Source: Eubacteriales bacterium (lineage in GTDB: Bacteria > Bacillota > Clostridia > Oscillospirales > CAG-382). From it: DNA of 64,000 bases. A program made the position numbers and the translations under genes. Below the pieces are notes generated by a model. The model searched no databases and was not told the DNA's origin. It saw only the letters and a program-made list of their open reading frames with translations. The stretch lies in NCBI GenBank assembly GCA_045533895.1, contig JAZSIT010000045.1, forward strand, positions 2,499 to 66,498, in the 5' to 3' direction. Positions 1 through 64,000 of the stretch are shown piece after piece (positions within the stretch are counted from its first letter, which is position 1; every line of letters starts with the position of its first letter).

Positions 1-416
1 ATATTTGTGGTAAACATACGCTTGAGTACCTCATCCACAAAGCCCTCCTTATAAGGCGGGTCGAGAAAAACAAGAGAAAACGTGTTCTTTCCGTCTGCCA
101 TACGCAGATAATCCTTCCAATCCGCAGTGACTATGCGGCAATCGGGAAGCAGCTTTGTCTTTGCAGCGTTGTTACGGATAACCTCGGTTGCGGCGCGGGA
201 GGAATCTACGATAACCGCATTTTCCGCCCCTCTGGATAATGCTTCAAGCGCCATTTGTCCGCTTCCGCCGAAAAGGTCAAGGACCTTTCTGTCCCCTATA
301 TCAAACTGTATTGCGGAAAAAATAGCCTCTTTTACCTTTTCCGACGTGGGGCGTGTAGCTTCGCCGGGGAGAGTGGTAAGGCGGGTGCCTCTGGCTTTTC
401 CGGTAATAATTCTCAT
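1..416 (-). CDS. rsmD: 16S rRNA (guanine966-N2)-methyltransferase RsmD; C-terminus cut by the window edge
   Basis: Own translation of the minus strand from the ATG at 416-414 gives MRIITGKARGTRLTTLPGEATRPTSEKVKEAIFSAIQFDIG...LDLFGGSGQMALEALSRGA...FLDPPYKEG (DPPY motif). It is absent from the ORF track because there is no stop inside the window. ATGA overlap with the uvrC stop. Confidence 0.8.
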   Translation of the reverse strand, partial: MRIITGKARGTRLTTLPGEATRPTSEKVKEAIFSAIQFDIGDRKVLDLFGGSGQMALEALSRGAENAVIVDSSRAATEVIRNNAAKTKLLPDCRIVTADWKDYLRMADGKNTFSLVFLDPPYKEGFVDEVLKRMFTTN

Positions 417-2218
417 TTTTTATCTCCTTCAAAATAGCTGATAATATTATCTGCCGTCTTTTCGCTTATGCCCTTTACCTGCATAAGACTTGCCTTGTCT
501 GCTTGCTTTACCGCCTTAAATGAGCCGAAGTGGCCAAGTATTGCTGCGGCGGTCTTTTCCCCCACCCCTTTTATGGCGGTAAGAGAGCTGGTACTGACAG
601 ACTTCCTGCGTTTTTTATCCATTCTGTCAAGAGAAAAGCGGTGAACCTCCTCTTGTATGCGGTATATGAACACGAACAGATCCTGCCGTGTGGTAAGACC
701 TATTTCGTTTTCTCCGTCGGTGAGGGAGCGGGTCTTGTGATGCTCGTCCTTTATCATGCCGAAAACGGGAATGTTTGAAAGTCCTTTTTCGGCAAGAACT
801 TTTTTTGCCACGTTTACGTGCTGTACACCGCCATCCATTAAAAGAAGGTCGGGTAACTCCCACTCGGTATGGGAAAAACGTCGGGAAAGAGCTTCCTCTG
901 TTGCGCCGTAATCGTTTTGAGAGGCGGTACGGATATTAAAGGTGCGGTACTGTTTTTTGGAGAATCTTCCGCCTACAAGCACCGTCATACCTGCAGTGGT
1001 ATATTCCTCACCCGAGTTGGAGATATCAAAGGCTTCTATACGCTCCGGCAGTACCTCAAGTCCCAAAAAGGAAGCAAGGTTTGTAAGGACCGCATTATCC
1101 TTTTCCTCCGACTTTCGCTTGTGCAAAAGAAGTTCCTTGGCGTTGGTAGCCGCCATATCCGCAAGTATTTTTTTGTCCCCTCTGCGGGTGATATGCATAG
1201 CGGTTTTAAGACCCGAAAACTCCTTTGCCCACGCTTCAAAAAGGGAAATATCGTCTGAATCCATTTCAAAAGCAGTGTAAATATCTGCAGGAATATATCC
1301 GCGCAGGGTATACAGACGCTGAAGCAGGGACACCAGCGTGCCCGAATCCAAAATCTCGTCCGCACCGAAGAACAGACACTCTCTGTCCGCAATTGCGCCA
1401 CGGCGCACAAAGAAAAGGTTTACGGCAGAGCCGAGGTCATCGCGGTAAACGCCGATAAAATCGCCCTCAAAATCCGGAGCGCCGACGATATGCTGTTTAT
1501 CCCCCAGCTTTTTTACCGCGTTTATCTGGTCACGGTATTTTGCCGCGCGCTCGTAATACATATCCTCTGCGGCGGCAGACATTTTATCCGTAAGCTCTTT
1601 TATTAAAAACGAATATTCCCCGCCGAGAAAACGGGCGGCGTTGGAAAACACCTCTTTATACTCCTCCGCCGTAACGTTGCCCGAGCAAGGTGCAACGCAA
1701 AGACCTATCTGGGCGTTAAGGCAGGGTCTGCCCTTGCCGATATCCTTGGGAAAAACACGGTTGCAGGTGGGAATTCCGAAGGTACGGCGTGCGGTATCAC
1801 CTATATTTCGGGCGACAACATACGAAGAAAAAGGCCCGAAATAACGGGCTTTATCGTCCTCCCGCTTATATACGGTAACAAGACGGGGATAAGCCTCGTC
1901 GGTTATTTTAAGATAAGGATAGCCCGATGAATCCTTGAGTTTTATATTATATCTCGGCATATACTGCTTGATAAAAGAATTCTCAAGCAAAAGAGCTTCC
2001 AGTTCTGTGGCGGTATGGTACACCTCAAAATCGTGGACGGAAGCAACCATACGTGCGGTTTTGCCCGTGTGGCCCAACGCAAAATATGAGCTGACACGGT
2101 TGCACAGCGCTTTGGATTTACCCACGTATATTACTTTTCCCGCCGCAGAGCGCATAATATACACGCCCGGGGTGGCGGGAAGCAGGCGCGCTTTTTCAAG
2201 AAGCTGTTCTTTTGTCAT
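413..2218 (-). CDS. uvrC: Excinuclease ABC subunit C (UvrC)
   Basis: ORF 413..2380. The GIY-YIG N-terminus MTKEQLLEKARLLPATPGVYIMRSAAGKVIYVGKSKALCNRVSSYF begins at internal Met55, so the start is set at 2218. C-terminal HhH region. The 54-aa upstream extension is low-complexity and overlaps a terminator. Confidence 0.93.
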   Translation of the reverse strand: MTKEQLLEKARLLPATPGVYIMRSAAGKVIYVGKSKALCNRVSSYFALGHTGKTARMVASVHDFEVYHTATELEALLLENSFIKQYMPRYNIKLKDSSGYPYLKITDEAYPRLVTVYKREDDKARYFGPFSSYVVARNIGDTARRTFGIPTCNRVFPKDIGKGRPCLNAQIGLCVAPCSGNVTAEEYKEVFSNAARFLGGEYSFLIKELTDKMSAAAEDMYYERAAKYRDQINAVKKLGDKQHIVGAPDFEGDFIGVYRDDLGSAVNLFFVRRGAIADRECLFFGADEILDSGTLVSLLQRLYTLRGYIPADIYTAFEMDSDDISLFEAWAKEFSGLKTAMHITRRGDKKILADMAATNAKELLLHKRKSEEKDNAVLTNLASFLGLEVLPERIEAFDISNSGEEYTTAGMTVLVGGRFSKKQYRTFNIRTASQNDYGATEEALSRRFSHTEWELPDLLLMDGGVQHVNVAKKVLAEKGLSNIPVFGMIKDEHHKTRSLTDGENEIGLTTRQDLFVFIYRIQEEVHRFSLDRMDKKRRKSVSTSSLTAIKGVGEKTAAAILGHFGSFKAVKQADKASLMQVKGISEKTADNIISYFEGDKK

Positions 2219-2231
2219 ATAAAACACACCG

Positions 2232-2310
2232 TAAAAAAGAAAACAGGGAGGGGAAAAGAGCGCCCCGAAAAATGCTGTTGCATCATCGGGGGACCCAAAA
2301 GCCCCTCCCC
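2232..2310 (-). terminator. Composite intrinsic terminator downstream of the HPr-like gene, containing one repeat-family unit
   Basis: GGGAGGGG (2246-2253) pairs with CCCCTCCC (2302-2309). On the minus strand this is followed by TGTTTTCTTTTTT. The inner segment 2263-2296 resembles the 47.3-kb repeat unit. Confidence 0.55.
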
Positions 2311-2346
2311 TTAAATACTGAGATGACGTTATAATATTCTCGCCCT

Positions 2347-2610
2347 TTAGTCTGCAAAGCCGCTGAGGATAAGAGCGCACAGACCCTCGATAGCCTCTGT
2401 CTCGTCTACACCGTCTGCGATAAGGGTAACAGAATCTCCCTGACGGACGCCGAGGGACAAAACGCCAAGCAGACTCTTTGCGTTAGCGCGGCGGGAATTG
2501 TTCTCTATCCAAACGGAGCATCTGTATGAATTTGCTTTCTGTATAAAGAAAGTAGCAGGGCGGGCGTGAAGTCCCACGCTGTTTACCAATGTGATCTCCT
2601 TTGAAAGCAT
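2347..2610 (-). CDS. ptsH: HPr-family phosphocarrier protein
   Basis: MLSKEITLVNSVGLHARPATFFIQKA (His15 motif) and ANAKSLLGVLSLGV (Ser46 motif). Start at Met25 of the ORF, preceded by GGAGG. Confidence 0.85.
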   Translation of the reverse strand: MLSKEITLVNSVGLHARPATFFIQKANSYRCSVWIENNSRRANAKSLLGVLSLGVRQGDSVTLIADGVDETEAIEGLCALILSGFAD

Positions 2611-2653
2611 ATCTATTTCCTCCGTAAAATATCTAAATAAAAATAATATATAT

Positions 2654-2682
2654 ATTATAATTGCAAAAACGCTTATTGTCAA
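2654..2682 (-). promoter_or_regulatory. Sigma-70-type promoter of the HPr-like gene
   Basis: The minus strand reads TTGACA (2682-2677), a 17-nt spacer, then TATAAT (2659-2654). Exact consensus. Confidence 0.7.
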
Positions 2683-2685
2683 GCA

Positions 2686-3228
2686 TTATTTTGATACTTC
2701 CTCGTATACAGACTGTTCCGGCGCGGAAATATCTTCATTTTTTGCCTCCGTAACCGACAGCACCGTTATCTTGCAGGCGATAAGCTTGCCCTCTGCGGAG
2801 AGAACATCTCCGGCGGAGATGATAGTACCGTCATCAAGGCAGAACACGCCGTCCCGCAAATAGCCGGTGGCGGTTATGGTGCCGGAAATGACACTGCGCT
2901 CCAGTTCGATATCCTCCTCGTAACTGCCGTCGTCCATTTGTACCATAACGGGAGCCAGCACCTTGGAAAGTCCCCTTACCTGACCGAGATAAATATCGGT
3001 ATCCGAAAGGTAAAGCTTATCTCCCTCTGCGAAATATCCGTAATACAATGTGGAAACAGGCTCAGTCTCAAAGGTTATCTCCATTGTTACGGTTTCCTCG
3101 CCGGAAATGAGGCGGATAATATCCGTACGGAAAAATGCGCCCAAAATTATTGCCGCAAGAAGGATTATTATAACCAGATCCAGCAAATTGAATTTTTTTA
3201 TATCGTTTTTAATGTTATTATTTTTCAT
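2686..3228 (-). CDS. DUF4330-like single-pass membrane protein (paralog 2)
   Basis: 180 aa. N-terminal KKFNLLDLVIIILLAAIILGAFF anchor followed by a beta-rich domain. Same architecture as the upstream neighbour. ATGA overlap with it. Confidence 0.6.
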   Translation of the reverse strand: MKNNNIKNDIKKFNLLDLVIIILLAAIILGAFFRTDIIRLISGEETVTMEITFETEPVSTLYYGYFAEGDKLYLSDTDIYLGQVRGLSKVLAPVMVQMDDGSYEEDIELERSVISGTITATGYLRDGVFCLDDGTIISAGDVLSAEGKLIACKITVLSVTEAKNEDISAPEQSVYEEVSK

Positions 3229-3734
3229 TTGCTTTCACCTCCGCTGATTGAGGTAAAATATCCGTCTGCCGCAAAGCCGTTAATATAAAAGCGCACGCCG
3301 CCGTTTACCTTAATGTCTACGCCGTGGACGGAATAACCGCGGTCATCATACTCTGCCTCCACGGAAAGGGTTATAACCATACGACTGTGGTCGGGCACGT
3401 CAACAGTGACCAGAGGCCAGCGGTTGCCGCTGTCAACACGGGTATCCGCAAATATCTCAGTTGCCTGAACGGTATACATTTTGGTTACTGTGCCGATAAG
3501 CTCGCCGGATTCGGTATAAAGCTTATCCCCCTCGTTGATTACGGGGATTATCTCATCTGCAACGCGGTCTGCTGTAACAGTTACGGTTATAACCTCGTCT
3601 ACCTTGGTGCTTCCGGTAAAATTCTTTACTGCCAAGAAGACAAAGAGAGCGGCAAAAACAATTATAATAACCATATCCAGTGAATTGAAAAGTTTTTTAT
3701 TCAATTTCATTTGTCTGTCCTGCCTCTCTTTCAT
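3225..3734 (-). CDS. DUF4330-like single-pass membrane protein (paralog 1)
   Basis: 169 aa with NSLDMVIIIVFAALFVFLAV anchor. An alternative start at 3710 (MKLNKK) is equally plausible. Overlaps the end of the upstream membrane-protein gene. Confidence 0.6.
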   Translation of the reverse strand: MKERQDRQMKLNKKLFNSLDMVIIIVFAALFVFLAVKNFTGSTKVDEVITVTVTADRVADEIIPVINEGDKLYTESGELIGTVTKMYTVQATEIFADTRVDSGNRWPLVTVDVPDHSRMVITLSVEAEYDDRGYSVHGVDIKVNGGVRFYINGFAADGYFTSISGGESK

Positions 3735-5466
3735 AAATTCGCGGTAAGCCGCTTAAAGCTCCGCACATAACCGAAAATAATAATATAACCGACGGGGAAC
3801 GCCATATTCCGCCAAACACTCCGCATATAGCCAAAAGGCACACAAAGGAGACGGCGGCGGAAGCGGAAAATTTGGAAACGCCCTGCATCTTCCCCGAAAC
3901 AGAGGAAAGTCCCCTGCGCAATAAAAACACGGCGGCGATAACAAACAGCGTTACTGCAAACCAGCCGCCCGCTATTACCAAAGCCGAATAAACATCTGTA
4001 TCCGAAGCGCCTGAATAGCCTGCACTGCGAAAGGCGAAATTAAAAGCTTCTTTTCCCAAGCCCACACCGTAAAGTCCATGCTTGTTCATGGTATCGACTG
4101 CGGCGGAGGAGCCGAAAGACGGGATATACATATCTCCCTTTATTATTCCCGTAGCAAACAAAACCATTACCGCGCCTGCCGAAAGCAAAGCGCCGAAAAT
4201 AATTCCGATACGTTTGCGGAAGCACACCAGCAAAAACAGTGCCGTTACACCGATAACGGAAAGATACATCCACTCGGAAAAGGCGAGTGCGACTGCCGCG
4301 AAGACAGCGATACAGCAAGCAGTTCCCGAAGAAAACACACCTCTGCTGAAGGCGGTGCACAGCGCTGCGGGAAGCAGTATGGGGAGCATAAAGGAATACG
4401 CGCTTTTACTGCTAATATATGCGCCGAGGGCGCCTAACTCTCCCCCAAACAATGCGGAAAAAATACAACACATCGCCAGAATGAGTGTTCCGCTGTTGAG
4501 TGCGCTCATAAGACGGTAAAGCTGTTTGCCGCTTCGCATAAGGTTGGCGCAAAGGAGATACAATGCGGCAACGGTGAGAACCACGGGGAATGTTTCCTTA
4601 TAAGCAAAGGGAGTGACCAAGCCTGCCACGGAAATGGATATCATAAACAAAAACACAAAGATATCCGCCGTCGTAAGATAAAAATTGCGTTTGCCGATAA
4701 GAAGCTTATAAATATAGCTTACTACTGCCACAAGTGCCACTGCGGCAGATACCCAGGGGGACGCAAATGGTAAAAGGAAAACGGATACGTACAACCCGCC
4801 CTCCGGTGAATAAATGACTATGGCAACACCTGCCAGCGCCAATAAAAACAAAATTATATTAAGGGGAGAAACGAAAAAGCCTGCGATACCCGCCACAGTG
4901 CCGAAAAGCACCGCCCAGCCGATATGCTTGCCCGCCTGCACCTCTGTATCCAGTGCAAAGGGGCTTACAGCCAACATTTCCTCTGTTATATACGAAGTTA
5001 ACCGTCCGCGGCGTATACACCCCAGCAGACTTCTGCGAACAGGCATAAGAATAAGACCGATAAAAGCGATTACCGCCGAATATATCAGATCCAATATATC
5101 GCCTGCGTCATCCGCATACAGCTTTATTAAAAACGCTGCAGCAGAATAAAGACCGACAAAAAACAAAAATACTCCGACACTTCCGACGGAGGTATCCAGC
5201 ACCCATCTGCAAAAAGCGGAAAGGCGGGAAATCACGCGGCTTTTCTCAGCAAAAGCGGCGAGAAAGGTACGCGACTTCGCGGCATAGCCGGATATTTTAC
5301 TGTATAAAGAACCGAGCATACCGCCGGAAAGCAAAGCGTCCTCTTTGAGAACACCGTTCTTTTTGCCTCTTGCGGAAATGCCCGTATCGGGAAAAAGGCG
5401 CGACCAAATACGGCTCCCGCCCAAGAGCCGTGAAAAATACGAGCCGATTTTGCCGCGTCCTTTCAT
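3697..5466 (-). CDS. Large polytopic membrane protein (O-antigen ligase/polymerase-like; function uncertain)
   Basis: 589 aa with at least 12 hydrophobic segments. The start overlaps the trmD stop (ATGA). The family assignment is only a guess from architecture. Confidence 0.6.
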   Translation of the reverse strand: MKGRGKIGSYFSRLLGGSRIWSRLFPDTGISARGKKNGVLKEDALLSGGMLGSLYSKISGYAAKSRTFLAAFAEKSRVISRLSAFCRWVLDTSVGSVGVFLFFVGLYSAAAFLIKLYADDAGDILDLIYSAVIAFIGLILMPVRRSLLGCIRRGRLTSYITEEMLAVSPFALDTEVQAGKHIGWAVLFGTVAGIAGFFVSPLNIILFLLALAGVAIVIYSPEGGLYVSVFLLPFASPWVSAAVALVAVVSYIYKLLIGKRNFYLTTADIFVFLFMISISVAGLVTPFAYKETFPVVLTVAALYLLCANLMRSGKQLYRLMSALNSGTLILAMCCIFSALFGGELGALGAYISSKSAYSFMLPILLPAALCTAFSRGVFSSGTACCIAVFAAVALAFSEWMYLSVIGVTALFLLVCFRKRIGIIFGALLSAGAVMVLFATGIIKGDMYIPSFGSSAAVDTMNKHGLYGVGLGKEAFNFAFRSAGYSGASDTDVYSALVIAGGWFAVTLFVIAAVFLLRRGLSSVSGKMQGVSKFSASAAVSFVCLLAICGVFGGIWRSPSVILLFSVMCGALSGLPRIYEREAGQTNEIE

Positions 5467-6164
5467 TCTTTCGTTTCCTCGTTTTCCTTACGGATAAGGT
5501 CCGGGCGCTTACGCTTGGTGCGGAGCAAGGATTGCTCTGCCTGCCACTTCTTTATCTCGGCATGATTGCCGTTTACAAGCACCTCGGGCACCTCAAGTCC
5601 TTCAAAAACTCTGGGGCGCGTATACTGGGGATATTCCAGCAACCCGTCCGATAAGCTTTCTTTTTCGTAACACTCGGGATCTTTAAGCACGCCTTCAAGA
5701 AGACGGGCTGTAGCATCAACCACTATCTCTGCCGCTATCTCACCGCCTGTGAGAACGTAATCTCCGATAGAGATCTCCTCGTCTATCTCAAGTTCGATAA
5801 CTCTTTCGTCTATGCCCTCGTAATGACCGCACAAAAGAATGAGGTTATCGTACTGCAAAAGCTCTTTCGCCTTTTGCTGGGTAAACAGACTTCCCTGAGG
5901 GGAAAAGTATATTGTTCTCACTGTTCCCTTAAGGTTGCTTTTTACAGCGCGGATACAGTCAACTATAGGCTGACAAGCCATAACAAGACCAAAGCCGCCG
6001 CCGTAGGGAGAGTCGTCCACACGGCGGTGCTTATCCTTGGTATACGCTCTGATATCGTTTGTATTAAGTGTGAAAATACCTTTTGCCCGTGCTCTGCCGA
6101 TAATGCTGGTGTTAAAATAATTATCCAGCATATCGGGGAACAGGGTCAATATCTCGTAATGCAA
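5463..6164 (-). CDS. trmD: tRNA (guanine37-N1)-methyltransferase TrmD
   Basis: MHYEILTLFPDMLDNYFNTSIIGRA...DDSPYGGGFGLVM...LLCGHYEGIDERV. Confidence 0.95.
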   Translation of the reverse strand: MHYEILTLFPDMLDNYFNTSIIGRARAKGIFTLNTNDIRAYTKDKHRRVDDSPYGGGFGLVMACQPIVDCIRAVKSNLKGTVRTIYFSPQGSLFTQQKAKELLQYDNLILLCGHYEGIDERVIELEIDEEISIGDYVLTGGEIAAEIVVDATARLLEGVLKDPECYEKESLSDGLLEYPQYTRPRVFEGLEVPEVLVNGNHAEIKKWQAEQSLLRTKRKRPDLIRKENEETKE

Positions 6165-6169
6165 AAATA

Positions 6170-6670
6170 TCAGCTTCCTATCCTGAGTCCTTCGTCCACA
6201 TGGACGTGTATGCCCTTTTCCAAATCGACGGACACTATATATCTGTCCACCGCGGGCATAAGATATTCTTTTTCTTCCCCTGCGATATAGTATAAAAATC
6301 CGCCTATGGTTTCGTCGATACGTTTAAGCTCGCCGATACGCTCCTCGGTGTCTGCATTGAACACGGGGAGACCTATAAGGTCGTCATTATAAATTACGTC
6401 CCCGGGAAGAGCAGGGTCGTAACGGTCGAAATAAACCGTTCTGCCGGTGAGCACCGCACAGGCGGTTCTGTCCTCATATCCTTCAAAGATAATGGAAGGA
6501 ATGTTGGGACGGTATAAAACAATTTTTAATTTTTTTTCGCCCTTGGGATCCAGATAGAGATATTCAACTCCGTCCAGAAAATCGGGGCTGTCGCACCAGC
6601 AGGAAAACTTAAGTTCGCCCTTTATTCCTCTGGGAGAATTAAGCCTGCCGGCTTCAAGAAATCTTTTCAT
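6170..6670 (-). CDS. rimM: 16S rRNA processing protein RimM
   Basis: 166 aa, GRLNSPRGIKGELKF N-terminus. Conserved position between the KH protein gene and trmD. Confidence 0.9.
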   Translation of the reverse strand: MKRFLEAGRLNSPRGIKGELKFSCWCDSPDFLDGVEYLYLDPKGEKKLKIVLYRPNIPSIIFEGYEDRTACAVLTGRTVYFDRYDPALPGDVIYNDDLIGLPVFNADTEERIGELKRIDETIGGFLYYIAGEEKEYLMPAVDRYIVSVDLEKGIHVHVDEGLRIGS

Positions 6671-6900
6671 CAGTCAACAATATCCACGATAACACGTTTG
6701 TTTTCCTTGGCTGCAGCCGCACGCATAACCACACGTATGCACTTTGCGATTCTGCCGCCGCGGCCTATTACCTTGCCCATATCGGACTTGGCAACGGAAA
6801 GCTCAAGTATAACCGTATCACCGCTGACTTTTTCGGACACTGCCACCTGCTCGGGATGCTCCACAATAGCGGAAGCGATGTCAATAAGTGTCTGCTTCAT
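6670..6900 (-). CDS. khpA: KH-domain RNA-binding protein (YlqC/KhpA family)
   Basis: 76 aa with the GKVIGRGGRIAKCIR GxxG KH motif. Conserved position after rpsP. Confidence 0.9.
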   Translation of the reverse strand: MKQTLIDIASAIVEHPEQVAVSEKVSGDTVILELSVAKSDMGKVIGRGGRIAKCIRVVMRAAAAKENKRVIVDIVD

Positions 6901-6973
6901 CAGATGACCTTCCTTTCAAAAATCGGCACTGATCCGTGGGGCGGTTTTGCCGCCCCGCGAAATATAAGATGTC

Positions 6974-7216
6974 TTACTGTACGCCGGTTTTCTTAAGAAG
7001 AGCTCTAACAGTATCGGTAGGCTGTGCGCCCTTGGAGATCCAATCCTTAGCCTTGTCGCCGTCGATCTTGATCTCTGCAGGCTCCTTCATAGGATCATAG
7101 TAACCGATCTCTTCGATAAATCTACCGTTTCTGGGGTAGCGAGAGTCTGCTACTACTACTCTGTAAAAGGGAGCCTTCTTTGCGCTCATTCTTCTGAGCC
7201 TGATTTTTATTGCCAT
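6974..7216 (-). CDS. rpsP: 30S ribosomal protein S16
   Basis: [42 protein letters not shown]. Confidence 0.97.
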
Positions 7217-7267
7217 GATGTTTTTCCTCCAATAAGGTTGTTTTATTTTAATTTTTTTTATTTTTTA

Positions 7268-7390
7268 ACTTAATTGTGGGCGTGAGTATTTCGGGGTCCC
7301 CGCAAAAGCGTTTTTTCGTGATATGCTTTGTCTGTAGGGGTGTTTCGTGAAACACCTACAGTGTCCAAAAAACCTTTTGTGGGGTGAATA
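7268..7390 (-). repeat. Intergenic mosaic repeat (GGGGTCCCC family), locus A, between ffh and rpsP
   Basis: Contains tcGGGGTCCCCGCAAAAGCGTTTTTTCGTGATAT...TTCGTGAAACACC...CAAAAAACCTTTTGTGGGG. Aligns nearly base-for-base with 31990-32139 except for one extra unit there. Confidence 0.8.
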
Positions 7391-8728
7391 TTAAAATCCA
7401 AAGTTGCCGAAACGCATTTTTTTACTGCCTTTTCCGGTCTGCTGCTTTGCCATCTGCTTCATAAGCTTGTTTACCTGCTCATACTGCTTAAGCAGACGGT
7501 TTACCTCCTCCACAGGTCTGCCGCAGCCTGCGGCTATACGCTTTTTGCGGGAAGAGTTTATAATATCCGGCTTTGCCCTCTCCTTGGGAGTCATGGAAAG
7601 GATTATACCTTCCATACGGGCTATCTGTCTCTCGTCGATCTGTGCATCCTTGAGCTGGGAGGGCTTTATTCCCGGCATCATGCCAAGAAGCTGCTCCATG
7701 CTGCCCATGTTTTTTATCTGTCTGAACTGGTCAAGATAATCGTCCAGTGTGAAGGAAGATTCAAGGAACTTTTTCTCAAGCTCCGCCGCTTTCTTTTCAT
7801 CAAACTGCTGCTCCGCCTTTTCGATAAGGGACAGCACGTCACCCATACCGAGTATACGGGACGCCATTCTGTCAGGATGGAAAGGTTCGATATTATCTAT
7901 CTTTTCGCCTACGCCGATAAACTTAATGGGCTTGCCGGTAACGTGTCTTACCGAAAGTGCCGCACCGCCTCTTGTATCACCATCCAGCTTGGTGAGGATG
8001 ACGCCCGTAATATCCAGCAGATTGTTAAAGCTTTCTGCTACATTGACAGCGTCCTGACCCGTCATGGCATCTACTACCAACAGAATCTCGGTAGGGTTAA
8101 CCTCTTCGCTTATACGCTTTAATTCAGCCATAAGCACTTCGTCTATATGCAAACGACCTGCCGTATCCACAAAGACCATATCGTGGCCGTACTTACGGGC
8201 ATGGACAAGCGCCTCACGTGCGGTTTTTACGGGGTCTTGGGTGCCGCGCTCAAAAACCTGAACGCCTGCCTGCTCGCCCACTATCTTCAACTGGTCGATA
8301 GCGGCGGGACGGTAAATATCGCAGGCTACGAGCAAAGGATTCTTGCCCTGCTTTTTATACATACGGGCAAGCTTTGCGCAGTGGGTGGTCTTACCGCTAC
8401 CCTGAAGACCGCACATAAGCACTACCGTGGGAGGTGCGGAGGATATGGTAAGCTTTGAGTTACTGCCGCCCATTAGAGCAACCAATTCTTCGTTAACTAT
8501 TTTTACTATTTGCTGTGCGGGAACAAGGCTTTGCATAACGTCCGCGCCCACAGCACGCTCGGACACCTTGGCAACGAAATCCTTAACTACCTTGAAGTTT
8601 ACGTCCGCTTCCAACAGCGCAAGCTTGACTTCACGCATACCTGCCTTTACGTCGGCCTCGGTAAGTCTGCCCTTGTTGCGGAACTTCTTCAAAGCACCCG
8701 TCATTTTTTCTGCAAGACTTTGAAACAT
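7391..8728 (-). CDS. ffh: Signal recognition particle protein Ffh
   Basis: Start at MFQSLAEKMTGALKKF with a GGGAG RBS. GLQGSGKTT, DTAGR and TKLDGD GTPase motifs. Met-rich M domain. Confidence 0.96.
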   Translation of the reverse strand: MFQSLAEKMTGALKKFRNKGRLTEADVKAGMREVKLALLEADVNFKVVKDFVAKVSERAVGADVMQSLVPAQQIVKIVNEELVALMGGSNSKLTISSAPPTVVLMCGLQGSGKTTHCAKLARMYKKQGKNPLLVACDIYRPAAIDQLKIVGEQAGVQVFERGTQDPVKTAREALVHARKYGHDMVFVDTAGRLHIDEVLMAELKRISEEVNPTEILLVVDAMTGQDAVNVAESFNNLLDITGVILTKLDGDTRGGAALSVRHVTGKPIKFIGVGEKIDNIEPFHPDRMASRILGMGDVLSLIEKAEQQFDEKKAAELEKKFLESSFTLDDYLDQFRQIKNMGSMEQLLGMMPGIKPSQLKDAQIDERQIARMEGIILSMTPKERAKPDIINSSRKKRIAAGCGRPVEEVNRLLKQYEQVNKLMKQMAKQQTGKGSKKMRFGNFGF

Positions 8729-8729
8729 T

Positions 8730-9041
8730 TTATTCTCCCAACAGGCTCTCGGCAACCAAGCGTACCTCTGCGGAATCTGTAATGGAAATTATCTTTTCCG
8801 CCGCGCTCTTTACCGCTTGCCCTCTCTCATATACGTGTAAACACTCTTCAAGCTCATACAGTCTTTCCTCGCCGTGCTTGATAAGGTCTCTCACCGCCTG
8901 ACGGGTTATACCGGATTGCTCCGCTATCTCCGCAAGAGAAAGATCCTCGTTATAATAAAGGTCAAGCGCGTCCCTCTGACGGGGGGAAAGCACACGGGAA
9001 TAACAATCGAACAGCAAGGATATTCTCTCTCTTCCGTTCAT
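8730..9041 (-). CDS. ylxM: YlxM/UPF0122 putative DNA-binding protein
   Basis: MNGRERISLLFDCYSRVLSPRQRDALDLYYNEDLSLAEIAE (sigma-70 region-4-like HTH). Conserved position upstream of ffh. GGAGG RBS. The 63-aa upstream ORF extension is rejected. Confidence 0.88.
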   Translation of the reverse strand: MNGRERISLLFDCYSRVLSPRQRDALDLYYNEDLSLAEIAEQSGITRQAVRDLIKHGEERLYELEECLHVYERGQAVKSAAEKIISITDSAEVRLVAESLLGE

Positions 9042-9054
9042 ACCGTTTTCCTCC

Positions 9055-9094
9055 AAAAAATGAGTGCCTGTAAAGTTTTTTTCTTTACAGGCAC
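9055..9094 (-). terminator. Intrinsic terminator of the Clp ATPase gene
   Basis: Perfect 12-bp stem GTGCCTGTAAAG / CTTTACAGGCAC (9064-9094) with an A7/T7 loop. The minus strand is followed by TCATTTTTT. Confidence 0.7.
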
Positions 9095-9096
9095 AT

Positions 9097-9125
9097 ATTA
9101 TATCCTTTGTTTGCGGTTTTGTCAA
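9097..9125 (-). promoter_or_regulatory. Sigma-70-type promoter of ylxM-ffh
   Basis: The minus strand reads TTGACA (9125-9120, embedding the Clp TGA stop), 17 nt, then TATAAT (9102-9097). The -10 ends 2 nt before the terminator stem. Confidence 0.6.
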
Positions 9126-11233
9126 GTACTTTTTTGATATTCTCTTACTTTTTTGAACTGTTTTTCCCACGCCGCATCCTGTGTTATGCGGGTCACGGCG
9201 CGGCACAGCACTCTGGCGCTTCCTCCGCATCCCTCCACCGCCTGCAATATAGCCTCTTCCGGCAGAGAGATTTCCACGCCCTTCTCCACGGCAGCGTTGA
9301 CCAGCTCTTTTGCCCGTTTTGACGCAATACGGCGCAGAGATACCTTGTCGAGAGGCTCAAACCGCACGATATCCTCGATACGGTCGGTAATTTCCGGCGA
9401 AAGAATTTTATCGGTAATACTCTTTTCCCGCTCTCCGGAAAATCCGATACCTGCACCGAGACCGTCCACCGACGCGGTGAAAATTACCGTTGCGTGGGAG
9501 AAGGACACGTTAAGCCCATCGGAATCAGTAAGAAAGCCTCTGTCCAAAATTTGGGAGACCAGCCCCATTACATCGGGATGTGCTTTTTCCACTCCGTCAA
9601 AAAGCACCACGCAAAAGGGAGTGCGGCGGACAGCCTCGGTAAGCACGCCTCCCTCGCCGAAGCCCGTATATCCGGGCGGTGCACCGATAAGACGGGAAGC
9701 CGTATGAGGTTCGGTGTATTCGGACATATCTATAAGCACAAATCCTTTGTCGGTACCGCACAAAGTAAGTGCCAACGCTTTGGCACACTCGGTTTTCCCC
9801 ACACCGTGAGGCCCGTAAAACAACATACTTCCCATGGGACGGTCGGGCTCGGATATACGGGAAAGCCGTCGGCGCATAGCGGCTGTTATGGCTTTTATTG
9901 CTTTTTCCTGACCGATAATGCGGTCGTTCAAAGAATTTTCAATTTGCTCTGCGTTTTCTCCGCCCACAATGAATTCACGAGGGATACCGGATATCTCCCC
10001 TGTGAGAAGGGCGATATCCTCCTCTGTAACCGTTTTTCCGCCGGAAAGCCGCTTTGCCGACGCCGCTTCATCAATAAGGTCAATAGCTTTATCCGGCAGA
10101 CGGCGTCCTGCAATATATCTGTGTGAATATTCCGCCGCCGCGTCCAACGCCTCATGGGATATGCAGACTCCGTGGTGGTTTTCGTACCGTCCTTTAAGCG
10201 CCATAAGCACACGTTTGCATTCCTCCACTGACGGTTCGTTTATATACACCTGCTGGAAACGGCGCTCAAGAGCGGAATCCTTTTCTATACTTTTTTTGAA
10301 TTCTTTTGGAGTGGTTGCGCCGATAAGCTGTATTTCCCCTCTTGCAAGGGCAGGCTTCAAAATGTTGGAAGCGTCTACCGCTCCCTCTGCCGCTCCCGCG
10401 CCTACAAGAGTATGGATTTCGTCTATAAACAAGATGACGCTTTTATCTTCGGTCGCTTCTCTAATGACGGTGCGTAGTTTTTCCTCAAATTCGCCTCGGT
10501 ATTTGGTGCCTGCCACAAGACAGGACATATCGAGGGACAATATTCGTCGGTAGCGCATTTCCTCCGGCACATTACCCTCGGCTATACGAAGTGCAATAGA
10601 TTCTGCCACGGCAGTCTTACCCACTCCGGCCTCACCGATGAGAAGGGGGTTGTTTTTTCGGCGACGGAGAAGAATGCGTATTATACGTCCCTCCTCCCTT
10701 TCTCTGCCTACCACCGGGTCGATTTCACCCCGAAGCGCTTTGTCTGTCAGAGACACCGAGTAACGGTCCAGAGTGGGAGTGGATAAACGGGTTTCCTTTT
10801 TATAGCTTGATTTTTTATTCATCTGTCTTTCCAAAGCCTTCCTGAAGTTATCGGTATCAATATCCATATCCTCCAAAAGGCGTGTTGCCACGCAATCGGA
10901 GGATAAAAGAGCTAAAAGCAAATGAGTTTCGTCCGCGGTGTTTCCCGAAATGACACTTTCCGCCGCGCGTGAAAGTACTCTGCGCATGGCAGGAGTCATA
11001 TCCTCAGGTGCGAGATAAGTCCTCTCCCCCTGCTCGGACAGCATATTTATTTTTTCGCGCAGGGTTTTTTCCGTAAGACCTTTGAGTTCTGTTATATATA
11101 CGGGTATATCTCCCGATATTACCAAAGCCAGCAGAAGATGCTCGGTGCCTACGTAGATATGCCCCATTTCTCCTGCCGTTTTTATTGCTGTTTCCACTAT
11201 ATTTTTTGCGTGATCGGAAAATCTGTTCTGCAT
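9122..11233 (-). CDS. Clp/Hsp100 AAA+ unfoldase with ClpA-like architecture (two Clp_N repeats, D1, D2, no middle domain)
   Basis: D1 has GEAGVGKTAVAE and ILFIDEIHTL. D2 has GPHGVGKTECAKA and VVLFDGVEKAHPDV. IGF loop present (GAGIGFSG). Start chosen at the second ATG (11233) for RBS GGGAGGG spacing. Confidence 0.9.
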   Translation of the reverse strand: MQNRFSDHAKNIVETAIKTAGEMGHIYVGTEHLLLALVISGDIPVYITELKGLTEKTLREKINMLSEQGERTYLAPEDMTPAMRRVLSRAAESVISGNTADETHLLLALLSSDCVATRLLEDMDIDTDNFRKALERQMNKKSSYKKETRLSTPTLDRYSVSLTDKALRGEIDPVVGREREEGRIIRILLRRRKNNPLLIGEAGVGKTAVAESIALRIAEGNVPEEMRYRRILSLDMSCLVAGTKYRGEFEEKLRTVIREATEDKSVILFIDEIHTLVGAGAAEGAVDASNILKPALARGEIQLIGATTPKEFKKSIEKDSALERRFQQVYINEPSVEECKRVLMALKGRYENHHGVCISHEALDAAAEYSHRYIAGRRLPDKAIDLIDEAASAKRLSGGKTVTEEDIALLTGEISGIPREFIVGGENAEQIENSLNDRIIGQEKAIKAITAAMRRRLSRISEPDRPMGSMLFYGPHGVGKTECAKALALTLCGTDKGFVLIDMSEYTEPHTASRLIGAPPGYTGFGEGGVLTEAVRRTPFCVVLFDGVEKAHPDVMGLVSQILDRGFLTDSDGLNVSFSHATVIFTASVDGLGAGIGFSGEREKSITDKILSPEITDRIEDIVRFEPLDKVSLRRIASKRAKELVNAAVEKGVEISLPEEAILQAVEGCGGSARVLCRAVTRITQDAAWEKQFKKVREYQKST

Positions 11234-11290
11234 GCCCATTCCCTCCCAAAATCTATTTTATGTGTTTTTGCGGATTATTGTTAAAACCAC

Positions 11291-11319
11291 TTCCAAAATC
11301 CGCCCGAATGTGATATAAT
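11291..11319 (+). promoter_or_regulatory. Extended -10 promoter
   Basis: TGATATAAT (TGn + TATAAT at 11314-11319) with a weak -35 TTCCAA at 17-nt spacing. Confidence 0.45.
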
Positions 11320-11349
11320 GAATCAAGCACTTTGAAGGGAGGTATATTT

Positions 11350-12060
11350 TTGGCAGATAAAAACAAGAAAAAGGTTGTTTCACGTCCCCTCACGCCGGAC
11401 GAGATTACGGCGCGGGACGCACGCAAAGCCGCCGCCATACGCAAAAAGCGCGCAAGAAGAGAAAAACTCCTTGCCTGCACTGCGGTGCTTCTGGCGGTAT
11501 ATATCGGCATTATTGGAATTATTGCCGCATACGGTATACTTTCATTCAATTCTGTGGCGGAAAGTAACAAAGTTTATTCGGTAGAAGGGTATCTGGGCGA
11601 AACCAAGGTGTTTACCGTGCCCTCATCCCGCGCAACCAATTCATACGGGCTTTATATCCCCTTTTCCACCCTTACAAAGCTTTGCCCCATGTCTATTGCC
11701 GGAGATAAGGACAGCGTTGCCATAATCCTGCCCGATTCGGATGATTATATTAAATGCTTTTCCAATTCCTCTTCTATTCAGGTAAACGATTCTCCCTGCC
11801 GTCTTTCCTGCCCCGTATTGTTCGAGGAGGACGATTGGCTTATACCCGTTGAAATACTTGAGTATATTAACGGCATTAATGTTACGTACGAAAAAGGGAA
11901 CGTGTGTATAATCCATGTAAAAAGCGCGGATACTTATCTTTCCGCATCCCATTCCCTGCCTATCGGTATCGACCATATTGAGTTCAGTCCTCTGTATGAT
12001 ACCGATTATATCCACGGCGAAGAAAGCGATGTAAGCGATACGGATGAGTTTTTCGAATAA
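11350..12060 (+). CDS. Membrane-anchored hypothetical protein (basic N-terminus, one TM, extracytoplasmic domain with a copper-amine-oxidase-N/stalk-like segment)
   Basis: ORF 11332..12060. The TTG at 11350 sits 7 nt after GGGAGG. TM segment LLACTAVLLAVYIGIIGIIAAYGIL. Acidic C-terminal tail. Confidence 0.7.
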   Translation: MADKNKKKVVSRPLTPDEITARDARKAAAIRKKRARREKLLACTAVLLAVYIGIIGIIAAYGILSFNSVAESNKVYSVEGYLGETKVFTVPSSRATNSYGLYIPFSTLTKLCPMSIAGDKDSVAIILPDSDDYIKCFSNSSSIQVNDSPCRLSCPVLFEEDDWLIPVEILEYINGINVTYEKGNVCIIHVKSADTYLSASHSLPIGIDHIEFSPLYDTDYIHGEESDVSDTDEFFE

Positions 12061-12073
12061 GAGCAAAAAATTA

Positions 12074-12111
12074 CCCCGCGAATGATTTGTATGCATTCGC
12101 GGGGCGTTTTT
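12074..12111. terminator. Bidirectional hairpin terminator between convergent genes
   Basis: CCCCGCGAATG (9-nt loop) CATTCGCGGGG, flanked by an A-run and a T-run. Confidence 0.7.
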
Positions 12112-13388
12112 CATTTTACCGCAACATCAAAATATTCAATAGTTACGGGCTGGTTTGCCTGACCCGCAACGTATATTTTTATTCCGGATATTACCAGATA
12201 TCCATCGTGTATGCAGGACTTGGGAACGGGAAGAGAGGAAAGGGGAATTTCTATATCTATAGTCTGGTTGGCGATAATATCTCCCGTATAAGAATCGGTT
12301 TCGCAGTTAAGATAGGGATTGATGCACAGATACTGTCCTTCCGCGTAAGCGTGGGGATAAGCACCGTCAAAATACAAAAGTATGCTGGCGTTTACGTTGG
12401 CGGTGGTGAGGCGGATGCTCAAGGACGCCGAATTCACAGGAACCTTTATGCCCTGAGTATAACAGCACTGGGCATCGGGCCACAGTCCGTTTGTGTTTCT
12501 GAAAACAAGCTTATCTGTAGTATTATCCGAAACGCTGACACGTATGGTGTATCCGTCAACGTACCACATGTCCTTTTCAAAGGGCGTGAGAGAAGCGCTT
12601 TCGCCCGTGGAAAGCAAAACAGAATTATCGTAATTCACCTCAGGCGCATCGGGGTCTCTTTCAAAATTCTCAAGCATATATGCAGTAACGGTATCCGCAA
12701 AGACCTTGTTGCCGTTTTCACTTAAATGTATACCGTCTGCGCGGACGATTTGGTTAACGGGATATTTTCCGCATTCGGCGCGGAGGTCTATAAGATGACA
12801 GCCGGTCTCCTCCGCAACGGCACGGGTCATATCGTTATACGTATCCAGCCACTCAAGAATATCTCTGTCGCCGTACATGCTCTTGTCCTGACCCTGACTT
12901 GCAAAAAACACGTTTACATCAAGAGTGTTGGTGGTAAGCAGTATGGGCACCGCATCAAGCTCGCGTACCTTTTCCACAAGGGAAGCCATATTTTTCTTAA
13001 ACTGCTCGGGCGATACCTTGGGAGTATCCACCGCCGTCATAAGCAGGTCGTTCATGCCGAAGCAAAGAGTAACGTAATCGGGGTTGCGGGAGGCAACAAA
13101 AGCATCAAACCTTGCAAGACCCTGTGCGCTGGTTATACCGCCTGCCGCGCCGTTAAAAAAACGCATATTGCAGTTTTCAGCCACAGTCTTGCCCCACGTT
13201 CCCAAGGCGGTGATGGAATCCCCAAACACTACCAAAAGAGAATTATCAAGAGAAGCGGGAGTAAAAACGCTTTCCTCCGAAACGGTATCGGACACGGTGC
13301 TTTCAGACACATCCGAAGCATCGCCTCCGGAGGTGCAGGCACACATTAAAAACAAACATGCAAGCATTAGAGCAAATATCCTTTTCAT
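12111..13388 (-). CDS. SGNH/GDSL-family hydrolase lipoprotein with a C-terminal beta-rich domain
   Basis: MKRIFALMLACLFLMCAC signal/lipobox. VVFGDSITA block I, GxND (FGMNDL). Start at Met9 with an AAAGGAAG RBS. Confidence 0.8.
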   Translation of the reverse strand: MKRIFALMLACLFLMCACTSGGDASDVSESTVSDTVSEESVFTPASLDNSLLVVFGDSITALGTWGKTVAENCNMRFFNGAAGGITSAQGLARFDAFVASRNPDYVTLCFGMNDLLMTAVDTPKVSPEQFKKNMASLVEKVRELDAVPILLTTNTLDVNVFFASQGQDKSMYGDRDILEWLDTYNDMTRAVAEETGCHLIDLRAECGKYPVNQIVRADGIHLSENGNKVFADTVTAYMLENFERDPDAPEVNYDNSVLLSTGESASLTPFEKDMWYVDGYTIRVSVSDNTTDKLVFRNTNGLWPDAQCCYTQGIKVPVNSASLSIRLTTANVNASILLYFDGAYPHAYAEGQYLCINPYLNCETDSYTGDIIANQTIDIEIPLSSLPVPKSCIHDGYLVISGIKIYVAGQANQPVTIEYFDVAVK

Positions 13389-13403
13389 AATATACTTCCT
13401 TTC

Positions 13404-13440
13404 AAAAAGCAAAATTCCGCCGTTAAAGCAAACGGCGGAA
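13404..13440 (-). terminator. Hairpin terminator/attenuator after the NUDIX gene
   Basis: TTCCGCCGTT-aaagca-AACGGCGGAA. The minus strand is followed by TTTTGCTTTTT. It lies only about 16 nt upstream of the next gene's start. Confidence 0.5.
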
Positions 13441-13447
13441 AGTGTTT

Positions 13448-13912
13448 TTATTTATCTTCTCCGCCAAAGGATACGGAGCGCTGATTCATCACACCCTGAT
13501 ATACATCGCCTGACTTGCCAAGATAAAAATTCTTTATAAGCTTGCGAAGCTCAAGGGGATAAAGGGGTTCTGCGGAAATATTATCGATATTAAGCCATTT
13601 GGTGCCTACCTGAAATTCATCATACTCAAAGGTATTGTTTTCCAATTCGCCCTTTATCTCGCACAGCACCATAAACTCAACGCGGTGTTTTTCCTCGCCC
13701 TCAAAGGTCTCGCGAATAAACATTATCTCCTTAGGCTCGATATCATAGCCTGCTTCCTCTGCCATCTCGCGCTTGAGTGTATCGAAAATAAGCTCATCCG
13801 GACGCTGTTTACCGCCGGGAAGAGTATAGTATGTACCGTTATTCTGCATCTCGGCAACCAAAAGCTTGTTGCCTTTAATTATTATTCCTTTTACGGAATT
13901 ACGTATAACCAT
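13448..13912 (-). CDS. NUDIX hydrolase
   Basis: NUDIX box GGKQRPDELIFDTLKREMAEEAG. Start at Met24 with an AGAGGTG RBS. Confidence 0.85.
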   Translation of the reverse strand: MVIRNSVKGIIIKGNKLLVAEMQNNGTYYTLPGGKQRPDELIFDTLKREMAEEAGYDIEPKEIMFIRETFEGEEKHRVEFMVLCEIKGELENNTFEYDEFQVGTKWLNIDNISAEPLYPLELRKLIKNFYLGKSGDVYQGVMNQRSVSFGGEDK

Positions 13913-13996
13913 ATATAAATACACCTCTGTAATTATTTCTGATAACAGTAAACAACATTTGACCGCATTTGTCAAGAGCAAACAAGCCGAAATTGC

Positions 13997-14025
13997 TTGA
14001 CTGAAACGAAATAATGGTGTAAAAT
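13997..14025 (+). promoter_or_regulatory. Sigma-A-like promoter upstream of spoIIR
   Basis: TTGACT-17-TAAAAT with TG immediately 5' of the hexamer. spoIIR is sigma-F dependent in Bacillus, so the relevance is uncertain. A weak sigma-F-like -10 GGTGTCAATA lies nearer the gene. Confidence 0.35.
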
Positions 14026-14095
14026 TTGTATAAGAACTTTGTTTAAGTCTCCTTTGCAGGTGTCAATAATACGGATACCGAAAAAGGAGGTATAA

Positions 14096-14668
14096 ATGAT
14101 GATAACAAAAACAAAGCTTGTTGCCTGCATAACCGCAGTAATACTTACCATTGCCGTATCCCACATAACCTTGCCTGCAGGGGAAGAAAATATTTACGAT
14201 AACACCGTAAGATTGCACATACTGGCAAACAGCGATTCGGAATACGACCAACAAATAAAGCTGAAGGTCCGTGACGCTATTATACAAAACAGCAAAGCCC
14301 TTGAAAGTATTACCGATATATCTGTTTTGGAAGATGAAATAATCCGTATTGCCGCTTCGGTTACAGGGGATACAGAGGTGCGCACTGAATACGGGAAAGA
14401 GTATTACGATACCCGCGAATACGAAGGAGTTATGTTCCCCGCCGGAACATATACTTCGCTGAGAGTGATTATAGGTAACGGAGAAGGGAAAAACTGGTGG
14501 TGCGTGCTGTTTCCGCCGCTGTGCCTTTCTGCCGCTACGGCGCAGGATGCCCTTGAAAGCACGGGTATGAGCGAGGATGCAGTTAACGTATTTACAAAAA
14601 CAGATACGGTGAAATATAAAATAAGATTCCGTATACTTGAAATATTCGGCTTTTTATCAAAGGAGTGA
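14096..14668 (+). CDS. spoIIR: Stage II sporulation protein R
   Basis: VRLHILANSDSEYDQQIKLKVRDAI and NWWCVLFPPLCL signature segments. AAGGAGG RBS. Confidence 0.92.
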   Translation: MMITKTKLVACITAVILTIAVSHITLPAGEENIYDNTVRLHILANSDSEYDQQIKLKVRDAIIQNSKALESITDISVLEDEIIRIAASVTGDTEVRTEYGKEYYDTREYEGVMFPAGTYTSLRVIIGNGEGKNWWCVLFPPLCLSAATAQDALESTGMSEDAVNVFTKTDTVKYKIRFRILEIFGFLSKE

Positions 14669-14674
14669 AAAAAC

Positions 14675-17600
14675 ATGCTGCACCGCATAATAGGTAAAAG
14701 CGGAAGCGGAAAAACCCAAGTTATTATAAACCAAATAAAGGAATGTATTTCCGCAAAGCAGCAGTGTATCGTCATCGTGCCCGAGCAGCAATCGGTAGCA
14801 TACGAGAGAAAGCTTTCTGCCGCTTTGGGAGATACCTTTAATATGTACTGCGAGGTGCTTAACTTTGAGCGTCTGCCCAACCGTGTTTCCAGAGAATACG
14901 GAAATTTGGTATCTGCATATATGGACAAGGGCAGCAGAAACGTACTGCTGGCATCTGCAGTGTATTCGGTAAAGGATTCTCTTACCGAATACGCACCCGT
15001 TTGCGAGGACAACGATTTTATTAAAAAAACAAGCGGACTTATTACCAATCTTAAAATGCGGGGAATAACCGCGTCTGACCTTGAGAGCGCGGCGGAGAAG
15101 ATATCCTCCCCCCGTCTTAAAGGCAAAATAAAGGATATATGCTTAATTCTTAACGCATATTCCGCAATTACCCCTGCGGGAATGTATGACCCTGACGATG
15201 CCCTTACCCACCTTGCACGCAGGCTGGATACACACCCGTTTTTTCTGAACAAATACGTTTTTATTGACGGATGCTATACATATACCGTTCAGGAAACGGA
15301 AATTATTAAAAAGATACTTGAACAGGCAAGACAGACCTATATATCCTTCCTCGTTGGCGAGGACCCCGACCTTTACAAGGAAACAAGCCTTTGCGCGGAG
15401 AATATAAAAGCACTTGCTATCAAAACAGAAGATATCGTCCTTGGCGACAACAGGCGCGCAAAGGATGAATGTATTGAATACGCGCAGGATTTTCTGTGGG
15501 ATGCTTCTGCGCCCAAATACGAAAAGAATACCGAAAATATAAAAATAATCTCCGCGTCCGATACCTTTGGTGAAGCCTCGGCTGTGAGCAGTATCATACA
15601 TTCTCTCATACGTGACGGATACCGCTACCGCGATATTACCGTTATTACGGGAAGTGCGGGAAATTATGACGGTATAATAGACACTGTTCTCTCATCCGAC
15701 GGGGTGCCCTGCTATATGTCTGTAAAGGACGAGCTTGCCACCAAGCCCGTAGTCTCCTTTGTGCTTTCGGCTTTGGAGATTGCCGCCACGGATTTTGCGC
15801 CCGCCGCTGTAAACAGATACATAAAAAACAGCTTTTGCGCTCTCACCGTAAAGGAAAGAGACCTTATATCCCGTTACGCGGATATGTGGGGAATACGGGG
15901 AAAACGGTGGTATGACGGAAAACCGTGGATGATGAACCCCGAGGGATACACCAACACGCTTACGGATTATTCTGCCCACACCCTTTTGTACGTTAACAAA
16001 GCGCGGGACAAAATGATGAATATACTTTTGCCCGTATACGAAACCCTTACTTCTCCCGACCTTACCGTGAGAAGCGGTGTGGAAGCACTTTACAGCCTGC
16101 TTATATCTGCCGAGGCGGACAAACGCCTCCTTGCCCGCGCAAGGGTGTTGCAGGACACGGGTAAGGAACGGGAAAGTGATATTCTTGCCCAGATATGGGA
16201 TACTCTTATTGATATTTTCGACCGTCTTGCAGACGTTTGCGGTGACGAAAAGGTTAGCCCCGAAAGACTGCACAGATACTTGCTTTTAATGATACAGTCT
16301 CGTTCTGTGGGCGCCATACCGCCGGTAATAGACAGCGTTACGGTAGGCGACGCGCGCCTTATCCGCGCGGAAAACTGCCGCGCCTGCATACTTATGGGAG
16401 TTAACGACGGCGTGTTCCCCAAAGCGCCGGGCAAAAACCCCCTCTTTGACGACACAGAGCTTACCGCGCTGGCAGAGGCGGGGGCTGAAATTGCCCTGCC
16501 CTTTTTCAGACAGCAAAACGAGGAACGCTTTTACTTTACGGCGGCGGTATCCGCCCCTGCGGAAAAGCTGTTTATCACCTATCCACGGGGAGACCTTGGC
16601 GGTGCATCCCTGCGTCCGTCGGTCGCTGTGATGCGGATGAAAGAGCTTTTCGGAATTACCGAAACCCACTTTGGTGACAAGGAAACGGATATGCTTTACT
16701 GCATACCTGCGGCAAAAAGACATCTTGGCGGAATTAAAAATCCGTGTATAACCGAAGCGCTTTCAGGGCTTTGGAAAGAGGATAAAATGTCCCCCATTTA
16801 CGACGAAACAGCCTTTGTGGAAATGGAGGACACGGTTCTTTCCCTCACCCCCAGCAGAACGGACAAGTATGCATCCTGCCCATTTTCTTTCTTTGCGCGG
16901 TATTTGCTTAAATTGAGAGAGGACAAGAAAGCATCCTTCTCCGCCCCTGAGGTGGGAACATTTATTCACGCAATACTTGAGGAATTTGTTGCCGCCCGCA
17001 CGGCAGACGGCATATTTACTCCCCTTCCCGAAAAGGAAGCAAAGGAGGAGGTAGACCGTCTTACCGAAAGCTATATTCTGTCCGTAGCGGGAGAATATGC
17101 GCAGGACAAGCGGTTTATTCACGCAGTAAATAAATTCAAGCGCACGCTGGGTCTGCTTATTAAAAACATATCCGCAGAGTTTGCGCAAAGTAAGTTCTGC
17201 CCCGTGGGATTTGAAGTAAAGATAGGTATGGGCGACCTGCCTGCGGTGAAAATTCCGACCGAAAAGGGAGTGGTGCGGCTGTGCGGAATTGTTGACCGTA
17301 CCGACACCGCAGTTATTGACGGAAAAACCTACCTGAGAGTTATTGACTACAAGACGGGAGACAAAAAGTTTTCTCTTGAAAAAATAGAAAAGGGTCTGGA
17401 CCTGCAGATGCTTATGTATCTCTTTGCCTGCTGTGCCGCAGACCAAACAGGAAACACCCTGCCTGCAGGAGTATTGTATATGCCCGCATCCGCCCCCCTC
17501 TTGGACGGAGAAAAGGAATATGAGGATATTGAGCAGGCGGCAATAATGGGAATTAAAAAGAGCGGTCTTGTCCTGGCAGACCCCGAAATTATCCGCGCGA

Positions 17601-17845
17601 TGGACGCGGAGGGCGGCGGAATATTTATACCCGCGCGTCTTAAAAAGGACGGCACCGTATCATCGGTGGGCGCAAGTGCAAAAACACTTGAAGAATTCGA
17701 TGAATTGCAGGATAAGCTTAAAGACACCATACGTGCTATGGGCGACAGGCTTATATCCGGCGATATGTGTATAAAGCCTATAAAGGACGGAAGCATAAAC
17801 GCCTGCAGATATTGCGAATTTAAGGCGTTTTGCAGAAAGCAATAA
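14675..17845 (+). CDS. addB: Helicase-exonuclease AddAB, subunit B
   Basis: 1056 aa. GKSGSGKT N-terminus and a C-terminal nuclease domain with Fe-S cysteines (CPFSFF ... CRYCEFKAFC). Confidence 0.93.
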   Translation: MLHRIIGKSGSGKTQVIINQIKECISAKQQCIVIVPEQQSVAYERKLSAALGDTFNMYCEVLNFERLPNRVSREYGNLVSAYMDKGSRNVLLASAVYSVKDSLTEYAPVCEDNDFIKKTSGLITNLKMRGITASDLESAAEKISSPRLKGKIKDICLILNAYSAITPAGMYDPDDALTHLARRLDTHPFFLNKYVFIDGCYTYTVQETEIIKKILEQARQTYISFLVGEDPDLYKETSLCAENIKALAIKTEDIVLGDNRRAKDECIEYAQDFLWDASAPKYEKNTENIKIISASDTFGEASAVSSIIHSLIRDGYRYRDITVITGSAGNYDGIIDTVLSSDGVPCYMSVKDELATKPVVSFVLSALEIAATDFAPAAVNRYIKNSFCALTVKERDLISRYADMWGIRGKRWYDGKPWMMNPEGYTNTLTDYSAHTLLYVNKARDKMMNILLPVYETLTSPDLTVRSGVEALYSLLISAEADKRLLARARVLQDTGKERESDILAQIWDTLIDIFDRLADVCGDEKVSPERLHRYLLLMIQSRSVGAIPPVIDSVTVGDARLIRAENCRACILMGVNDGVFPKAPGKNPLFDDTELTALAEAGAEIALPFFRQQNEERFYFTAAVSAPAEKLFITYPRGDLGGASLRPSVAVMRMKELFGITETHFGDKETDMLYCIPAAKRHLGGIKNPCITEALSGLWKEDKMSPIYDETAFVEMEDTVLSLTPSRTDKYASCPFSFFARYLLKLREDKKASFSAPEVGTFIHAILEEFVAARTADGIFTPLPEKEAKEEVDRLTESYILSVAGEYAQDKRFIHAVNKFKRTLGLLIKNISAEFAQSKFCPVGFEVKIGMGDLPAVKIPTEKGVVRLCGIVDRTDTAVIDGKTYLRVIDYKTGDKKFSLEKIEKGLDLQMLMYLFACCAADQTGNTLPAGVLYMPASAPLLDGEKEYEDIEQAAIMGIKKSGLVLADPEIIRAMDAEGGGIFIPARLKKDGTVSSVGASAKTLEEFDELQDKLKDTIRAMGDRLISGDMCIKPIKDGSINACRYCEFKAFCRKQ

Positions 17846-17866
17846 AACGGAAGGGAGGAACACAAA

Positions 17867-20800
17867 ATGCCATTTACCACAGCGCAGACAAAGGCAATTG
17901 AAACACGGGGCGTAAGTCTGGTGGTTTCCGCAGGTGCGGGAAGCGGCAAGACAACGGTAATGACCGAGCGTATCCTCCGTTCTGTTCTGGACGGAAGGGA
18001 TATTAACCGATACTTAATAGTAACCTTTACAAAAGCGGCGGCGGCTGACGTAAGAGAAAAGCTGTACCGCGGGCTGATGAAGGCGCAGGCGGAGGACCCT
18101 AAAAACCGTCACATTGCAAGACAGCTTATGTCACTTCCGTCGGCGGATATATCTACTGTTCACGCCTTTTGCTATTCAAGGATAAAAGCATCCTTCTCTC
18201 TGCTTGGAATTACTCCCGACGTGCGCGCCGCAGACGACACGGAAGCAAACCTTTTGCTTGAAGAAGCAATGGAAAAGGCTGTAAATGAGGGGTACGAAAA
18301 GGAAAAAGAACACTTTTTATTGCTTGCAGACGCATTTTCGGGTAGAAGAAATGATAAAAGACTTGGTGAATCCATGCTGGCGATGTATAAAAGCCTGCGT
18401 GTATACCCCCACCCCTTTGATTTTTTGCAAAAGCTTATAAACGACCTTGAAGCCGACTGCAAAAACAACAGATACGAGGACACGGCGGTATGCAAAATAA
18501 TAATGACCGAGGCAAAGGAATGTCTGCTTACCGTGCGCGAACAGGTTTCCGCCTTGTGCAGATTTACCGAGGACGCGGGCGAAGAGGTTATTATACCCGC
18601 GCTGTACGGACTTTTGGAGGAAACCGATAATCTTATTGCCTTGTTCCCTGCAGGTTATTCCGCTGTAAAAGAAAGCCTAAATTTAATAAAAAATCCCCGT
18701 ATGCCTGCAAAAGGCTTTGCGGACGAGGGGGCAAAGGAATACATTTCTCAAACAAAAAACGAGATCTTTGAAGAAATAAAGAAAATAAAAACAAGGTTTT
18801 TCCTGTTTTCCGCAGAAACAAACCTTGCAGATATGAGATATTCCCTTAAAATAATAAAAGCGGCAAAGGAATTTTTGACCGAGTTTGATTCTTTATACAC
18901 CCGATCAAAGGAAAAAACAGGGGTAATTGATTTTCCCGATCAGGAGCACTTAATGCTTTCTCTGCTGGAAAAAGACGGTATGCCTACTCCCCTTTGCGAG
19001 GAATTAAAGCAAAGCTTTGACCAGATCTACGTTGACGAATATCAGGACACAAACCCCTTGCAGGACAGAATATTCTCACTCCTTTCGGGGGATAACCGCT
19101 TTATGGTTGGCGACGTGAAGCAGAGCATATACCGGTTCCGTTCCGCTCACCCCGATATTTTTATGTCCTACTGCCGTGTTTTCGGCACGGAAAAATATCC
19201 CAAGACCGAAAAGGTGGTATTGCGGGAAAATTTCAGATGCGATAAAAACATTATTGATTTTTGCAACAAGGTGTTTACGGGTATTCCCGAGCTTTGCAGA
19301 CAAATGAACTACACAGACGAAGCACTTGTGTTTTCAAAGGACAAGGACACAGGTAATACCCCCGTCCGTTTTACAGTAATAACCGGCGGATATGAAATGG
19401 ATGCAGAGGAAAAGCAGATTGCCGAAGCTACATATATTGCAAACGAAATAAATTCTCTGGTGGGAAAGGAAACAAAAAACGACGGAACACCTATAAGATA
19501 CGGCGATATTGCGTTACTGTTTACCGCGCTGAAAAGCAACGTAAGCGTTTACACCAAGGTATTTGAGGAGTGTAACATCCCCTGCCGTGCCGAAAAAAGC
19601 GAAAGCTTTACAGACAGGCAGGAAATACTGCTGGCAGTAGCTGCGTTAAAGACTATCGACAACCCCACATCGGATATTCCTCTGGCGGCTACCATGCGCT
19701 CCCCCTTATTTGGCTTTACCGCAGACGAGATGTTAAAGGTGCGCCGCTCGGTTAAGACCGATTGCCTATACGATTGCGTGCAAGCGGCGGCAAAGGCGTG
19801 GAGAAATGACAGGGAAAAGGGAAAACACTACTTTTCCTTCCCGCCCGTGCTTAAAGCAACTCCCATTCCCAGAAGGTTTCTTAAAGCAGAGGGCGGATAT
19901 ATTTCAAAAGCCTTATCCGATAAATGCAAAAAGCTTCTTTCCCGAATACACACGTGGCGTATCGGTGCGGAGGGAACGCCCGCACACCGTTTTATATGGC
20001 AGTTTTATAACGAAAGCGGAATTGTTTCCGCCGTGCTTTCCGAAGAAAACGGCGAAAAACGTTACCGCAACCTTATGCTTTTATACGAATACGCCCGTTC
20101 TTACGAAAGTGTTTCCTTTAAGGGATTAAGCGCTTTTTTGAAATATCTTGACAGTGTGGACGGGCTGGAGGAAGCAAAATCACCCGATGACGGCGGCAAC
20201 ACCGTTAAGCTGATGACTATACACCGCTCCAAAGGACTGGAATTTCCCGTGGTGTTCCTTGCAGATACTGACAGAGCCTTCCGTCTGCGTGATGGCGGCA
20301 ACGTATTGATACGCAAGGACGGTATTGGAATAAAGTTTTCCCAATACGACGGTATGGTTGTGAAAAACAACTGTATTACCGACAGTTTGCTTATTAAAGA
20401 AACTACCGACCAGATATCGGAAGAAGCGCGCAAGCTTTACGTTGCCCTTACCCGTGCAAGAGAAAGACTGTACGTTACCGCAAAAAGCGAGGAGATTTCC
20501 GACCTTGGCGGTGATATGCGTACCGCACGTTGCCACGGGGACTGGATTGGGGAAAGCGTTGGTACCGAGCCTTGTGAAGGTTACGTGTTTGAGCAGATAA
20601 ACGCAGAGGATATACGTCCCATTGCGGCAGACGAAGGCGAAAAAGTGTTTTTGCCCCCCGAAAAGGATATACGCACTCCCCTTGAGTTTGTGTATACCCA
20701 CCCCGGCGCGGATATTCCCGCAAAAATATCTGTTTCCGAAATACGCCCCGGTCTTTTGGAGGAAGAAGAATACACCCGCACCGTAAAGAGAAGCTCTGTG

Positions 20801-21349
20801 CTGCGCAAGCCCGCATTTTTGGGAAGTCACGCATTTACTGCGGCGGACAAAGGAACTGCAAGCCATTTGTTTATGCAGTTTGCGTCCTTTGAAAACGCGG
20901 TGGCGCAGGGCGCGGAGGCGGAGGCAAACCGTCTTGCGGAGCGCGGATATATTACTCCCGAGCAATTATCCCTTATGGATTTTGATGCTATTAATAAGTT
21001 CTTTGCTTCCGACCTTTACCGCAGAATGTGCGAAAGCAGTGATATCCACCGCGAAAAACGCTTTTCCGTTGAGGAGAGTGACAGAGTCGTCGGCGGCACG
21101 GGAAAGGAAAAGATACTTGTGCAGGGCGTTATCGACTGCTTCTTCCGTAATCCCGACGGCACCTACACCGTAGTGGACTACAAAACAGACCGCGTTAAGG
21201 AAAAGGACACCCTTATCGCCCGCCACAAGCCACAGCTTTCCTTTTACGTATCTGCAGTGGAAAGAATGACAGGCGCAAAAGTATCCAAAGCAGTGCTTTA
21301 TTCCTTCGCTCTCGGCGAGGAAATTGAAGTAAAAGTGACAAGCATATAA
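17867..21349 (+). CDS. addA: Helicase-exonuclease AddAB, subunit A
   Basis: 1160 aa. UvrD-type motifs SAGAGSGKTT, VDEYQDTN, TIHRSKGLEFPVV, LYVALTRARE. C-terminal RecB-type nuclease (GVIDCF...VVDYKTD). Confidence 0.95.
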   Translation: MPFTTAQTKAIETRGVSLVVSAGAGSGKTTVMTERILRSVLDGRDINRYLIVTFTKAAAADVREKLYRGLMKAQAEDPKNRHIARQLMSLPSADISTVHAFCYSRIKASFSLLGITPDVRAADDTEANLLLEEAMEKAVNEGYEKEKEHFLLLADAFSGRRNDKRLGESMLAMYKSLRVYPHPFDFLQKLINDLEADCKNNRYEDTAVCKIIMTEAKECLLTVREQVSALCRFTEDAGEEVIIPALYGLLEETDNLIALFPAGYSAVKESLNLIKNPRMPAKGFADEGAKEYISQTKNEIFEEIKKIKTRFFLFSAETNLADMRYSLKIIKAAKEFLTEFDSLYTRSKEKTGVIDFPDQEHLMLSLLEKDGMPTPLCEELKQSFDQIYVDEYQDTNPLQDRIFSLLSGDNRFMVGDVKQSIYRFRSAHPDIFMSYCRVFGTEKYPKTEKVVLRENFRCDKNIIDFCNKVFTGIPELCRQMNYTDEALVFSKDKDTGNTPVRFTVITGGYEMDAEEKQIAEATYIANEINSLVGKETKNDGTPIRYGDIALLFTALKSNVSVYTKVFEECNIPCRAEKSESFTDRQEILLAVAALKTIDNPTSDIPLAATMRSPLFGFTADEMLKVRRSVKTDCLYDCVQAAAKAWRNDREKGKHYFSFPPVLKATPIPRRFLKAEGGYISKALSDKCKKLLSRIHTWRIGAEGTPAHRFIWQFYNESGIVSAVLSEENGEKRYRNLMLLYEYARSYESVSFKGLSAFLKYLDSVDGLEEAKSPDDGGNTVKLMTIHRSKGLEFPVVFLADTDRAFRLRDGGNVLIRKDGIGIKFSQYDGMVVKNNCITDSLLIKETTDQISEEARKLYVALTRARERLYVTAKSEEISDLGGDMRTARCHGDWIGESVGTEPCEGYVFEQINAEDIRPIAADEGEKVFLPPEKDIRTPLEFVYTHPGADIPAKISVSEIRPGLLEEEEYTRTVKRSSVLRKPAFLGSHAFTAADKGTASHLFMQFASFENAVAQGAEAEANRLAERGYITPEQLSLMDFDAINKFFASDLYRRMCESSDIHREKRFSVEESDRVVGGTGKEKILVQGVIDCFFRNPDGTYTVVDYKTDRVKEKDTLIARHKPQLSFYVSAVERMTGAKVSKAVLYSFALGEEIEVKVTSI

Positions 21350-21364
21350 GTTACCATAGTGTAA

Positions 21365-21400
21365 AAATTCTCCCCGAGAGAAGCCTCTCGGGGAGAATTT
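21365..21400. terminator. Bidirectional hairpin between addA and the M23 peptidase gene
   Basis: AAATTCTCCCCGAGAG-aagc-CTCTCGGGGAGAATTT, a perfect 16-bp stem. Confidence 0.65.
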
Positions 21401-21401
21401 A

Positions 21402-22073
21402 CTATTCTGCTTTGTCAAGATACAGAACGGGGTCAACGGCAGTGGTACCCACCTTTACCTCAAAGTGTAGATGGGGCACGGAGGCGGATTCGATAATGGC
21501 GGTGGAGCCAACGTTACCGATAGTCTGACCTGCCTTGACGGTTGCACCTACGGAGATGCCCTCGGGCAGGGTTTCCTCAAGATTGGCGTATACGGTTACA
21601 AGGTTGCCGGAATGGGTTACCTCCACCACGGTGCCGTAAAATGCATCGTTATACACTGCAGAAACGGTGCCGTCGGTATAGCTTACAACCGCGCTTCCTT
21701 CATCTGCCGCGATATCAACGCCGCAATGGGTGCGGTAATCCTGCATAGTGGGCGAAAAGACAAGCGCGGTGAGCGAATGTGAGGTAATGATACTGCCCGA
21801 GACGGGAACCTTGTAGACGGGAACGGTAATTACGTCTGCGGGAACGTCGTTGGGAATATCCGCAACAGGTGTATCGGATATTTCGGGAAGCTGGATAGAC
21901 GGTACGGAAATTTCGGGTATGGAAATTTCGTCACCGCGGTTGATGGAATAAATACTTACTGCCATAACAGCCACAGTTACCACCGCCGCGCCCAGATAAA
22001 CGTATGCCGAATACCGCTTGAAAATTTTGTTAAACGGTATCTTCTTAAAATTAAAGCCCTTTTTTTCCTTCAT
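21402..22073 (-). CDS. Membrane-anchored M23/LytM peptidase, SpoIIQ-like
   Basis: N-terminal TM (AYVYLGAAVVTVAVMAVSIY). HCGVD (HxxxD) and PHLHFEV (HxH) are intact. Sits next to SpoIID-like genes, as in Clostridia. Confidence 0.8.
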   Translation of the reverse strand: MKEKKGFNFKKIPFNKIFKRYSAYVYLGAAVVTVAVMAVSIYSINRGDEISIPEISVPSIQLPEISDTPVADIPNDVPADVITVPVYKVPVSGSIITSHSLTALVFSPTMQDYRTHCGVDIAADEGSAVVSYTDGTVSAVYNDAFYGTVVEVTHSGNLVTVYANLEETLPEGISVGATVKAGQTIGNVGSTAIIESASVPHLHFEVKVGTTAVDPVLYLDKAE

Positions 22074-22139
22074 AAAAAGAAATCCCCCTTTTATATTTCA
22101 GAGTTATTTTACCCATATAAAGGAGGATATATTCAGTAT

Positions 22140-22916
22140 TTATATTTTCATTGTGACGCACGTGCCCGAAAAATAGTGGGATATTATTTGACGATAATTT
22201 TTCCCCTCCTCCGCAAGCAAGCACGCGCCGTAAAGAGAAAGTCCGCATCCGTTGCCCACGCCGCGGCAAAAGGCAGTATACCCGCCGTCCGGCAATGAAT
22301 TCAATGTGAAATCGTTGGAGGCAAGAGAAAAATACTCTGTAAATTCGGAGACAGAGGCATAACCTTTTTCAAATTCAACACTTTTTACTCTGCCATCGCT
22401 TCCGTAGGAAACACTTATTATTTCGCCTTTACCGAAAGCGGAAATTTCCAAAGCGGAAATGTTTTTTTCGCTGTAAAAGCCGGGATAAGCGCTTTCATCG
22501 GGAGTAGGTACAGACAAAAGATAAGGCGCATCGCCATCGGCAGTATTTTTATTTGAACAAAGATGAAAGCATGCGTTTATTATCCGACCGGAATAGGTTA
22601 TATATTCGCCTTCTGTGGAAAATACTGCCCTTTTAACGGCGTTGTACAGATTTTCCCCCTGCTCTGCGGAAACAACAGCCGTTGCAAGCTCTCCTTCGGG
22701 CAGAATTTTACCGTTATAATAAATATATGTACGCAATGTAACCGCAATAGCTTTAAGCGCTTCATCGGGAAGAACATCCTCGCACATACCAAGCATTACC
22801 GACAGCACGTATTCCTCCTCCGGCGGTTGTTTTTCCTCCATGCCCACCGATGGATACAGCGGTAAAAGAAGCACCCATAAAAAACAAAACAAAAAAAGAA
22901 GCAGAAGGTTTTTCAA
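22140..22916 (-). CDS. Divergent SpoIID/LytB-domain protein (short)
   Basis: 258 aa, TTG start. EEYVLSVMLG...EALKAIAVTLRTY and a C-terminal GVGNGCGLSLYGA...YRQIISHYFSGT resemble SpoIID blocks with substitutions. Confidence 0.65.
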   Translation of the reverse strand: MKNLLLLFLFCFLWVLLLPLYPSVGMEEKQPPEEEYVLSVMLGMCEDVLPDEALKAIAVTLRTYIYYNGKILPEGELATAVVSAEQGENLYNAVKRAVFSTEGEYITYSGRIINACFHLCSNKNTADGDAPYLLSVPTPDESAYPGFYSEKNISALEISAFGKGEIISVSYGSDGRVKSVEFEKGYASVSEFTEYFSLASNDFTLNSLPDGGYTAFCRGVGNGCGLSLYGACLLAEEGKNYRQIISHYFSGTCVTMKI

Positions 22917-22966
22917 AATGGCTTTACGCCCCTTTCTGCTTCAATTATATTCCTTTTTTTGTTTTT

Positions 22967-23803
22967 CTATTCCGCCAAGGCAGGTACTTCCTCAATCTTT
23001 TCCACAGAGAACATACGGCAATAGATATATATGGTAAGTACCAAGTCTGCCATGCAATAAACAGTTATATCCGTAAAATGGAGGGGCCAGAAAAGCGCCA
23101 AAAACAGAGCAGGCACGCAATACACCAGCATTAGCATATTGGTTATAAATCCCAGCGCAACGTATATACGCTTGCGGCGGTAGCCTACTGTGTATCTTCC
23201 CTCACAGCAGAGGAACAGCATGAGAGAAGCCAGTCCCAAAAGATGATAGCTGTATGAGGAAGCGGTTACCGTAAGACTGCGGACTACAAAATCATAAAGA
23301 AGTCTCACCGCAGTGAGTAAAACGGGAACCATTGAGAACACCGGCAAAAGCTTTGCGTACCTTTCGCGGGTTCGTCTGGACGAAATCATCATAAAATACA
23401 CACCGGATAAAACGGTAAGTAATATTATAATAATGAATCCGTAATCGTAATTCTGCTTTTCAAAAATAATGCGGTAAAGATAATATATAACCAGCGTAAA
23501 AAGCATCATTCCCGTTAAAGCGGAGGAAAACACCACAAAGGGACGGTCAGACTTAAAGACGCCGTTTATCTTTCCTGCAAATAAGACAGAGCCTGCAAAA
23601 AACAGCACAGCCAAAACAACGCAAGTGATTGCAAACGCCAAAGGAGCGCTTGTGCCCTCAAGGTAATACAGTCCGTCTGAATTTTCAAGCGAATCCATCT
23701 CTATGTGGTTTCTTATTAACACGACGCGGGCAACTGCCAACGCCAGGGATACCAACAGCGATATTGATATAAATATTTTATACTTCTTTTCGTTGCTTAA
23801 CAT
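22967..23803 (-). CDS. Polytopic membrane protein, unknown function
   Basis: 278 aa with about 7 hydrophobic segments. No recognised motif. Confidence 0.65.
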   Translation of the reverse strand: MLSNEKKYKIFISISLLVSLALAVARVVLIRNHIEMDSLENSDGLYYLEGTSAPLAFAITCVVLAVLFFAGSVLFAGKINGVFKSDRPFVVFSSALTGMMLFTLVIYYLYRIIFEKQNYDYGFIIIILLTVLSGVYFMMISSRRTRERYAKLLPVFSMVPVLLTAVRLLYDFVVRSLTVTASSYSYHLLGLASLMLFLCCEGRYTVGYRRKRIYVALGFITNMLMLVYCVPALFLALFWPLHFTDITVYCMADLVLTIYIYCRMFSVEKIEEVPALAE

Positions 23804-23907
23804 ACGTTAGTTCCCTTTCCCCAAATATCTACGTAATTATACAACAGATTTTTCGAGTTGTAAAGGATAATAGGGATTTGTTTGCAGTTTGTTAAAAATT
23901 AAAGGAC

Positions 23908-25200
23908 TTATTTGCTGAAATTACTGCTTAAAGCAGTCTTTGTGCCGGGGAAATAGAAATTGAGAATATAATCCCACTTGTAGCCCTCAACACCCATCTG
24001 ATGTCCGCCGCGCTGGCTGTAGCCTACGCCGTGGCCATTTCCGATACCGTGAAGTATAACTCCGTCTGCGGTATATTCAATGGTGAAGTTTGCACAGCGT
24101 ATATCAAGGGCTGCCATAATATCACCGCCGTACTTTATCTCGGACACGTTACCGGCAGTATCGGTTATCTTAAGTCTGTATACGTAAGGTCCGCCGTAGG
24201 GGTCGGTCTCCGCAATAGCGATAGACTTTACTGCGCCGGTGGTGGTATGCCTTTTAAGCTTTTTGCTCAACTGCTCGTAGGTATAAGTAACAGTCCATTC
24301 TCCGCCATAATCCAGAGGCTCGTTTTCATATCTTACCACGCGGAGATAAGGAATATCCGCACCTATCCACGCGGCAAAGCTGGAGCAGGAAGAATATCCG
24401 TGGCTGGAGCTGTATGCTACCAGACAAGGCTCGCCCTTGTAGGTGAGAACGATACCCTTGGTCTCGTCCACCGCTTTATCGTTAAGCTCGTCTCTGTGGT
24501 GAGTGCCGCGATAGGACTGACAGCAGTTGCGGTTGCAAAGGTCAAAATCCTCGCCGTGGTCTTTTGCCACATAAACAAGAGTACGGCAGATTACGGAAAA
24601 GGCTTTGCGGCTTTCAAAAGAGCCGTCTGCGCCTATTTCGGCAGACATAACACCTTTAACATAGGTTTCGATATCAACACGGTTGACAACGGTTATACCC
24701 TTTTCGCCGGAGGTGAGAATTATCATTCCCTCGTATCCCCAGCCGGTGGTGGAAAGAATGATAGGAGAAGCGGAACGGATATAAGCCTTTTGGCAGGGAA
24801 CGCCGTCAAAATACATAACGCCGTCTTCCCAAGTAAACAGCATTTCCTTGTGTACATCGCCGCCGTAAGTAAGCATACCGTTTTCGGAAGCGGTGAGAGT
24901 TATCTTCTTGAGCGCTTTGCTTCCGTAGCTGAGACCGACATCAACAAGATTCTCAGTGTTGTCCTTCACGGGACGGGAGGGTGCGGGCATAGGAATGACA
25001 AGCTCGTCCTCAGCCGTTTCCTCTTTAGCGGGAAGGCTGACTTCGGGAGCAGGCACACTTTCGGGAAGCTCCTCTTCCGTAACCAGCGAGGTGTTCTCGC
25101 CGCTTGCGGAGGAAACTACGGGGAGAATAATAAGCGCTGTCAGAAGGACAGTCAGAATTATCAGACCCGCCTGCTTTCCCTTGGTTTTCTTAAAATTCAT
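23908..25200 (-). CDS. SpoIID/LytB-domain protein (canonical C-terminal block)
   Basis: 430 aa with an N-terminal TM. CNRNCCQSYRG, LTYKGEPCLVAYSSSHG and GIGNGHGVGYSQRGG...ILNFYFPGT. AAGGAG RBS. Confidence 0.85.
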   Translation of the reverse strand: MNFKKTKGKQAGLIILTVLLTALIILPVVSSASGENTSLVTEEELPESVPAPEVSLPAKEETAEDELVIPMPAPSRPVKDNTENLVDVGLSYGSKALKKITLTASENGMLTYGGDVHKEMLFTWEDGVMYFDGVPCQKAYIRSASPIILSTTGWGYEGMIILTSGEKGITVVNRVDIETYVKGVMSAEIGADGSFESRKAFSVICRTLVYVAKDHGEDFDLCNRNCCQSYRGTHHRDELNDKAVDETKGIVLTYKGEPCLVAYSSSHGYSSCSSFAAWIGADIPYLRVVRYENEPLDYGGEWTVTYTYEQLSKKLKRHTTTGAVKSIAIAETDPYGGPYVYRLKITDTAGNVSEIKYGGDIMAALDIRCANFTIEYTADGVILHGIGNGHGVGYSQRGGHQMGVEGYKWDYILNFYFPGTKTALSSNFSK

Positions 25201-25602
25201 ATTTAACTCCTTGATTAACGGAATGTATGATTATCGGCTAAAGCGCGCAGTTTTATACGCAACATATATAATAAGGTATCCGAAAAAAGAGCCGACAAGG
25301 TTAATATTATAATCAAAATCGCGGTATTGTCAATGTTTTTTCGCTTTTTTGCTGTGAAAACGGCAATTTATACTTGTATCCCGACTGTTTTTCAGTTGAA
25401 ATTATGAAATTTTGACGAAAAAACGCAAGAAAAACCGCAAAAATCCGCACCGCAAGATAATTAAAATTTCCTTGCAACGCAGACGGAGTGGGGATTTTTG
25501 TCGTTTTTCCGCCTGCTAAACGGGTGTATATATTTAGTTATGCACAGCAAGGAAAGAATATGCAAGGAGAATTATATGTTGAAAAAAGTATTGTAAAACC
25601 TC

Positions 25603-25631
25603 TTGAAAAACTGCTTAAAGTGTGCTATACT
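25603..25631 (+). promoter_or_regulatory. Promoter of tRNA-Leu
   Basis: TTGAAA (25603-25608), 17 nt, TATACT (25626-25631), preceded by TGc. About 15 nt upstream of the tRNA 5' end. Confidence 0.65.
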
Positions 25632-25646
25632 CTTTCCGCACACTAT

Positions 25647-25733
25647 GCCGGTGTGATGGAATTGGCAGACGTGCCAGACTCAAAATCTGGTGGTAGCGAT
25701 ACCGTGCGGGTTCGACCCCCGCCACCGGCACCA
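25647..25733 (+). tRNA. tRNA-Leu(CAA): tRNA-Leu (anticodon CAA), CCA encoded
   Basis: Acceptor GCCGGTG/CACCGGC. Anticodon arm CCAGA-CTCAAAA-TCTGG. Long variable arm. T arm GCGGG-TTCGACC-CCCGC. 3' ACCA. Confidence 0.93.
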
Positions 25734-25736
25734 AAA

Positions 25737-25765
25737 ATCGACAGGTTTAGACCTGTCGATTTTTT
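25737..25765 (+). terminator. Intrinsic terminator after tRNA-Leu
   Basis: ATCGACAGGT-ttag-ACCTGTCGAT followed by TTTTT. Confidence 0.85.
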
Positions 25766-25838
25766 ATCCGTCGCGGCAACGACGGCATGGCATCAACGCG
25801 AAGCGTGTACCCTTTGGGTTGGCTGCACTATAGGCAGT

Positions 25839-26243
25839 TTATCCCTCGTTACGGTCTGCGTTAAGGCATTTTACATAGCACGCAGTTGCGGACAAGGTAA
25901 GCGCGGCGGAAGCTACCGCCAGACCTACAAGAATTGCGCTTACGGGGCTGGTAGCCACAATACCTATTGCAAGCAGTATTACCGAAAACAGTGCTGTACC
26001 CAATATACCTGCCAAAAGGGTATTGATTAGTGACGACGGGCAGGAGGTATCTGACAGCGCGGCGGCTATAAGCACCACGGCGAGATATACTACCGAAACA
26101 CCCAGCAATACCCACAGGAACGCCACGGTAACGGTAATGACGCCGGTTATCTGCAGAAATGCCGCGATAATACCTACAACAACGCTTGCTATTATTGCCC
26201 AGAGCACGCAGTTGCGTTTGCAATCACAACCTAATATTGACAT
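25839..26243 (-). CDS. Small 4-TM membrane protein with a Cys-rich N-terminus, unknown function
   Basis: MSILGCDCKRNCVLWAIIASVVVG... Start at Met8 with GGAGGTG six nt upstream. Confidence 0.65.
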   Translation of the reverse strand: MSILGCDCKRNCVLWAIIASVVVGIIAAFLQITGVITVTVAFLWVLLGVSVVYLAVVLIAAALSDTSCPSSLINTLLAGILGTALFSVILLAIGIVATSPVSAILVGLAVASAALTLSATACYVKCLNADRNEG

Positions 26244-26375
26244 TTGTTTCACCTCCATTGTCAATATATGTGGAATTGGGTCGAAATGTTTATGTTAATA
26301 CATAAGAACACACTGTGCAGCGAATGCATAAAATACAAAAAGTTTTAATATTTTATCATTTTTCTAAAAATTTCA

Positions 26376-26404
26376 TTGACATACGGAATATAAAGTGATA
26401 TATT
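26376..26404 (+). promoter_or_regulatory. Promoter of the ABC uptake operon
   Basis: TTGACA-17-TATATT with a TGa extension. Confidence 0.6.
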
Positions 26405-26449
26405 ATAAAGGTCAATTATTTCCCGAGGCAAAAAGGAGAAAAATTAAAA

Positions 26450-27433
26450 ATGAAGAAAATATTCGCATTATTACTCACAGTACTTATGGTAGTTTCGCTT
26501 ACCGCGTGCAATACCAACCCTGCTGACAATTCCGATGACGGCAAGTTCGTTATAGGTGTTGTTCAGTTGGCTCCCCATCCCGCGCTTGACGCCGCTACAC
26601 AAGGCTTTATTGATAAAGTAAAAGCAGAACTCGGCGAAGAGAATGTTGAGGTTAAGGTTCAGATCGCAGCAGGTGATACCGCTACCTGCGCTCCCATTGT
26701 AAACGCTTTCGTTTCTGACGATGTTGACCTTATACTGGCAAACGCTACTCCCGCTCTTCAGGCAGCAGTTGCAGCTACTACCGACATTCCCATTCTCGGC
26801 ACTTCCGTTACCGAATACGGCGTCGCTCTTGACATCAAGGACTTTAACGGCACCGTTGGCGGCAACGTTTCCGGTACTTCCGACCTTGCTCCTCTTGATA
26901 AGCAGGCAGCAATGGTTAAGGAATGGTTCCCCGAAGCAAAGAACATTGGTCTTGTTTACTGCTCTGCTGAGGCTAATTCCCAGTACCAGGTAGACGAGGT
27001 TCAGAAACTGCTTGAAGGTCTCGGATTTACCTGCAAACAGTATCCCTTTGCAGACTCCAACGAAATGCAGTCTGTTGTACAGAAGGCTGCTTCCGAATCC
27101 GACGTTATCTACGTTCCTACCGATAACACCGTTGCAAATGCAACAGGTATTATTGACGGTATCTGCCGTCCCGCCAAGATTCCCGTAATCGCAGGCGAGG
27201 AGGGCATCTGCTCCGGCTGCGGCGTAGCTACCCTTTGTATCAGCTACTATGACCTTGGTGCTGCTACCGGTGAGATGGCTGTTAAGATCCTTAAGGGTGA
27301 AGAAGATATCTCCACTATGGCTATTCAGTACGTTGCGGCTGAAAAGGTTACTGCAAAGTACAACAAAGAAATCTGCGATGAATTGGGACTCACTCCTCCC
27401 GAAGGATACGTTGCTATCGAAAAAGCAGACTAA
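26450..27433 (+). CDS. ABC transporter substrate-binding lipoprotein (ABC_sub_bind/COG2984-type)
   Basis: Signal plus LTAC lipobox. FVIGVVQLAPHPALDAA...GFID pattern. Confidence 0.85.
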   Translation: MKKIFALLLTVLMVVSLTACNTNPADNSDDGKFVIGVVQLAPHPALDAATQGFIDKVKAELGEENVEVKVQIAAGDTATCAPIVNAFVSDDVDLILANATPALQAAVAATTDIPILGTSVTEYGVALDIKDFNGTVGGNVSGTSDLAPLDKQAAMVKEWFPEAKNIGLVYCSAEANSQYQVDEVQKLLEGLGFTCKQYPFADSNEMQSVVQKAASESDVIYVPTDNTVANATGIIDGICRPAKIPVIAGEEGICSGCGVATLCISYYDLGAATGEMAVKILKGEEDISTMAIQYVAAEKVTAKYNKEICDELGLTPPEGYVAIEKAD

Positions 27434-27448
27434 AGCGTAATAATTTTT

Positions 27449-27477
27449 AGGCGAGATGGTTTTTGACCACCTCGCCT
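27449..27477 (+). other. Intercistronic stem-loop after the binding-protein gene (no U-tract)
   Basis: AGGCGAGATGGT-ttttg-ACCACCTCGCCT with one mismatch. Typical of a differential-stability hairpin. Confidence 0.45.
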
Positions 27478-27517
27478 GCATTATCATAAAGACAAAAATT
27501 TTCAGAGGAATTTACTT

Positions 27518-28471
27518 ATGACCAGTTTTATTAATGCTCTTCCCAGTGCGGTGGCGCAGGGACTTATATGGGGCATAATGGCGATCGGCGTGTATATAAC
27601 GTACAGATTGCTGGATATTGCCGACCTTACGGTAGACGGCTCCTTCTGTACCGGCGGTGCAGTCTGCGCGGTAATGATAGTTGCAGGCTATAACGTATGG
27701 CTTGCTATGCTGGTTGCGTTTGTTGTCGGTATGATTACCGGCTGGGTAACGGGCATTCTGCACACCAAGCTGGGAATACCCGCTATTCTTGCAGGTATAC
27801 TCACACAGCTTGCTCTGTGGTCGGTAAACCTTGCCATAATGGCGATGAAGGCTAACCAGCCCATTAACGCAAGCAGCTATAAGCTTTTGGTATCTCTCCG
27901 CTTCCTGCAGGATGTTGCAAAGGGACAAAAACCCTTCTACATGCACCCTCTGTTTACGGTTGGTCTGTTTACCATAGGAATTATCGCTTTGCTTTACTGG
28001 TTCTTCGGCACCGAATTGGGCGCATCTCTCCGTGCTACCGGCGCAAACGGAAATATGTCCCGCGCACAGGGTATAAACACCAACTTCAACAAGGTTTTGG
28101 GACTTATGCTGTCCAACGGTCTTGTTGCTTTGTCCGGCGCACTCCTTGCACAATACCAGAGCTTTGCGGATATTAATATGGGCAGAGGCGCAATAGTTAT
28201 CGGTCTTGCCGCAGTTATTATCGGTGAAGTGCTTTTCAGCAAGATATTCCGCAATTTTGCGCTTAAACTGCTTTCCGTAAGCTTCGGCGCAATAATTTAC
28301 TACATCGTTATTCAAGCGGTAATAAGCCTGCTGGATATCAACTCCAACTATATGAAGCTTATCTCCGCAGTAATAGTTGCTGTATTCCTTGCAGTTCCCT
28401 ATCTGCGCCACAGCTTCAGAGGCAAGCGGGCAAAGCCTGCCAAAGCCGGAAAGGAGAACACCAATGCTTAA
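27518..28471 (+). CDS. ABC transporter permease (COG4120-type)
   Basis: 317 aa polytopic protein. Overlaps the ATPase start by 8 nt. Confidence 0.88.
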   Translation: MTSFINALPSAVAQGLIWGIMAIGVYITYRLLDIADLTVDGSFCTGGAVCAVMIVAGYNVWLAMLVAFVVGMITGWVTGILHTKLGIPAILAGILTQLALWSVNLAIMAMKANQPINASSYKLLVSLRFLQDVAKGQKPFYMHPLFTVGLFTIGIIALLYWFFGTELGASLRATGANGNMSRAQGINTNFNKVLGLMLSNGLVALSGALLAQYQSFADINMGRGAIVIGLAAVIIGEVLFSKIFRNFALKLLSVSFGAIIYYIVIQAVISLLDINSNYMKLISAVIVAVFLAVPYLRHSFRGKRAKPAKAGKENTNA

Positions 28472-29258
28472 GGTACAAAACATACGCAAGGTATTCAACG
28501 CCGGCACGGTTAATGAGAAGGTTGCTATTAACGACCTTTCCCTTGAATTGAGATCCGGTGATTTCGTAACCGTTATCGGCGGTAACGGCGCCGGTAAAAG
28601 TACGCTGCTCAACTGCGTTGCAGGCGCGTATATAACCGATGCAGGCAATATTCTTATTGACGGCGTGGACGTTACCTTCCTGCCCGAGCATAAGAGAGCA
28701 AAGTATATCGGCAGAGTATTCCAGGACCCTATGATGGGTACTGCCGCAACAATGCAGATAGAAGAAAATCTGGCGCTTGCTTCCCGCCGCGGAAAAATGC
28801 GTCTGCTGGGCCCCGGTATAACAAAAAAAGAGCGCGAGGAATACCGCGAGCAGCTTAAGATTCTGGGTCTGGGTCTGGAAGACCGTATGACAGCCAAGGT
28901 CGGTCTGCTTTCCGGCGGACAGAGACAGGCGCTTACTCTGCTTATGGCGACACTCCGCCAGCCCAAGCTTTTGCTCCTTGACGAGCATACCGCAGCCCTT
29001 GACCCCAAGACCGCCGCAAAGGTGCTTGAGACGACCGAGAAAATAGTTACACAAAATAACCTTACCACACTTATGATAACCCACAATATGCGCGACGCTA
29101 TTGCATACGGCAACCGCCTTATAATGATGCACGAGGGCAGAGTTGTGGTTGATGTTTCCGGCGAAGAAAAGAAAAACCTCACCGTGGAACAGCTTATGGG
29201 TCTGTTCTCCAAAACAAGCGGCACGGAGATCGCAAACGATAAACTACTGCTTTCATAA
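28464..29258 (+). CDS. ABC transporter ATP-binding protein (COG1101-type)
   Basis: Start at MLKVQNIRKVF (AAGGAG RBS). GGNGAGKST, LSGGQRQ, LLLLDEHTAALD. Confidence 0.92.
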   Translation: MLKVQNIRKVFNAGTVNEKVAINDLSLELRSGDFVTVIGGNGAGKSTLLNCVAGAYITDAGNILIDGVDVTFLPEHKRAKYIGRVFQDPMMGTAATMQIEENLALASRRGKMRLLGPGITKKEREEYREQLKILGLGLEDRMTAKVGLLSGGQRQALTLLMATLRQPKLLLLDEHTAALDPKTAAKVLETTEKIVTQNNLTTLMITHNMRDAIAYGNRLIMMHEGRVVVDVSGEEKKNLTVEQLMGLFSKTSGTEIANDKLLLS

Positions 29259-29285
29259 AACAAAATCACCCCAACAACAAAATCA

Positions 29286-29322
29286 CCTGCCGTTTTAAAT
29301 AAAGCGGCAGGTTTTGAATTTT
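29286..29322 (+). terminator. Intrinsic terminator of the ABC operon
   Basis: CCTGCCG...CGGCAGG followed by TTTTGAATTTTG. Confidence 0.7.
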
Positions 29323-29569
29323 GCATAAAAATATTTTTATTTTTTTTAAAGTAACTGTAACCTTTTTGCGTTTTGGAAGGTATTATGTGTGAAAGGCGGC
29401 GGTTCCCATGGTTTCATTTTTCTTTACGAATACAAACGAGAAAAATAATGAAACGCACGGGGACGGCACGTATACGGTAAAAGTTCGACTTAAAAATTCC
29501 ACCGGTAAGAAAGCTTATTTCGGGCTTGCTTGGTGGCAAGAAAACTGATAAAACAGAAAGGGGTACATT

Positions 29570-29986
29570 ATGAAAAGAACGTTATACATTTTGCTTTGCG
29601 TTCTTCTGACACTTTGCATGCTTGTGAGCTGTGAAGACTCAGAGGAAAGTATTGCAAGTGTAAGCAAGGATATGCCTACCGAAGATTCAAGCAATATAGC
29701 AGGTGAGATATTTCAAGAAAATAGCAATATTACAGAGAACGCAAAACAAGTGGTTGATATAGTACCTGACGGAGACGGTTTTGACGCTGCGCTTGATAAC
29801 TTTTATGAAGACGACGAATATATTTATCAGTTTGGCTGCTTAATGAGTGATGCAATAACAGTATATTACTCTGACGGTACTACACAAAACGTAAAAGAAG
29901 CACTGGCCGACGGCAATATTGTTATTACCGATCTTAATAAATTTGGTATAACCTATACAAGAATACCCAAAGACGTTTCAAACTAA
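29570..29986 (+). CDS. Small lipoprotein, unknown function
   Basis: MKRTLYILLCVLLTLCMLVSC lipobox. 138 aa, acidic. Confidence 0.7.
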   Translation: MKRTLYILLCVLLTLCMLVSCEDSEESIASVSKDMPTEDSSNIAGEIFQENSNITENAKQVVDIVPDGDGFDAALDNFYEDDEYIYQFGCLMSDAITVYYSDGTTQNVKEALADGNIVITDLNKFGITYTRIPKDVSN

Positions 29987-29998
29987 ATGATACAAAAA

Positions 29999-30040
29999 AC
30001 ACGGCGGAGAAAGTTTTCCTTTCTCCGCCGTGTTCTTTTT
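29999..30040 (+). terminator. Intrinsic terminator
   Basis: ACACGGCGGAGAAAG-loop-CTTTCTCCGCCGTGT followed by TCTTTTT. Confidence 0.85.
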
Positions 30041-30070
30041 GCGGGGGTATCCTTTTTTGGGGTATCCTTT

Positions 30071-30111
30071 TTGTATCATTGTGTCGAAGTTCGTAATATA
30101 TTGATATTACG
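30071..30111 (+). promoter_or_regulatory. Putative promoter (TTGTAT-17-TAATAT) overlapped by a 20-bp palindrome, a Zur/Fur-family-like operator candidate
   Basis: CGTAATAT-attg-ATATTACG at 30092-30111. The half-sites resemble Firmicute Zur-box halves TCGTAAT/ATTACGA but with a longer spacer. Sits directly upstream of a ZIP transporter gene. Confidence 0.35.
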
Positions 30112-30125
30112 GAGGTTGATATCTT

Positions 30126-30878
30126 TTGGTACAGATAATTAACGGGATGTTGATACCCTTTGTGGGCACGGCGCTGGGCGCGGCGTGCGTATTCTTTTTG
30201 AAAAAGGACTTGTCCCCACGAGTGCAAAAGGGGTTTCAGGGCGGTGCCGCAGGGGTTATGGTAGCGGCAAGCTTTTTTAGTCTGCTGGTGCCGTGTATTG
30301 AGCAAAGCGAGGGAATGGGAAAACTGAAATTTATTCCCGCCGCCGCAGGATTGTGGACGGGATTCCTTTTTTTAATGCTGCTTGATATAATCATACCTAA
30401 AATATACGCCAGTGCAAAGGCAGACGGCGGTAAAAGCAAAAGAACCACCATGCTGTTTTTGGCAGTAACACTGCACAACGTGCCGGAAGGAATGGCTGTG
30501 GGCGCGGTGCTGGCAGGGCTTGCCGAAGGGGACGCAGGCATAACCGCCGCCGCGGCGGTAACACTTTCTTTGGGAATTGCATTCCAGAATTTCCCCGAAG
30601 GCGCCATAATTTCCCTGCCCCTGAAAGCAAAAGGAATGGGCAAAGGAAAAGCGTTTATGTGGGGAGCGCTGTCCGGCGCGGCAGAGCCGGTGGCGGCGGT
30701 ATTAACGCTTCTGCTGGCAGGCTTTCTTACACCCCTTATACCCTACTTTCTGTCCTTTGCCGCAGGCGCTATGATATTTGTGGTGGTTGAGGAGCTGATG
30801 ACCGAAAACTCACGCACGGGGAATATATTTTTTGCTATTGGATTCACACTGATGCTGATAACCGACTGTATTTTATAA
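30126..30878 (+). CDS. ZIP-family divalent metal (zinc) transporter
   Basis: HNVPEGMAVG and QNFPEGAIISLPL motifs. 250 aa, TTG start. Confidence 0.88.
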   Translation: MVQIINGMLIPFVGTALGAACVFFLKKDLSPRVQKGFQGGAAGVMVAASFFSLLVPCIEQSEGMGKLKFIPAAAGLWTGFLFLMLLDIIIPKIYASAKADGGKSKRTTMLFLAVTLHNVPEGMAVGAVLAGLAEGDAGITAAAAVTLSLGIAFQNFPEGAIISLPLKAKGMGKGKAFMWGALSGAAEPVAAVLTLLLAGFLTPLIPYFLSFAAGAMIFVVVEELMTENSRTGNIFFAIGFTLMLITDCIL

Positions 30879-30943
30879 AAGGTTGAATTTTTATAAAAAA
30901 TATTGTATAATGTGATATACCACAAAAAGGAAGTAAATACAAA

Positions 30944-31909
30944 ATGATTTTTGAAAAGCAGATAGAAAAGGTGTTTCGCGCCACCCTTTACAGCAGGTGC
31001 GACGATAACGGAACGGCGTATTATTTTTCCCACAAGGATTTTTTGGGGCTTAACGCACAGCCGTACACCTTCACTTCATCAACAGGAAACAAGCTAAAGG
31101 GGTATTTTTATTCATACGAAAATCCCGTACCCAGCCGTCTTGTAGTCTTTGACCACGGTTACGGCGGCGGACACCGCTCTTATATGAAGGAAATTGAAAT
31201 GCTGTGCAGACACGGCTACAAGGTCTTTTCATACGACCACACAGGCTGTATGGAGTCCGAGGGAGACGGCTGCGGCGGATTTGCACAATCCCTCCGCGAT
31301 CTGGACGACTGCATTACCGCGTTAAAGGCGGACAACAGTGTTGACACCTCGGACATCTCGGTTATCGGACATAGCTGGGGCGGATTTTCAACAATGAATA
31401 TTGCTTCCCTTCATTCGGATATCACCCACGTGGTTGTTATGAGCGGATTTGTTTCGGTTGAAAAAATGGTACACCAAAACTTCTCGGGTCTGCTTAAAGG
31501 CTACCGCAAGCATATTTACGGAATTGAACAGCAAGCCAACCCCAAATACGTGGGATTTGACGGAACGGTTACTTTGGCAAATACAAATGCAAAGGTACTG
31601 CTTATCTATTCGGATAACGACGCGCTGGTTAAAAAGGAAATACACTTTAATTCCCTTAAAAACGCCCTTGAAAACAAGGAAAACGTTACCTTGCTTCTTG
31701 TGAAAAACAAGGGACATAATCCCAATTACACCGAAAACGCCGTAAAGCTTTTGGGCGAATACGGAAGAGCAAAGGGAAAAGCGATAAAGAAAAAGCTGCT
31801 TAACACCGACGAGGACAAAAAGAAGTTTGTGGCTTCCTTTGATTGGGATAAAATTACCGAGCAAGACGAAAAGGTCTGGAAAGAAATATTTAATATACTT
31901 GATAAATAA
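30944..31909 (+). CDS. Alpha/beta hydrolase (S9/dienelactone-hydrolase-like)
   Basis: GHSWGG nucleophile elbow. 321 aa. Confidence 0.8.
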   Translation: MIFEKQIEKVFRATLYSRCDDNGTAYYFSHKDFLGLNAQPYTFTSSTGNKLKGYFYSYENPVPSRLVVFDHGYGGGHRSYMKEIEMLCRHGYKVFSYDHTGCMESEGDGCGGFAQSLRDLDDCITALKADNSVDTSDISVIGHSWGGFSTMNIASLHSDITHVVVMSGFVSVEKMVHQNFSGLLKGYRKHIYGIEQQANPKYVGFDGTVTLANTNAKVLLIYSDNDALVKKEIHFNSLKNALENKENVTLLLVKNKGHNPNYTENAVKLLGEYGRAKGKAIKKKLLNTDEDKKKFVASFDWDKITEQDEKVWKEIFNILDK

Positions 31910-31912
31910 ATT

Positions 31913-31945
31913 AAAGGCTCTGCGTACGCAGAGCCTTTGGTTTTG
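31913..31945 (+). terminator. Palindromic terminator (left copy)
   Basis: AAAGGCTCTGCGTACGCAGAGCCTTT followed by GGTTTT, 4 nt after the hydrolase stop. 23/26 identical to 35048-35073. Confidence 0.75.
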
Positions 31946-32139
31946 TGGGATATATATTCGGGGTCCCCGCAAATCAAGGATTTGTGGGGTGTATATTTTG
32001 GGTCCCCGCAAAAGTGTTTTTTCGTGATATATGCCTTCTGTAGAGGTGTTTTGGGGTTCCCATAAAATCCGCAGGATTTTAGGGGTGGTTTTTCGTGAAA
32101 CACCCACGGCAACCAAAAAACCTTTTGTGGGGGGTATTT
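31941..32139 (-). repeat. Intergenic mosaic repeat (GGGGTCCCC family), locus B, about 4 units
   Basis: Units: TTCGGGGTCCCCGCAAATCAAGGATTTGTGGGG; TTGGGTCCCCGCAAAAGTGTTTTTTCGTGATAT; GGGGTTCCCATAAAATCCGCAGGATTTTAGGGGTGG (reverse complement of the 47.3-kb unit); TTCGTGAAACACCC...CAAAAAACCTTTTGTGGGGGG. Abuts the ABC exporter stop codon. Confidence 0.85.
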
Positions 32140-33852
32140 TTACTGTGAAATGGTAAACAGAGAATAAAAATATCCTTTTTTGGAAATAAGCTCGTCAAAG
32201 GTACCGATCTCGACAGCAGTCCCGTTTTTTAGTGTGATAATACCGTCATATCGTCTTAACAGCCCTTCATCAAGATCGTGAGTAACAGTGATGCAGGTGA
32301 TGCCGTCAAGCCCCAGAATGGACGAGGACACCTGATATGCCGTTTCCGCATCAAGGGAGGCAGTGGCTTCGTCAACCAAAAGCACACTTGAATTTTTGAG
32401 CAGACTGCGTGCGATTGAAACGCGCTGTTTTTCGCCTCCGGAAAGGAAAACACCGTTTTCACCGCACAAATAATCCTCACCCTTGCTTTCCGCAAGAAGG
32501 GAAAGCCCCGAAAGCCGCATTGCGTCCGATACCTGCTCATCGGAAAAATCACTGAACATAGTAATATTATCACGGAGGGACGCATTGAATACAAAGACGT
32601 TTTGCTGAATAATGCTTTGCATATCGTAAAGATTGCCGCTGTCGATACTGCGAAGCTCGGTATCATCGTAATATATTCCGCCCTCGTAATCGTGGTAGGA
32701 GGACATCAACAAATTAAGTAAAGTAGATTTTCCGCTTCCCGACGCGCCGACGAGAGCGTACTTTTTACCTGCCTCGAAGGTGACGTTAAGATTTTTCAGC
32801 ACTGTTTTTTCCTCATCATAGCCAAAGGTGACGCCGCGCAGAGTTATTCCTCTTTCAAGCGCGGTAACCGAGCAGTCGCCTCCGTCGGCTTTGTTTTCTT
32901 CAAGAGCGGAGGCAATTTTTTCCACAAGTCCACGGGCGGATTTATATTCCGCAAGGCAGGTGGGAATTACCGAAATGGGCTGTATGATATAGTTCATCAT
33001 CTGAACAAAGACCATTACCGTACCCGCAGTAATACCCTTGCCCGAAAGAGCAAGATATGCGCCGAACAAAAACACGCCCAGTTGTGCGACAATTCCCGCA
33101 ATAGCGCCGAACATTTGAACCAAAACAAGTATTTTTTCTTTTTCACCTTTGGCTTTTGCTAAGTTTTTTACCTTTTCGCCAAAGATTCGGCACATCTGCG
33201 TTTCTGCCTTAAAGGATTTTATAACGGTAAATCCGCCGATACAATCCTTTAACGACATGGTATATTCCTCGTTATGGATAGACACACTTTTTTCCGCCTG
33301 CTCTGCCTTACCGCCCGTTATAATTGCCGCCAGAACGGGCAAAAGGGAAAGCAAAACGGCAACGAGAGTGAGAAGCGGGCTGTACCATATCATCATAACA
33401 ACCGCGCCGATGAGAAGAGGCAGACATTCGCCGACAACAAAAATATTTGAAATATACCCCTTCTCTACCGCCGCAATATCGTTGGTCAAGGCTGATACGT
33501 AAAGAGAAGATCTTTCTTTTGAAAAGGCAGATATCTTCTTTTGGGTAAGAATGCGGAATATATATTCTTTGTACTGCGCCATACCCTTTGAAATAAGTGC
33601 GGGTTTTGTATGGTAGATTATAAAATAAATCACCGCCACGGCAAAAACAAGACAAAGGGTGATAACGGCAAGCTCTGTAAGTCCAAGCGCCTTTTCACTG
33701 CCGCTTACAAGGTCTACAAGCTGTTGTAAAAGCCACGCCACCGCGAGATTTGCGGCAACATTTAACAGCGAAGCCAGTGTCATAAGCACAAAAGGCAATG
33801 CATTACCTTTATAAAACTGCTTTACAAAGGGACGAATATTGGTTTGTTTCAT
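32140..33852 (-). CDS. ABC exporter, fused TMD-NBD half-transporter
   Basis: 570 aa with 6 TM N-terminal half. GASGSGKST, LSGGEKQR, VLLVDEATASLD. Confidence 0.92.
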   Translation of the reverse strand: MKQTNIRPFVKQFYKGNALPFVLMTLASLLNVAANLAVAWLLQQLVDLVSGSEKALGLTELAVITLCLVFAVAVIYFIIYHTKPALISKGMAQYKEYIFRILTQKKISAFSKERSSLYVSALTNDIAAVEKGYISNIFVVGECLPLLIGAVVMMIWYSPLLTLVAVLLSLLPVLAAIITGGKAEQAEKSVSIHNEEYTMSLKDCIGGFTVIKSFKAETQMCRIFGEKVKNLAKAKGEKEKILVLVQMFGAIAGIVAQLGVFLFGAYLALSGKGITAGTVMVFVQMMNYIIQPISVIPTCLAEYKSARGLVEKIASALEENKADGGDCSVTALERGITLRGVTFGYDEEKTVLKNLNVTFEAGKKYALVGASGSGKSTLLNLLMSSYHDYEGGIYYDDTELRSIDSGNLYDMQSIIQQNVFVFNASLRDNITMFSDFSDEQVSDAMRLSGLSLLAESKGEDYLCGENGVFLSGGEKQRVSIARSLLKNSSVLLVDEATASLDAETAYQVSSSILGLDGITCITVTHDLDEGLLRRYDGIITLKNGTAVEIGTFDELISKKGYFYSLFTISQ

Positions 33853-34934
33853 GTTCTCTCTCCTTTAATTTCCTGCCACATTTCGTATACCTCGGCAGGG
33901 GCACTTGCTTGCGTAAGGATATTTTCCGCTATCTTCATAACCGATTCACCCAAATCGTCGTACGCAGTGGTTGCTTCGGAGGATACCGACAAAAATTTAA
34001 CGTTATCCAATTTATGGGTAGGTGTATTATCAAAGGCGGATGCAAGCTCATACGCTATGCGAAGGTAGGAGGGGACGGCTTCCCAAATTCCCGCTTTTGC
34101 CGAAAGCTCAGCACAAGCTGCGTAACAGGGGGCTATAATTCTATCCAAATAACAAACTGTGTCCTTTTGAATTTTTAGGTTTTCAAAGGTGTGAGCAAGC
34201 CACAAATAAGCGTCTGCTGCCGCCAAAGGGTCCCCTTTTTTCTCGTAATAATCCCCGCATGCCTTCATTGTACGAAGAGCATTGTTGATAATACCGCTCA
34301 GAGCTTTATCAATATACGCTTCCACCTCTGCAGAATCAAAATTCTCTTTTTCTATACAGGCCAGCGCAATAAGTGAATCGTTTACACCGCATACGTTGTG
34401 TTTTTTAAGTATTTCAAGCCCTTTGTCCTTCTTCCCCAGCGCCATATAGCATTGGGCTTGTGAGTTACGGATGGATGCTTCGCTTATATCCGGATCCCTA
34501 TTCTGCGCCAAAAGAGAAACTGACTTATCCAAAAGCTCGATACTTCGGTACAAATATTTTTCGTTTTTCTCTTCTATACCCGCCACCTCGTATAATTCGC
34601 CTGCGCGGTAAACGACCTGAAAATTGTTGGGATAACGTAGCAGTGCGATTTCCGCTTGTTTGGCGGCACTCTCATATTTTTTATCGCACTGAAGGGCATA
34701 TATCCTTTTTTCTGCCTCTTTTGCACCGCCCACGCTCACCTCATATCCCACAAGCACATCCAGCGATACTTGAAACAGTTCTGCCATACGGACAAGTATA
34801 TCAAGCTCCGGCACGCTTTTACCGTTTTCCCATTTATACGCCGCGCCTACGGTAACACCCAAAGAATCAGCAAGTTTTTCCTGCGTGAACCCTTTTTCTT
34901 TTCTTAAACGCCTTATGTTTTCTGCTAAAACCAC
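33849..34934 (-). CDS. XRE-family HTH regulator with a long TPR-like C-terminal domain (RRNPP-like architecture)
   Basis: GTG start. IRRLRKEKGFTQEKLADSLGVTVGAAYKWENGKSVPELDILVRMAELFQVSLDVLVGY, then about 290 aa of helical-repeat sequence. ATGA-type 4-nt overlap with the ABC exporter. Confidence 0.85.
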   Translation of the reverse strand: MVLAENIRRLRKEKGFTQEKLADSLGVTVGAAYKWENGKSVPELDILVRMAELFQVSLDVLVGYEVSVGGAKEAEKRIYALQCDKKYESAAKQAEIALLRYPNNFQVVYRAGELYEVAGIEEKNEKYLYRSIELLDKSVSLLAQNRDPDISEASIRNSQAQCYMALGKKDKGLEILKKHNVCGVNDSLIALACIEKENFDSAEVEAYIDKALSGIINNALRTMKACGDYYEKKGDPLAAADAYLWLAHTFENLKIQKDTVCYLDRIIAPCYAACAELSAKAGIWEAVPSYLRIAYELASAFDNTPTHKLDNVKFLSVSSEATTAYDDLGESVMKIAENILTQASAPAEVYEMWQEIKGERT

Positions 34935-34958
34935 TATTATCCACCCTTTCTTTGTTTT

Positions 34959-34987
34959 ATTATACCTCCATTAACGCCCTATTTCAA
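34959..34987 (-). promoter_or_regulatory. Promoter of the XRE-TPR/ABC operon
   Basis: The minus strand reads TTGAAA-17-TATAAT. The -35 lies inside one arm of a 10-bp inverted repeat (34982-34991 / 35033-35042). Confidence 0.65.
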
Positions 34988-35045
34988 CCCACCGCCATTA
35001 CAATTTGGCTATTATTTTTTATACCAACAGTATGGGTTGAAACGC

Positions 35046-35079
35046 AAAAAGGCTCTGCGCGTGCAGAGCCTTTGTTTTT
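35046..35079 (-). terminator. Palindromic terminator (right copy) of the P-type ATPase gene
   Basis: AAAGGCTCTGCGCGTGCAGAGCCTTT flanked by A5 and GTTTTTG, 7 nt after the ATPase stop. Confidence 0.8.
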
Positions 35080-35080
35080 G

Positions 35081-37693
35081 TTATTTGTGCTTTTTAAGAA
35101 GTCCCATAGCCTTTACAAGCTCCATTACCACCAGAGGAACAAATATGAGTCCCAATGCGATGAGGTACAGATGCCAAGGCAGGTATACCAGGCCGAAAAC
35201 AACGGAAACGGGAGTGAACAGCACGATAGCCATTAAGACTATTGCGATAGCCGCCGCCTGATTGAGCTTTTTATTGCCAAAGAAGCCGATGCGGAACAGC
35301 GAACGGTCGGACCGCATATTATATGCCTGAACTATCTGGGAGAACGCCAGCACTGCGAATGCCATTGTCTGACCTGCGCTTTCGCCTGCGGCATTAAGAC
35401 CTATTGCGTATGCGGCAAGTGCAAGAGCACCGAACATTATACCCTGAAGCACTATTCTCACACCGTAGCCGTGAGCAAACAGACCTTCTGTCTTGGGTCT
35501 GGGAGGAACGTCCATAATATCCTTTTCGGTAGGCTCCATACCCAGAGCGATGGCAGGCAGACCGTCTGTAATAAGGTTTATCCAAAGAAGCTGCATTGAC
35601 ATAAAGGGGCTCTTGTGCCAGATTAGCATTGCCACGAAAACAGACACAACTTCACCGAAGTTGGTGCCCAACAGGAAGCCTACAACCTTCTTGATATTGG
35701 TGTAGATGCCTCTGCCCTCTTTTACAGCGTCAACGATAGTGGCGAAGTTATCGTCGGAAAGGGTCATATCCGATGCGCCCTTTGCAACGTCGGTACCGGT
35801 AATACCCATTGCACAGCCGATATCGGCGGCTTTAAGTGCAGGCGCGTCGTTAACGCCGTCACCGGTCATGGAAACAACATGTCCCTTCTTTTGCCAAGCC
35901 TTAACAATTCGTATCTTGTTTTCGGGAGAAACGCGGGCGTATACCGAGATATCCTCCACGCAGGCGTCAAGCTCCGCTTCGGACATACTGTCAAGCTCGG
36001 TGCCCGTAACGGCACGCTGACCGGGACGGAGTATGCCAAGCTCACGGGCGATGGCGGATGCGGTAATAATATGGTCGCCGGTTATCATAACGGGGCGTAT
36101 GCCTGCGCGCAGACAGGTTGCAACCGCCGCCTTTGCCTCGGGACGAGGCGGGTCGATCATACCCAGAATACCCATAAAGGTAAGACCGTTTTCAAGGGCT
36201 TCGGGAGTGATTTCGGCAGGAAGCTCGTCAATAACCTTATATCCCACCGCAAGCACACGGAGTGCGTCCTCGCTGAGAAGCTCGGTAAAGCGCTTGGCTT
36301 CGTCGATATTACCCTTAACGCAACGGGATGCCATTACGTCAAACGCGCCCTTTACGATTACAGTTATCTTTCCGTCGATGTTATTGACAGATGTCATAAG
36401 CTTTCTGTCAGAATCGAAGGGAATGGTAGCAAGACGGGGATAAGCGGCGTTAAGCTCCTCCTTGGACATACCGTTGTTATATGCCGCAAGGACGATAGCA
36501 GTTTCCGTAGGGTCGCCGATATGGGTGACCTTATCCGCCTCAACCAAAACAGAACCGTCACTGCACAGAGTTCCGTATGCGAGAAGCTTTTTCATATCCT
36601 CGCTGTTGGTGTGGGAGATATCCTCGGAGTTCTTCTCCCCTTCTACCCAGCCTTTTACCAAGGTCATACGGTTTTGGGTGAGAGTGCCTGTTTTATCCGA
36701 ACAAATAATAGACGCGCCGCCCAGAGTTTCTACTGCGGGGAGACGGCGGATAACAGCGTTTTTCTTTGCAAGGCGCTGTACGCCGATGGAAAGAACTATG
36801 GTTACGATTGCGGGAAGTCCCTCGGGTATTGCGGAAACGGCGAGGGAGACTGCTGTCATAAATATCTCAAGAGGGTTAAGATCATTAATAAGTCCTACGA
36901 TAAATATGACAACACATATACCGAGGGCGAGAAAACCAAGATATTTTCCCAGTTTTGCAAGCTTTTTCTGCAGAGGGGTCTGACCTTCGTCTTCGCCCGA
37001 AAGAAGGGCTGCTATTTTGCCCATCTCGGTTTCCATACCGATATTGGTTACCACTGCGGTAGCGGTACCGTAGGTAATGCTACAGCCGGAATAAACCATA
37101 TTGCTGCGGTCACCCAGAGGAGAATCCTCGCCTACCAAGGCAGACGCATCCTTTTCCGTGGGGACAGATTCGCCTGTCAAAGCAGATTCTTCGCTCTTAA
37201 GAGAGGCACTGTATATAAGGCGGGCATCTGCAGGTACGAAATCGCCTGCTTCCAGCTTGATAATATCACCGGGAACCAAGGCGGAAGCCATAACTACCTG
37301 CTCCTTACCGCTGCGGATGACTCGGGAGTGGGGCGCGGACATACTCTTTAGTGCTTCAAGAGCTTTTTCCGCCTTACTTTCCTGCATAACGCCCATAATG
37401 GCGTTTACAACAACTATAACAAGGATAAGCAACGGCTCGAAAAAGCCTTTAGCCTCCCCCTCAAGACAAGCAACGACAAAGGAAACTGCCGCCGCCGCAA
37501 GGAGAATAATAATCATAACGTCCTTAAACTGGTCAAGAAACTTAAGGAACATTCCTTTTTTCTTTTTGCCCTTCAACACGTTGGCGCCGTACTGCGCCTG
37601 ACGGGAAGCGACCTCTTCCGCCGACAGACCTGTATTAACGTCGGTCTGTAAAGCCTTAAGCGTGTCTTCGCAATTCAAATTGTGGTAATTCAT
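35081..37693 (-). CDS. Calcium-translocating P-type ATPase (P2A/P2B type)
   Basis: CSDKTGTLTQN, MITGDH, MTGDGVNDAPALKAADIG. 870 aa with 10 TM. Confidence 0.92.
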   Translation of the reverse strand: MNYHNLNCEDTLKALQTDVNTGLSAEEVASRQAQYGANVLKGKKKKGMFLKFLDQFKDVMIIILLAAAAVSFVVACLEGEAKGFFEPLLILVIVVVNAIMGVMQESKAEKALEALKSMSAPHSRVIRSGKEQVVMASALVPGDIIKLEAGDFVPADARLIYSASLKSEESALTGESVPTEKDASALVGEDSPLGDRSNMVYSGCSITYGTATAVVTNIGMETEMGKIAALLSGEDEGQTPLQKKLAKLGKYLGFLALGICVVIFIVGLINDLNPLEIFMTAVSLAVSAIPEGLPAIVTIVLSIGVQRLAKKNAVIRRLPAVETLGGASIICSDKTGTLTQNRMTLVKGWVEGEKNSEDISHTNSEDMKKLLAYGTLCSDGSVLVEADKVTHIGDPTETAIVLAAYNNGMSKEELNAAYPRLATIPFDSDRKLMTSVNNIDGKITVIVKGAFDVMASRCVKGNIDEAKRFTELLSEDALRVLAVGYKVIDELPAEITPEALENGLTFMGILGMIDPPRPEAKAAVATCLRAGIRPVMITGDHIITASAIARELGILRPGQRAVTGTELDSMSEAELDACVEDISVYARVSPENKIRIVKAWQKKGHVVSMTGDGVNDAPALKAADIGCAMGITGTDVAKGASDMTLSDDNFATIVDAVKEGRGIYTNIKKVVGFLLGTNFGEVVSVFVAMLIWHKSPFMSMQLLWINLITDGLPAIALGMEPTEKDIMDVPPRPKTEGLFAHGYGVRIVLQGIMFGALALAAYAIGLNAAGESAGQTMAFAVLAFSQIVQAYNMRSDRSLFRIGFFGNKKLNQAAAIAIVLMAIVLFTPVSVVFGLVYLPWHLYLIALGLIFVPLVVMELVKAMGLLKKHK

Positions 37694-37766
37694 TCAGCAT
37701 GTCCTTTCATGTAAGATAAGATATATATGCCAAACCTATAAAAGCTTATTGTTGTAAGTAATAGGT

Positions 37767-37795
37767 ATTATAACCTTGTTGAAGCGAAAAGTCAA
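37767..37795 (-). promoter_or_regulatory. Promoter of the P-type ATPase gene
   Basis: The minus strand reads TTGACT-17-TATAAT. Confidence 0.6.
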
Positions 37796-37865
37796 GAGCA
37801 GGCGAAAAACCGCAAAAACAAATAAAAACACACGTTTTTTTACCTATTTATTATGTATTTTGCCG

Positions 37866-37894
37866 TTGAAAAAAATGTAATTATAGAGTATAAT
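37866..37894 (+). promoter_or_regulatory. Promoter of the cation:proton antiporter gene
   Basis: TTGAAA-17-TATAAT. Its position excludes the ORF-track TTG start at 37894. Confidence 0.6.
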
Positions 37895-37932
37895 TGCACT
37901 CGTTTGATTATTTAATGAAAAGAGTGGGATTT

Positions 37933-39225
37933 ATGATAATTATATTTGAAATTGCCATTGCTCTTTTTGCAGGACTTCTTATGTCCCGTCCCGCGAAAAA
38001 GCTGGGCCTCCCTGCCGTTACGGGTTATCTCGTAGCAGGTCTTCTAATCGGTCCTTTCGTGCTGGGTCAGCTTGGCATTGAAGGATTGGGATTCACCTCT
38101 ACGGAACACGTTGAACAGCTTAGCATTATTTCCGATGTGGCGCTGGGCTTTATCGCTTTCGCTATCGGTAACGAATTCCGCGTTTCCCAGCTTAAGCAGA
38201 TAGGCAAGCAGGCAGCCGTTATCGCAGTTTTTCAGGCAATTGTTGCAACCTTGTTTGTTGATGCAGCCCTTATAGGACTCCACTTCCTTATGCCCGATAA
38301 GCTTTCTATAGCAACTGCAATCACGTTGGGCGCTATTGCAACCGCAACCGCTCCCGCCGCTACTTTGATGGTTGTCAACCAGTACAAGGCAAAGGGTAAG
38401 CTTACCGATATTCTGCTTCCCATTGTTGCTTTGGACGATGCTATCGGTCTTATTATATTCGCAATATCTTTCGGTATTGCAAAGGCACTTAACTCCGGCG
38501 CAAGCCTTAACGTATTTACTATCGCCGTTAATCCCCTTATTGAGATTATAGGTTCTCTGCTTTTAGGCGCGGTTATCGGTATACTCTTTAACTTTTCCGA
38601 AAAGTTCTTTTTCTCACGCTCCAAGCGTATGTGTATATCCATTACTTACGTATTCCTTGCAGTTGCACTTTCCATGCTTCACTTCCACATTCCCGGAACG
38701 GAATTGGAGATTGGTTTTTCTCCCCTTCTCGTGTGTATGATGCTGGGCACCGTGTTCTGCAACATGTGCGTATTTTCCGAAGAGCTTATGGCGAAGGTGG
38801 ACAGATGGACAGCTCCCCTCTTCGTTCTCTTCTTTGTAATTTCCGGCGCAGAGCTTGACCTGAGCGTATTCACCGATTGGGCGGTAATCGTTATCGGTGT
38901 TGTATATATAATCTTCAGAAGTGCAGGCAAGATCTCCGGCGCTACCGTAAGTGCAAAGTTTATGAAGTGTGACACCAGTATTCAGAAGTATCTGGGTATC
39001 ACCCTTCTTCCTCAGGCAGGCGTTGCTTTGGGTATGTCGGTTACTGTTGCGGCTGAACTGGGCGCAGACGGCGCGATAATTAGAAACATAGTTCTCTTTG
39101 CAGTGCTGGTATATGAATTGTTCGGTCCTCTTATGACCAAGATAGCTCTTACCAAGGCAGGCGATATAAAGCCCAAGGAGCTTGTGCCTGTTAAGCATGA
39201 TAAGAACGAAAAACCCGTTTGGTAG
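37933..39225 (+). CDS. Cation:proton antiporter (CPA2 / Na_H_Exchanger family)
   Basis: About 430 aa polytopic protein. MIIIFEIAIALFAGLLMSRPAKKLGLPAVTGYLVAGLLIGP is a typical N-terminus. Confidence 0.85.
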   Translation: MIIIFEIAIALFAGLLMSRPAKKLGLPAVTGYLVAGLLIGPFVLGQLGIEGLGFTSTEHVEQLSIISDVALGFIAFAIGNEFRVSQLKQIGKQAAVIAVFQAIVATLFVDAALIGLHFLMPDKLSIATAITLGAIATATAPAATLMVVNQYKAKGKLTDILLPIVALDDAIGLIIFAISFGIAKALNSGASLNVFTIAVNPLIEIIGSLLLGAVIGILFNFSEKFFFSRSKRMCISITYVFLAVALSMLHFHIPGTELEIGFSPLLVCMMLGTVFCNMCVFSEELMAKVDRWTAPLFVLFFVISGAELDLSVFTDWAVIVIGVVYIIFRSAGKISGATVSAKFMKCDTSIQKYLGITLLPQAGVALGMSVTVAAELGADGAIIRNIVLFAVLVYELFGPLMTKIALTKAGDIKPKELVPVKHDKNEKPVW

Positions 39226-39280
39226 TCGCTCGACAAAATAAAGCAGAACAAAAACGCGAAAAATTTTATAACGTAATAAA

Positions 39281-39327
39281 AAATGCGAGAGATTTTGGTT
39301 TATCTCTCGCATTTTTGTTTTGTTTTT
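39281..39327 (+). terminator. Intrinsic terminator
   Basis: AAATGCGAGAGAT-loop-ATCTCTCGCATTT followed by TTGTTTTGTTTTT. Confidence 0.8.
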
Positions 39328-39493
39328 GGTAGGAATTTGTAAAACAAATTCCTTTCTCATTTCGCGTTTTTTAGACGTTTTCGCTACGCCAGCTGTAGAT
39401 TACTACAGCACGCTTGCAAAAACGCCTTCTGCTTGATTTTGTCATCGCTCACTTCAAGACGTTGCTTTCGCTGAATTACAGACGGAGGTTTTG

Positions 39494-39522
39494 TTGATTT
39501 TTTGGGGCAAAACCGTTATAAT
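39494..39522 (+). promoter_or_regulatory. Promoter of the CD3324-like gene
   Basis: TTGATT-17-TATAAT. Confidence 0.55.
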
Positions 39523-39584
39523 CGTTTTGGGAATTGTAACGCGCGGAGAACAGTGCTATGCTGTTGTCACAGGAGGAGACAAAT

Positions 39585-40610
39585 ATGAAATACGTAAATG
39601 CAAACGATATACTTCCGAAAGAACTGCTTGACCGAATTAAGCCCTATGCGGCAGGAAAGCTTTTATACGTTCCATCAGAACAGGAGAAAAGAGCTTGGGG
39701 TGAAAAGACCGGTGCCCGTGCGGAATATTACGCCCGTAACAATGCAATACGAACAGGATTTTCAAAAGGAATGGCAGTTGAAGTGTTGGCAGACAAATAT
39801 TTTCTTACTCCCGAAACAATTAAAAAAATAATTTACGCAAAGGAGAAAGAAATGAAAGACAAACGTTTTCCCGAAATTATGTTTGATTACAAAATTACCC
39901 CCTGCGATAAGCCCGTGCCTACCATTCGTTTGAATAAACACCCCCTATACGAAACGGAATTCAAGGAAGGCGCGGCGGCAAAATTCGCGGCGTACCCCTA
40001 CCCTTACAGACGTATTGCCGATATAACCGAATCTATGGCTGTGGGAGAGACCGCCGTACACGGAGAACCGGGAATGAAATTTGAAATCATCTGCAACAAA
40101 GGTGAGCCGGAATATGAAAGACGGTACGCTGTAATCTCTCAAATAAACGGCGATATTTGCAGACATATCGCCGCAGAAACCTATGAAAACGGAAGTACCC
40201 AAATACGCACGTTTCTTGAAGGCGATGACTTTTTTGAGGACTGGGGCGGAGATATGCCGTTGGTTATAGAAAAACTCGGTTTGATAAACAAATGCGGTAA
40301 CAACATTACCTTCAGGGATGAAAATGTATATTCCGACGCAGTGGGAAGATATACGGTTACAATGAACGGAAAAGAATACGATACGGTTTTGGTAGTCAAC
40401 GTAAGCGGACATGACGCCGGCGTTGTGACCGAGGAATACTTGACTCTTGACGGAAGCAGTATTTTGTTCCGAAGATTTGACAGAGGAAATATGTCCCGCG
40501 TGCAGGGAGAAAAGTGTTTTTCCGAGTATCTGCCCGATTCGGAGCGTATTTTCGTAAACGGAGACGAATTCGTATTGTGGATAGACACCATAAGCGAAAG
40601 GGTGTGTTAA
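39585..40610 (+). CDS. CD3324-family-like N-terminal HTH domain fused to an uncharacterised domain of about 250 aa
   Basis: MKYVNANDILPKELLDRIKPYAAGKLLYVPSEQEKRAWGEKTGARAEYYARNNAIRTGFSKGMAVEVLADKYFLTPETIKKIIY matches the pattern of the about 90-aa clostridial CD3324-type proteins, as I recall it. AGGAGG RBS. Confidence 0.7.
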   Translation: MKYVNANDILPKELLDRIKPYAAGKLLYVPSEQEKRAWGEKTGARAEYYARNNAIRTGFSKGMAVEVLADKYFLTPETIKKIIYAKEKEMKDKRFPEIMFDYKITPCDKPVPTIRLNKHPLYETEFKEGAAAKFAAYPYPYRRIADITESMAVGETAVHGEPGMKFEIICNKGEPEYERRYAVISQINGDICRHIAAETYENGSTQIRTFLEGDDFFEDWGGDMPLVIEKLGLINKCGNNITFRDENVYSDAVGRYTVTMNGKEYDTVLVVNVSGHDAGVVTEEYLTLDGSSILFRRFDRGNMSRVQGEKCFSEYLPDSERIFVNGDEFVLWIDTISERVC

Positions 40611-40696
40611 CGAGTTTATTGCCCCGATTTTGAAAATATGCAACTATTGCACATTTTCCGAAAAATAATTACGCAACTTTTGCATAATATCATAAC

Positions 40697-40725
40697 AAAA
40701 AACGCCCGTTAAACGGGCGTTTTTG
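40697..40725. terminator. Bidirectional terminator
   Basis: A5-ACGCCCG-ttaaa-CGGGCGT-TTTT. Confidence 0.8.
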
Positions 40726-41409
40726 TTATTCATCCAAAACTTTGCAAAGCAAGGCGAAAAACTCGTCAAGCTCTTGTACCGTCATTCCGTTTCGGAACAT
40801 AGGACCTTCTTTTTCAAGAGTATTCTTGATATACTCGTTGCCGGAAAGCATAGAGTCCATATCGTCATTGTTCTGAATAGAAAGCAGTTCATCGGTTAAT
40901 ACAAGACAGTTTTCTTCCACAGGAATGATAAGTCCCGTTCCGGAGCGAACACCCAGAGGTCCGCTGTTTGGAGCAGAAAGCATATCTGCAAATATCAAAG
41001 CCGTATCGCCTTCCGTAACGGAATCTGCAAGTCCTTGGGGTATGAGGAAGCTTTTGTATTCGGCAATCTCTTTTGCCAAATTAAGATACGTACTGCCTAT
41101 AAACGTCTCCTCAAATACGGTGAGCACCTCCGCATCGACGAAGACATAGCCTTTAACGGCATCTGTTTGGTCTTCGGAAACCTTTCCCCATTTTACGATA
41201 ACAGCCTGCATATATCCCCACTCTGTAGTGACAGGGGGATCGTACAGCTCTGTAACGGCGCTGTTATTATCAGAAACGTCTGTACTCTGCTCTGCAGCAT
41301 CCATATCCGAAACAGTGTCGGCTGGTTGAATACCACATCCAGTAATCAATAAAACAGAAACGAGCGTTGCAACACAAATAATTATTGCCGTTATTCTTTT
41401 AATACTCAT
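40726..41409 (-). CDS. Lipoprotein, unknown function
   Basis: LLITGC lipobox. 227 aa. Confidence 0.75.
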   Translation of the reverse strand: MSIKRITAIIICVATLVSVLLITGCGIQPADTVSDMDAAEQSTDVSDNNSAVTELYDPPVTTEWGYMQAVIVKWGKVSEDQTDAVKGYVFVDAEVLTVFEETFIGSTYLNLAKEIAEYKSFLIPQGLADSVTEGDTALIFADMLSAPNSGPLGVRSGTGLIIPVEENCLVLTDELLSIQNNDDMDSMLSGNEYIKNTLEKEGPMFRNGMTVQELDEFFALLCKVLDE

Positions 41410-41457
41410 AAAAACAGTTCAAATCCTTTCTATATTAATTTTGAAAAAAATAATTAT

Positions 41458-43575
41458 TTATCCTCTCGGGGGATTCTGGTATTCCTCGAATACGGTGTAA
41501 TCTTCTACAAGCTGGATCTCATCGAGAATAAACTTGGTGCCGCTTGTAGTGGAGCCTGCGTAATTCCAGAACATATACACACCTGCGATATCGGTAAAAG
41601 GATATGCTTCGCCTGCGCTGCCTGCGCCTGCGCCTGTGCCGTAGCGATATGTAAAGTCCTTAACGGGGAACGCCATCCAGCCCTTGAAGTTCTTAACGGA
41701 GGACGCCTGCTCAAGACCGAAGCATCCGTCTGCACCGTGCTTGTAAGTAGCCCATTCGGTGCTACCTTCTGCAAGGTAATAGAACTCAAGATTAGGAACG
41801 TTATCACTCTCATCGGTGGTATAAAGGTCACCTGTAGGGGCAACCAGACCGAAGTTTGCCTTGCGGAACTCAACGTCGGTAAAATCTACCCAAACGCGGA
41901 GGTATTTGGTGGAAGGGAAGGAAGTGACGTTGTGATTCTCTGCAGTGCCGAAAACATAAAGTCCCTGATTATCTCTGCCTTCGCTCCATACAGCAAGGGC
42001 TTTGGAATTATTATAACCGCCGTTTTCCAAAAGCTCAAACTTACTGTTTGCATCCCCTGCGGAGGAGTTCCATGTGCCGACAAAAATATCGCCGTTTACG
42101 GTGCCGCCGTATACGAAGTTGTTTTCGGAAGCGGTGAGAGAGGAGGCGGAATCAAAGTTGGTAAAGGTACCCACAAAGTTCACGTTGTTAAAGGAAGAGT
42201 ATTCAACCTTTTCGCTTGCGGCAGTCCTGAACAAGCCGGTTATACATTCGCCCTTCTTTCCGAAAACGTCAACGGGATATACTTCAACCGTGTACTCCGT
42301 GTTTTCCTCAAGACCGGAAAGAACAAAGGTAAGTGTTTCGGGCATAGGCTCAAAATAATATTCGGAGAAATAGTTATATTCCTTCTTTGTGCCGTCTGCC
42401 GAAGTGCAAACTATATTATAGCTGTAAACACAGTCGTCATCGGTTGCCTGAGGGAAGGTTATCTGCGCGGTAAAAGAAGTTACGGAGCCGATGGTGATGA
42501 GTGCGTTTTCCGCAAAAGCAGGTGCTTCGGAAGCTGATGCCCGTGCATCGGTATATTTCCAGGTAGATTTATCCTTAAGGTCGTTTATCTCGTAAACAAG
42601 CTGTTTGCTTCCGTCTGCAGTCTTAAAGAAATCGTCGATAAGCAGGTTGTAAGGCATAACGCGGACGCGGTTATCCTTGGAAACCTCAACGATATAGAAC
42701 TGCGCCGCCTTGTCCGCACCCGGAGGAATAGTGCCGTAGGTCATACCCGTGGTCATCTCAAAGTACTTGAGTGTACCCGTACCGAAAAGGGTGTAATCCT
42801 TTTGATAGCAGGACGCGGGGTTGTTGATAGGACCGTGGGAATGTCCCGAGAAGTTGAGTATCTGGCTGTACTGAGAATAGATGTCATCCAGCTCCTTTGT
42901 GTGCACCGCATACCACTCGGAGCTTACGTAAACGGTATCCTTAATATGATGGTGCTGGAAGGTGATTATGGGCTTATCGGGGTCGTCAGAAGCGGCGGAA
43001 GCAAGGTTTTCCTTAAGCCAACCAAGGTCTGCGGAATAATCGCCCTCGCCATAAGTAGAAACTCCGATAAAATGATAACCGTCGATAACAACGTGCTTAT
43101 TAAGTTCGTTATCCATATTTTCGGAATAAAGCTGTTCGCCCTTATCAAGGTTATTAAGATCGCCGTAAAATTCATGGTTGCCCATTACGGTGATAACCTG
43201 AGTGCCTTCTTTGATGTTTTGGTTTACTATCTGCTTCCATGCGTCGTATTCGTATTTATAACCGTAGTTGGTAAGGTCGCCGACGGCAACAAATGCGTCG
43301 ATATCCTTATACTCCTGCTTTTCGGCATAAGCATAAGAGGACTTGAAAAGCTGTGCCAGACGGAGAGCAGATTCATCCGTAACGGCAGAGATATGGGTAT
43401 CTGACGTAACGAGAAAACGGAAGACGGTTTCAAATTCACCGTATTCCTCAACTGCGGGTGTGCTGGTTTCGGGAACGGGGACAGAGGATTCGTTGCCTGC
43501 GTCGGTGCAAGCAGACAAGATACATGTAAGTGCCAACATAATTGCTAATACCACGTTTCTTTTCATATTTTTCAC
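41458..43575 (-). CDS. Surface lipoprotein: calcineurin-like metallophosphoesterase with FN3-like and carbohydrate-binding-like C-terminal domains
   Basis: LSAC lipobox. SDTH, GDLTNYG, GNHE and GHSHG motifs. 705 aa. Confidence 0.82.
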   Translation of the reverse strand: MKNMKRNVVLAIMLALTCILSACTDAGNESSVPVPETSTPAVEEYGEFETVFRFLVTSDTHISAVTDESALRLAQLFKSSYAYAEKQEYKDIDAFVAVGDLTNYGYKYEYDAWKQIVNQNIKEGTQVITVMGNHEFYGDLNNLDKGEQLYSENMDNELNKHVVIDGYHFIGVSTYGEGDYSADLGWLKENLASAASDDPDKPIITFQHHHIKDTVYVSSEWYAVHTKELDDIYSQYSQILNFSGHSHGPINNPASCYQKDYTLFGTGTLKYFEMTTGMTYGTIPPGADKAAQFYIVEVSKDNRVRVMPYNLLIDDFFKTADGSKQLVYEINDLKDKSTWKYTDARASASEAPAFAENALITIGSVTSFTAQITFPQATDDDCVYSYNIVCTSADGTKKEYNYFSEYYFEPMPETLTFVLSGLEENTEYTVEVYPVDVFGKKGECITGLFRTAASEKVEYSSFNNVNFVGTFTNFDSASSLTASENNFVYGGTVNGDIFVGTWNSSAGDANSKFELLENGGYNNSKALAVWSEGRDNQGLYVFGTAENHNVTSFPSTKYLRVWVDFTDVEFRKANFGLVAPTGDLYTTDESDNVPNLEFYYLAEGSTEWATYKHGADGCFGLEQASSVKNFKGWMAFPVKDFTYRYGTGAGAGSAGEAYPFTDIAGVYMFWNYAGSTTSGTKFILDEIQLVEDYTVFEEYQNPPRG

Positions 43576-43591
43576 CTCATAAAAGTGTTTT

Positions 43592-44332
43592 TTATTTCAT
43601 ATCCACGAAATAATAAGGGTCTTCCTTCATTTTGTTTACCGCCGCTTTTCTTAAAGCGGAAGCGGAAACAAGGGTGCAATTCGCGTTAACGATCTTCCCT
43701 CTTTTAATATCGGGGTAGGACAAAACATTCTCAAAACGGCTGTACTTCTGGTCTGCAACAGTAGAAAAATCGTGGCCGAAAAGATACACTTCGGTCTGTT
43801 TTCCGTCATAATCCTGAAGGATATAACGGGTGCGGTGCTTATTAAGGCAGTAAGGCGCGTCTGCAATCTCCTCCATACCGTGCATAAAGGTGCAATGATC
43901 GTTAATATCACCCACCATAAGTATCTTTCCGCCCACGTCTGCAAGGATGCGGAAGGGGGAATTTTCACCTACGGGAGTTTCGTCATGCGCATGTCGGCTT
44001 GTCATTTCAACTGCGCGAAAACCCTTTGCGGCGCAGGAATGGGTGGGATGCATACTGCGCACCACATCAGGCAGTGTTAAAAACACATTCGGAAGTAAGC
44101 CTATGCAGGGAGGTGTAGTCTTTACGTCAAAAAGGGGCTGACTTTCACCTACGTTGGAATATGTAAGGGTAGGCAAAAGAAGGGTACCTTTTTCTCCAAG
44201 ATAATCGCAAAGGGCAAAAAGAAAGCTTTGGGGAGTTTCATCTGTGCCGAGGGCTTTCATGGAAGAATGCATAAGCACCGTATCTCCCGAAAGTATGCCC
44301 AAAGCCTCAAAATCCTTGCTGAAATCATACAT
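43592..44332 (-). CDS. AAC(3)-family N-acetyltransferase (aminoglycoside 3-N-acetyltransferase-like)
   Basis: LGILSGDTVLMHSSMKALG...GTLLLPT N-terminal signature. 246 aa. Confidence 0.8.
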   Translation of the reverse strand: MYDFSKDFEALGILSGDTVLMHSSMKALGTDETPQSFLFALCDYLGEKGTLLLPTLTYSNVGESQPLFDVKTTPPCIGLLPNVFLTLPDVVRSMHPTHSCAAKGFRAVEMTSRHAHDETPVGENSPFRILADVGGKILMVGDINDHCTFMHGMEEIADAPYCLNKHRTRYILQDYDGKQTEVYLFGHDFSTVADQKYSRFENVLSYPDIKRGKIVNANCTLVSASALRKAAVNKMKEDPYYFVDMK

Positions 44333-44401
44333 AGAGGTGTTGTTCCTCCTTGTTATTTATTTAATTGAATTATACTATATTAACCGCTTCGTGTCAACCT
44401 G

Positions 44402-44430
44402 TTGACAAGATGCTTTTTAACGTGTATAAT
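44402..44430 (+). promoter_or_regulatory. Promoter of the 44.4-47.3 kb operon
   Basis: TTGACA-17-TATAAT, exact consensus. The -35 is overlapped by the palindrome GTCAAC-ct-GTTGAC (44393-44406). Confidence 0.65.
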
Positions 44431-44451
44431 TTTGGTATGAGGTGATTTTGT

Positions 44452-45840
44452 TTGAAAAAAATTTGGCTTTTAATTGCGGTTTTACTTTGCTTTCCCTTTA
44501 CAATTACTGCACACGGAGAGGAATATACCATGAAATATAAAAAGTCCTTTTATGAAAAGGTTATAAACGCAGAATACGCATACATAAAAAGCCTTGTGCT
44601 CCCCAACGGAGCTATAGGATACGGTGTTCCCGCGGTAGACGGCTTTTTTAACGTATCTTCACTTCCCACCGTGGACGGAATAGAGCCCGAGGAATATACC
44701 ACTTGGAAATGCACCCGTGTTGTGCCCTATTTTTCCGCTTTCGCGGTTTTGGGCGTAATGGAAACTGACAAAAAAGACGCAAAAGATATCGCTTTGGGAT
44801 ATATAAACTGGTATACTTCCCACATGAACACCAAGGAAAGCGACGTTAACGGTGTTGCGGGCACGGTATACGATTATTATGTTTTTGTTTCTCCCGATGA
44901 AAAGCAGACGGTAGAAGTTACATATATGGATATTTACGGAGACAAATCCCGTAATTACGACAGCACAGATTCATACGCATCCACCTTTATACAGATTTTA
45001 TGCGCTTATACCGAAAAGTACGACAGCACATTCCTTGACGACAAGCAGGACCTGCTGGACACTCTTACATCGGTAATAAATGCCACCTACTGCGAAAAGC
45101 CTTCGCTTACCGGCGCAAAGCCCGATTATATGGTGTGTTATCTTATGGATAACTGCGAGGTATACGGCGCATACCGTGATCTGGCAAGATTGTTCCCCGA
45201 ATATGAGGCAGAAGCGTCCAAATACCGCGATGCTATAAACTCATCCCTCGCCGCCGACGGTTACTATTACCCTGCAGTTTTTGAGAACGGCAAGGCGGCT
45301 TATGAAATAACCGATATAAACAATTTCGAATATTATCCCCACGCCACAAGCCAGCTTTTCCCCATAACATTTGGAATTCTTGACCCGACGAGCGAGCAGG
45401 CGGCGCACCAATACGAGCTGTTTAATTCCCTTTACGGACAAAAAGGCGTTTCCGGCAGAGACTGGACGATAGTAGATTGCGGTGATTCATTCCCCTGGGC
45501 GTTGAATTTGCGCGCCGCAGTTATTATGAAGGATTATGCCCGTGCGGAAAAATACGTCCGTGAGGTTTACAACCGTTTTATATCTACAGGACATAATTCC
45601 AACTACTACTGCGCGGAGGCAGGTCATATCCTTATTGCGCTGACACAGCTTTGCGAGAATGCTTTTGAGGGCGATGAGTCCCAAGCGGTATCCAACGTTG
45701 TTTCGGATACAAGCACGCCCGTAACCGCAAATAAAGATAATTCCGCACTGAAAAAGGCACTGCCTTTTATTATTATCGGCGGTGTTGCCGTCGTGGGAGT
45801 TATAGCGGCAGCGGTAATTATTAAAAATAAAAAGAAATAA
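44452..45840 (+). CDS. Secreted, C-terminally membrane-anchored protein of unknown function (helical-repeat/toroid-like by composition)
   Basis: Signal peptide MKKIWLLIAVLLCFPFTITAHG. C-terminal TM IIIGGVAVVGVIAAAVII followed by KNKKK. TTG start after GAGGTG. Confidence 0.75.
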   Translation: MKKIWLLIAVLLCFPFTITAHGEEYTMKYKKSFYEKVINAEYAYIKSLVLPNGAIGYGVPAVDGFFNVSSLPTVDGIEPEEYTTWKCTRVVPYFSAFAVLGVMETDKKDAKDIALGYINWYTSHMNTKESDVNGVAGTVYDYYVFVSPDEKQTVEVTYMDIYGDKSRNYDSTDSYASTFIQILCAYTEKYDSTFLDDKQDLLDTLTSVINATYCEKPSLTGAKPDYMVCYLMDNCEVYGAYRDLARLFPEYEAEASKYRDAINSSLAADGYYYPAVFENGKAAYEITDINNFEYYPHATSQLFPITFGILDPTSEQAAHQYELFNSLYGQKGVSGRDWTIVDCGDSFPWALNLRAAVIMKDYARAEKYVREVYNRFISTGHNSNYYCAEAGHILIALTQLCENAFEGDESQAVSNVVSDTSTPVTANKDNSALKKALPFIIIGGVAVVGVIAAAVIIKNKKK

Positions 45841-45895
45841 GCTTCAATTAAATAGCGGACTGTAAAATCCAAAAAAACAAAGAGAGGAAAAGCGC

Positions 45896-46606
45896 GTGCA
45901 GGATATTTGCATATTCAGGCGGGTGGAAAAAAAGTACCCCATAAACACACAAAAAAAGAATATGCTCCTTAACGCCATTTCCCACCGTCTGGTGGCGGAT
46001 GCCCACGGAAAAAGCACAGTGTGCTCGCTTTATCTCGACACGCCGGACAGATTGCTGATACGCAACTCCATGACGGCGACCACCTACAAGGAAAAGCTTC
46101 GCCTGCGAAGCTACGGCACACCGGAGAGTGACACAGAGATATTTTTTGAAATTAAAAAGAAATATAAAGGCGTAGTATACAAGCGCAGAGTGAAAATGCC
46201 GCTTTCGGAGGCGGAAGATTATATCCGTACAGGAATTATGCCGCAAAAAAACCAGATAATGTCGGAGATAGACTATGCAATGAGGTTTTACCGAAGTCCA
46301 CTTCCGTCTATGCTTATCGCATACGAAAGAGAGGCGTATTTCGGCAAGGAGGACGACGGATTGCGTATCACCTTTGACACGGCGATACGTTACAGAGAAA
46401 CGGATTTGGATATGACCCAAGGCAGTTACGGTGCTGAGATAACCGACAAAGACCTATGGATAATGGAAATAAAGACCAACGGCGGTATGCCCGTATGGCT
46501 TGCAAAGGCGCTGGACGAATGTGAGATATATCCGTCCCGCTTTTCCAAATACGCAAATGCGCATATTCTGTCTATAAAAGAAAAAGCAAGGGAGATTAGT
46601 GTATGA
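45896..46606 (+). CDS. VTC-domain (polyphosphate-polymerase-like, CYTH/tunnel fold) protein
   Basis: FRRVEKKY...YLDTPD...YKEKLRLRSYG...FFEIKKKYKGVVYKRR...WIMEIKT pattern of bacterial VTC-domain proteins. GTG start. Confidence 0.75.
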   Translation: MQDICIFRRVEKKYPINTQKKNMLLNAISHRLVADAHGKSTVCSLYLDTPDRLLIRNSMTATTYKEKLRLRSYGTPESDTEIFFEIKKKYKGVVYKRRVKMPLSEAEDYIRTGIMPQKNQIMSEIDYAMRFYRSPLPSMLIAYEREAYFGKEDDGLRITFDTAIRYRETDLDMTQGSYGAEITDKDLWIMEIKTNGGMPVWLAKALDECEIYPSRFSKYANAHILSIKEKAREISV

Positions 46607-47268
46607 ACAGTATATTTGGTTCGGTGCTCGGCACAGAAGTTACTTTAACGGCGTTTCTTATATGTCTGGGAGGCGCGCTGGTATGCGGTATAATTACCGC
46701 CCTTTCCGCCGCTTTCAAAAACCGCGTAAGCAAAAGCTTTTTTGTTTCGCTTATATTGCTTCCCATGATAGTGGAAACGGTAATAACCATGGTAAACGGA
46801 AATATTGGAACCGGCGTTGCGGTAATGGGCGCGTTTTCTTTGGTAAGATTCCGTTCCGTACCGGGAAAAGCGAAGGATATAGTTGCAATTTTCCTTGCAA
46901 TGACGGCAGGTCTTGCGTGCGCATCGGGTTATGTGGGTATCGCTGTGCTGTTCACCCTTATCATAAGTGTTATAACCATACTGCTTTCGCTTATTAAGTT
47001 TGGTGACGAAAAGCTTTTACTGCTTAATGTAACCGTACCCGAATCCCTTAATTTCGCCCACGGACTGGACGATGTTTTCGCGGAGTATACAAAAAAATAC
47101 TACCTCACCGCTACCCGCACCACAAATATGGGAAGCCTGTATAAGCTTACATATAAAATTGAGCTTAAAAACAAAGAGAAAATGCAGGAATTTATAGATG
47201 CTCTCCGTTGCCGCAACGGAAATTTGGAGATAATGATAACCGACGCACCTGACACCGAAGAATTATAA
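46603..47268 (+). CDS. DUF4956 membrane protein
   Basis: 221 aa with 4 TM N-terminal half containing GAFSLVRFRSVPGKAKDI. ATGA overlap with the VTC gene. Confidence 0.75.
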   Translation: MNSIFGSVLGTEVTLTAFLICLGGALVCGIITALSAAFKNRVSKSFFVSLILLPMIVETVITMVNGNIGTGVAVMGAFSLVRFRSVPGKAKDIVAIFLAMTAGLACASGYVGIAVLFTLIISVITILLSLIKFGDEKLLLLNVTVPESLNFAHGLDDVFAEYTKKYYLTATRTTNMGSLYKLTYKIELKNKEKMQEFIDALRCRNGNLEIMITDAPDTEEL

Positions 47269-47272
47269 AAAG

Positions 47273-47476
47273 TTACCCCACAAAAAATCACCCCTAAAAT
47301 GCTGCGCATTTTTGGGTCCCCCAAAAAAAATCACCCCTAAAATGCTGCGCATTTTTGGGGACCCCAAAAAAAAATCACCCCTAAAATGCTGCGCATTTTT
47401 GGGGACCCCGAAAAAAATCACCCCTAAAATGCTGCGCATTTTTGGGGACCCCGAAAAAAATCACCCGCACAAAAGC
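47273..47476 (+). repeat. Tandem array: 4 full and 1 truncated copies of a 43-44 bp unit (GGGGACCCC family), locus C
   Basis: Units start at 47288, 47331, 47375 and 47418, with a truncated copy at 47461. Unit sequence is TCACCCCTAAAATGCTGCGCATTTTTGGGGACCCC(G/A)A7-9. Units 3 and 4 are identical. Confidence 0.95.
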
Positions 47477-47510
47477 AAAAGGAGCCGATTTTGGCTCCTT
47501 TTTTTGTTTG
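47475..47510. terminator. Bidirectional terminator
   Basis: AAAA-GGAGCC-gatttt-GGCTCC-TTTTTTT. Confidence 0.85.
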
Positions 47511-47511
47511 T

Positions 47512-48660
47512 TTAATACAAATAATATTCTTTTATGCTTTGCTCGTAATCGGCGAGGGCGGGAGCTATGGCAGAGAGATACTGCTCTGCGCAGAAGCCGT
47601 CCGACCGTATAACGTCTGTGCCGAAAAGCAAATCTATAAAGGCTTTGCCACCTTGAGAGTAGGGCGGTAAAAATGCAAAATCCGCAAAATTCTTACGTAT
47701 TATATCCAAAAGATAAAGCCCTGCTGTAAAGGGAGAAAACTCTCTTTTATCCGTAATATGCAAATACACGCCGCCACACACCTTTCCCGAATGCTTTGAG
47801 AAGGTGGGAGTGAAATAGCATTCCCGCGCCTTTACACCGGGCAGACAAAGGAAGTTGAACTCGTCTGCAATTTTGCCCCCGTCAAGGTTAGGCGCGCCTA
47901 CAGCGTGGAAGGGATATGTGGTGCCTCTGCCCTCGGAAAGGTTAGTTCCCTCAAAAAGGCAGGTACCGATATAGCAAAATGCGGTATCCGAGGTTGGAAT
48001 ATTGGGCGAGGGCGGCACCCAGAAAAGGTCGGTATCATCATAAAACAAATCTCGTGTCCAGCCGGAAAGGGGTATGACCTCAAGGTCACAGCCGATTCCG
48101 AAACGATAGTTTATATACCGCGCATATTCGCCGATGGTGAGATTGTGGCGCACCGCAAGGGGATATCTGCCCACGAAGGATGAGAAGGCGGAATCGAGAA
48201 TATTACCCTCTGCTTTGTTGCCGCCAAGAGGGTTTATGCGGTCAAAAACTACCATTTTTTTGTTTGCCGCAGCGCAATCCTCCATAGCGTAGGAAAGGGT
48301 ATACATATAGGTATAATATCTGGCGCCTATATCCTGAATATCAAAAGCAACTATATCAAGAGTATCCAGCACGTCCCTCGGAATATGAGGAACACTGCCG
48401 TAAAGGCTGTAAACGGGAAGTGAGGTTTTTTCATCAATATAAGCATCCACGTAACTGCCTGCTTGGGCGTTGCCGCGTACACCGTGCTCAGGAGAAAACA
48501 TACACGAAAGCACTCCCATTTTATGCAGTATATCTGCCGTGGAAACAAGGGACTTATTTATCCCCGTGGGGTTGGTGATAAGTCCTGCGCGAGCGCCGTT
48601 AAAAAGATGTGAATATTTGTCAATACGGTCGATACCGCTTAAAACAGCTGATTTTCCCAT
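47512..48660 (-). CDS. namZ: DUF1343 protein (exo-beta-N-acetylmuramidase NamZ/YbbC family)
   Basis: Start at MGKSAVLSGIDRIDKY...GLITNPTGI...FSPEHG. The upstream 108-aa ORF extension overlaps the preceding gene and is rejected. Confidence 0.82.
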   Translation of the reverse strand: MGKSAVLSGIDRIDKYSHLFNGARAGLITNPTGINKSLVSTADILHKMGVLSCMFSPEHGVRGNAQAGSYVDAYIDEKTSLPVYSLYGSVPHIPRDVLDTLDIVAFDIQDIGARYYTYMYTLSYAMEDCAAANKKMVVFDRINPLGGNKAEGNILDSAFSSFVGRYPLAVRHNLTIGEYARYINYRFGIGCDLEVIPLSGWTRDLFYDDTDLFWVPPSPNIPTSDTAFCYIGTCLFEGTNLSEGRGTTYPFHAVGAPNLDGGKIADEFNFLCLPGVKARECYFTPTFSKHSGKVCGGVYLHITDKREFSPFTAGLYLLDIIRKNFADFAFLPPYSQGGKAFIDLLFGTDVIRSDGFCAEQYLSAIAPALADYEQSIKEYYLY

Positions 48661-48661
48661 G

Positions 48662-49690
48662 TTACTCCTCCGAAAAGACAGTATCGTAAAACTCTCTGCG
48701 TATGGCGGTAAGCCCGTAGTTTTCCCTTGTGGGGTGGACACGGTTTGTAAGCAACACGCCGTAAACCCCCGTTTTGTTATCCACAAAAAGAGAGGTTCCC
48801 GTAAAGCCCGTATGTCCGTAACTGCCCACAGACATTTTACTTCCGCCGGGGAAGGGCTTATTTCCGAAAAGCTGGAAGCCAAGACCCCTGTTTTCCGAAA
48901 AATCGGATGTGTAGTCGGTAACCGCTTTTTCAAAAAGAGTGGGTGATATATACCCTTTTCCCCTGCCCGACAGCATGGAAGCAAACTTCACCGTATCGCC
49001 CAGAGTGCAGAAAATACCTGCATTGCCCGAAACACCGCCGAGAAACCGCGCGTTTTCATCGTGAACGACACCGCAGACGATTCCATCGCCGAAAACATCC
49101 TTTTCGGTGGCGGCGCAGGGATGAGAAACGGGGGGATTGTAAAAGGAATTTTTCATTCCCAAAGGCCCAAACACCTTTTCCCCAACTATTTTATCAAGGG
49201 GCTTTCCTTCTATTTGTTCAAGAATTTTGCCGAGAAGTATAAATCCCATACAGCTATACACGGTCTTTGTACCCGTGGGATAAGCAAAAGGATATTTTAA
49301 TATTTCTTGTGCGGCGTTTTTCGGGTCCTCTGTCCGATACAAGGGGAAGTGAGCGGGAATACCCGAAGTATGGGTGAGAAGCTGAAAAACAGTTATATCT
49401 TCCTTCCCGAAGCAATTATCAAAATATTTGCCCACTTTGTCTGTAAGCTGTATCCTACTTTCCTCTATCATGCGCAGACACGCCATGGTTGTGCCGATAA
49501 GCTTGGTAAGTGACGCCATATCAAAAAGTGTATCCTCGGTGATAGGCAGCCTTTCGGGCAGAAGGGCGCGGTCGCCTGCGTAGTCGTAGTACAGCACTTC
49601 CTCTCCCCTGCCAACGGAGGCGGCAAAGCAAGGATATGCACCGGATTCTGTTCCGCCGCGAAGAATATCCGAAATTTTTAACGTATTCAT
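48662..49690 (-). CDS. Beta-lactamase-fold serine hydrolase (AmiE/YbbE-like candidate)
   Basis: SLTK (SxxK) motif. 342 aa. Adjacent to namZ, as amiE is to ybbC in Bacillus. Confidence 0.75.
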   Translation of the reverse strand: MNTLKISDILRGGTESGAYPCFAASVGRGEEVLYYDYAGDRALLPERLPITEDTLFDMASLTKLIGTTMACLRMIEESRIQLTDKVGKYFDNCFGKEDITVFQLLTHTSGIPAHFPLYRTEDPKNAAQEILKYPFAYPTGTKTVYSCMGFILLGKILEQIEGKPLDKIVGEKVFGPLGMKNSFYNPPVSHPCAATEKDVFGDGIVCGVVHDENARFLGGVSGNAGIFCTLGDTVKFASMLSGRGKGYISPTLFEKAVTDYTSDFSENRGLGFQLFGNKPFPGGSKMSVGSYGHTGFTGTSLFVDNKTGVYGVLLTNRVHPTRENYGLTAIRREFYDTVFSEE

Positions 49691-50337
49691 GCTTTTGATG
49701 CGATCTTATTGATATCCTGCCCTCTGCCTACGGCAATAATATGATCGCCGGGCAGGAACACAAAGTCTGCGCTGAACAACGGGCGTATATCTCCCTGACG
49801 CTTTACCGCAACTATATTTATGCGGTATTTTCTTAATATCTGCAGTTCTGCTACAGTTTTATTTTCCCAAGAGGAGAGAATGGGAATTTCATATATGGAA
49901 TATTCGCCGGTAAGAGGTATAAAATCAAAAACGTTTCTTGCATTAAAACGCATTGCCATACGCTCTGCCATTTCTTTTTCGGGATATATAACCTCGTCCG
50001 CACCTATTTTATACAGTATCTCCGCCTGTATCTCGCGGTTGGCTTTGGTACAAACATACTTTGCGCCGTGCTTTTTAAGAAGTGATGTGATTATAAGCGA
50101 GGATTCAAAATTTTCACCTATGGTAACAAAGCAAAGATCAAAATCGCTCACGCCCAGAGACGCTACTACGCCTTCATTGGTGCAATCGCCAATACTGGAA
50201 TCTCTGAATACGGGGGGAAGCTCCTCTATAAGCTTGGCTTTTTCATCCACCACCATTACCTGGTTGCCAAGAGCTATCAATTTTTCGGAAAGATGTCTGC
50301 CAAATCTGCCCAAGCCGATTACAAGTATCGATTTCAT
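49687..50337 (-). CDS. trkA: K+ uptake system NAD-binding subunit (TrkA/KtrA)
   Basis: VIGLGRFGRHL Rossmann motif with RCK N and C domains. 216 aa. Confidence 0.9.
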   Translation of the reverse strand: MKSILVIGLGRFGRHLSEKLIALGNQVMVVDEKAKLIEELPPVFRDSSIGDCTNEGVVASLGVSDFDLCFVTIGENFESSLIITSLLKKHGAKYVCTKANREIQAEILYKIGADEVIYPEKEMAERMAMRFNARNVFDFIPLTGEYSIYEIPILSSWENKTVAELQILRKYRINIVAVKRQGDIRPLFSADFVFLPGDHIIAVGRGQDINKIASKA

Positions 50338-50354
50338 AATATTTCCTCCTTAAT

Positions 50355-51710
50355 TTATCCGATAAGCACCTTGCCCAAAGGACGCTCCACCGGTGGATGA
50401 GAGCGTTTTTCGGCAAGGGAGAGTATAAACGTAAGTCCGCCAAGTCTTCCCGCAAACATAAGTATCATAAGTACGATTCTGCTTATGACAGACAGATTCG
50501 GAGTAGCGCCCATGGAAAGTCCTACCGTTCCCACAGCCGACACTACTTCAAACAGCACTTCTTTTAAGCCGAGAGGCTCGACAGCGCATATAACCATGGT
50601 AGCCAACGCCGCCGCCACAATATAAATTATGGCAATTGCGCTTGCTTGACGCACTGTATCGTCGTCAATGCGCTTTTTATAAGCGTTAACGCTTTTATCC
50701 TTGCGGGCGCAGGCAATGGTAGCAAAAAACAAAACTGACACGGTTGTAGTCTTCATGCCGCCTGCAGTAGAGCCCGAACAGCCGCCTATAAGCATTAAAA
50801 GAATGGTAAGCATTATGCCGGATTCGGACATTTTGTCAAACGGAACGGCGTTAAATCCCGCAGTACGCGGCGTTATTGCGGCAAAAAAGGAATGATACAG
50901 TTTTTCCCACATATTAAATTCCCCAAAAGCAGGCGAGGAATATTCGAACACCAGCATAAGCACCCAGCCGCCTAATAGAAGGACCAATGACGCGGAAAGT
51001 GCGATTTTGGTGTGAAGGGTACAACGGGAGAGGCGAAAACGGTTTGAAATAAGATCGTTCCACACCAAAAATCCGGTACCGCCGATGAGAATAAGTACAC
51101 CGAGGGTAATGATTATAACCGGATCGGAAGCAACAGTGGTAAGAGAAGAAAAGGCAGCGTTACGTCCGAACAGGTCAAAGCCCGCATTGCAAAAAGCGGA
51201 AACCGAGTGAAAGACAGAATACCATATACCCTTTCCCCAGCCGAGACTCGGCACAAAGCGGAAAGCAAGCACTGCCGCCGCCAAAAGCTCAACAGAAAGA
51301 GTACCGATAACAATATTCCTTACAAAAGCGGATAGCCCCACGTCCATACGGTCGGTACCCGAAGACTGCATCATAAGTTTTCTGTCCTGCAAGGAAAGCC
51401 GTTTTCCCGCAAACAAAAAGAAAAGAGAGATAATTGTCATAAGTCCCAGACCGCCTACCTGTATCATACAAAGTATAACCGCCTGACCGAAGGACGACCA
51501 ATAGGTAAAGGTATCACGAACAACAAGTCCGGTAACGCAAGTAGCACTTACCGAGGTAAACAGCGCATCCCAGAAAGATGCGCCGCCCGAGTCCTTGGTT
51601 GCAGCAGGAAGACACAAAAGCCCGCAACCGATGGCAATTACCAGCAAAAAGGACACGGCAATAAGCTGTGTATGGGTGAATTTTAATTTATTTTTTATAC
51701 CGCGAGGCAT
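50355..51710 (-). CDS. trkH: K+ uptake membrane subunit (TrkH/KtrB family)
   Basis: Polytopic. Start at MPRGIKNKLKFTHTQLIAVSF, 9 nt after GGAG. Confidence 0.9.
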   Translation of the reverse strand: MPRGIKNKLKFTHTQLIAVSFLLVIAIGCGLLCLPAATKDSGGASFWDALFTSVSATCVTGLVVRDTFTYWSSFGQAVILCMIQVGGLGLMTIISLFFLFAGKRLSLQDRKLMMQSSGTDRMDVGLSAFVRNIVIGTLSVELLAAAVLAFRFVPSLGWGKGIWYSVFHSVSAFCNAGFDLFGRNAAFSSLTTVASDPVIIITLGVLILIGGTGFLVWNDLISNRFRLSRCTLHTKIALSASLVLLLGGWVLMLVFEYSSPAFGEFNMWEKLYHSFFAAITPRTAGFNAVPFDKMSESGIMLTILLMLIGGCSGSTAGGMKTTTVSVLFFATIACARKDKSVNAYKKRIDDDTVRQASAIAIIYIVAAALATMVICAVEPLGLKEVLFEVVSAVGTVGLSMGATPNLSVISRIVLMILMFAGRLGGLTFILSLAEKRSHPPVERPLGKVLIG

Positions 51711-51748
51711 TAAAAACATCTCCAAAAACAAAAGATTTTTACTAATTT

Positions 51749-51777
51749 ATTATAACTCTTTACGCCCATATTGTCAA
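51749..51777 (-). promoter_or_regulatory. Promoter of trkH-trkA
   Basis: The minus strand reads TTGACA-17-TATAAT, exact consensus. Confidence 0.7.
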
Positions 51778-51795
51778 CAGTGAGCAAAAAAGGTA

Positions 51796-51824
51796 TTGAC
51801 AAAAGAGGATGTCGATGCTATAAT
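51796..51824 (+). promoter_or_regulatory. Promoter of the GT2 synthase gene
   Basis: TTGACA-17-TATAAT, exact consensus. The 5' UTR contains an 8-bp hairpin GTACTAAC...GTTAGTAC. Confidence 0.7.
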
Positions 51825-51880
51825 AACCGTACTAACACCGCTAATACAGTTAGTACACGCCCGAGGAAAAGGAGTTAAAA

Positions 51881-53149
51881 ATGCAAGCAATAAACATATT
51901 CAATGCTGTGATTTCAATACTTTTTTTACTTTGCTATTCATACCAGATGTTCTATATTCCCGTTGCCTTGTTTATTAAGAACAAGAAGCATACAAAAGCC
52001 AAAAACAACCGTTATGCCGTGCTTATATCTGCCCGTAACGAGGAAAAGGTAATTGGCAACCTCCTTGACAGCCTTAAAAGCCAGACATACGATAAAAGAT
52101 ACTTTGATATATTTGTAATAGCAGACAACTGCACCGATTCCACTGCAGATATTGCCCGTGAAAAGGGCGCATACGTTTACGAGCGGTTTAACAAGGTGCA
52201 GGTGGGCAAGGGCTATGCGCTGGACGCCCTTCTCACACATATTCACACCGACCACAAGGACAAAAACTACGATGGGTTCTTTATTTTTGATGCAGATAAC
52301 GTGCTGGAGGAAAACTATATTTATGAGATGAACAAGGTGTTCTCCGACGGATACGAGATAGTTACCGGATACAGAAATTCCAAAAACTACGGCGACAACT
52401 GGATATCCGCAGGAAACGCATTGTGGTTTTTAAGAGAGAGCCGTTATCTAAACGGCGCGAGAATGAAGATCGGCTCTGCTTCTATGGTGGGCGGAACGGG
52501 CTTTATGTTCTCGAAGCGTGTTATAAAAGAATGCGGCGGCTGGAAGTTCTTTACTCTTACCGAGGACCTTGAGTTTACCGCACACAACATAATTAAAGGC
52601 GTGAAATGCGGATATTGCCCCAATGCCGTATTGTATGACGAGCAGCCTGTAAAGTTTTCCCAATCTTGGAAACAGCGCATGCGTTGGTCGAAGGGATATC
52701 TGCAGGTAACGGGAAAATACGGCGGAAGACTTATAAAAAATATTTTCCGCAGAGGATTTTCCTGCTATGACCTTCTTATGGGAATTACGCCTGCGTATAT
52801 ACTTACCTTTGTATCCGTTATCTTTAACACGGCGGCGTTTGCGGGAATGGTTATAAGCGGGAAGGACGTAATACCAATGGTGTTATCCTCCTTGAGCTCT
52901 TTCGGAAATATGTGTCTCACTATGTTTATTGTGGGCGCCATAACCACCGTAACCGAGTGGAAGCGCATTCAGTGCAGCAGCGCAAAAAAGATATTGTTTG
53001 CTTTTACCTTCCCCTTCTTTATGCTTACCTATATCCCCGTGTCCTTTGCGGCGGTGTTCAGCAAAGTGCAGTGGTCACCTATTGAGCACACTGTTTCGGT
53101 AAACGCAAAGCAGATAAAAGCAAGAGGAAGAATAAAACAAAAGGATTAG
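51881..53149 (+). CDS. Membrane-embedded processive family-2 glycosyltransferase (polysaccharide synthase type)
   Basis: ISARNEE, DNCTDST, FDADN (DxD), TEDLEF (TED) and QRMRWSKG (QxxRW). One N-terminal TM plus C-terminal TM segments. Confidence 0.85.
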   Translation: MQAINIFNAVISILFLLCYSYQMFYIPVALFIKNKKHTKAKNNRYAVLISARNEEKVIGNLLDSLKSQTYDKRYFDIFVIADNCTDSTADIAREKGAYVYERFNKVQVGKGYALDALLTHIHTDHKDKNYDGFFIFDADNVLEENYIYEMNKVFSDGYEIVTGYRNSKNYGDNWISAGNALWFLRESRYLNGARMKIGSASMVGGTGFMFSKRVIKECGGWKFFTLTEDLEFTAHNIIKGVKCGYCPNAVLYDEQPVKFSQSWKQRMRWSKGYLQVTGKYGGRLIKNIFRRGFSCYDLLMGITPAYILTFVSVIFNTAAFAGMVISGKDVIPMVLSSLSSFGNMCLTMFIVGAITTVTEWKRIQCSSAKKILFAFTFPFFMLTYIPVSFAAVFSKVQWSPIEHTVSVNAKQIKARGRIKQKD

Positions 53150-53154
53150 TTCAT

Positions 53155-53192
53155 CAAAAAAGACGGAGAAAAGCTTCTCCGTCTCTTTTTTA
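53155..53192. terminator. Bidirectional terminator
   Basis: A6-AGACGGAGAA-aagc-TTCTCCGTCT-CTTTTTT. Confidence 0.85.
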
Positions 53193-53909
53193 TTATTTAA
53201 TTACTGCATACAGCTTTTCGCTTGTTTCGGCGGGGGAGGAAAAATCCTTTTCTCCGTAAATTTTCACCGATGTAAAGCCTGCTTTGCGGGCGCAGGAGGA
53301 CAGCACTTCGGGCGAAAAATATTTTTGCACCGTTGTCTCGTCCTCTCTTGAATAACCGTATTCATCTGCGGCAAACATAGTAAGGTAAAAGGCACATTCG
53401 CCCTTTCCACCGTCCCATTCGTTTTGCCAGACCAGCATATCGTCATCAACCTCGTAAACGAAGCTGTTTGTTCCGTACACCTTTTCATAGCGGTAAAGGC
53501 TGTTTATATCGCAAACCATTACCCCGCCCTTTTCCATATAAAGGCGGCAGAGAGAAAGTGTTTTGGTAAGTTCTTCCTCGGAGGAAAGGTAATTAAGTGT
53601 ATCAAAAGAGCAGACTATTCCCTGCACCGTACCGTAAAGCTCAAAGGAGCGCATATCCTGATTAAGCAGCAATACGTCCTTTCCCGCAGTATTCTCACGG
53701 GCGCACATAAGCATTTCGGGCGAGATGTCAACACCCACGGTGTCATAACCCATATCTGCAAGGAGCGCGGTTATTCCGCCTGTGCCGCAGCCAAGGTCCA
53801 ACACTTCTTTAACCTTTATATCCGATTCGTTCTCAAAGCATTTACGGACAAATTCGGCATAAGAAGGGTATTCCGCACCGTTTACAATATCGTAGATTTT
53901 TTCTATCAT
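53193..53909 (-). CDS. Class I SAM-dependent methyltransferase
   Basis: VLDLGCGTGGIT motif I. 238 aa. 4-nt overlap with the upstream gene. Confidence 0.85.
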   Translation of the reverse strand: MIEKIYDIVNGAEYPSYAEFVRKCFENESDIKVKEVLDLGCGTGGITALLADMGYDTVGVDISPEMLMCARENTAGKDVLLLNQDMRSFELYGTVQGIVCSFDTLNYLSSEEELTKTLSLCRLYMEKGGVMVCDINSLYRYEKVYGTNSFVYEVDDDMLVWQNEWDGGKGECAFYLTMFAADEYGYSREDETTVQKYFSPEVLSSCARKAGFTSVKIYGEKDFSSPAETSEKLYAVIK

Positions 53910-56482
53910 TCTACAGTAATATTGATTCTGCCTACGCCGGACTGACCGGAAACGCCGTAATCCGCAATAACTTCAAACCAGTCTTCGCCGGTAAAGCCTT
54001 CGTAGGGGGTATAGATATAGGTGCCGTCTTCGCAAATGGTAACAGTGCCGTTAGCCGCACTTACCGCGATACGGATGCCGGAGCAGGTTATATCGGAAGT
54101 GGGAAGTGTAATAGTTCCGGTAACAGATTCGCCTGCTTTGCACACTGCGTCTTCCCCAGTGGGAGCTTCGTTAGGTGCGCCCAGCTTGCCCTTGATGAAC
54201 AAATAGGTTTCTTTATATATTACGTTGATTGCAGGGTTGGTGGAAACGAATGCGTTATATATAGCACCGGGCATACCTGCCAGATAGTACATGTGTACGC
54301 AGTCCTTCATAAAGCCGATTTCCGCGCCGACGTACAGATAGCTTCTGTAACGCTCTACCCACTTAACGTCGCTGGTGTCCTGAATCTCTATTTCAATGCT
54401 CATGCCGTAAAGCTTTGCGATAGCAGCCGCATCATAAATACGCTGGAGAGGAACTTCCTCGTTGAAGGCGTAGTTGGGCTGGAGGCAAGCGGTATCAAAG
54501 CCGAAATCTCTCCAGCTTGTGTTGCCGGAAGCGTTGAAATAAGGTATCCATGTGGTCTGGTATCCAAGGCTTCTTATATAATCGCAGATATAGTTACAAA
54601 GCTCCTGAACGTGAGGATCGGAACCGCTCATTTCCTCGACAAACCAATAGAAGCCGGAAAGACGGACGGAATCATAGCCCTTTGCCTCGAACGCCTTTAT
54701 CTGCTCATCAACAAACCATTTGAGAACCGCTTTTCTGTCATCAATATTGTTAAAGTTCATCTGCTTGCCGTTAAGCTCGCCGAAGTTGGTAGCGCCCATA
54801 ACGGGATAGAACAGAGACAGATAAGTACCTACGGAATAATCGTCATCAAGATCAAGCGCTTCCTTGGTTTCATCAACTGCGGCATCGAGAGCGTCAAAGT
54901 TATAGCCCTCCATAAACTGCCAGTCGATAAACGCCTGCCACTCTTCCTTGGTAAGCTGCTTTTTGGTGCCGCCGCTGTAAAGATATGAAACATAAGGCAG
55001 ATACATAAAGCCATCGAAATAAGTATCCTTGATCTCGCCGTCCTCAATATACGCAACGTATGCAAGATACTGCTCTTTGGTAACCTTAACGCTATTGGGC
55101 AAGAGATAAGAAAGCACTACATCGTGCATGCCGTCATACTGGTCGGGAGTGCCGTAGCCGGAAGAAACAACGGGAGCGGTAATGGGAGTTTCGGAGGGAT
55201 GAACGCCGTTTACCGCATTTTTGGTACCGAAAACTTCCAATTCATCAAGATATGCGTGGGTAGTAATAGCAAACGCTATCTTTACGTATCTTGCTTTATA
55301 GGCTTTATCAAAGCTTCCGCCGTATTCAACACGCGAGCTGGTTGCGGTAGAGGATATTTTTTCTTCATAAACGGTAAACCACTCGCTGCCGTCAAGAGAA
55401 ACGGAAACCGAGAAGGTCTGGGGAAGTCTTATACCGGGGCCGTGAGATGCAAGGAAGCCTGCATTAACGCCGTCAACAGAAGCGATAGCGCCGAGGTCAT
55501 AAACCGCAACTCTGCCGGTACCGTGGGTGTTGCGGAACCACTTGGTATCACCCATCTCCGCACGGGTAGCGTACTTACCGTCGGTAAGAAGACCGGTTGA
55601 AGGAAGGGTGTTGTAGCTGGCAACAACCAGATCGGTCTGTACATCGGTAAGTGCTTCGTATGTAACGGTAGGCAGACCGAGAATAAGGTTCTGGCGGGTG
55701 TTGTAATCCGCCGCAGAGGAATCAAAATACTTTTCGCCCTCTATTACAGGAATATCAGCCGCGCCGTAATAAGTATTAATACCGTTGAACTGGGTCTTTC
55801 TTACTTCGCCGTAAGAATATACAGATACTTCGTCCAACAGCATATTGGCACCGTTAAGACCCTCAAAGGTAAACTTAACGTATCTTGCACTTACTGTTCC
55901 GCGAAGGTTAACGCTCATCATGTGGCGGGCTTTGTCTGCCTGAGCTTCGTTGTATTCATAAAGTCCGATATTCTTCCAGTTTTCGCCGTCCTCGGAAATG
56001 TAAACGAACATAACGTCGCACATATCGGCGCCGTACTGGGTATTTCTGCAGGAGGAAGCTTCAAAATCGCAAAGGTCGGTATAAACCTCGCCTAAATCGA
56101 CAACAATCTCGGTGCCGTTTTCGGTAATTCCCATCCAGCCCTTTTTAACAAACTTGTAGTGGCTGTCCTTAAAATCGCCGTCGGTGAGATAATCATCATC
56201 AGGGAAGTTTTCACTTGTGGAAGAAGTGGTGTATTTCTTGCCCTCTGCACGGTTGATACGGTCAGCGCTGCGGTCAGCTTCGCCTTTAATGGCATCGGTA
56301 CGGTCTGCAAGCATTTTGTCTACATCGTCCTTGGTGAGAGTGTAGGAAGGCTGTGCAACAACGCTTTCTTCACCTGAAACTGTGTCACTTACATCGGCAT
56401 TGCTCACGTTGGATCCGGTGTTGCACGCCGACAGCAGTAAAACCGCAGCCAAGCAGACACAAATTAACTTTTTCATGTTCAT
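53906..56482 (-). CDS. Large lipoprotein: two discoidin/F5-8-type-C-like domains, a DUF4855-like TIM-barrel-type domain and a C-terminal Ig-like domain
   Basis: LLSAC lipobox. YVKFTFEGLNG...LDEVSVY and YVKIAFAI...LDELEVF. GFYWFVEE...WIPYF. C-terminal GTYIYTPYEGFTGEDWFEV. DUF4855 is assigned from memory of the family pattern. Confidence 0.7.
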   Translation of the reverse strand: MNMKKLICVCLAAVLLLSACNTGSNVSNADVSDTVSGEESVVAQPSYTLTKDDVDKMLADRTDAIKGEADRSADRINRAEGKKYTTSSTSENFPDDDYLTDGDFKDSHYKFVKKGWMGITENGTEIVVDLGEVYTDLCDFEASSCRNTQYGADMCDVMFVYISEDGENWKNIGLYEYNEAQADKARHMMSVNLRGTVSARYVKFTFEGLNGANMLLDEVSVYSYGEVRKTQFNGINTYYGAADIPVIEGEKYFDSSAADYNTRQNLILGLPTVTYEALTDVQTDLVVASYNTLPSTGLLTDGKYATRAEMGDTKWFRNTHGTGRVAVYDLGAIASVDGVNAGFLASHGPGIRLPQTFSVSVSLDGSEWFTVYEEKISSTATSSRVEYGGSFDKAYKARYVKIAFAITTHAYLDELEVFGTKNAVNGVHPSETPITAPVVSSGYGTPDQYDGMHDVVLSYLLPNSVKVTKEQYLAYVAYIEDGEIKDTYFDGFMYLPYVSYLYSGGTKKQLTKEEWQAFIDWQFMEGYNFDALDAAVDETKEALDLDDDYSVGTYLSLFYPVMGATNFGELNGKQMNFNNIDDRKAVLKWFVDEQIKAFEAKGYDSVRLSGFYWFVEEMSGSDPHVQELCNYICDYIRSLGYQTTWIPYFNASGNTSWRDFGFDTACLQPNYAFNEEVPLQRIYDAAAIAKLYGMSIEIEIQDTSDVKWVERYRSYLYVGAEIGFMKDCVHMYYLAGMPGAIYNAFVSTNPAINVIYKETYLFIKGKLGAPNEAPTGEDAVCKAGESVTGTITLPTSDITCSGIRIAVSAANGTVTICEDGTYIYTPYEGFTGEDWFEVIADYGVSGQSGVGRINITVE

Positions 56483-57471
56483 GTTCCTGTTTCTCCTTTA
56501 AATTTGTCATAGGTTTTTTTAAGCATATCCTGCATTTGTTTTTTTGCGTTTTCAGGCTCTGTGACGGTAACCATTCCGCCTAAGGAAAACACCCAGCCGT
56601 AAAATTGGGGGCTTAACTGTACCGGAACGGTTATGTAAAATCCGCCTGCCCCGTCGGTACGGACAGGCACATCTCTGCCGAAACGGTCGGTCATGACACC
56701 TGCCAGAGAGCCATCGCAATGCAAGGTGACAAACTGTCTGTCCCCCGTATACATTGCAAAGGCAGAAGCCACGTATTTTTCCATATCAAGCTTGTTATGA
56801 GGTTGTGTTTTGCTTTCAAGTATTTTAAGCCCCGAAAGCTTATCCGCCCTGTAATGCTTTATTTCGTCATTTTCGTAGGCAACAAGATAATAATAATCTC
56901 CGCTTCGCACCATGCTCACGGGGTCAACGATATAGGTCTTTCCCTCTCGTCTGTAACGGCGTATAATTCCGCTTCCCTCAAGCACATACTCAAAGTAACG
57001 GAAGGACACCTGTTTGCCCAGATGAATTGCATCGAAAACACGGTCGATAGAATAAAACACCGTTTCGTTGTCTGTACGGGTGGAATCCCCGATTATTTGG
57101 CGTTTCATTAAAAGTCCCTTGTTTTTGCCTGCAAGAGACGCCAACTTATCTGTAAGACGGGCAGATTTTGTTTGTGAAATAAACCGAGAAGACTGCACCG
57201 CGTCAATAAGCAGTTTTATCTCCGGCAGTTCAAAATAACGGGAGGCAAGAAAATAGCCGCCCTTTTTGCCGCCGACATAAATAATATCCGCGCCGTAATC
57301 GCGAAGCGCCTCTATATCCGTATATATGGATTTACGCTCCGCTTTTATGCCAAGATTGTCTAAATACGAAATTATCTCGCCCATGGAAGCCACACGGTTT
57401 TCATCCGTATTTTCTTTAAGATAATCCAGCAAATATAAAAGCTTTAGTTTTTGTCCTGAACTTTTAGGCAT
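56479..57471 (-). CDS. HTH plus WYL-domain transcriptional regulator
   Basis: KLKLLYLLDYLKENTD...MGEIISYL wHTH. FRYFEY...YYLVAYENDEIKHYRADKL WYL region. 4-nt overlap with the downstream lipoprotein gene. Confidence 0.85.
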   Translation of the reverse strand: MPKSSGQKLKLLYLLDYLKENTDENRVASMGEIISYLDNLGIKAERKSIYTDIEALRDYGADIIYVGGKKGGYFLASRYFELPEIKLLIDAVQSSRFISQTKSARLTDKLASLAGKNKGLLMKRQIIGDSTRTDNETVFYSIDRVFDAIHLGKQVSFRYFEYVLEGSGIIRRYRREGKTYIVDPVSMVRSGDYYYLVAYENDEIKHYRADKLSGLKILESKTQPHNKLDMEKYVASAFAMYTGDRQFVTLHCDGSLAGVMTDRFGRDVPVRTDGAGGFYITVPVQLSPQFYGWVFSLGGMVTVTEPENAKKQMQDMLKKTYDKFKGETGT

Positions 57472-57511
57472 AAATAAAATAAAAAGCGGGAGCGGCTTTG
57501 AACCGTCCCGC
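57472..57511 (-). terminator. Hairpin plus U-tract after murA, ending at the WYL gene ATG
   Basis: GCGGGA(g)CGG-loop-CCGTCCCGC. The minus strand is followed by TTTTTATTTTATTT. Confidence 0.55.
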
Positions 57512-57526
57512 AGAATCGGTTATTTC

Positions 57527-58819
57527 TTATATTGCTTTGGAGGAAGAAGCATCGTCGGGCACGTAAATTTTTTTGATATCCGCTCCCGCGCCGCTTAATT
57601 TTTCAACTAAATGCTCGTAGCCTCTTTCAATATGATAAATATTTTCAATAACAGTCTCGCCCTCGGTAGCAAGCGCCGCAATAACCATTGCAGCTCCTGC
57701 GCGAAGATCAGAGCATTTTACGATAGCGGGCTTTAAGGGTTTACCGCCCTCAATAACCGCTTTTCTGCCCTCCACGTTAATGGATGCGCCCATACGGGTA
57801 AGCTCCGAAACGTATTTGAAGCGGGTGTCCCACACGCCCTCCGTAAGAATACTGGTGCCTTGTGCCAAGCAAAGAAGCACGCATATCTGGGGGTTCATAT
57901 CGGTAGGATAACCGGGATAAGGCATGGTTTTGACGTTTATTCTGCGCAAAGGTCCCTGCGCGGGCTTTACACGGACAGCGTCGCCGTAATCCTCAACCTC
58001 AACACCCATTTCCTCTAACTTTGCGGTTATGGATTCAAGATGCTTGGGAATTACGTTTTCGATAGTAAGGTCGCTTCCCGTTGCGGCGGCTGCCATCATA
58101 AAGGTGCCTGCCTCAATCATATCGGGAATAATAGCATAAGTAACGCCGTGTAGAGACTCTACGCCGCGAATTTTTATAACGTCCGTACCTGCGCCGGAAA
58201 TATCTGCGCCGCAGGTGTTGAGGAAGTTTGCAACGTCAACAATATGAGGCTCTTTTGCCGCGTTATCGATAACTGTCATACCCTTGGCAAGAACAGCAGA
58301 GAGCATAATGTTTATTGTCGCACCCACGGAAACGATATCCATATATATGGAGGAACCGGTAAGTCCCTGCTCTGCGGAGCATTGGATACAGCCGTCCACC
58401 ACTTCTACGGAAGCACCCAGCGCCTCAAAGCCTTTGATGTGCTGGTCGATAGGTCTGACACCGAAATCACATCCGCCGGGGCATGCGGCGCGGGAAACGC
58501 CGAATCTGCCCAATTCCGCACCGACAACGTAATATGAAGCGCGCATAGAACGCGCCAAATCGTAGGGCATGGTGCAGGGGCGCACGTCTTTGGTATCTAT
58601 CTCCACCGTAGTACGGTCGATCATTCTGACTCTCGCTCCCATAGCGGACAAAATATCCAGAGAGCTTTTAATATCGCTTATTTCGGGAAGGTTTTCGATA
58701 ACGCATTTATCCCCCACCAAAATGGTACCCAGAAGGATGGGAAGCGCTGCGTTTTTCATACCGCCCACAGTTATACTGCCGTGCAGACGTTTACCGCCTA
58801 TGACAGAGATTTTTTCCAT
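57527..58819 (-). CDS. murA: UDP-N-acetylglucosamine 1-carboxyvinyltransferase
   Basis: MEKISVIGGKRLHGSITVGGMKNAALPIL. Active-site ACPGGCDFGVRPID. 430 aa. Confidence 0.96.
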   Translation of the reverse strand: MEKISVIGGKRLHGSITVGGMKNAALPILLGTILVGDKCVIENLPEISDIKSSLDILSAMGARVRMIDRTTVEIDTKDVRPCTMPYDLARSMRASYYVVGAELGRFGVSRAACPGGCDFGVRPIDQHIKGFEALGASVEVVDGCIQCSAEQGLTGSSIYMDIVSVGATINIMLSAVLAKGMTVIDNAAKEPHIVDVANFLNTCGADISGAGTDVIKIRGVESLHGVTYAIIPDMIEAGTFMMAAAATGSDLTIENVIPKHLESITAKLEEMGVEVEDYGDAVRVKPAQGPLRRINVKTMPYPGYPTDMNPQICVLLCLAQGTSILTEGVWDTRFKYVSELTRMGASINVEGRKAVIEGGKPLKPAIVKCSDLRAGAAMVIAALATEGETVIENIYHIERGYEHLVEKLSGAGADIKKIYVPDDASSSKAI

Positions 58820-58931
58820 TTATAAACACCTTTCGGATAAGTTTTCATAATTACTCTATATTATAATAACAGAAAAAAGGTTTTTGTCAAGGGTTTAACT
58901 GTTAATACATAGTATGCAACGCAAAAATTTC

Positions 58932-58960
58932 TTGACAAAACAGTTGTTTTATAGGATAAT
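58932..58960 (+). promoter_or_regulatory. Promoter of the RNase J gene
   Basis: TTGACA-17-GATAAT. Confidence 0.6.
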
Positions 58961-59031
58961 ATATAAGGCATATTTTGGATTTTGCGCTGTAGGCGTGTAT
59001 ATACATAACTAAATTTAAGAAAGGAACACTA

Positions 59032-60807
59032 ATGGCTAAAAAGAAAGAAAAAGAAACTGTAAAGAAGGAAAAGAAGGCGCCTGTTAAGGCAAAGAAAATA
59101 AAAGAACCAAAAAACAAGACACCCCGTCCCGAGAAGGGCGAAAAGCTTAAGGTAATACCTATCGGCGGTGTTGACGGTATCGGCATGAATATGACACTCC
59201 TTGAGCACGGCGAGGATATTATCGCTGTGGACTGCGGCGTGTCTTTCCCGCAGGACGATATGCCCGGCGTTGACCTTGTAATACCCGATTTTACCTATCT
59301 ACTCCGCAACGAGGACCGCTTCCGCGCACTTATCCTCACCCACGGACACGAGGACCATATCGGTGCGGTGCCTTATCTGTTAAAGCAGATAAACGTGCCT
59401 GTATACGGCACCCGTCTTACGCTGGGGATACTGAAATTAAAGCTGGCGGAGCACGGTATTAAAAATCCCGACCTGCGCGAAGTTTATCCCGGTGACACAG
59501 AGGATTTCGGAAGCGCGTTTAACGTTGAGTTTATCAAGGTAAATCACTCCATACCCGATGCGGTGGCGCTGTGCGTTACCACTCCCGTGGGCAGAGTTAT
59601 CCACACGGGAGATTTCAAAATAGACCTCACCCCCACCGAGGGCGACAAGCCTATTGACCTGTACCGTCTTGCGGCGCTGGGGCACAAAGGGGTAAAGCTG
59701 CTTATGGCAGATTCCACCAATGCGGAGCGTGAGGGTTACACGCCCTCCGAGAGCATTGTGGGTCTGTCTTTTGACAAGATATTTTATAACTGCGAAAAGC
59801 GTATTGTAATAGCGACCTTTTCCTCCAACGTGCACCGTATACAGCAGGTTATTAACGCCGCCGTAAAGTACGGCAGAAAGGTGGCTGTAACGGGCAGAAG
59901 CATGCTTAACGTGGTGAAAGCCGCCACCGAGCTGGGATATATGTGGGTGCCCGAGGGAACTATTATAGACCCTGCTGAAATGAAGCTGTATAAAGACAGC
60001 CAGCTCACTCTCCTTACCACGGGAAGCCAGGGCGAGCCTATGAGCGGTCTTTACCGTATGGCAAACGGAGAGCATTCTCTTATTTCTCTTGGCAGAAACG
60101 ACTTAGTAGTATTGTCTGCATCTGCCATTCCCGGCAACGAAAAGCTTATTGGAAACATTGTAAACTGTCTGTGGAAGCGCGGTGCTGAGGTTATGACAGT
60201 GGACACCGAGGAAAGCGTACACGTTTCCGGTCACGCCTGCAGAGAAGAATTAAAGCTTATGCACGCGCTGACAAAGCCCGAATTTTTCGTGCCTCTTCAT
60301 GGCGAATATAAGCATCTGTGCGCACACGCGGCGTTGGCGAAGGAAATGGGTATGTCCGGCAAGAACATTCTTATACCCGAAAACGGAAAGATTATTGAGG
60401 TGGGCAAGCGCGGTCTGGCGTCCGGCGGAACAGTGCCCGCAGAGCAGGTGCTTGTTGACGGTTACGGCGTGGGCGACGTAGGCGCTACCGTTCTGAAGGA
60501 CAGACTGCATCTGGCGGAGGACGGTATAATAGTCGTGTCTGCCACTGTGGATTTTACCATTCAGGAAATGACCGCAGGACCGGAAATATTGACAAGAGGC
60601 TTTGTTTACGCAAAAGAAAACGAAGATCTGCTTGATGATCTTACGGACAAGGCGGCAGAACTGATAAGAAAAGCGGTATACAACGGAAAGCCTGATATGT
60701 ATGCCCTTAAGGAACGGGTGAAGACTTCCCTTTCCTCCTACGTTTACGGAAAGACCAAGAAAAAGCCTATTGTTCTCCCCGTATTTACGGAGAGCGAAAT
60801 ATATTAA
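59032..60807 (+). CDS. rnj: Ribonuclease J with a Lys-rich N-terminal extension of about 38 aa
   Basis: KVIPIGGVDGIGMNMTLLE, THGHEDHIGAVPYL. Beta-CASP plus C-terminal domain. No in-frame alternative start between 59032 and the conserved core. Confidence 0.92.
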   Translation: MAKKKEKETVKKEKKAPVKAKKIKEPKNKTPRPEKGEKLKVIPIGGVDGIGMNMTLLEHGEDIIAVDCGVSFPQDDMPGVDLVIPDFTYLLRNEDRFRALILTHGHEDHIGAVPYLLKQINVPVYGTRLTLGILKLKLAEHGIKNPDLREVYPGDTEDFGSAFNVEFIKVNHSIPDAVALCVTTPVGRVIHTGDFKIDLTPTEGDKPIDLYRLAALGHKGVKLLMADSTNAEREGYTPSESIVGLSFDKIFYNCEKRIVIATFSSNVHRIQQVINAAVKYGRKVAVTGRSMLNVVKAATELGYMWVPEGTIIDPAEMKLYKDSQLTLLTTGSQGEPMSGLYRMANGEHSLISLGRNDLVVLSASAIPGNEKLIGNIVNCLWKRGAEVMTVDTEESVHVSGHACREELKLMHALTKPEFFVPLHGEYKHLCAHAALAKEMGMSGKNILIPENGKIIEVGKRGLASGGTVPAEQVLVDGYGVGDVGATVLKDRLHLAEDGIIVVSATVDFTIQEMTAGPEILTRGFVYAKENEDLLDDLTDKAAELIRKAVYNGKPDMYALKERVKTSLSSYVYGKTKKKPIVLPVFTESEIY

Positions 60808-60821
60808 AGGGAGAAAGCAAG

Positions 60822-61523
60822 ATGAAAAGCGTACTCATTACCGGCGCATCCCGCGGTATCGGCGAAGAATGTGCAAGAGTATTTGCCAAAAACGGCTGGA
60901 AGGTATACCTTAACTGCCGCAAAAACGTGGCGTTGCTTGAAGAATTAAAAAACGAGCTTCCCGACAGCGAGATTGTCCCTTTTGACGTTTCGGACAAAAG
61001 GGCGGTTTATGAGAATATAGAAAAGCTTGATATAGACTGTCTGGTAAACAATGCGGGAGTTGCATTGTTTTCCCCCTTTGACGCGGTTACGGATGAGCAG
61101 GAGCAAGCACTTTACGGCACCAACCTCTTTGGTGTGCTCAACTGTTCCCGTGCGGTGCTTCCCCAAATGATACGCCGCAAAAGCGGCTGTATAATCAATC
61201 TTTCTTCCATGTGGGGAGAAGCGGGCGGAAGCTGTGAGGTAGACTATTCTGCGGCGAAGGGCGCAGTGATTTCCTTTACAAAAGCCCTTGCCAAGGAGGT
61301 TGGTCCCTGCAATATCAGAGTAAACTGCGTGTGTCCCGGTGTTATCGATACGGACATGAACGCCCATCTCTCCTTTGCGGAAACCCAGGCACTGGTAGAG
61401 GAAATACCTTTGGAGCGTCTTGGCAGAGGCGAGGACGTGGCAAACGCCGTGTATTTTCTGGCAACCGAGAAAGCCGACTATATTACCGGCGCGGTATTGG
61501 ATGTTAACGGCGGGATAATATAA
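60822..61523 (+). CDS. Short-chain dehydrogenase/reductase (FabG-like)
   Basis: TGASRGIG, NNAG, YSAAK. Confidence 0.88.
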   Translation: MKSVLITGASRGIGEECARVFAKNGWKVYLNCRKNVALLEELKNELPDSEIVPFDVSDKRAVYENIEKLDIDCLVNNAGVALFSPFDAVTDEQEQALYGTNLFGVLNCSRAVLPQMIRRKSGCIINLSSMWGEAGGSCEVDYSAAKGAVISFTKALAKEVGPCNIRVNCVCPGVIDTDMNAHLSFAETQALVEEIPLERLGRGEDVANAVYFLATEKADYITGAVLDVNGGII

Positions 61524-61591
61524 CACTCAAAGGTTTTGATACGGAAGGGGCAAGCCCCTTCCCTACAATACACCCATAGCATAGCAACAAC

Positions 61592-61617
61592 AAAACGCCC
61601 GTCGCGGGCGTTTTTTG
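61592..61617. terminator. Bidirectional terminator
   Basis: AAAACGCCCG-tcg-CGGGCGTTTTTT. Confidence 0.8.
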
Positions 61618-61625
61618 TATCCGTA

Positions 61626-62453
61626 TTATTTTTCATTCACGGTAAAAATGAATTTAAGTTCGGCGGTATCTGTGCCGGACTCGGCAATAAGCTTGGAAAT
61701 CATATCGCCTGTTATCGTCACCTTTGCTCTTTTATTGTAGGGAAAAACGCTGTAATTCTGCAAAACACGCTCGCCGTCAACAACGCGGTAAAACAAAAGT
61801 TTATCTCTCGTATCATAGCGTTTGAACACAACCGATATAACAATTTTATCATACTCAACCTGCCCCTTTTCAAAGCCGATGGTTATGACGTTTTCTTCTT
61901 CATCGAAGGAGAGGTCGGTGTGGCGGCGTATAAACCCTCTGCCGGTGACGTATACCTGTATGAAATCAACGATCTCGTTGTTTTCGTCGGCTTCGTAATG
62001 CAGAGAGGTCTCATAGGTTTCACTATACCGCCTTTCGTATTCATCAATATATCCGTTTCGGTTATAATCGCCATCGACAATAAAATTCAGCGCGCCGCCG
62101 TCTTCTACCAGAAAATACAGCGTGTTGCCCTTTTTGAATAAATGATAATATGTACCGAAGCATATTGACGGAAGCAATGCGGCGCACAAAAACAGCGGCC
62201 ATATACGAATACGCCTATCAATAAAATCGATAATCAATTCCACTATTCCGCCAAATACCAAAGAACCGATAGTAATTAAAAAGAAATAGTATCCTACTCC
62301 CCACGAAGGCGGAATGTATCCTCCCGGTTCAGGCGTGTGGTCGTATGCGGCGTTATAGAATACCAAAAACGCTCCGAGGCATACCAGCGCCACGCACAAA
62401 GCAAACACTGCAACTATTATTGGATATGCTCTTTTTTTGGTTTTCTTGTTCAC
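61626..62453 (-). CDS. Membrane protein (3 TM plus C-terminal soluble domain), unknown function
   Basis: The GTG at 62453 sits 7 nt after AAAGGAGGGGG. The 39-aa upstream ORF extension has no RBS. Confidence 0.65.
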   Translation of the reverse strand: MNKKTKKRAYPIIVAVFALCVALVCLGAFLVFYNAAYDHTPEPGGYIPPSWGVGYYFFLITIGSLVFGGIVELIIDFIDRRIRIWPLFLCAALLPSICFGTYYHLFKKGNTLYFLVEDGGALNFIVDGDYNRNGYIDEYERRYSETYETSLHYEADENNEIVDFIQVYVTGRGFIRRHTDLSFDEEENVITIGFEKGQVEYDKIVISVVFKRYDTRDKLLFYRVVDGERVLQNYSVFPYNKRAKVTITGDMISKLIAESGTDTAELKFIFTVNEK

Positions 62454-62620
62454 GGTGGTTCCCCCTCCTTTTGTATTACTGTAATACACAAACATGTATA
62501 TTTTACCAAAAACAAATGAACCTTTTGTAAATACTGCCGTAAGTATACCATACAACAACACAAAACTCAACGTTTATGAAAATATACCCGAAAATATTTG
62601 AGAAAAATACGAAAAAAGAC

Positions 62621-62649
62621 TTGATTTTCTTTGAAATGCGTGATATAAT
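62621..62649 (+). promoter_or_regulatory. Promoter of rplS
   Basis: TTGATT-17-TATAAT with a TGa extension. Confidence 0.65.
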
Positions 62650-62655
62650 TGCGTG

Positions 62656-62731
62656 TCAAGAAATCGGGCGGTCCTCTGCGGCTCGGCAAGAACGCCTGTG
62701 AACTTTTAATATTAAAAGGAGGAAAAGCTTT
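62656..62731 (+). ncRNA. Candidate L19 ribosomal-protein leader (autoregulatory 5' UTR)
   Basis: A GC-rich 5' UTR of about 76 nt (GGGCGGTCCTCTGCGGCTCGGC...) lies between the promoter and the rplS RBS. An L19 leader is known in Firmicutes, but I cannot verify the fold here. Confidence 0.3.
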
Positions 62732-63073
62732 ATGGATATGTTGAAAGCTTTTACAGACGAGCAGCTTAAGACCGAGGTTCCTTCCTTCAAGGTTGGCGAT
62801 ACCGTTAGAGTTCACAACCGCATTGTTGAAGGCACCAGAGTAAGAACCCAGCTGTTTGAAGGCACTGTTATTGCAAAGAAGAATGGTGGTATTTCCGAAA
62901 CCTTTACCGTACGTCGCGTTTCTTACGGTGTTGGTACCGAGAAGACCTTCCCCCTTCATTCCCCCAACGTGCTCAAGGTTGAAGTTATCCGTAACGGTAA
63001 GGTACGCAGAGCTAAGCTTTACTACCTGCGTGACCGTGTAGGTAAGGCAGCTAAGGTTAAGGAACAGATCTAA
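62732..63073 (+). CDS. rplS: 50S ribosomal protein L19
   Basis: [44 protein letters not shown]. Confidence 0.97.
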
Positions 63074-63190
63074 CCGGCTAACCGCATTTTGCACGTAAAA
63101 AGAAAAACTGCATAAATGCAAGGGCAAGGCGGCACTTCGCCTGTCAGCGCAAAGCAAAAATGCTGCCTATGCGCAATACCAAGGTAAAAG

Positions 63191-63237
63191 AATCCGGAGT
63201 CGCTTGATGCTACACCGGATTTTTTGATTTTTTTGAT
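63191..63237 (+). terminator. Terminator after rplS
   Basis: AATCCGG...CCGGATT followed by TTTTGATTTTTTT. Confidence 0.6.
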
Positions 63238-63262
63238 ACGATATTATTTACGAGGCTTTATA

Positions 63263-63883
63263 ATGGACGAAAACACCTCTATAGGCACCCCCGAAGAAGA
63301 AATAATTATTCCCGCAGAGGAAAGCGCGGTCACTGCCGAAGCGCCCAAAAAGAAAAAGAAGAAAACACTTATAGCAGAATTATACGATTGGCTGGAAACT
63401 TTTTGTCTTGCCCTTGCTATAATGGTAGTGCTGTTTTTGTTTGTGTTCCGCTATGTTACCGTTGACGGCAGTTCAATGAACAACACTCTGTTTGACGGGG
63501 ATAAGCTGATAATATCCAATTTTAACTACGAGCCCGAAACCGGCGATATAGTTGTAATATATATTGAGGGTGCAAACAAGCCTTATATAAAGCGTGTTAT
63601 CGCTACTGAGGGTCAGACCGTTAAAATAGACTTTGAGAAATGGGAGGTCTATGTTGACGGCGTGCTTCTTGACGAGCCTTACGTTAACTTCCGCGAGGGA
63701 GAGGATATGCACTACGCCGCTTTTTATAACGGCGAGTTTGTGGTGCCCGAGGGACAGGTTTACGTTATGGGCGACAATCGTAACGATTCTACCGACAGCA
63801 GAGTGCTCGGCTGTCTGGAGGAGCACAATATTATCGGCAGAGTAATAATACGTTTGGGACCGAATTTCGGCAAGGTGGATTAA
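63263..63883 (+). CDS. lepB: Signal peptidase I
   Basis: DGSSMNNTL (Ser), YIKRVIA (Lys), GDNRNDSTDSR. Start at MDENTS after GAGG. Confidence 0.92.
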   Translation: MDENTSIGTPEEEIIIPAEESAVTAEAPKKKKKKTLIAELYDWLETFCLALAIMVVLFLFVFRYVTVDGSSMNNTLFDGDKLIISNFNYEPETGDIVVIYIEGANKPYIKRVIATEGQTVKIDFEKWEVYVDGVLLDEPYVNFREGEDMHYAAFYNGEFVVPEGQVYVMGDNRNDSTDSRVLGCLEEHNIIGRVIIRLGPNFGKVD

Positions 63884-63884
63884 T

Positions 63885-64000
63885 ATGGCAGATCCTATAG
63901 TTTGGTATCCCGGGCACATGGCGAAAGCCAAAAGGCAGCTTTTGCAGATGTCGTCTATGACAGACATTGTAATTGAAATTCTTGATGCCCGCGTGCCCTA
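63885..64000 (+). CDS. rbgA: Ribosome biogenesis GTPase A (RbgA/YlqF), N-terminal fragment cut by the window end
   Basis: Own translation gives MADPIVWYPGHMAKAKRQLLQMSSMTDIVIEILDARVP (WYPGHM signature). Confidence 0.85.
   Translation, partial: MADPIVWYPGHMAKAKRQLLQMSSMTDIVIEILDARVP

Follow-up and report, generated by a model that had tools for sequence, protein, structure and literature searches.

Paired Terminator-Like Hairpins around a Regulator/Exporter Cassette: A Probably Ancient Insertion, Now Present or Absent at the Same Site in Related Clostridia

An operon for an XRE-TPR regulator and an ABC half-exporter was found between two near-identical hairpins, which bound a real and exact gain/loss difference between related genomes; this difference is old and recurrent, not fresh. 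The history which appears probable is that an ancient insertion duplicated the terminator of the neighbouring ATPase gene, that both copies were kept, and that the cassette now segregates as a presence/absence unit. Observed directly were the repeat, exact empty sites in relatives, divergent cassettes at the same site, a native composition, mosaic identities and a window (i.e., the whole stretch of 64,000 nucleotides that was analysed) free of recombinase genes. The cassette is a self-contained operon, consisting of a regulatory region, the XRE-TPR gene and the ABC gene, of about 2.95 kb when an adjoining repeat block is left aside.

Results and Discussion

Genes and Regulatory Region

Two inward-pointing genes flank the cassette. 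An alpha/beta hydrolase (positions 30944-31909, plus strand; Pfam Hydrolase_4 and Abhydrolase_1) converges on it from the left, and a P-type (Ca-type) cation ATPase (35081-37693, minus strand; Pfam E1-E2_ATPase, Cation_ATPase_N and Cation_ATPase_C) lies on the right and shares its direction of transcription with the cassette operon. Ca-ATPase models of NCBIfam match the latter protein; of these, only the PMCA-type model TIGR01517 exceeded its threshold, with 514.3 bits against 507.05. A first-pass annotation, made from the sequence of the window, had listed as contents of the interval a block of a dispersed repeat, an ABC half-exporter, an XRE-TPR regulator and their own promoter, and each of these was found. 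The half-exporter (32140-33852, minus strand) possesses the Pfam domains ABC_membrane and ABC_tran without a peptidase domain; its matches in NCBIfam, to MsbA, HepA and bacteriocin exporters, were solely below threshold. The regulator gene (33849-34934, minus strand) shares 4 nt with the ABC gene and encodes a protein with an HTH_3 domain and a TPR-like helical C-terminal domain; TPR were found by Pfam in homologs only.

The regulatory region (34935-35047, minus strand) contains a promoter, TTGAAA-17-TATAAT (34987-34959, minus strand; -35 TTGAAA, -10 TATAAT), and an inverted repeat of 9 nt, TTCAACCCA, at 34983-34991 with its complement at 35033-35041, the proximal arm of which overlaps the -35 hexamer. 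It is kept in every cassette-bearing locus, including one at an unrelated position (L216, see below), and homology begins about 10-15 nt past the hairpin. At the other end of the cassette, a block of about 200 nt of a dispersed, hairpin-forming repeat of the GGGGTCCCC type (31939-32139) is related to stretches at 7272-7392 and 47276-47492. This block is about 125 nt shorter in one relative (L011) and missing in three others (L013, L014, L215), where the ABC stop codon is located about 10 nt from the hairpin; it is a later, clade-specific addition outside the conserved cassette. Integrase or transposase domains were not detected in the 50 long open reading frames of the window, in agreement with the first-pass annotation.

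The Hairpin Pair

The left hairpin, AAAGGCTCTGCGTACGCAGAGCCTTT (31913-31938), is a perfect palindrome of 26 nt with a stem of 11 bp and the loop GTAC; the right one, AAAGGCTCTGCGCGTGCAGAGCCTTT (35048-35073), is a 26-nt palindrome with the loop GCGT. Identity between them is 23/26, all three mismatches being inside the 4-nt loop. The hydrolase stop ends at 31909 and is followed, after a gap of 3 nt, by the left hairpin; the right hairpin is separated by 7 nt from the stop codon of the ATPase, which starts at 35081. The bracketing by two palindromes that differ in the loop only and their location just past the stops of both flanking genes had been claimed beforehand, and were borne out. The same holds for the uniqueness of the stem: no second pair of this kind occurs in the window, and the exact 11-mer arm is present in the 64 kb only in these two hairpins. 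When one mismatch was allowed, 8 matches of the arm were obtained vs. 1.07 expected, a number which was reached in 0 of 100 shuffles; the other one-mismatch matches are non-palindromic. The direct repeat around the hairpins extends over 34 nt at 88% identity, and when the two intergenic stretches were aligned locally, the score was 46, which was matched by 0 of 1000 shuffles.

Pairs of this kind are rare. In 1.67 Mb of fetched loci, containing 431 strong hairpins, no other hairpins that share a stem with each other and lie more than 1 kb apart were found except one pair, which is part of a duplication of more than 370 nt. The hairpin sequence itself is a generic terminator-like sequence; it is present singly in more than 120 unrelated genomes, where the cassette is absent. 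In the stretches covered it does not behave as a REP-like dispersed repeat: the 64-kb window has two copies and each related locus has one or two, always at the hydrolase/ATPase junction. The stem had been expected beforehand to be no common terminator of the genome; this was confirmed insofar as it is not dispersed in the genome region, with the restriction that unrelated genomes contain the same hairpin.

Both hairpins look like bidirectional intrinsic terminators, as predicted from the following features. Folding energies for both copies and both strands were -18.7 to -23.3 kcal/mol, with z-scores of -4.3 to -6.8 (left hairpin: -23.3 and -18.9 kcal/mol on its two strands), and six of the 11 stem pairs are G-C. 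In a terminator consensus scan, the left copy was called on the minus strand and the right copy on either strand; on the plus strand of the left hairpin, TTTGGTTTTG comes directly after the stem. The right copy would stop the ATPase transcript (minus strand) and shield the cassette promoter, while the left copy would stop both the hydrolase transcript (plus strand) and that of the cassette operon (minus strand). The stem is unaltered in about 15 copies, from lineages between which the nucleotide identity of the flanks is only 72-81%. This constancy could be explained by purifying selection on a terminator, since a control terminator after a Na/H-exchanger gene also keeps its stem between the clade of the window and an outgroup (L009); the constancy would also suit a sequence-specific role.

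Occupied and Empty Sites in Relatives

All 15 related loci have kept both flanks, hydrolase and ATPase; hydrolase orthologs (68-98% identity) adjoin the junction in all of them, and the ATPases are 86-99% identical. The content between the two genes is the cassette, nothing, or an insert of 360 nt. Removal of the interval had been predicted to leave two convergent genes with one shared hairpin, and precisely this arrangement, in which the hydrolase stop and the ATPase are joined by one same-stem hairpin, was encountered in L002, L003-5 and L119, which represent two separate clades; the outer flanks are the same at these empty sites. L002 is very close to the window (ATPase 98.4%, Zip 100% identical). 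Its junction reads hydrolase stop + ATT + AAAGGCTCTGC GCGT GCAGAGCCCTT + GTTTTTGTTATTTGTGC, i.e., the left outer flank of the window, a single hairpin with the loop of the right copy, and the right outer flank of the window; blastn of the window against L002 yielded two alignments which overlap by the 34-nt repeat. In the second clade, L119 has one hairpin with the loop ATAC, outer flanks which match those of the cassette-bearing L013, and a hydrolase 97.2% identical to that of the cassette-bearing L215. The ATPase-side loop is retained at the empty sites of both clades. The unit is polymorphic, present in some members and absent in others, within at least two species-level clades. Occupied and empty sites have the stem sequence in common in every lineage that ever carries the cassette, and two outgroups (L007, L009) have no cassette and unrelated hairpins at the junction. 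In L006, the 360-nt insert, which is unrelated, is situated inside the loop of the same hairpin.

Three further relatives with 97-99% identity (L001, L011, L012) carry the cassette. A hairpin of the same stem occupies the position of the left copy in L001, L011, L013, L014 and L215, and the pairing of hairpins was found again in five further cassette-bearing loci. In the diverged L013, L014 and L215, the cassette is located between ATPase and hydrolase and is bracketed by two same-stem hairpins; compared with the window, the ABC proteins are 71-73% and the XRE proteins 60-79% identical, and the flanking proteins are similarly diverged (hydrolase 68-76%, Zip 66-69%). The GC content of the cassette (0.43-0.475) is native, and the correlations of codon usage with the rest of the window (ABC 0.86, XRE 0.70) are inside the range of the window.

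Mosaic identities were noticed both around and within the cassette. The window and L002 are about 99% identical for Zip and about 97% for the proximal ATPase, but about 89% over the hydrolase; for L013 and L215, the 5' half of ABC is 99-100% and the promoter 97% identical, against 60-73% for XRE. These patterns are consistent with homologous recombination at the locus.

A Homologous Cassette at Another Locus

At the unrelated locus L216, a homologous cassette (XRE 49%, ABC 62% identical to the window) has its regulatory region conserved right to the hairpin, with HTH and promoter motifs kept. A different hairpin, with a unit of about 35 nt, stands in one copy at each end of this cassette; the pair aligned with a score of 38 (0 of 1000 shuffles), and just two copies were present in 21 kb. 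From these sequences, the duplication of a hairpin would appear to be tied to the locus rather than to the cassette, which hints at a systematic mechanism of insertion; it was seen at two independent loci only, the window family and L216.

Origin of the Duplicated Hairpin and of the Empty Sites

The probable course of events would be as follows. The operon inserted directly past the ATPase terminator at a time when the related clades had not yet separated, and the insertion copied the whole terminator hairpin, with A-tract, 11-bp stem, loop and T-tract; both copies may then have been retained as intrinsic terminators. Loss could have occurred by precise deletion between the 26-nt direct repeats, through recombination or replication slippage, leaving a single hairpin, or occupied and empty alleles could have been swapped by homologous recombination in the conserved flanks; neither deletion nor allele exchange would require a recombinase. 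Either route may be the source of each empty site. With repeats of 26 nt at a distance of 3 kb, deletion should be a rare event. Same-site cassettes in diverged lineages make it at least as likely that the nearest empty sites are secondary deletions or allele replacements as that they are ancestral.

The first-pass annotation had regarded the arrangement as the footprint of a cassette acquisition. This stands with respect to a discrete indel bounded by a hairpin repeat, not as a recent event in the source genome. Its further suggestion, that acquisition duplicated the terminator, fits the L216 homolog with its own duplicated hairpin, and we infer that the second copy originated at insertion. 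In a search of the literature, no paper was found which describes an insertion that duplicates a whole hairpin of 26-36 nt, and we know of no documented enzyme-free route for such a duplication.

A possible, though unlikely, explanation is a non-autonomous mobile unit, for which a structure-specific integrase acting in trans would cut on either side of the terminator hairpin, and gap repair would create a target-site duplication of 26-36 bp. Cas1 duplicates the CRISPR repeat and casposase its target, which provides a model for duplication of a palindrome by gap repair. Homologous cassettes at two independent loci, each with its own duplicated hairpin, would be expected from such a unit; at both loci the cassette follows closely on the terminator of a gene with the same direction and has a copy of that hairpin at its end, cassette homology begins directly past the hairpin, and such pairs were otherwise absent from the 1.67 Mb of assorted loci. 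The 360-nt insert in the hairpin loop of L006 suggests in addition that the site attracts insertions. Against this count the lack of visible terminal inverted repeats at the cassette ends, as read from the sequences, the window without an integrase, and the sample of two loci, with no known empty site for L216. The cassette has also co-diverged with its flanks, without signs of recent movement, and a search for a carrier element found none.

It is likewise doubtful that the XRE-TPR and ABC operon represents an unrecognised class of recombinase-less cassettes, which insert downstream of a terminator and duplicate its hairpin of 26-36 bp. The two homologous cassettes, each with a locus-specific hairpin duplication, together with the loop insert of L006, support this notion; it might be brought about either by a structure-specific integrase, acting in trans and at the two flanks of the palindrome, or by a template switch of replication at the hairpin. 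If true, duplication of the whole hairpin would mean that a new operon arrives with terminator insulation at both ends.

It seems quite improbable that the hairpin is an attachment site, at which a circular cassette with one hairpin integrates and excises by means of a site-specific recombinase of the host or a helper, in the manner of integron cassettes, Xer/dif modules or integrase-less att-flanked elements. The unit does lie between direct repeats, one copy of which remains in empty sites; those of both clades keep the ATPase-side loop, the stem is conserved, at occupied and empty sites alike, in all lineages that ever carry the cassette, and the two lineages with other hairpins (L007, L009) lack it. 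However, the arms are 2 to 10 nt apart, depending on the copy, a variation which is hard to square with the core of a tyrosine recombinase, and the stems are perfect, without extrahelical bases or an R/L-box consensus, and hence are not attC sites. A circle would have to share its target sequence, yet the hairpin of L216 is wholly different; moreover, the hairpin occurs singly, with no cassette, in more than 120 unrelated genomes, and a nearby recombinase is absent from the 50 long open reading frames of the window.

Recent horizontal acquisition by the source genome, with the closest empty relatives as the ancestral state, is largely refuted and must be considered very improbable. L002 and L003-5 are empty with one hairpin, and window and L002 differ to an unusual degree in the hydrolase beside the junction, suggesting a recombination tract which ends there. 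But lineages that diverged deeply also carry the cassette at this site, with a divergence that matches the flanks; together with the native composition, this leaves recent acquisition unsupported. The comparison of GC content and codon usage with the flanks, which had been proposed beforehand as a check, spoke against it, as did the three additional cassette-bearing relatives at 97-99% identity. A search for copies of the cassette on plasmids, phages or viral contigs revealed none.

It is hardly credible that the hairpins are unrelated terminators alike by chance or convergence, that they belong to a generic dispersed repeat, or that they serve the XRE regulator as operators: the stem is a generic sequence which arose in more than 120 unrelated genomes, and XRE regulators bind palindromes, but the two copies in 64 kb are exactly at the indel boundaries with a similarity seen in 0 of 1000 shuffles, the pairing is repeated in five more cassette-bearing loci, empty sites retain the hairpin without a regulator, L216 keeps HTH and promoter motifs with a different hairpin, and arm spacing varies among copies.

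Comparison with Known Systems

Minimal mobile elements of Neisseria, as summarized in PMC3082526 (citing Snyder et al.), resemble the locus described here in that two conserved genes flank a cassette of whole genes which is present or absent in close relatives, that a mobility gene is absent (the cassette consists of XRE and ABC only), and that mosaic identity around and in the cassette is consistent with exchange through flanking homology. By that summary, the locus differs in its states, which are occupied, empty or with a small unrelated insert (L006) and not alternative gene cassettes; in its boundaries, a duplicated terminator hairpin being outside the definition given there; and in its hosts, which are uncultured gut Clostridia and are not known to undergo natural transformation.

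Staggered integration by transposons and casposons, and duplication of the CRISPR repeat by Cas1-Cas2, yield target-site duplications, ordinarily of 2-15 bp. As in such duplications, a direct repeat of the target is present at both ends of the insert and a single copy at the empty site, and as in CRISPR adaptation a palindrome of roughly the length of a repeat has been duplicated. In contrast to these systems, no transposase, casposase or Cas1 was found and current mobility was not seen, and the unit, with 26 nt in the window and about 35 nt in L216, far exceeds the ordinary size. A transposon or insertion sequence was rejected because of the lack of a transposase domain and of inverted repeats at the inner cassette ends; an element of the IS200/IS605 type was rejected because the empty sites keep one complete hairpin, whereas both end hairpins should leave.

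Precise excision of Tn5 and Tn10 proceeds by RecA-independent slippage between short direct repeats, aided by palindromes. Loss of the cassette would be similar, since one repeat copy is left without a scar and the repeats can form hairpins; by contrast, the repeats are 3.1 kb apart and are predicted terminators, not transposon ends with a 9-bp duplication, and the process here is a presumed one.

With integron cassettes, Xer/dif modules and integrase-less att elements, the cassette shares the form of a small recombinase-free unit of promoter and genes with imperfectly conserved palindromic bounds. Unlike in integron cassette arrays, both flanking sites are identical in kind and the hairpin is locus-specific, as L216 demonstrates. 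An integron gene cassette was rejected on account of perfect palindromes without a core of the GTTRRRY type and the lack of an integrase (in the window) or attI; an att-flanked recombinase element, integrase-less or Xer/dif, was rejected on account of the arm spacing of 2-10 nt and the unrelated hairpin of L216.

The regulator, the AF2 model of which had a pLDDT of 91.4, may resemble RRNPP regulators (PlcR, ComR, PrgX, NprR) in its HTH-XRE N-terminus and TPR-like helical domain; these four were the best matches among solved structures, though TM-scores were low (0.2-0.34). Unlike RRNPP systems, the cassette has no room for a signalling-peptide gene, and the exporter partner is without a peptidase domain. 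The overlap of 4 nt between XRE and ABC, the distance of about 10 nt from the ABC stop to the hairpin (L013, L014, L215) and that of about 25 nt from the -10 hexamer to the start codon argue against an adjacent peptide gene. Deep allelic types within otherwise near-identical cassettes are reminiscent of pherotypes.

Hairpins at the two ends of the cassette

The cassette between the hydrolase and ATPase genes is bordered by two 26-nt palindromes, at 31913-31938 (AAAGGCTCTGC-GTAC-GCAGAGCCTTT) on the hydrolase side and at 35048-35073 (AAAGGCTCTGC-GCGT-GCAGAGCCTTT) on the ATPase side. The first-pass annotation had described them as near-identical, and 23 of 26 positions indeed agree, with all mismatches within the loop; its statement that no other terminator of the window shares the stem also held, the exact 11-mer arm being confined, in the 64-kb window, to the two palindromes. 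The stem is not dispersed within the lineage of the window. The direct repeat around the hairpins extends to 34 nt with 88% identity, and the likeness of the two intergenic stretches was matched by none of 1000 shuffles. The left hairpin begins 3 nt past the hydrolase stop and the right one lies 7 nt from the ATPase stop codon; both copies were scored terminator-like, and the folding energies for the two strands range from -18.7 to -23.3 kcal/mol. Just one further pair of hairpins with a common stem and a distance above 1 kb was found in 1.67 Mb of assorted loci; this pair, in locus L095, is part of a duplication of more than 370 nt and represents a different phenomenon.

Genes and regulatory region

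The gene calls made from the sequence alone (alpha/beta hydrolase, ABC half-exporter, helix-turn-helix XRE protein and P-type ATPase) were correct. In line with the reported absence of a recombinase from the window, integrase or transposase domains were detected in 0 of 50 long ORFs. The consensus promoter proposed for the operon was recovered on the minus strand (34987..34959), with 11 of 12 consensus positions matched. An Rfam search of the interval gave no match above threshold, and the exact-protein index contained no entry for the hydrolase of the window.

In the predicted structure of the regulator (pLDDT 91.4) a helix-turn-helix domain is combined with a TPR-like superhelix; its best fold matches were PlcR, ComR, PrgX and NprR, at low TM-scores. 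The exporter is without a peptidase domain and falls below every NCBIfam equivalog cut-off, and the cassette leaves no space for a peptide gene. A predicted sensor-controlled exporter is a reasonable reading of these contents.

A 9-nt inverted repeat, TTCAACCCA/TGGGTTGAA (34983-34991 and 35033-35041), is located on either side of an A-rich stretch, its proximal arm overlapping the -35 hexamer. Since it is kept in cassette homologs as far as 49% protein identity (L216, see below), it is a candidate for the operator to which the XRE protein would bind.

Occupied and empty junctions in related genomes

Relatives of the junction were found by tracing hydrolase homologs to their contigs. Locus L001, with a hydrolase of 98% identity, is occupied by the cassette. 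Empty sites with a single hairpin, which had been predicted for related strains or species, were seen in L002, L003-L005 and L119. In L002 (GCA_045595785.1), whose Zip and ATPase are 100% and 98.4% identical, respectively, to those of the window, the gap between hydrolase and ATPase measures 36 nt (ATT + AAAGGCTCTGCGCGTGCAGAGCCCTT + GTTTTTGTTA) and corresponds to the left outer flank of the window, one hairpin with the loop of the right copy, and the right outer flank of the window; in blastn, the window and L002 give two alignments, which have the repeat in common. L003-L005 (hydrolase 84% identical) are likewise empty and possess a single same-stem hairpin with a longer loop.

ATPase identity groups the occupied locus L013 with L119 and L006 (96-97% mutually, 90% to the window). 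L119 (Clostridia bacterium RGIG1645), which the pattern scan across species genomes had yielded, is an empty site; it has a single hairpin, outer flanks as in L013 and the loop of the ATPase-side hairpin of L013; its hydrolase is 97.2% identical to that of the occupied locus L215. Both in the clade of the window and L002 and in that of L013 and L119, therefore, close relatives include occupied as well as empty alleles, with identical exact boundaries. On present evidence the locus is a well-documented presence/absence polymorphism in uncultured gut Clostridia rather than a mobile element of a new kind. In the two more distant empty lineages (L007, L009/L010) the terminators found at the junction are unrelated.

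A homologous cassette at a second locus

One locus, L216 (GCA_045535805.1), was sampled from the group of cassette homologs with about 50% identity; its XRE and ABC pair (49% and 62% identical, respectively) is found at an unrelated position, between a YhcG-like gene and sigma-factor genes. The alignment with the regulatory region of the window begins about 10-15 nt past the hairpin and covers the inverted repeat TTCAACCCA/TGGGTTGAA that surrounds the -35 hexamer. The cassette of L216 is bracketed by two copies of another hairpin, ACGGCAGGACTTTTGTTCTTGCCGTTGCTTTTTG and ACGGCGGGGACTGCGGTTCCTGCCGTTGCTTTTTG, which differ chiefly in the loop, are the only two in 21 kb and were never matched by shuffles. 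In both loci a co-directional gene and its terminator immediately precede the cassette, which is closed by a copy of that terminator.

Because the hairpin of L216 is different from that of the window, the duplicated hairpin is a property of the locus, not of the cassette, and this specificity makes it more likely that insertion duplicated the target terminator than that a Campbell-type event took place at a fixed attachment site. That the duplication recurs in L216, at an unrelated position and with another hairpin, would also be expected from a dedicated insertion mechanism targeting terminators, which we consider rather unlikely.

Nature of the hairpin

A scan for the stem (one genome per species, loop 2-14 nt) yielded at least 120 stretches, as single copies, in Vibrio, Comamonas, Hymenobacter, cyanobacteria, many Clostridia and others; L119 alone among the matches listed represents this junction. 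Since single copies are spread across unrelated genomes, the hairpin is a generic and recurrently arising terminator-like solution and not the signature of a mobile element. The conservation of the stem across lineages is notable though not unique; the stem of a control terminator after the Na/H exchanger is kept between the window clade and L009 and is replaced in other lineages. The arm spacing of these hairpins, which varies from 2 to 10 nt, and their perfect stems speak against a tyrosine-recombinase core as well as an attC site, and action of a site-specific att-type system is very unlikely.

Age of the cassette

Regulator homologs with 97, 79, 61 and 60% identity (L011/L012, L013, L014 and L215, respectively) are all situated at the same ATPase/hydrolase junction, and in each of these loci a same-stem hairpin with differing loop is present at both cassette junctions. 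In the divergent same-site loci, identities to the window were 71-73% for the ABC exporter and 60-79% for the XRE regulator, and 68-76%, 66-69% and 88-90% for hydrolase, Zip and ATPase, respectively, i.e., the divergence of the cassette is on a par with that of its flanks. GC content (0.43-0.475) and codon usage of the cassette, the comparison of which had been proposed as a check, are in the range of the window. Because of the matching divergence and the native composition, recent acquisition by this genome is most improbable. Of the earlier reading as the footprint of an acquisition with terminator duplication, the indel and the duplication are thus upheld, but a fresh acquisition is contradicted by old same-site cassettes and native composition.

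Several known kinds of element were also considered and rejected: integron attC sites and the Xer/dif core (perfect stems with varying arm spacing), an IS200/IS605-type element (excluded because empty sites retain the hairpin), a rolling-circle/Helitron-like element or a group II intron inserted after the terminator (such genes are absent, and the repeat is a full duplication), a REP-like dispersed repeat (just two copies), and the hairpin as operator of the XRE protein (present without the regulator, and different in L216). No ortholog of either cassette protein was found in plasmid, phage and viral-contig searches; in a metagenome scan with the XRE alignment, for which generic helix-turn-helix patterns had been selected, the matches listed had at most 38% identity and none had an orthologous XRE+ABC pair.

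Recombination and proposed history

Nucleotide identity between the window and L002 was about 99% in Zip, about 89% from the hydrolase to the junction and about 97% in the proximal ATPase. Between the occupied loci L013 (9841-12873) and L215 (201-3240) it was 97% in the promoter, 60-73% in the XRE gene and 99-100% in the 5' half of the ABC gene. The data are consistent with exchange of the alleles of this region by homologous recombination, which can shift occupied and empty states without a dedicated enzyme. The pherotype-like pattern of the regulator suggests that the sensor is under diversifying selection or that its alleles are replaced.

Two minor points concern the same alignments. The diverged hydrolase tract (window 30800-31946, compared with L002) ends at the junction and is read as a recombination tract. 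The regulator gene exists as two deep allelic types in the otherwise near-identical cassettes of L013 and L215.

An old insertion with terminator duplication, retention of both copies, and loss or exchange today is probably, although with moderate confidence, the history of this locus. An operon with its own regulatory region would have been inserted long ago just past the ATPase terminator, which was duplicated in this putative step; both hairpins may have been retained because they would terminate three transcription units, as predicted from the nucleotide sequence. The GGGGTCCCC-type repeat block (31939-32139) is a later addition in the clade of the window only, and the unit could come and go through precise deletion between the 26-nt repeats as well as through exchange of alleles via the flanks. 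Exact empty sites and mosaics were observed; for any given empty site, the process that produced it is inferred.

Among known kinds, the minimal mobile element of Neisseria comes closest, where conserved flanks enclose differing whole-gene content that is taken up by homologous recombination (PMC3082526). By this definition, the locus is similar in its conserved flanks, its differing content and its lack of mobility genes, and its data are consistent with the recombination; unlike that definition, its boundaries are a duplicated whole terminator. No relevant paper emerged when the literature was searched for cassettes with a naturally duplicated terminator around them. The locus is a clean natural case of a small accessory operon which is carried, lost and exchanged without a mobility gene, the duplicated terminator being predicted to insulate three transcription units and to supply the repeats for scar-free loss. 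Should terminator duplication be systematic, it would point to an undescribed route of gene insertion at terminators, and same-stem terminator pairs a few kb apart could provide a sequence signature for finding such insertions.

Other insertions and repeats

In L006 (GCA_054266475.1, 10972-11353) the arms AAAGGCTCTGC ... GCAGAGCCTTT of the same hairpin are parted by a loop insert of about 360 nt, which contains a Gut-1 RNA above the Rfam threshold (RF01706, 67 bits, 11013-11083, plus strand), a weaker inverted Gut-1 copy (11105-11191, minus strand) and a strong hairpin at each end. By comparison with L006, L009 has an inserted solo XRE-type gene (7882-8949), with 29% identity to the cassette regulator, between the ABC_tran gene and Zip; next to it are copies of the dispersed hairpin repeat TCCCCAAAAATCCGCAGGATTT on both sides (7640-7690 and 9120-9165). 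Short hairpin repeats of the GGGGTCCCC / ATCCGCAGGATTTTAGGGG type occur in the window at 7272-7392, 31939-32139 and 47276-47492; they are intergenic and adjoin terminators, with four tandem units of 43-44 nt by the terminator at 47477-47505, and related copies flank the hairpin in L013 and L119.

The window has a second strain-specific segment (about 39469-40631, about 1.16 kb), in place of which L002 and L011 have about 47 nt. Its single ORF (39558-40610) matched no Pfam family above the cut-off, and a hairpin duplication was not found at the ends of the segment. Only in two lineages is the ATPase separated from the Na/H exchanger by an inserted two-component system (response regulator and histidine kinase; L007 13738-15452, L014 222-1936).

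Follow-up and report, generated by a model that had tools for sequence, protein, structure and literature searches.

Does a regulator gene that overlaps the gene of an ABC exporter belong to a peptide-signalling system, or to something simpler? The question is raised by a two-gene locus in a 64,000-nucleotide stretch of clostridial DNA (hereafter, "the window" refers to this whole stretch, as analyzed). The regulator combines an XRE-type HTH with a TPR superhelix, the architecture expected of RRNPP(A) receptors, whose superhelix has 5-9 repeats and whose activity is switched by an imported oligopeptide. An adjacent gene for a small secreted pro-peptide belongs to the definition of that family used in PMC10075063. 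A preliminary description of the window read the locus as a peptide-signalling or peptide-immunity module. Our analysis upholds the architecture and the coupling of the two genes on which that reading was built, but neither a linked peptide gene, nor an RRNPP-specific sequence match, nor an exporter of a peptide-exporting type. As no pheromone gene is found, we prefer a different reading: instead of signalling between cells, the pair looks to serve as an inducible switch for export or resistance.

A regulator and an exporter in one cassette

The locus and its boundaries comprise the following features:

35048..35073, minus strand: intrinsic terminator (11-bp stem, then a T tract) belonging to the P-type ATPase gene upstream; bounds the cassette on that side
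33849..34934, minus strand: regulator gene, XRE-type HTH plus TPR, 361 aa
32140..33852, minus strand: ABC half-transporter gene, fused TMD-NBD, type IV (ABCB-like), 570 aa
31939..32139, no strand: dispersed intergenic repeat copies between the ABC stop and the terminator; outside the functional module
31913..31938, minus strand: cassette terminator, which also serves the convergent alpha/beta-hydrolase gene; conserved in loci L081-L083

The regulator ORF begins with GTG, 6 nt downstream of a GGGTGG. That its 361-aa product is an HTH-XRE plus TPR protein, as first proposed, is confirmed by three kinds of evidence. HTH_3 matches residues 7-61 in a Pfam scan (E 3.9e-16); TPR matches, weak in the window protein, are clear in its relatives (TPR_19 at 4.5e-13 and TPR_12 at 1.2e-12; 50-51 of 55 family members); and the AlphaFold2 model (pLDDT 91.9) contains an HTH of five helices and then about 14 more. 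Two such models were made, with pLDDT 91.9 and 94.5, and both have about 14 helices. The resulting layout places the HTH at residues 1-65 and the TPR superhelix at about residues 69-361.

The exporter has the composition of a type IV (ABCB-like) half-transporter, with a six-helix ABC_membrane domain (residues 22-292; PF00664, 5.8e-26) followed by ABC_tran (residues 352-498; PF00005, 3.3e-27). Its catalytic motifs are intact in the translation (GASGSGKST, LSGGEKQR, LLVDEATASLD and VTHD), so that Walker A, the signature (LSGGE), Walker B with its glutamate and the H-loop can all be read. Full-length matches in the PDB include ABCB1, MsbA and TM_0288, the last two at E ~4e-54, and the order and size of its TMD and NBD are shared by MsbA, Sav1866, BmrA, LmrA and TM287/288. 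It differs from MsbA-type homodimeric exporters in forming a subfamily of its own, nearly always paired with an HTH-TPR regulator. No curated family cut-off is reached; the top scores are those of HepA and MsbA, which are lipid and polysaccharide exporters, and they too fall far short (for MsbA, 235 vs. a cut-off of 602).

The preliminary description had hinted at the PptAB or bacteriocin type of exporter, a suggestion that our analysis does not bear out. PptAB consists of two separate polypeptides, an ATPase and a membrane subunit, encoded away from its receptors, whereas the window exporter is one fused TMD-NBD polypeptide of 570 aa. A bacteriocin-type exporter is ruled out as well, because only 21 residues precede the transmembrane domain, which begins at residue 22. 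This leaves no room for a C39 peptidase domain, and none was found. Scores for the PCAT/AMS families are also far below their cut-offs (TIGR01193, 178.6 vs. 523.85; NHLM_micro_ABC1, 229 vs. 853). PCAT/AMS and PptAB are alike in belonging to the ABC superfamily, and exported peptides are often sensed by TPR-containing regulators. The window exporter, lacking C39 and made as a single polypeptide, is a generic ABCB-like half-transporter.

The two genes are joined by an ATGA overlap, in which the regulator stop TGA (33851-33849) lies on the ABC start ATG (33852-33850), with AAGGAGAG upstream of the ABC start. The coupling noted at the outset is not a peculiarity of the window: 43 of 48 pairs have a stop/start overlap of 4, 8, 11 or 14 nt. 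The regulator family is large (663 clusters at 50% identity, E <= 1e-30), and its members so far all come from gut or rumen Clostridia, namely Oscillospiraceae, Lachnospiraceae, Christensenellaceae and relatives from human, livestock and rumen samples. Cultured carriers include Kineothrix alysoides KNHs209, Parablautia sp. Marseille-Q6255 and Lachnospiraceae bacterium CE91-St56. Across 80 genome loci the neighbouring genes are unrelated from one locus to another while the regulator-ABC pair is kept. An ABC orthologue lies directly 3' of the regulator in 49-53 of 75 genome loci, and the reverse scan, starting from the ABC protein, places a regulator directly 5' in 55 of the 73 loci with room for one, the exceptions being mostly variants or decayed copies. 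From these sequence comparisons, the pair is a self-contained cassette.

Association with this exporter is not the only arrangement. At loci without the ABC gene, paralogous regulators are coupled to some other single gene of export or hydrolysis, whose product is an MFS transporter, M3 oligopeptidase, alpha/beta hydrolase or GrpB protein, with the same operator (described below) and the same gene overlap, in a small sample of one or two loci per kind. The gene order of regulator and ABC is reversed in L128, and the cassette is decayed or lost at L080, L098 and L124.

We also considered whether the cassette belongs to a larger element. An identical 26-nt hairpin occurs twice in the window, once at each cassette end; as general boundaries of a mobile cassette, these twin hairpins were rejected, since they are confined to the window lineage and absent from other loci. 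The dispersed repeat has a second copy at ~7280-7400, and the stretch at 31939..32139 is mostly missing in L083, a 97% relative, and wholly missing in L082. No full-length match was found in plasmid or phage collections. A PADLOC scan matched just the HTH and P-loop parts of the two proteins, and a known defence system was discarded as an explanation. A search of the accessible literature retrieved neither the gene pair nor a characterised member of the regulator family.

Promoter and predicted operator

Upstream of the regulator gene lie a promoter and several short repeats:

34959..34987, minus strand: sigma-A type promoter, TTGAAA-17 nt-TATAAT; 11/12 positions match; conserved in L081-L083
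34990..35000, minus strand: predicted operator site 2, TAATGGCGGTG; begins 32 bp on from site 1, its end 2 nt short of the -35
35022..35032, minus strand: predicted operator site 1, TACTGTTGGTA; fits (T/A)ACC-N3-GGT(A/T), with an A-rich tract after it
35033..35042, minus strand: distal arm of a 10-bp inverted repeat, TTTCAACCCA; perfect in the window

The promoter is near consensus, as the preliminary description had it. That description also proposed, as an autoregulatory operator, the inverted repeat TTTCAACCCA / TGGGTTGAAA (34982-34991 and 35033-35042). The repeat is indeed perfect (10 bp, 100% complementary, arms 41 nt apart); what fails is its role as the operator, because it is specific to the lineage. 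The 97% relatives have one base changed in its distal arm, and the arm is gone from syntenic relatives whose regulators are 79% and 61% identical. Nor are such repeats rare in 64 kb: by our own calculation, chance alone should yield about two perfect inverted repeats of 10 bp, at spacers of 30-60 nt, in a sequence of this length, and shuffled versions of the window contain a mean of 3.9 at spacers of 3-60 nt.

The element that is conserved lies inside and beside this repeat and consists of two 11-bp palindromes of the form (T/A)ACC-N3-GGT(A/T), 32 bp apart. About 55 of 73 regulator promoters keep site 1 in the same place; among 52 well-scoring loci, 44 have their palindromes exactly 32 bp apart; and in 29 of 40 loci site 2 stands 2 nt from the -35. 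Derived from other lineages, with that of the window left out, a matrix scores 38.5 bits at 35036..34986, compared with 5.1 for the next best position in the 64 kb and 9.0 for the best in shuffles; when it was run over the 80 genome loci, its hits above 15 bits all fell at regulator promoters. When the matrix was run over the 64-kb window in search of a regulon or an unlinked peptide gene, no further site rose above background. At 11 bp, each palindrome is short for a classical HTH dimer site.

An operon with a private, conserved operator implies autoregulation, so the earlier suggestion survives in this respect, with different palindromes from those first proposed. The position and conservation of the two palindromes suggest that the regulator binds them. 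As to the direction of control, the -35 hexamers of family promoters average merely 2.95/6 matches, the -10 hexamers average 5.25/6, and a TG extension is present in 25 of 40 promoters. An operator upstream of a weak -35 fits activation better than repression, and we infer that the regulator is an activator. Extended -10 promoters can work without an activator, however, so the regulator could also be a repressor, and the window's own -35 (TTGAAA) is good (5/6), so basal expression may be high in the window lineage.

Relationship to peptide receptors

Much of the case for true RRNPP-type quorum sensing lies in the regulator itself. Such a system would have its pro-peptide encoded elsewhere or missed, the ABC protein would export it, and autoinduction of regulator and exporter would provide positive feedback. 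With the RRNPP(A) receptors PlcR, NprR, Rgg, ComR and PrgX the window regulator shares an N-terminal XRE HTH and, behind it, a TPR superhelix, which spans about 290 aa in the window protein; it also appears to be autoregulated through palindromes at its own promoter. Its operator abuts the -35, a placement that is also known from activators such as PlcR, ComR and Rgg. With the full-length model as a Foldseek query, PlcR is the first match (E 3.6e-6), yet its TM-score is only 0.25-0.29; ComR, PrgX and Rgg2 are among the other matches.

The ranking is different for the TPR domain by itself. With the TPR domain alone as a Foldseek query, designed CTPR proteins, LapB, Hop and LGN come out on top and NprR ranks 33rd, so that designed and eukaryotic TPR proteins outrank the RRNPP receptors. 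In sequence searches against Pfam and NCBIfam (E <= 0.1-1), only generic TPR and HTH models were matched and no RRNPP-specific family; likewise, the profile of the regulator family, run against PDB sequences, found HTH domains and designed TPR proteins only, and no RRNPP match. Judged by the predicted structure, the TPR domain is as much like generic TPR proteins as it is like RRNPP receptors. Two further differences concern function: the apparent output of the window regulator is a single co-translated exporter, not a regulon, and its family is kept across families of Clostridia instead of being divided into pherotypes. Mean identity across those families is 46% in the transmembrane domain and 49% in the N-terminal half of the TPR domain, which points to one common ligand and substrate and argues against diversifying pheromone pairs. 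The invariant residues of the regulator are F105, L141, Q144, N145, L176, N180 and D302; in the PlcR, NprR and Rap structures, asparagines make the contacts to the peptide.

The peptide gene is the other missing element. Neither flank in the window holds a convincing short peptide ORF, in agreement with the preliminary description, and the downstream flank was dismissed as a site for one, being made of dispersed repeat copies that are mostly missing in the 97% relative. We searched both flanks of 49 genome cassettes on both strands for ORFs of 8-80 aa with a ribosome-binding site and found nothing conserved, only 30 scattered candidates with no similarity by eye; overall, no conserved peptide gene stands beside ~100 cassettes. 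In syntenic relatives, just 37-88 bp separate the ABC stop from the next gene, too short for a peptide gene. Five loci encode a protein of 54-56 aa between the regulator and ABC genes. Its long hydrophobic stretch, judged by eye, makes it probably membrane-spanning, and it was rejected as a signal pro-peptide.

Peptide signalling is thus possible solely as an orphan-receptor scenario. Receptors without a linked peptide gene, or with unlinked ones, are documented and accepted as members of the RRNPP family (PMC6414698), among them RstA of C. difficile, an RRNPP-type autorepressor that, like the window regulator, has no adjoining pro-peptide gene (PMC6414698). With the missing small ORF, the generic TPR domain, the conserved receptor and transmembrane domains and an exporter that has no C39 and scores far under the peptide-exporter cut-offs all weighing against it, we regard quorum sensing as quite unlikely.

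A proposed ligand-induced export switch and its alternatives

We put at about even the chances that the pair is a module for export or resistance that a ligand activates and that is under positive autoregulation, a reading drawn from gene arrangement and operator conservation. The HTH-TPR protein would be a cytoplasmic one-component sensor, probably sitting on the DNA as two dimers or a tetramer at both 11-bp palindromes, whose spacing of 32 bp amounts to three helical turns and the proximal one of which abuts the -35 of the regulator's own promoter. A ligand entering the TPR domain would switch on transcription of the two-gene operon, and translational coupling would ensure that the regulator and a homodimeric ABCB-like exporter are made together. 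The exporter would then expel the inducing compound or a relative of it, most likely a peptide-like or amphipathic toxic molecule common in the gut.

Modules of this general kind are known. In one of them, BcrR-BcrAB, the regulator has an XRE-type HTH, requires two inverted repeats 5' of its target promoter and senses through transmembrane helices; in another, clnRAB, ClnR belongs to the GntR family. Neither regulator has a TPR domain, and BcrAB and ClnAB have ATPase and permease as separate subunits, whereas the window pair combines a TPR-containing regulator with a fused ABCB-like half-transporter. The likeness lies in the arrangement, with the regulator directly 5' of, or co-operonic with, an ABC transporter (PMC3968067, PMC6117091). 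BcrR of Enterococcus faecalis is a one-component regulator encoded directly 5' of the BcrAB operon as a separate transcription unit, and BcrAB competes with it for the ligand (PMC3968067). In C. difficile, LL-37 induces clnRAB, an ABC operon in which the regulator gene comes first (PMC6117091). Both are induced by the compound they handle (PMC3968067, PMC6117091), and by analogy we assume the same for the window pair, the ligand of which would be identical to the pump substrate or resemble it. As in other one-component efflux modules, the regulator is encoded with the pump, in a co-operonic pair, and is predicted to act at the pump's promoter through a family-wide operator. A non-pheromone ligand would have some precedent, as non-peptide metabolites can reportedly activate the RRNPPA receptor ComR (PMC12998947).

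Three alternatives to such a switch, besides quorum sensing, deserve mention. The first, which we consider unlikely, is that the family, large and confined to the gut, branched off from the pheromone-receptor architecture, no longer takes part in cell-to-cell signalling and serves as the private sensor of one dedicated ABC exporter, reading either its cargo or the working state of the pump. The cargo might be, for example, an antimicrobial peptide from the host or a competitor, or a gut metabolite, and the state of the pump might be read by contact between TPR domain and transporter.

The second is a housekeeping exporter for something the cell itself makes (a lipid, envelope precursor or metabolic by-product, for example), with the HTH-TPR protein as an autorepressor relieved when the product builds up. 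The high conservation of the exporter in many Clostridia, the HepA and MsbA scores (though far below cut-off) and the near-consensus promoter of the window agree with this, and RstA shows that a regulator of RRNPP type can be an autorepressor (PMC6414698). A core function, on the other hand, would hardly be found in a different genomic context in each lineage or decay and disappear at several loci, and the operator 5' of the -35, together with the weak -35 hexamers, fits activation better; we hold this reading to be distinctly unlikely.

In the third, which we think very unlikely, the TPR domain docks on the exporter itself (e.g., on its nucleotide-binding domain) and is freed or activated by the working pump, with coupling to fix the ratio of the two proteins. 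ABC transporters can control regulators in this manner: the ATPase MalK keeps the activator MalT in check, and BceAB reports its transport activity to BceS. The nearly universal stop/start overlap and the almost exclusive association of the two families in both directions would suit such contact, as would the TPR domain, a protein-binding module whose top structural matches LGN, KLC and Hop bind protein segments. Gene overlap, however, is common in operons and no proof of physical contact, the gene order is reversed in L128, and paralogous regulators with the same operator and overlap have soluble enzymes (M3 peptidase, hydrolase, GrpB) or an MFS pump as their coupled partners, which indicates that the regulator works without this ABC protein.

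The regulator-exporter pair is, in our assessment, an uncharacterised form of an already known kind of module. It follows for annotation that an HTH plus TPR protein beside a transporter should not be labelled as quorum sensing by default. The definition of the operator as two (T/A)ACC-N3-GGT(A/T) sites 32 bp apart makes reporter design and a binding assay ready to carry out. If the family were instead a private-sensor offshoot of the pheromone receptors, commensal Clostridia would be linking sensing to export by a new logic. Should the pair act as an inducible switch for export or resistance, gut commensals would have in it a common means, unnoticed until now, of responding to a shared stress or metabolite.

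The regulator-exporter cassette

The operon at 32140-34934 consists of two overlapping genes between two terminators:
33849-34934, minus strand: regulator ORF, 361 aa, GTG start
32140-33852, minus strand: ABC exporter ORF, 570 aa, 3' of the regulator ORF
35048-35073: terminator of a P-type ATPase gene, one boundary of the operon
31913-31938: terminator common to the operon and a convergent alpha/beta-hydrolase gene

The regulator begins with an XRE-type HTH (HTH_3 match, E 3.9e-16). TPR matches are weak in the window's own protein and clear across 55 relatives (e.g., TPR_19 at 4.5e-13), and in a confident AlphaFold2 model (pLDDT 91.9) a short linker joins the HTH to about 14 helices. These results bear out the HTH-plus-TPR architecture given in the preliminary description, as does the overlap of the two ORFs at ATGA for their coupling. 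The exporter is a fused polypeptide with a transmembrane domain (residues 22-292) and an ATPase domain (352-498), alignable over its full length to ABCB1, MsbA, and TM_0288. Just 21 residues lie ahead of the membrane domain, so a C39 peptidase domain is lacking, and the protein scores far under the curated cut-offs of all NCBIfam exporter families; contrary to the earlier suggestion, it is not a peptide exporter of the PptAB or bacteriocin type.

A protein search returned 210 regulator relatives, all of ~360-375 aa, and 663 clusters reached E <= 1e-30 when a profile was run against 1.84 billion representatives. Species-representative genomes yielded 80 loci in gut and rumen Clostridia (Oscillospiraceae, Lachnospiraceae, Christensenellaceae, and others). 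Among the 75 with a full-length regulator, an exporter orthologue (45-65% identical) lies directly 3' in 49-53, and the other neighbours vary from locus to locus. When the best start that has a ribosome-binding site is taken for each ABC gene, 43 of 48 pairs show an overlap of 4, 8, 11, or 14 nt between this start and the stop of the regulator; three more loci are arranged likewise. In the reverse direction, an ABC profile found the regulator directly upstream in 55 of 73 metagenome loci with space for it; the remainder are mostly variants, including five with a small gene in between, several decayed regulators, and a few with a different XRE protein upstream. The pair is thus a conserved, self-contained cassette. 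Plasmid and phage collections contained no full-length copy.

Several variants were seen individually. The ABC gene of L080 is reduced to a 100-aa C-terminal remnant, and the regulators of L098 and L124 are truncated. The five loci with an intervening gene (L122, L130, L133, L138, L140) form one sub-lineage; the conserved 54-56 aa protein (e.g., L130:2761-2925; sequence MENEKETVVKKTVKSGITFGSALAMVISYTAWHSIGWAIFHGLLSWAYVLYYIIRY) has its own strong ribosome-binding site and, in a long hydrophobic stretch, what looks like a transmembrane segment; Pfam has no match to it, and the window lacks it. Near the regulator C-terminus (33858-33880), a nearly invariant Trp is followed by Glu/Glu, as at equivalent 3' ends in other loci. 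The TGGGAGGA-like codons for these residues also serve the ABC gene as its ribosome-binding site, so this conservation may partly reflect an RNA-level constraint.

A 26-nt hairpin, AAAGGCTCTGC-N4-GCAGAGCCTTT, occurs exactly twice in the 64 kb, once per cassette end (31913-31938 and 35048-35073). Both copies are retained in the syntenic relatives L082 and L083; as other lineages have no matching flanks, the two hairpins may be left over from the cassette's arrival here.

A candidate dual-site operator

The neighbours of the window locus are kept in syntenic relatives whose regulators are 97%, 79%, and 61% identical, and so are the promoter and the sequence that separates the arms of a perfect 10-bp inverted repeat (34982-34991 and 35033-35042, 41 nt apart), proposed earlier as an operator. 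The repeat is present exactly as described, but its distal arm is lost in the 79% and 61% relatives, which rules it out as the conserved operator.

A different motif is conserved at a fixed place across loci. Site 1 reads (T/A)ACC-N3-GGT(A/T), followed by an A-rich tract; site 2, TAC-N5-GT(A/G), comes exactly 32 bp later and is followed by 2 nt, a weak -35 hexamer, ~17 nt, and TATAAT. The unit begins ~100-106 bp 5' of the start codon. A position weight matrix derived from 40 loci, none of them in the window's lineage, reaches 38.5 bits at 35036..34986, against 5.1 for the next best position in the window and 9.0 for the best in shuffles. All matches above 15 bits in the 80 genome loci are at regulator promoters, including those of regulators with a non-ABC partner. 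The window's sites are:
35032-35022: putative operator site 1, TACTGTTGGTA
35000-34990: putative operator site 2, TAATGGCGGTG

One arm of the inverted repeat falls just outside site 1 and the other across the end of site 2 and the -35 hexamer; the dual-site candidate, better supported by these comparisons, replaces it. Elsewhere, the operator lies directly 5' of the ABC gene in L094 and L120, with no regulator on the contig, and in L128, from the reverse scan, the operator is followed first by the ABC gene and then by the regulator.

Across loci, the -10 hexamer averages 5.25/6 matches, with a TG extension in 25/40, and the -35 hexamer 2.95/6. Unlike the family average, the window's promoter (TTGAAA, 17 nt, TATAAT; 11/12 positions matched) has a good -35. 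The geometry seen across loci would fit an activator: bound at a site centred near -43, the regulator would touch RNA polymerase, with help from the other site, three helical turns farther upstream.

Receptor family and peptide gene

Quorum sensing through an RRNPP-type regulator, a cytoplasmic peptide receptor, is the less favoured reading. The HTH and TPR architecture fits it, and PlcR ranks first in the full-length structural comparison (E 3.6e-6); ComR, PrgX, and Rgg2 are found as well, though TM-scores are just 0.2-0.3. Against it, no RRNPP-specific sequence model matches any of the 55 family members, HTH domains and designed TPR proteins are all that the family profile retrieves from the PDB, and the TPR domain modelled alone (pLDDT 94.5) is nearer to designed CTPR proteins, LapB, Hop, LGN, and KLC than to NprR (rank 33).

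As the preliminary description had noted, there is no visible peptide gene: no small ORF is conserved beside the cassettes, many flanks being <150 bp and the few candidates scattered on both strands without mutual similarity by eye. The downstream flank is 230 bp in the window, 88 bp in the 97% relative, and 37 bp in the 61% relative. Receptors without a linked peptide gene exist (RstA; PMC6414698), so RRNPP membership is possible, not demonstrated. Mean identity across Clostridia families (49% in the N-terminal half of the TPR region, 46% in the transmembrane domain) points to one ligand and substrate common to the cassettes rather than diversifying pheromone pairs.

The window's downstream flank (31939-32139) is made up of copies of an intergenic repeat, dispersed and ~120-150 bp long, that is found again at ~7280-7400 and contains GCGGGGACCCC, the hairpin CCCCGCAAATCAAGGATTTGTGGGG, and the motif CACGAAAAA. 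Compared with L083 (the 97% relative), most of the repeat at the cassette 3' end is inserted sequence; L081 has a similar GGGGACCCCGA motif 5' of its regulator. The repeat is possibly a small mobile element or REP-like.

Partners and function

Regulators without an ABC gene keep the same operator, are paralogous to the cassette regulator, and are each coupled to one other gene, either overlapping it or lying a few bases from it:
L052: MFS transporter
L024: M3 oligopeptidase
L027: alpha/beta hydrolase
L035: GrpB protein
L051, L056: lipoprotein

What they share, a single dedicated effector that exports or hydrolyses, resembles one-component resistance or detoxification switches; BcrR-BcrAB (PMC3968067) and clnRAB (PMC6117091) are likewise regulator-plus-ABC modules. 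Direct sensing of the transporter by the regulator is disfavoured as the general mechanism, as the same regulator family also works with soluble partners. ComR is reported to be able to respond to non-peptide metabolites (PMC12998947), which shows that TPR receptors of such architecture are not confined to self-made peptides. Anecdotally, two cassettes adjoin xenobiotic-response-type genes: an AraC-type regulator in both, to which L165 adds a MATE pump and L166 a GyrI-like protein, a nitroreductase, and a MarR regulator.

The original observation is thus confirmed and its interpretation partly supported, the RRNPP-like architecture and conserved coupling being real. The literature searched gave no description of this regulator-exporter family, which is therefore an uncharacterised family within a known kind of system. 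The evidence as a whole speaks more for an export module that is autoregulated and ligand-inducible than for quorum sensing.

Follow-up and report, generated by a model that had tools for sequence, protein, structure and literature searches.

The tandem array at 47 kb of the window, i.e. of the whole stretch of 64,000 nucleotides analysed here, is the largest copy found in this work of an apparently undescribed family of interspersed structured repeats. We put the probability at roughly 55% that the array arose by local amplification of a single unit belonging to a new REP/BOX/NIME-like family, which would then add a further case to a well-known class of elements. A likeness to REP/BIME and BOX organisation had been remarked upon in an earlier note on this DNA; it is supported by the comparisons below, and a likeness of the NIME type can be added. 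The family is restricted to one clade of uncultured, Oscillospiraceae-like Clostridia of the gut and probably numbers hundreds of extragenic copies. Judged from the sequences, it is probably non-autonomous and mobile.

Tandem Repeats Finder confirmed the array at 47275-47466 with a period of 43, 4.4 copies, 95% matches and a score of 340. Both its output and the coordinates collected in Table 1 agree with the earlier description of four full copies and one truncated copy. The identity of copies 3 and 4 is likewise borne out by the sequence, and the foldable stem of 11 of 12 bp by the pairing count. The 27-nt hairpin core occurs four times against a chance expectation of 0.00, and GGGGWCCCC five times against 0.33 expected. 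The array is placed between the TAA stop codon of the DUF4956 gene (47266-47268), located 6 nt ahead of the repeat block, and a bidirectional terminator common to the array side and the convergent minus-strand gene at 47512-48984. The leader is kept in the zero-unit allele L006, and the tail is found also behind both arrays of L001. In the minimum-energy fold of the whole array, halves of neighbouring identical units pair with each other, which says nothing on the true structure.

Table 1 Features of the array at 47 kb and of related copies elsewhere in the window
Feature	Position	Strand	Basis or remark
Upstream gene, DUF4956 protein, 3' of VTC-domain gene	46603..47268	+	ORF list; Pfam labels, identical genes in L001-L008
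Leader ACCCCACAAAAAA	47275..47287	+	Resembles linker and 5' foot of long form
Unit 1, variant GGGTCCCCC	47288..47330	+	Covariance model, 36.4 bits
Unit 2, 44 nt	47331..47374	+	Covariance model, 52 bits
Unit 3	47375..47417	+	Covariance model, 58 bits
Unit 4, equal to unit 3 in sequence	47418..47460	+	Covariance model, 58 bits
Truncated unit (TCACCC at 47461) and tail TCACCCGCACAAAAGC	47461..47476	+	Sequence
Bidirectional intrinsic terminator AAAAGGAGCC-GATT-TTGGCTCCTTTT and T run	47477..47512	both strands	Terminator scan, each strand
Long form CCCCACAAAAGG...CTTTTGCGGGGACCC, 133 nt at 32000-32132	32000..32134	-	Equal structure in strain L058
Canonical short unit inside the 32-kb long form	32053..32087	-	Covariance model, 47.2 bits; nhmmer
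Short unit with other arms, CCCC-A-CAAATC-CTT-GATTTG-C-GGGG-ACCCC	31959..31991	-	Covariance model, 45.7 bits
Bidirectional terminator 3' of the 32-kb block, convergent genes on either side	31913..31946	both	Sequence; repeat pair
Long form, 91 nt, CCCC...GGGGACCCC feet	7294..7384	-	Between ffh and rpsP, sense
Terminator hairpin GGGAGGGG...CCCCTCCCC, degenerate unit in loop	2246..2310	-	Orthologous L014 terminator uninterrupted

Each unit runs in the order A-rich leader, (T)CA, CCCC, a conserved mismatch, a 7-bp arm, a loop of 3-4 nt, the matching arm, GGGG, ACCCC and G. CCCC and GGGG form a clamp, the sequence of the arm is free, and the ACCCC-G tag after the 3' foot is invariant; essentially all units are flanked by (A)ATCA/AAACA on the 5' side and by ACCCCG on the 3' side, and the best conserved parts are GGGGACCCC and CACCCC. 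Among 29 distinct units, 91.7% of cells are paired, all four Watson-Crick types are present at two pairs, and position 7/26 is unpaired in 21 of the 29. Double-sided changes number 44, compared with 14.1 ± 2.7 in shuffled controls (0 of 500 shuffles reached 44) and at most 7 in slid controls. As the arms covary this strongly across 29 distinct variants, the intra-strand hairpin is under selection. Most units were gathered through one search pattern, and subfamily frequencies are biased. Among units outside that pattern, chosen by their flanks alone, 20 of 28 distinct sequences have at least six contiguous pairs, with a null probability of ~0.001 each. The covariance model separates the strands with 58 bits forward vs 22 bits reverse. 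A repeat family had been proposed earlier under the motif GGGG(A/T)CCCC; the family stands, and the hairpin feet CCCC...GGGG-ACCCC define it better than this motif does on its own.

A long form of ~90 nt extends the foldback on the same feet as the short unit and folds as one hairpin, and the inverted termini of ~11 nt (CCCCACAAAAG / CTTTTGCGGGG) are common to both forms. At 32 kb, the long form begins 5 nt past the stop of the minus-strand ABC-transporter gene 32140-33852. The reverse complement of the unit had been reported within 31941-32139, and two canonical minus-strand short units are indeed present there. In the one nested in the long form, the arms read ATCC/GGAT, a compensatory change with respect to the array units, and in L058 a C-to-A change restores a base pair relative to it. 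At 7 kb, the long form begins 6 nt past the stop of ffh (ffh 7391-8755, rpsP 6974-7216). Here the reverse complement of the 43-bp unit had been claimed for 7268-7390, but the model returned E = 1.7 and a long-form relative is found instead. The “mosaic blocks” described at 7.3 and 32 kb correspond to such long forms of ~90 nt, with feet in common. The intergenic position of all loci, also remarked upon earlier, was borne out.

The family is not confined to a few loci. We found 45 loci in 11 species-level assemblies, ten of them MAGs of gut Clostridia, most from ruminants, and one represented by a lone short contig with the label Anaerolinea. In these assemblies, genes in synteny with those of the window show only 68-80% identity; gene calls in the fetched loci are those of a crude ORF heuristic. 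The estimated density amounts to about one locus per 16-19 kb: the window has 4 loci in 64 kb, and outside the selected hits a cluster occurs about every 19 kb. A metagenome scan with the linker pattern gave two true loci (L055 and L056) and two chance matches. The exact sequences of the flanking 321-aa ORF, Ffh and S16 were not on record, and no further alleles were obtained from them.

Near-identical strains differ in how many units they have and in the type of module, and orthologous sites differ by gain or loss of units. Where the DUF4956 protein is 100% identical, strains have 0, at least 1, 2 or 4 units at the array site, a comparison that rests on short-read metagenome assemblies, where tandem repeats can collapse; in other strains with the identical protein, the site is taken by a different type of unit or by a long form, complete or truncated. 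Assembly collapse cannot explain the zero-unit or long-form alleles. The zero-unit allele L006 retains linker-like sequence and may thus represent an array that has collapsed, not a naive target. Further differences are seen elsewhere: positions 60808-60821 of the window are empty, whereas L044 carries a 63-nt insert there, directly after the TAA stop and with a possible TTAACA duplication around it, and the ffh-rpsP spacer holds the long form in the window vs two short units in L014. The terminator at 2246-2310 of the window likewise has a unit in its loop, which its L014 counterpart lacks. In L001/L002, duplicated arrays flank a 1.1-kb gene-bearing segment. Among the loci examined, neither a clean target-site duplication nor an unambiguous empty site within one species was found. 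The site behind the DUF4956 gene and the ffh-rpsP spacer are both occupied across genomes that share only ~75% identity, which could equally reflect a host function or a safe-haven effect.

The arrangement of the units is polar. All 33 pairs of adjacent units (<200 nt apart) share one strand in head-to-tail order, without a single inversion, with periods of 40-47 bp and a mode of 43-44 bp; single units are more frequent than any other state, making up 46 of 68 arrays. The first element of an array is an A-rich leader or a long form, and the last is a truncated unit or a terminator. On the 5' side, the distance to a stop codon is at most 7 nt in 15 of 62 arrays and at most 28 nt in 25 of 62, while no stop codon comes closer than 37 nt on the 3' side. 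There, an A-rich linker is followed by a G+C hairpin, usually a terminator. Terminator-like hairpins occupy the 3' flank of 31 out of 58 arrays vs the 5' flank of 4, the mean folding energy of the 60-nt flanks is -15.8 kcal/mol (3') vs -7.4 kcal/mol (5'; p = 2e-9), and where the 3' end of a gene faces the 3' side of an array, a G+C hairpin is found in between in 29 of 32 cases. In 31 of 49 cases the array lies in sense, directly behind a stop codon and ahead of a terminator. The other 18 fall outside any sense-strand 3' UTR, and RNA-level effects can therefore not be general. Between co-directional genes no orientation preference was observed (12 sense vs 13 antisense arrays). Reverse-oriented arrays are placed behind an ordinary terminator and never adjoin a stop codon. 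On its reverse strand the unit reads as a hairpin followed by TGATTTTTTT, which the terminator scan did not call; this, the lack of orientation bias and the ordinary terminator hairpin that normally accompanies an array speak against a role of the units as primary terminators.

Searches of databases and literature returned no catalogued family, in keeping with the earlier impression that the sequence belongs to none described. In Rfam there was no family match at gathering or E-value thresholds; the best scores of the array are at chance level, far below gathering, and the sole match at threshold in the window is a tRNA-Leu. The plasmid collection held no match to the repeat, viral contigs gave 0 matches, and matches in the phage collection cover only the generic terminator at 47477-47519. 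Literature on the motif and on REP-like repeats in Firmicutes or Oscillospiraceae yielded nothing relevant. A CRISPR array, already dismissed in the earlier note, was rejected as well: the 19-nt “spacers” between the GGGGACCCC-linker-CACCCC parts are palindromic, covarying and repeated across dispersed loci, most of which are single-unit, whereas CRISPR spacers are unique, about 30-40 nt long and of foreign origin. As to a dedicated enzyme, E. coli RayT as single phmmer query against six-frame ORFs of the window and ~440 kb of loci reached a best E-value of 1.3. The earlier statement that the window is free of REP-associated transposases thus holds for RayT-like ORFs, on the basis of one E. 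coli query of limited sensitivity. Pfam found no transposase among 10 genes beside divergently flanked or inverted units. No kb-scale autonomous element bounded by long-form termini was found in the ~440 kb around the repeats, and no recombinase gene beside the arrays examined.

Comparison with known repeat systems shows both likenesses and differences. Like the new family, the REP/BIME elements of Enterobacteria and Pseudomonas are dispersed, extragenic, imperfect palindromes (20-40 nt) with a conserved unpaired position. They likewise favour gene 3' ends and convergent pairs, often near stop codons and upstream of terminators, and form composite clustered arrays with several subfamilies per genome. 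REP palindromes carry a conserved GTAG or CGTC tetranucleotide at one end (PMC3733652), and the same paper lists no REP family for this Firmicute host clade. In contrast, the new family has the feet CACCCC and GGGGACCCCG with neither tag, and unlike BIMEs or REPINs its units never alternate or invert. RAYT is a single-copy Y1 HUH transposase flanked by repeats in the same genome, a partner for which the RayT search found no homologue in the window and the ~440 kb of loci. Protection of mRNA 3' ends is a known effect of REP, and a REP within ~15 nt of a stop codon reportedly reduces translation (Liang, Rudd and Deutscher 2015, a reference listed in PMC6006769).

BOX elements of Streptococcus pneumoniae have the composition boxA-boxB(n)-boxC, in which 0-n boxB modules are enclosed by boxA and boxC with inverted termini. 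They are over-represented between convergent genes (PMC3049150). This setting, the Gram-positive host, the head-to-tail boxB module of ~45 nt in variable number with strain-dependent copies, and the stem-loops predicted upon transcription are points of likeness. Conversely, there is no sequence similarity, constant terminal modules such as boxA and boxC are lacking, and every unit of the new family is a complete hairpin with conserved feet that most often occurs singly. SPRITE of pneumococcus, one of the terminator-like repeats, reads on one strand as a hairpin with a U-rich tract behind it and is strongly enriched downstream of genes (PMC3049150). Both features are shared by the new units, but these adjoin ordinary terminators instead of replacing them, and about half have the non-terminating orientation in co-directional contexts. 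In Neisseria NIME arrays, the short, conserved, G+C-rich inverted repeat dRS3 (ATTCCC-N8-GGGAAT) delimits A+T-richer variable modules; the arrays are dynamic yet syntenic and are associated with exchange of neighbouring genes (PMC1797815). The new family resembles them in its dynamic intergenic mosaics, and the array-flanked gene segment in L001/L002 may be compared. However, dRS3 (20 bp) is a duplex site of a phage recombinase and the RS modules of 50-150 bp are mutually unrelated, whereas the new family is without dRS3, has a covarying hairpin as its variable part and shows no recombinase or phage link. Mycobacterial MIRU are head-to-tail intergenic units of 40-100 bp, strain-variable in copy number as are the arrays described here; they are operon-internal, overlap short ORFs and, unlike the present units, are not defined by a hairpin. 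The STAR elements of Staphylococcus aureus share the short G+C-rich motifs at intervals of ~40 bp, but their spacers are not the covarying palindromic segments seen here.

On this basis, the units may be described as non-autonomous mobile or converting elements that a trans-acting enzyme would recognise as a folded single strand, with clamp, mismatch and ACCCC tag as the putative counterpart of the REP GTAG tag. The preferred landing site would be an A-tract 5' of an existing hairpin, be it a terminator or another unit, and such landing would alone build head-to-tail arrays beside terminators. Replication slippage or unequal recombination may then lengthen and shorten the arrays. Most arrays would be transcribed in sense as 3' UTR, from stop codon to terminator, and the sense hairpins could then act like those of REP and BOX, i.e. 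as 3' exonuclease barriers, near-stop structures and recombination hot spots. In a more far-reaching version, which we consider doubtful, the unit would be a new minimal mobile element of ~40 nt that carries its own guide, a CCCC-targeting GGGG foot, within an independent REP/RAYT-like partnership of Clostridia that targets terminators. The GGGG foot would pair with CCCC in a single-stranded target beside an A-tract and a hairpin. Mismatch and ACCCC tag would mark the site of cleavage or joining for a putative single-copy domesticated enzyme, HUH-like or other, and the partnership would build strictly head-to-tail arrays.

Other explanations were weighed against that of a new REP/BOX/NIME-like family. 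Short reads can mis-assemble tandem repeats, and the array might be an assembly artefact, a chance match or a purely local duplication with no family behind it. This reading is refuted by the chance expectation of 0.00 for the core, by substitutions that distinguish the units, by 45 independent loci in 11 assemblies and by the same locus on independent contigs, and is given practically no weight. A host cis-acting RNA element is an unlikely alternative: the units would be 3'-UTR stabilisers or attenuators under selection at each gene and, reversed (hairpin then UGAUUUUUUU), tandem back-up terminators that insulate convergent genes. The frequent sense position between stop codon and terminator, the occupancy conserved in distant genomes, the selection on structure that the covariation implies and the hairpin with U-tract on the reverse strand are all consistent with this. 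Yet copy number and module type vary, down to a zero-unit allele, beside identical flanking proteins, and units are nested in other repeats and in terminator loops. The balance of sense and antisense arrays between co-directional genes, the position of reversed arrays behind ordinary terminators and the silence of the terminator scan on minus-strand units likewise argue against such a role.

The conservation of GGGGACCCC and CACCCC, together with the modal period of about four helical turns, would also suit duplex DNA sites that recruit a dimeric nucleoid-associated protein or a site-specific recombinase, in the manner of dRS3 in neisserial NIME arrays, and promote exchange of flanking genes. 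The gene segment between duplicated arrays in L001/L002 fits this idea, as do the likewise mosaic and dynamic NIME arrays (PMC1797815). We regard it as rather improbable, as arms that vary freely and yet stay complementary are the signature of intra-strand pairing, most arrays are single units, and recombinase genes were not found beside the arrays examined. Given periods of 40-47 bp, the earlier proposal of sites on one face of the helix is weak, and the covariation of the arms favours intra-strand pairing over phased duplex sites. Very unlikely, finally, is a classical MITE with the CCCC...GGGG feet as terminal inverted repeats for the DDE transposase of an IS in the same genomes. The inverted termini shared by short and long forms and the possible TTAACA duplication at L044 could be read in this way, but the flanks of the feet are constant and mutually unlike (…TCA 5', ACCCCGA 3'), so that there is no target-site duplication at the feet. 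Moreover, strict head-to-tail order and linkers are atypical of MITEs, and a kb-scale element with these termini was not encountered in 440 kb.

What is known of small interspersed repeats of the REP, BOX and NIME type comes mainly from cultured Proteobacteria and a few pathogens; for the Oscillospiraceae-like Clostridia, abundant but uncultured members of the gut flora of herbivores and humans, we found no comparable description. For metagenomes, the family provides a VNTR-like marker for strain typing; it probably also causes contig breaks and artefacts of binning or assembly in these MAGs. Recombination and gene insertion appear to take place at the arrays, L001/L002 being an example. Strict head-to-tail growth beside terminators and the feet shared by short and long forms raise the question whether REP-like systems have arisen more than once, each time with another enzyme. 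A dedicated enzyme, should there be one, would represent a new tool for single-strand DNA; otherwise the family would be a clean example of structure-preserving gene conversion.

Two minor loci of the window deserve mention. The possible remnant suggested for 30041-30075 is a separate 15-bp repeat, GGGGTATCCTTTTTT, in 2.4 copies, and the model did not detect it as a member. The single unit described at 2263-2296 (plus strand) falls below detection by the covariance model, but comparison with L014 identifies it as a degenerate member, inserted as roughly 44 nt in the loop of a terminator.

The 47-kb array, downstream of the DUF4956 gene, was described by Tandem Repeats Finder as 4.4 copies with a period of 43, 95% matches and a score of 340. 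Its 27-nt hairpin core occurs four times in the window against 0.00 expected, and GGGGWCCCC five times against 0.33. Unit 4 is an exact copy of unit 3, and unit 1 carries GGGTCCCCC. The sequence, Tandem Repeats Finder and the motif counts agree with everything that the earlier note had stated about the structure of this array.

Positions of the 47-kb array and of further family members in the window
Feature	Position	Strand	Basis
DUF4956-side stop codon TAA	47266-47268		read from sequence 47260-47520
AAAGTT, then ACCCCACAAAAAA	between stop codon TAA and unit 1
Four units TCACCCCTAAAATGCTGCGCATTTTTGGGGACCCC(A/G)A7-9	starts 47288, 47331, 47375, 47418
Truncated TCACCC, then GCACAAAAGC	after fourth unit of 47-kb array
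Bidirectional intrinsic terminator, 3' of 47-kb array	47477-47512
Convergent minus-strand gene, end	47512	(-)
Canonical short unit, 32-kb block	32053-32087	(-)	R1, 47 bits
Canonical short unit, 32-kb block	31959-31991	(-)	R1, 46 bits
Long forms, 91-133 nt	7.3-kb block and 32000-32132		sequence and folding comparison

A covariance model of the short unit (R1) was built from 29 distinct units. Six canonical units were matched in the window, four in the 47-kb array (36–58 bits) and two at 32 kb. The opposite strand of every unit scored 12–22 bits only, and the repeat element is therefore clearly polar. The 43-bp unit had been placed in both the 32-kb and the 7.3-kb block; this was borne out at 32 kb by the minus-strand R1 matches, whereas the 7.3-kb block lacks it and holds the long form. 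The latter follows the plan CACCCC-A-CAAAAGG...(inner hairpin GGTGTTTCACGAAACACC)...CTTTTG-C-GGGG-ACCCC-GA, shares the feet, the unpaired position and the 3' tag with the short unit, and folds into a single extended hairpin. At 32 kb, one short unit is nested within it. The proposed single unit at 2263-2296 escaped detection by R1 and is retained as a degenerate member: in the related MAG locus L014, syntenic with this region (76% identity over 8 kb), the terminator is a plain GGGAGGGG-CAAAC-CCCCTCCCC, whereas the loop of the window terminator has ~44 extra bases, including CCCC-G-AAAAATGC...GGGGG-ACCC. The possible remnant at 30041-30075 proved to be a separate short repeat at 30035-30073 (Tandem Repeats Finder; no R1 match).

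The family is dispersed, polar and hairpin-forming, and under selection for its fold. All 34 distinct cores follow one plan, (A-rich)-(T)CA-CCCC-x-arm(7)-loop(3-4)-arm'-y-GGGG-A-CCCC-G, with a loop of 3–4 nt that is mostly TGC or TTGC. In the alignment of 29 distinct units, 91.7% of the cells of the 12-pair helix are paired, all four Watson–Crick pairs are seen at two helix positions, and 44 double-sided (compensatory) changes were counted as compared to 14.1 ± 2.7 in column shuffles, with 0 of 500 shuffles reaching 44. Sliding the partner by 1–3 columns, as a control, left at most seven. The position x.y inside the CCCC/GGGG clamp is unpaired in 21 of the 29 units (T.T or A.C) and is a mismatch on both strands in most units. 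As the aligned units had been chosen with a pairing filter, the test was repeated on flank-defined units outside the search pattern; 20 of 28 distinct sequences have at least six contiguous Watson–Crick pairs inside x.y (shuffle probability ~0.001). The inner hairpin of the long form covaries as well (TG/CA, CG/CG, TA/TA), and in the strain L058 a C-to-A change makes an A-T pair of what is a C.T mismatch in the window. Arms that are free in sequence yet complementary indicate pairing within one strand, be it RNA or single-stranded DNA; sequence-specific duplex recognition would give another pattern.

The earlier note had proposed a profile-based copy count across the genome and related taxa. 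When a single genome for each of 185,579 species was scanned with a hairpin pattern, 45 loci from 11 assemblies were recovered. Ten of these assemblies are MAGs of uncultured Clostridia, Eubacteriales or Oscillospiraceae, mostly from the hindgut of goat, cattle, yak, buffalo and water-deer. The eleventh is an Anaerolinea-binned MAG with a perfect unit core on a 3.4-kb contig (L052, 3207-3241), whose G+C-rich flanks are unlike those of every other locus; either misbinning or a rare transfer could explain it. Window-syntenic genes in repeat-bearing MAGs show 68–80% identity to the window, and the family thus spans at least genus-level divergence. Metagenome contigs with an identical DUF4956 protein are 90–98% identical to the window. 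Bystander units outside the search pattern amount to ~1 cluster per 19 kb of fetched flanks, and the window holds four loci in 64 kb. Extrapolated from the fetched loci and the window, with a unit sample biased by the search pattern, these densities would put the total for one genome in the order of a hundred loci. A linker-pattern scan of JGI metagenomes gave two true loci only. The family had no match in the plasmid collection or among viral contigs, and only a generic terminator was matched in the phage collection.

The earlier description as reminiscent of REP/BIME and BOX, with no described family recognised, holds. The repeats work like REP/BIME but have neither the defining GTAG or CGTC tag nor the defining inverted arrangement. 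A phmmer search with E. coli RayT over six-frame ORFs of the window and ~440 kb of fetched loci gave nothing better than E = 1.3. A tandem, strain-variable 45-nt module is shared with BOX, though boxA and boxC are missing; NIME arrays share the mosaicism and dynamism but carry dRS3, absent here; and the likeness to SPRITE lies in terminator association. Given these missing features, and as Rfam families, papers and collection records held no match, we therefore class the family as new, within the known kind of small interspersed structured repeats and outside every named family. We put the probability of a real, undescribed REP/BOX-like family at about 0.9.

Gene context was assigned by a crude ORF-based gene call after removal of loci with the same 3' flank. 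Nineteen arrays lie between convergent genes, 12 (sense) and 13 (antisense) between co-directional genes and five between divergent genes; ~63% fall within a sense-strand 3' UTR. Of 62 arrays, 15 have a stop codon no more than 7 nt from their 5' side, and 25 have one no more than 28 nt away; on the 3' side, the nearest is never closer than 37 nt. Terminator-like hairpins occupy the 3' flank in 31 of 58 cases compared to 4 of 58 for the 5' flank, with a mean fold of the 60-nt flank of −15.8 versus −7.4 kcal/mol (p = 2e-9). Where the 3' end of a gene faces the 3' side of an array, a G+C hairpin intervenes in 29 of 32 cases, and the A-rich terminal linker of the array is the U-tract of that terminator on the other strand. 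The 47-kb, 32-kb and 7.3-kb arrays all follow a stop codon in sense orientation, and are succeeded by a terminator (47 and 32 kb) or the next operon gene (7.3 kb). Single units make up 46 of the 68 arrays, doublets 14 and triplets seven, the four-unit array of the window being the largest; periods range over 40–47 bp, and all 33 unit pairs less than 200 nt apart are head-to-tail. Arrays thus described grow strictly head-to-tail and are attached to terminator hairpins on their 5' side.

Copy number and module turn over rapidly, with units gained or lost at orthologous sites. Among contigs with a 100% identical DUF4956 protein (short-read assemblies), the stop codon is followed by no hairpin, only the solo linker ACCCCACAAAAAATCACCCGCAC, in L006, by at least one unit in L004, two in L001 and L002 and four in the window, by a different unit type in L007, by the long form in L003 and by a truncated long form in L005. 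A unit directly follows the same stop codon in the MAG locus L013, only ~70–75% identical to the window. The ffh-rpsP spacer contains the long form in the window versus two short units in L014. At 60808-60821, a 14-nt spacer separates the co-directional genes 59032-60807 and 60822-61523; the orthologous spacer of the related MAG locus L044 (4310-4373) has a 63-nt unit-containing insertion starting right after the TAA stop. Both junctions carry TTAACA, a possible target duplication as read between species only 80% identical.

In other MAGs, units are nested in unrelated repeats and hairpins, and uninterrupted forms of those host hairpins also occur. In L022 (MAG JAGALI01, 5140-5720), an intergenic region of 540 nt is filled by three copies of a different ~160-nt tandem repeat (…gcaacgacgaaattcgtagcttattactagccttggcttgg…); two of them contain a short unit at a shared position, where the third copy has a different sequence. 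Five MAGs (L012 5230-5470, L015, L016, L030, L039) have, at a syntenic site, the perfect hairpin CGGGTATCCCC-loop-GGGGATACCCG, beside which it recurs once or twice with a short unit inserted in its loop. With C4/G4 where stem meets loop, it forms a second family of host hairpins. The GGGTATCC motif of the separate repeat at 30035-30073 (GGGGTATCCTTTTTT × 2.4 copies, just after a terminator; a non-member by R1) recalls this hairpin. In L001 (10687-11905) and likewise L002 (4510-5730), from strains 97–98% identical to the window, a ~1.1 kb segment with a minus-strand DUF3788/DUF3795 gene lies between two copies of a two-unit array plus TCACCCGCACAAAAACAAAAGGAGCCGATT, and divergence begins exactly in the loop of the window's terminator. 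This arrangement suggests that accessory genes are recombined or inserted at arrays or terminators.

Conserved site occupancy favors a purely host-selected 3'-UTR or terminator element. Against it speak the alleles with zero units, the co-directional pairs, which show no orientation bias, the units nested in other repeats and the ordinary terminator that is constantly present. The covariation of the arms, periods that vary and the fact that most arrays are single units likewise disfavor a phased array of duplex binding sites of the NIME/dRS3 type, despite the conserved GGGGACCCC and the gene segment flanked by arrays in L001 and L002. A DDE-mobilised MITE is at odds with feet that lack target-site duplications, and no parent IS was present in the window and fetched loci. 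Chance or artefact is excluded by the 0.00 expected cores, the same locus on independent contigs and the 45 loci in 11 assemblies.

A model of specific targeting and mobility is more tentative, and we rate it somewhat below even odds. The units would be non-autonomous elements or substrates of directed gene conversion, recognised as a folded single strand with the constant CCCC/GGGG clamp, unpaired position and ACCCC tag as signals, and would insert into the A-tract on the 5' side of a hairpin already in place. As every unit would recreate its own target, head-to-tail arrays would build up next to terminators, later breathing by slippage. REP hairpins within about 15 nt of a stop codon reportedly lower translation (Liang et al. 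2015). By analogy, sense-strand 3' UTR arrays are predicted to be barriers to 3' exonucleases and stop-codon-proximal structure. Both roles have been reported for REP and BOX hairpins (PMC3049150; PMC12320835).

Other hairpins in the window bear partial resemblance to the units. The hairpin CCCCGCGAATG-atttgtatg-CATTCGCGGGG at 12072-12106 precedes a T run and shares the C4/G4 foot of the repeat units, but has neither ACCCC tag nor leader; it is marginal by R1 (E about 0.06–0.16) and probably an ordinary terminator. The intrinsic terminators at 31913-31946 and 35048-35081, separated by 3 kb, show 88% identity across 34 nt (AAAGGCTCTGCG..GCAGAGCCTTTG), and L036 and L048 share the terminator GCCACGATTT(T)CTCGTGGC; in this clade, copying from locus to locus may extend to the terminator hairpins themselves.
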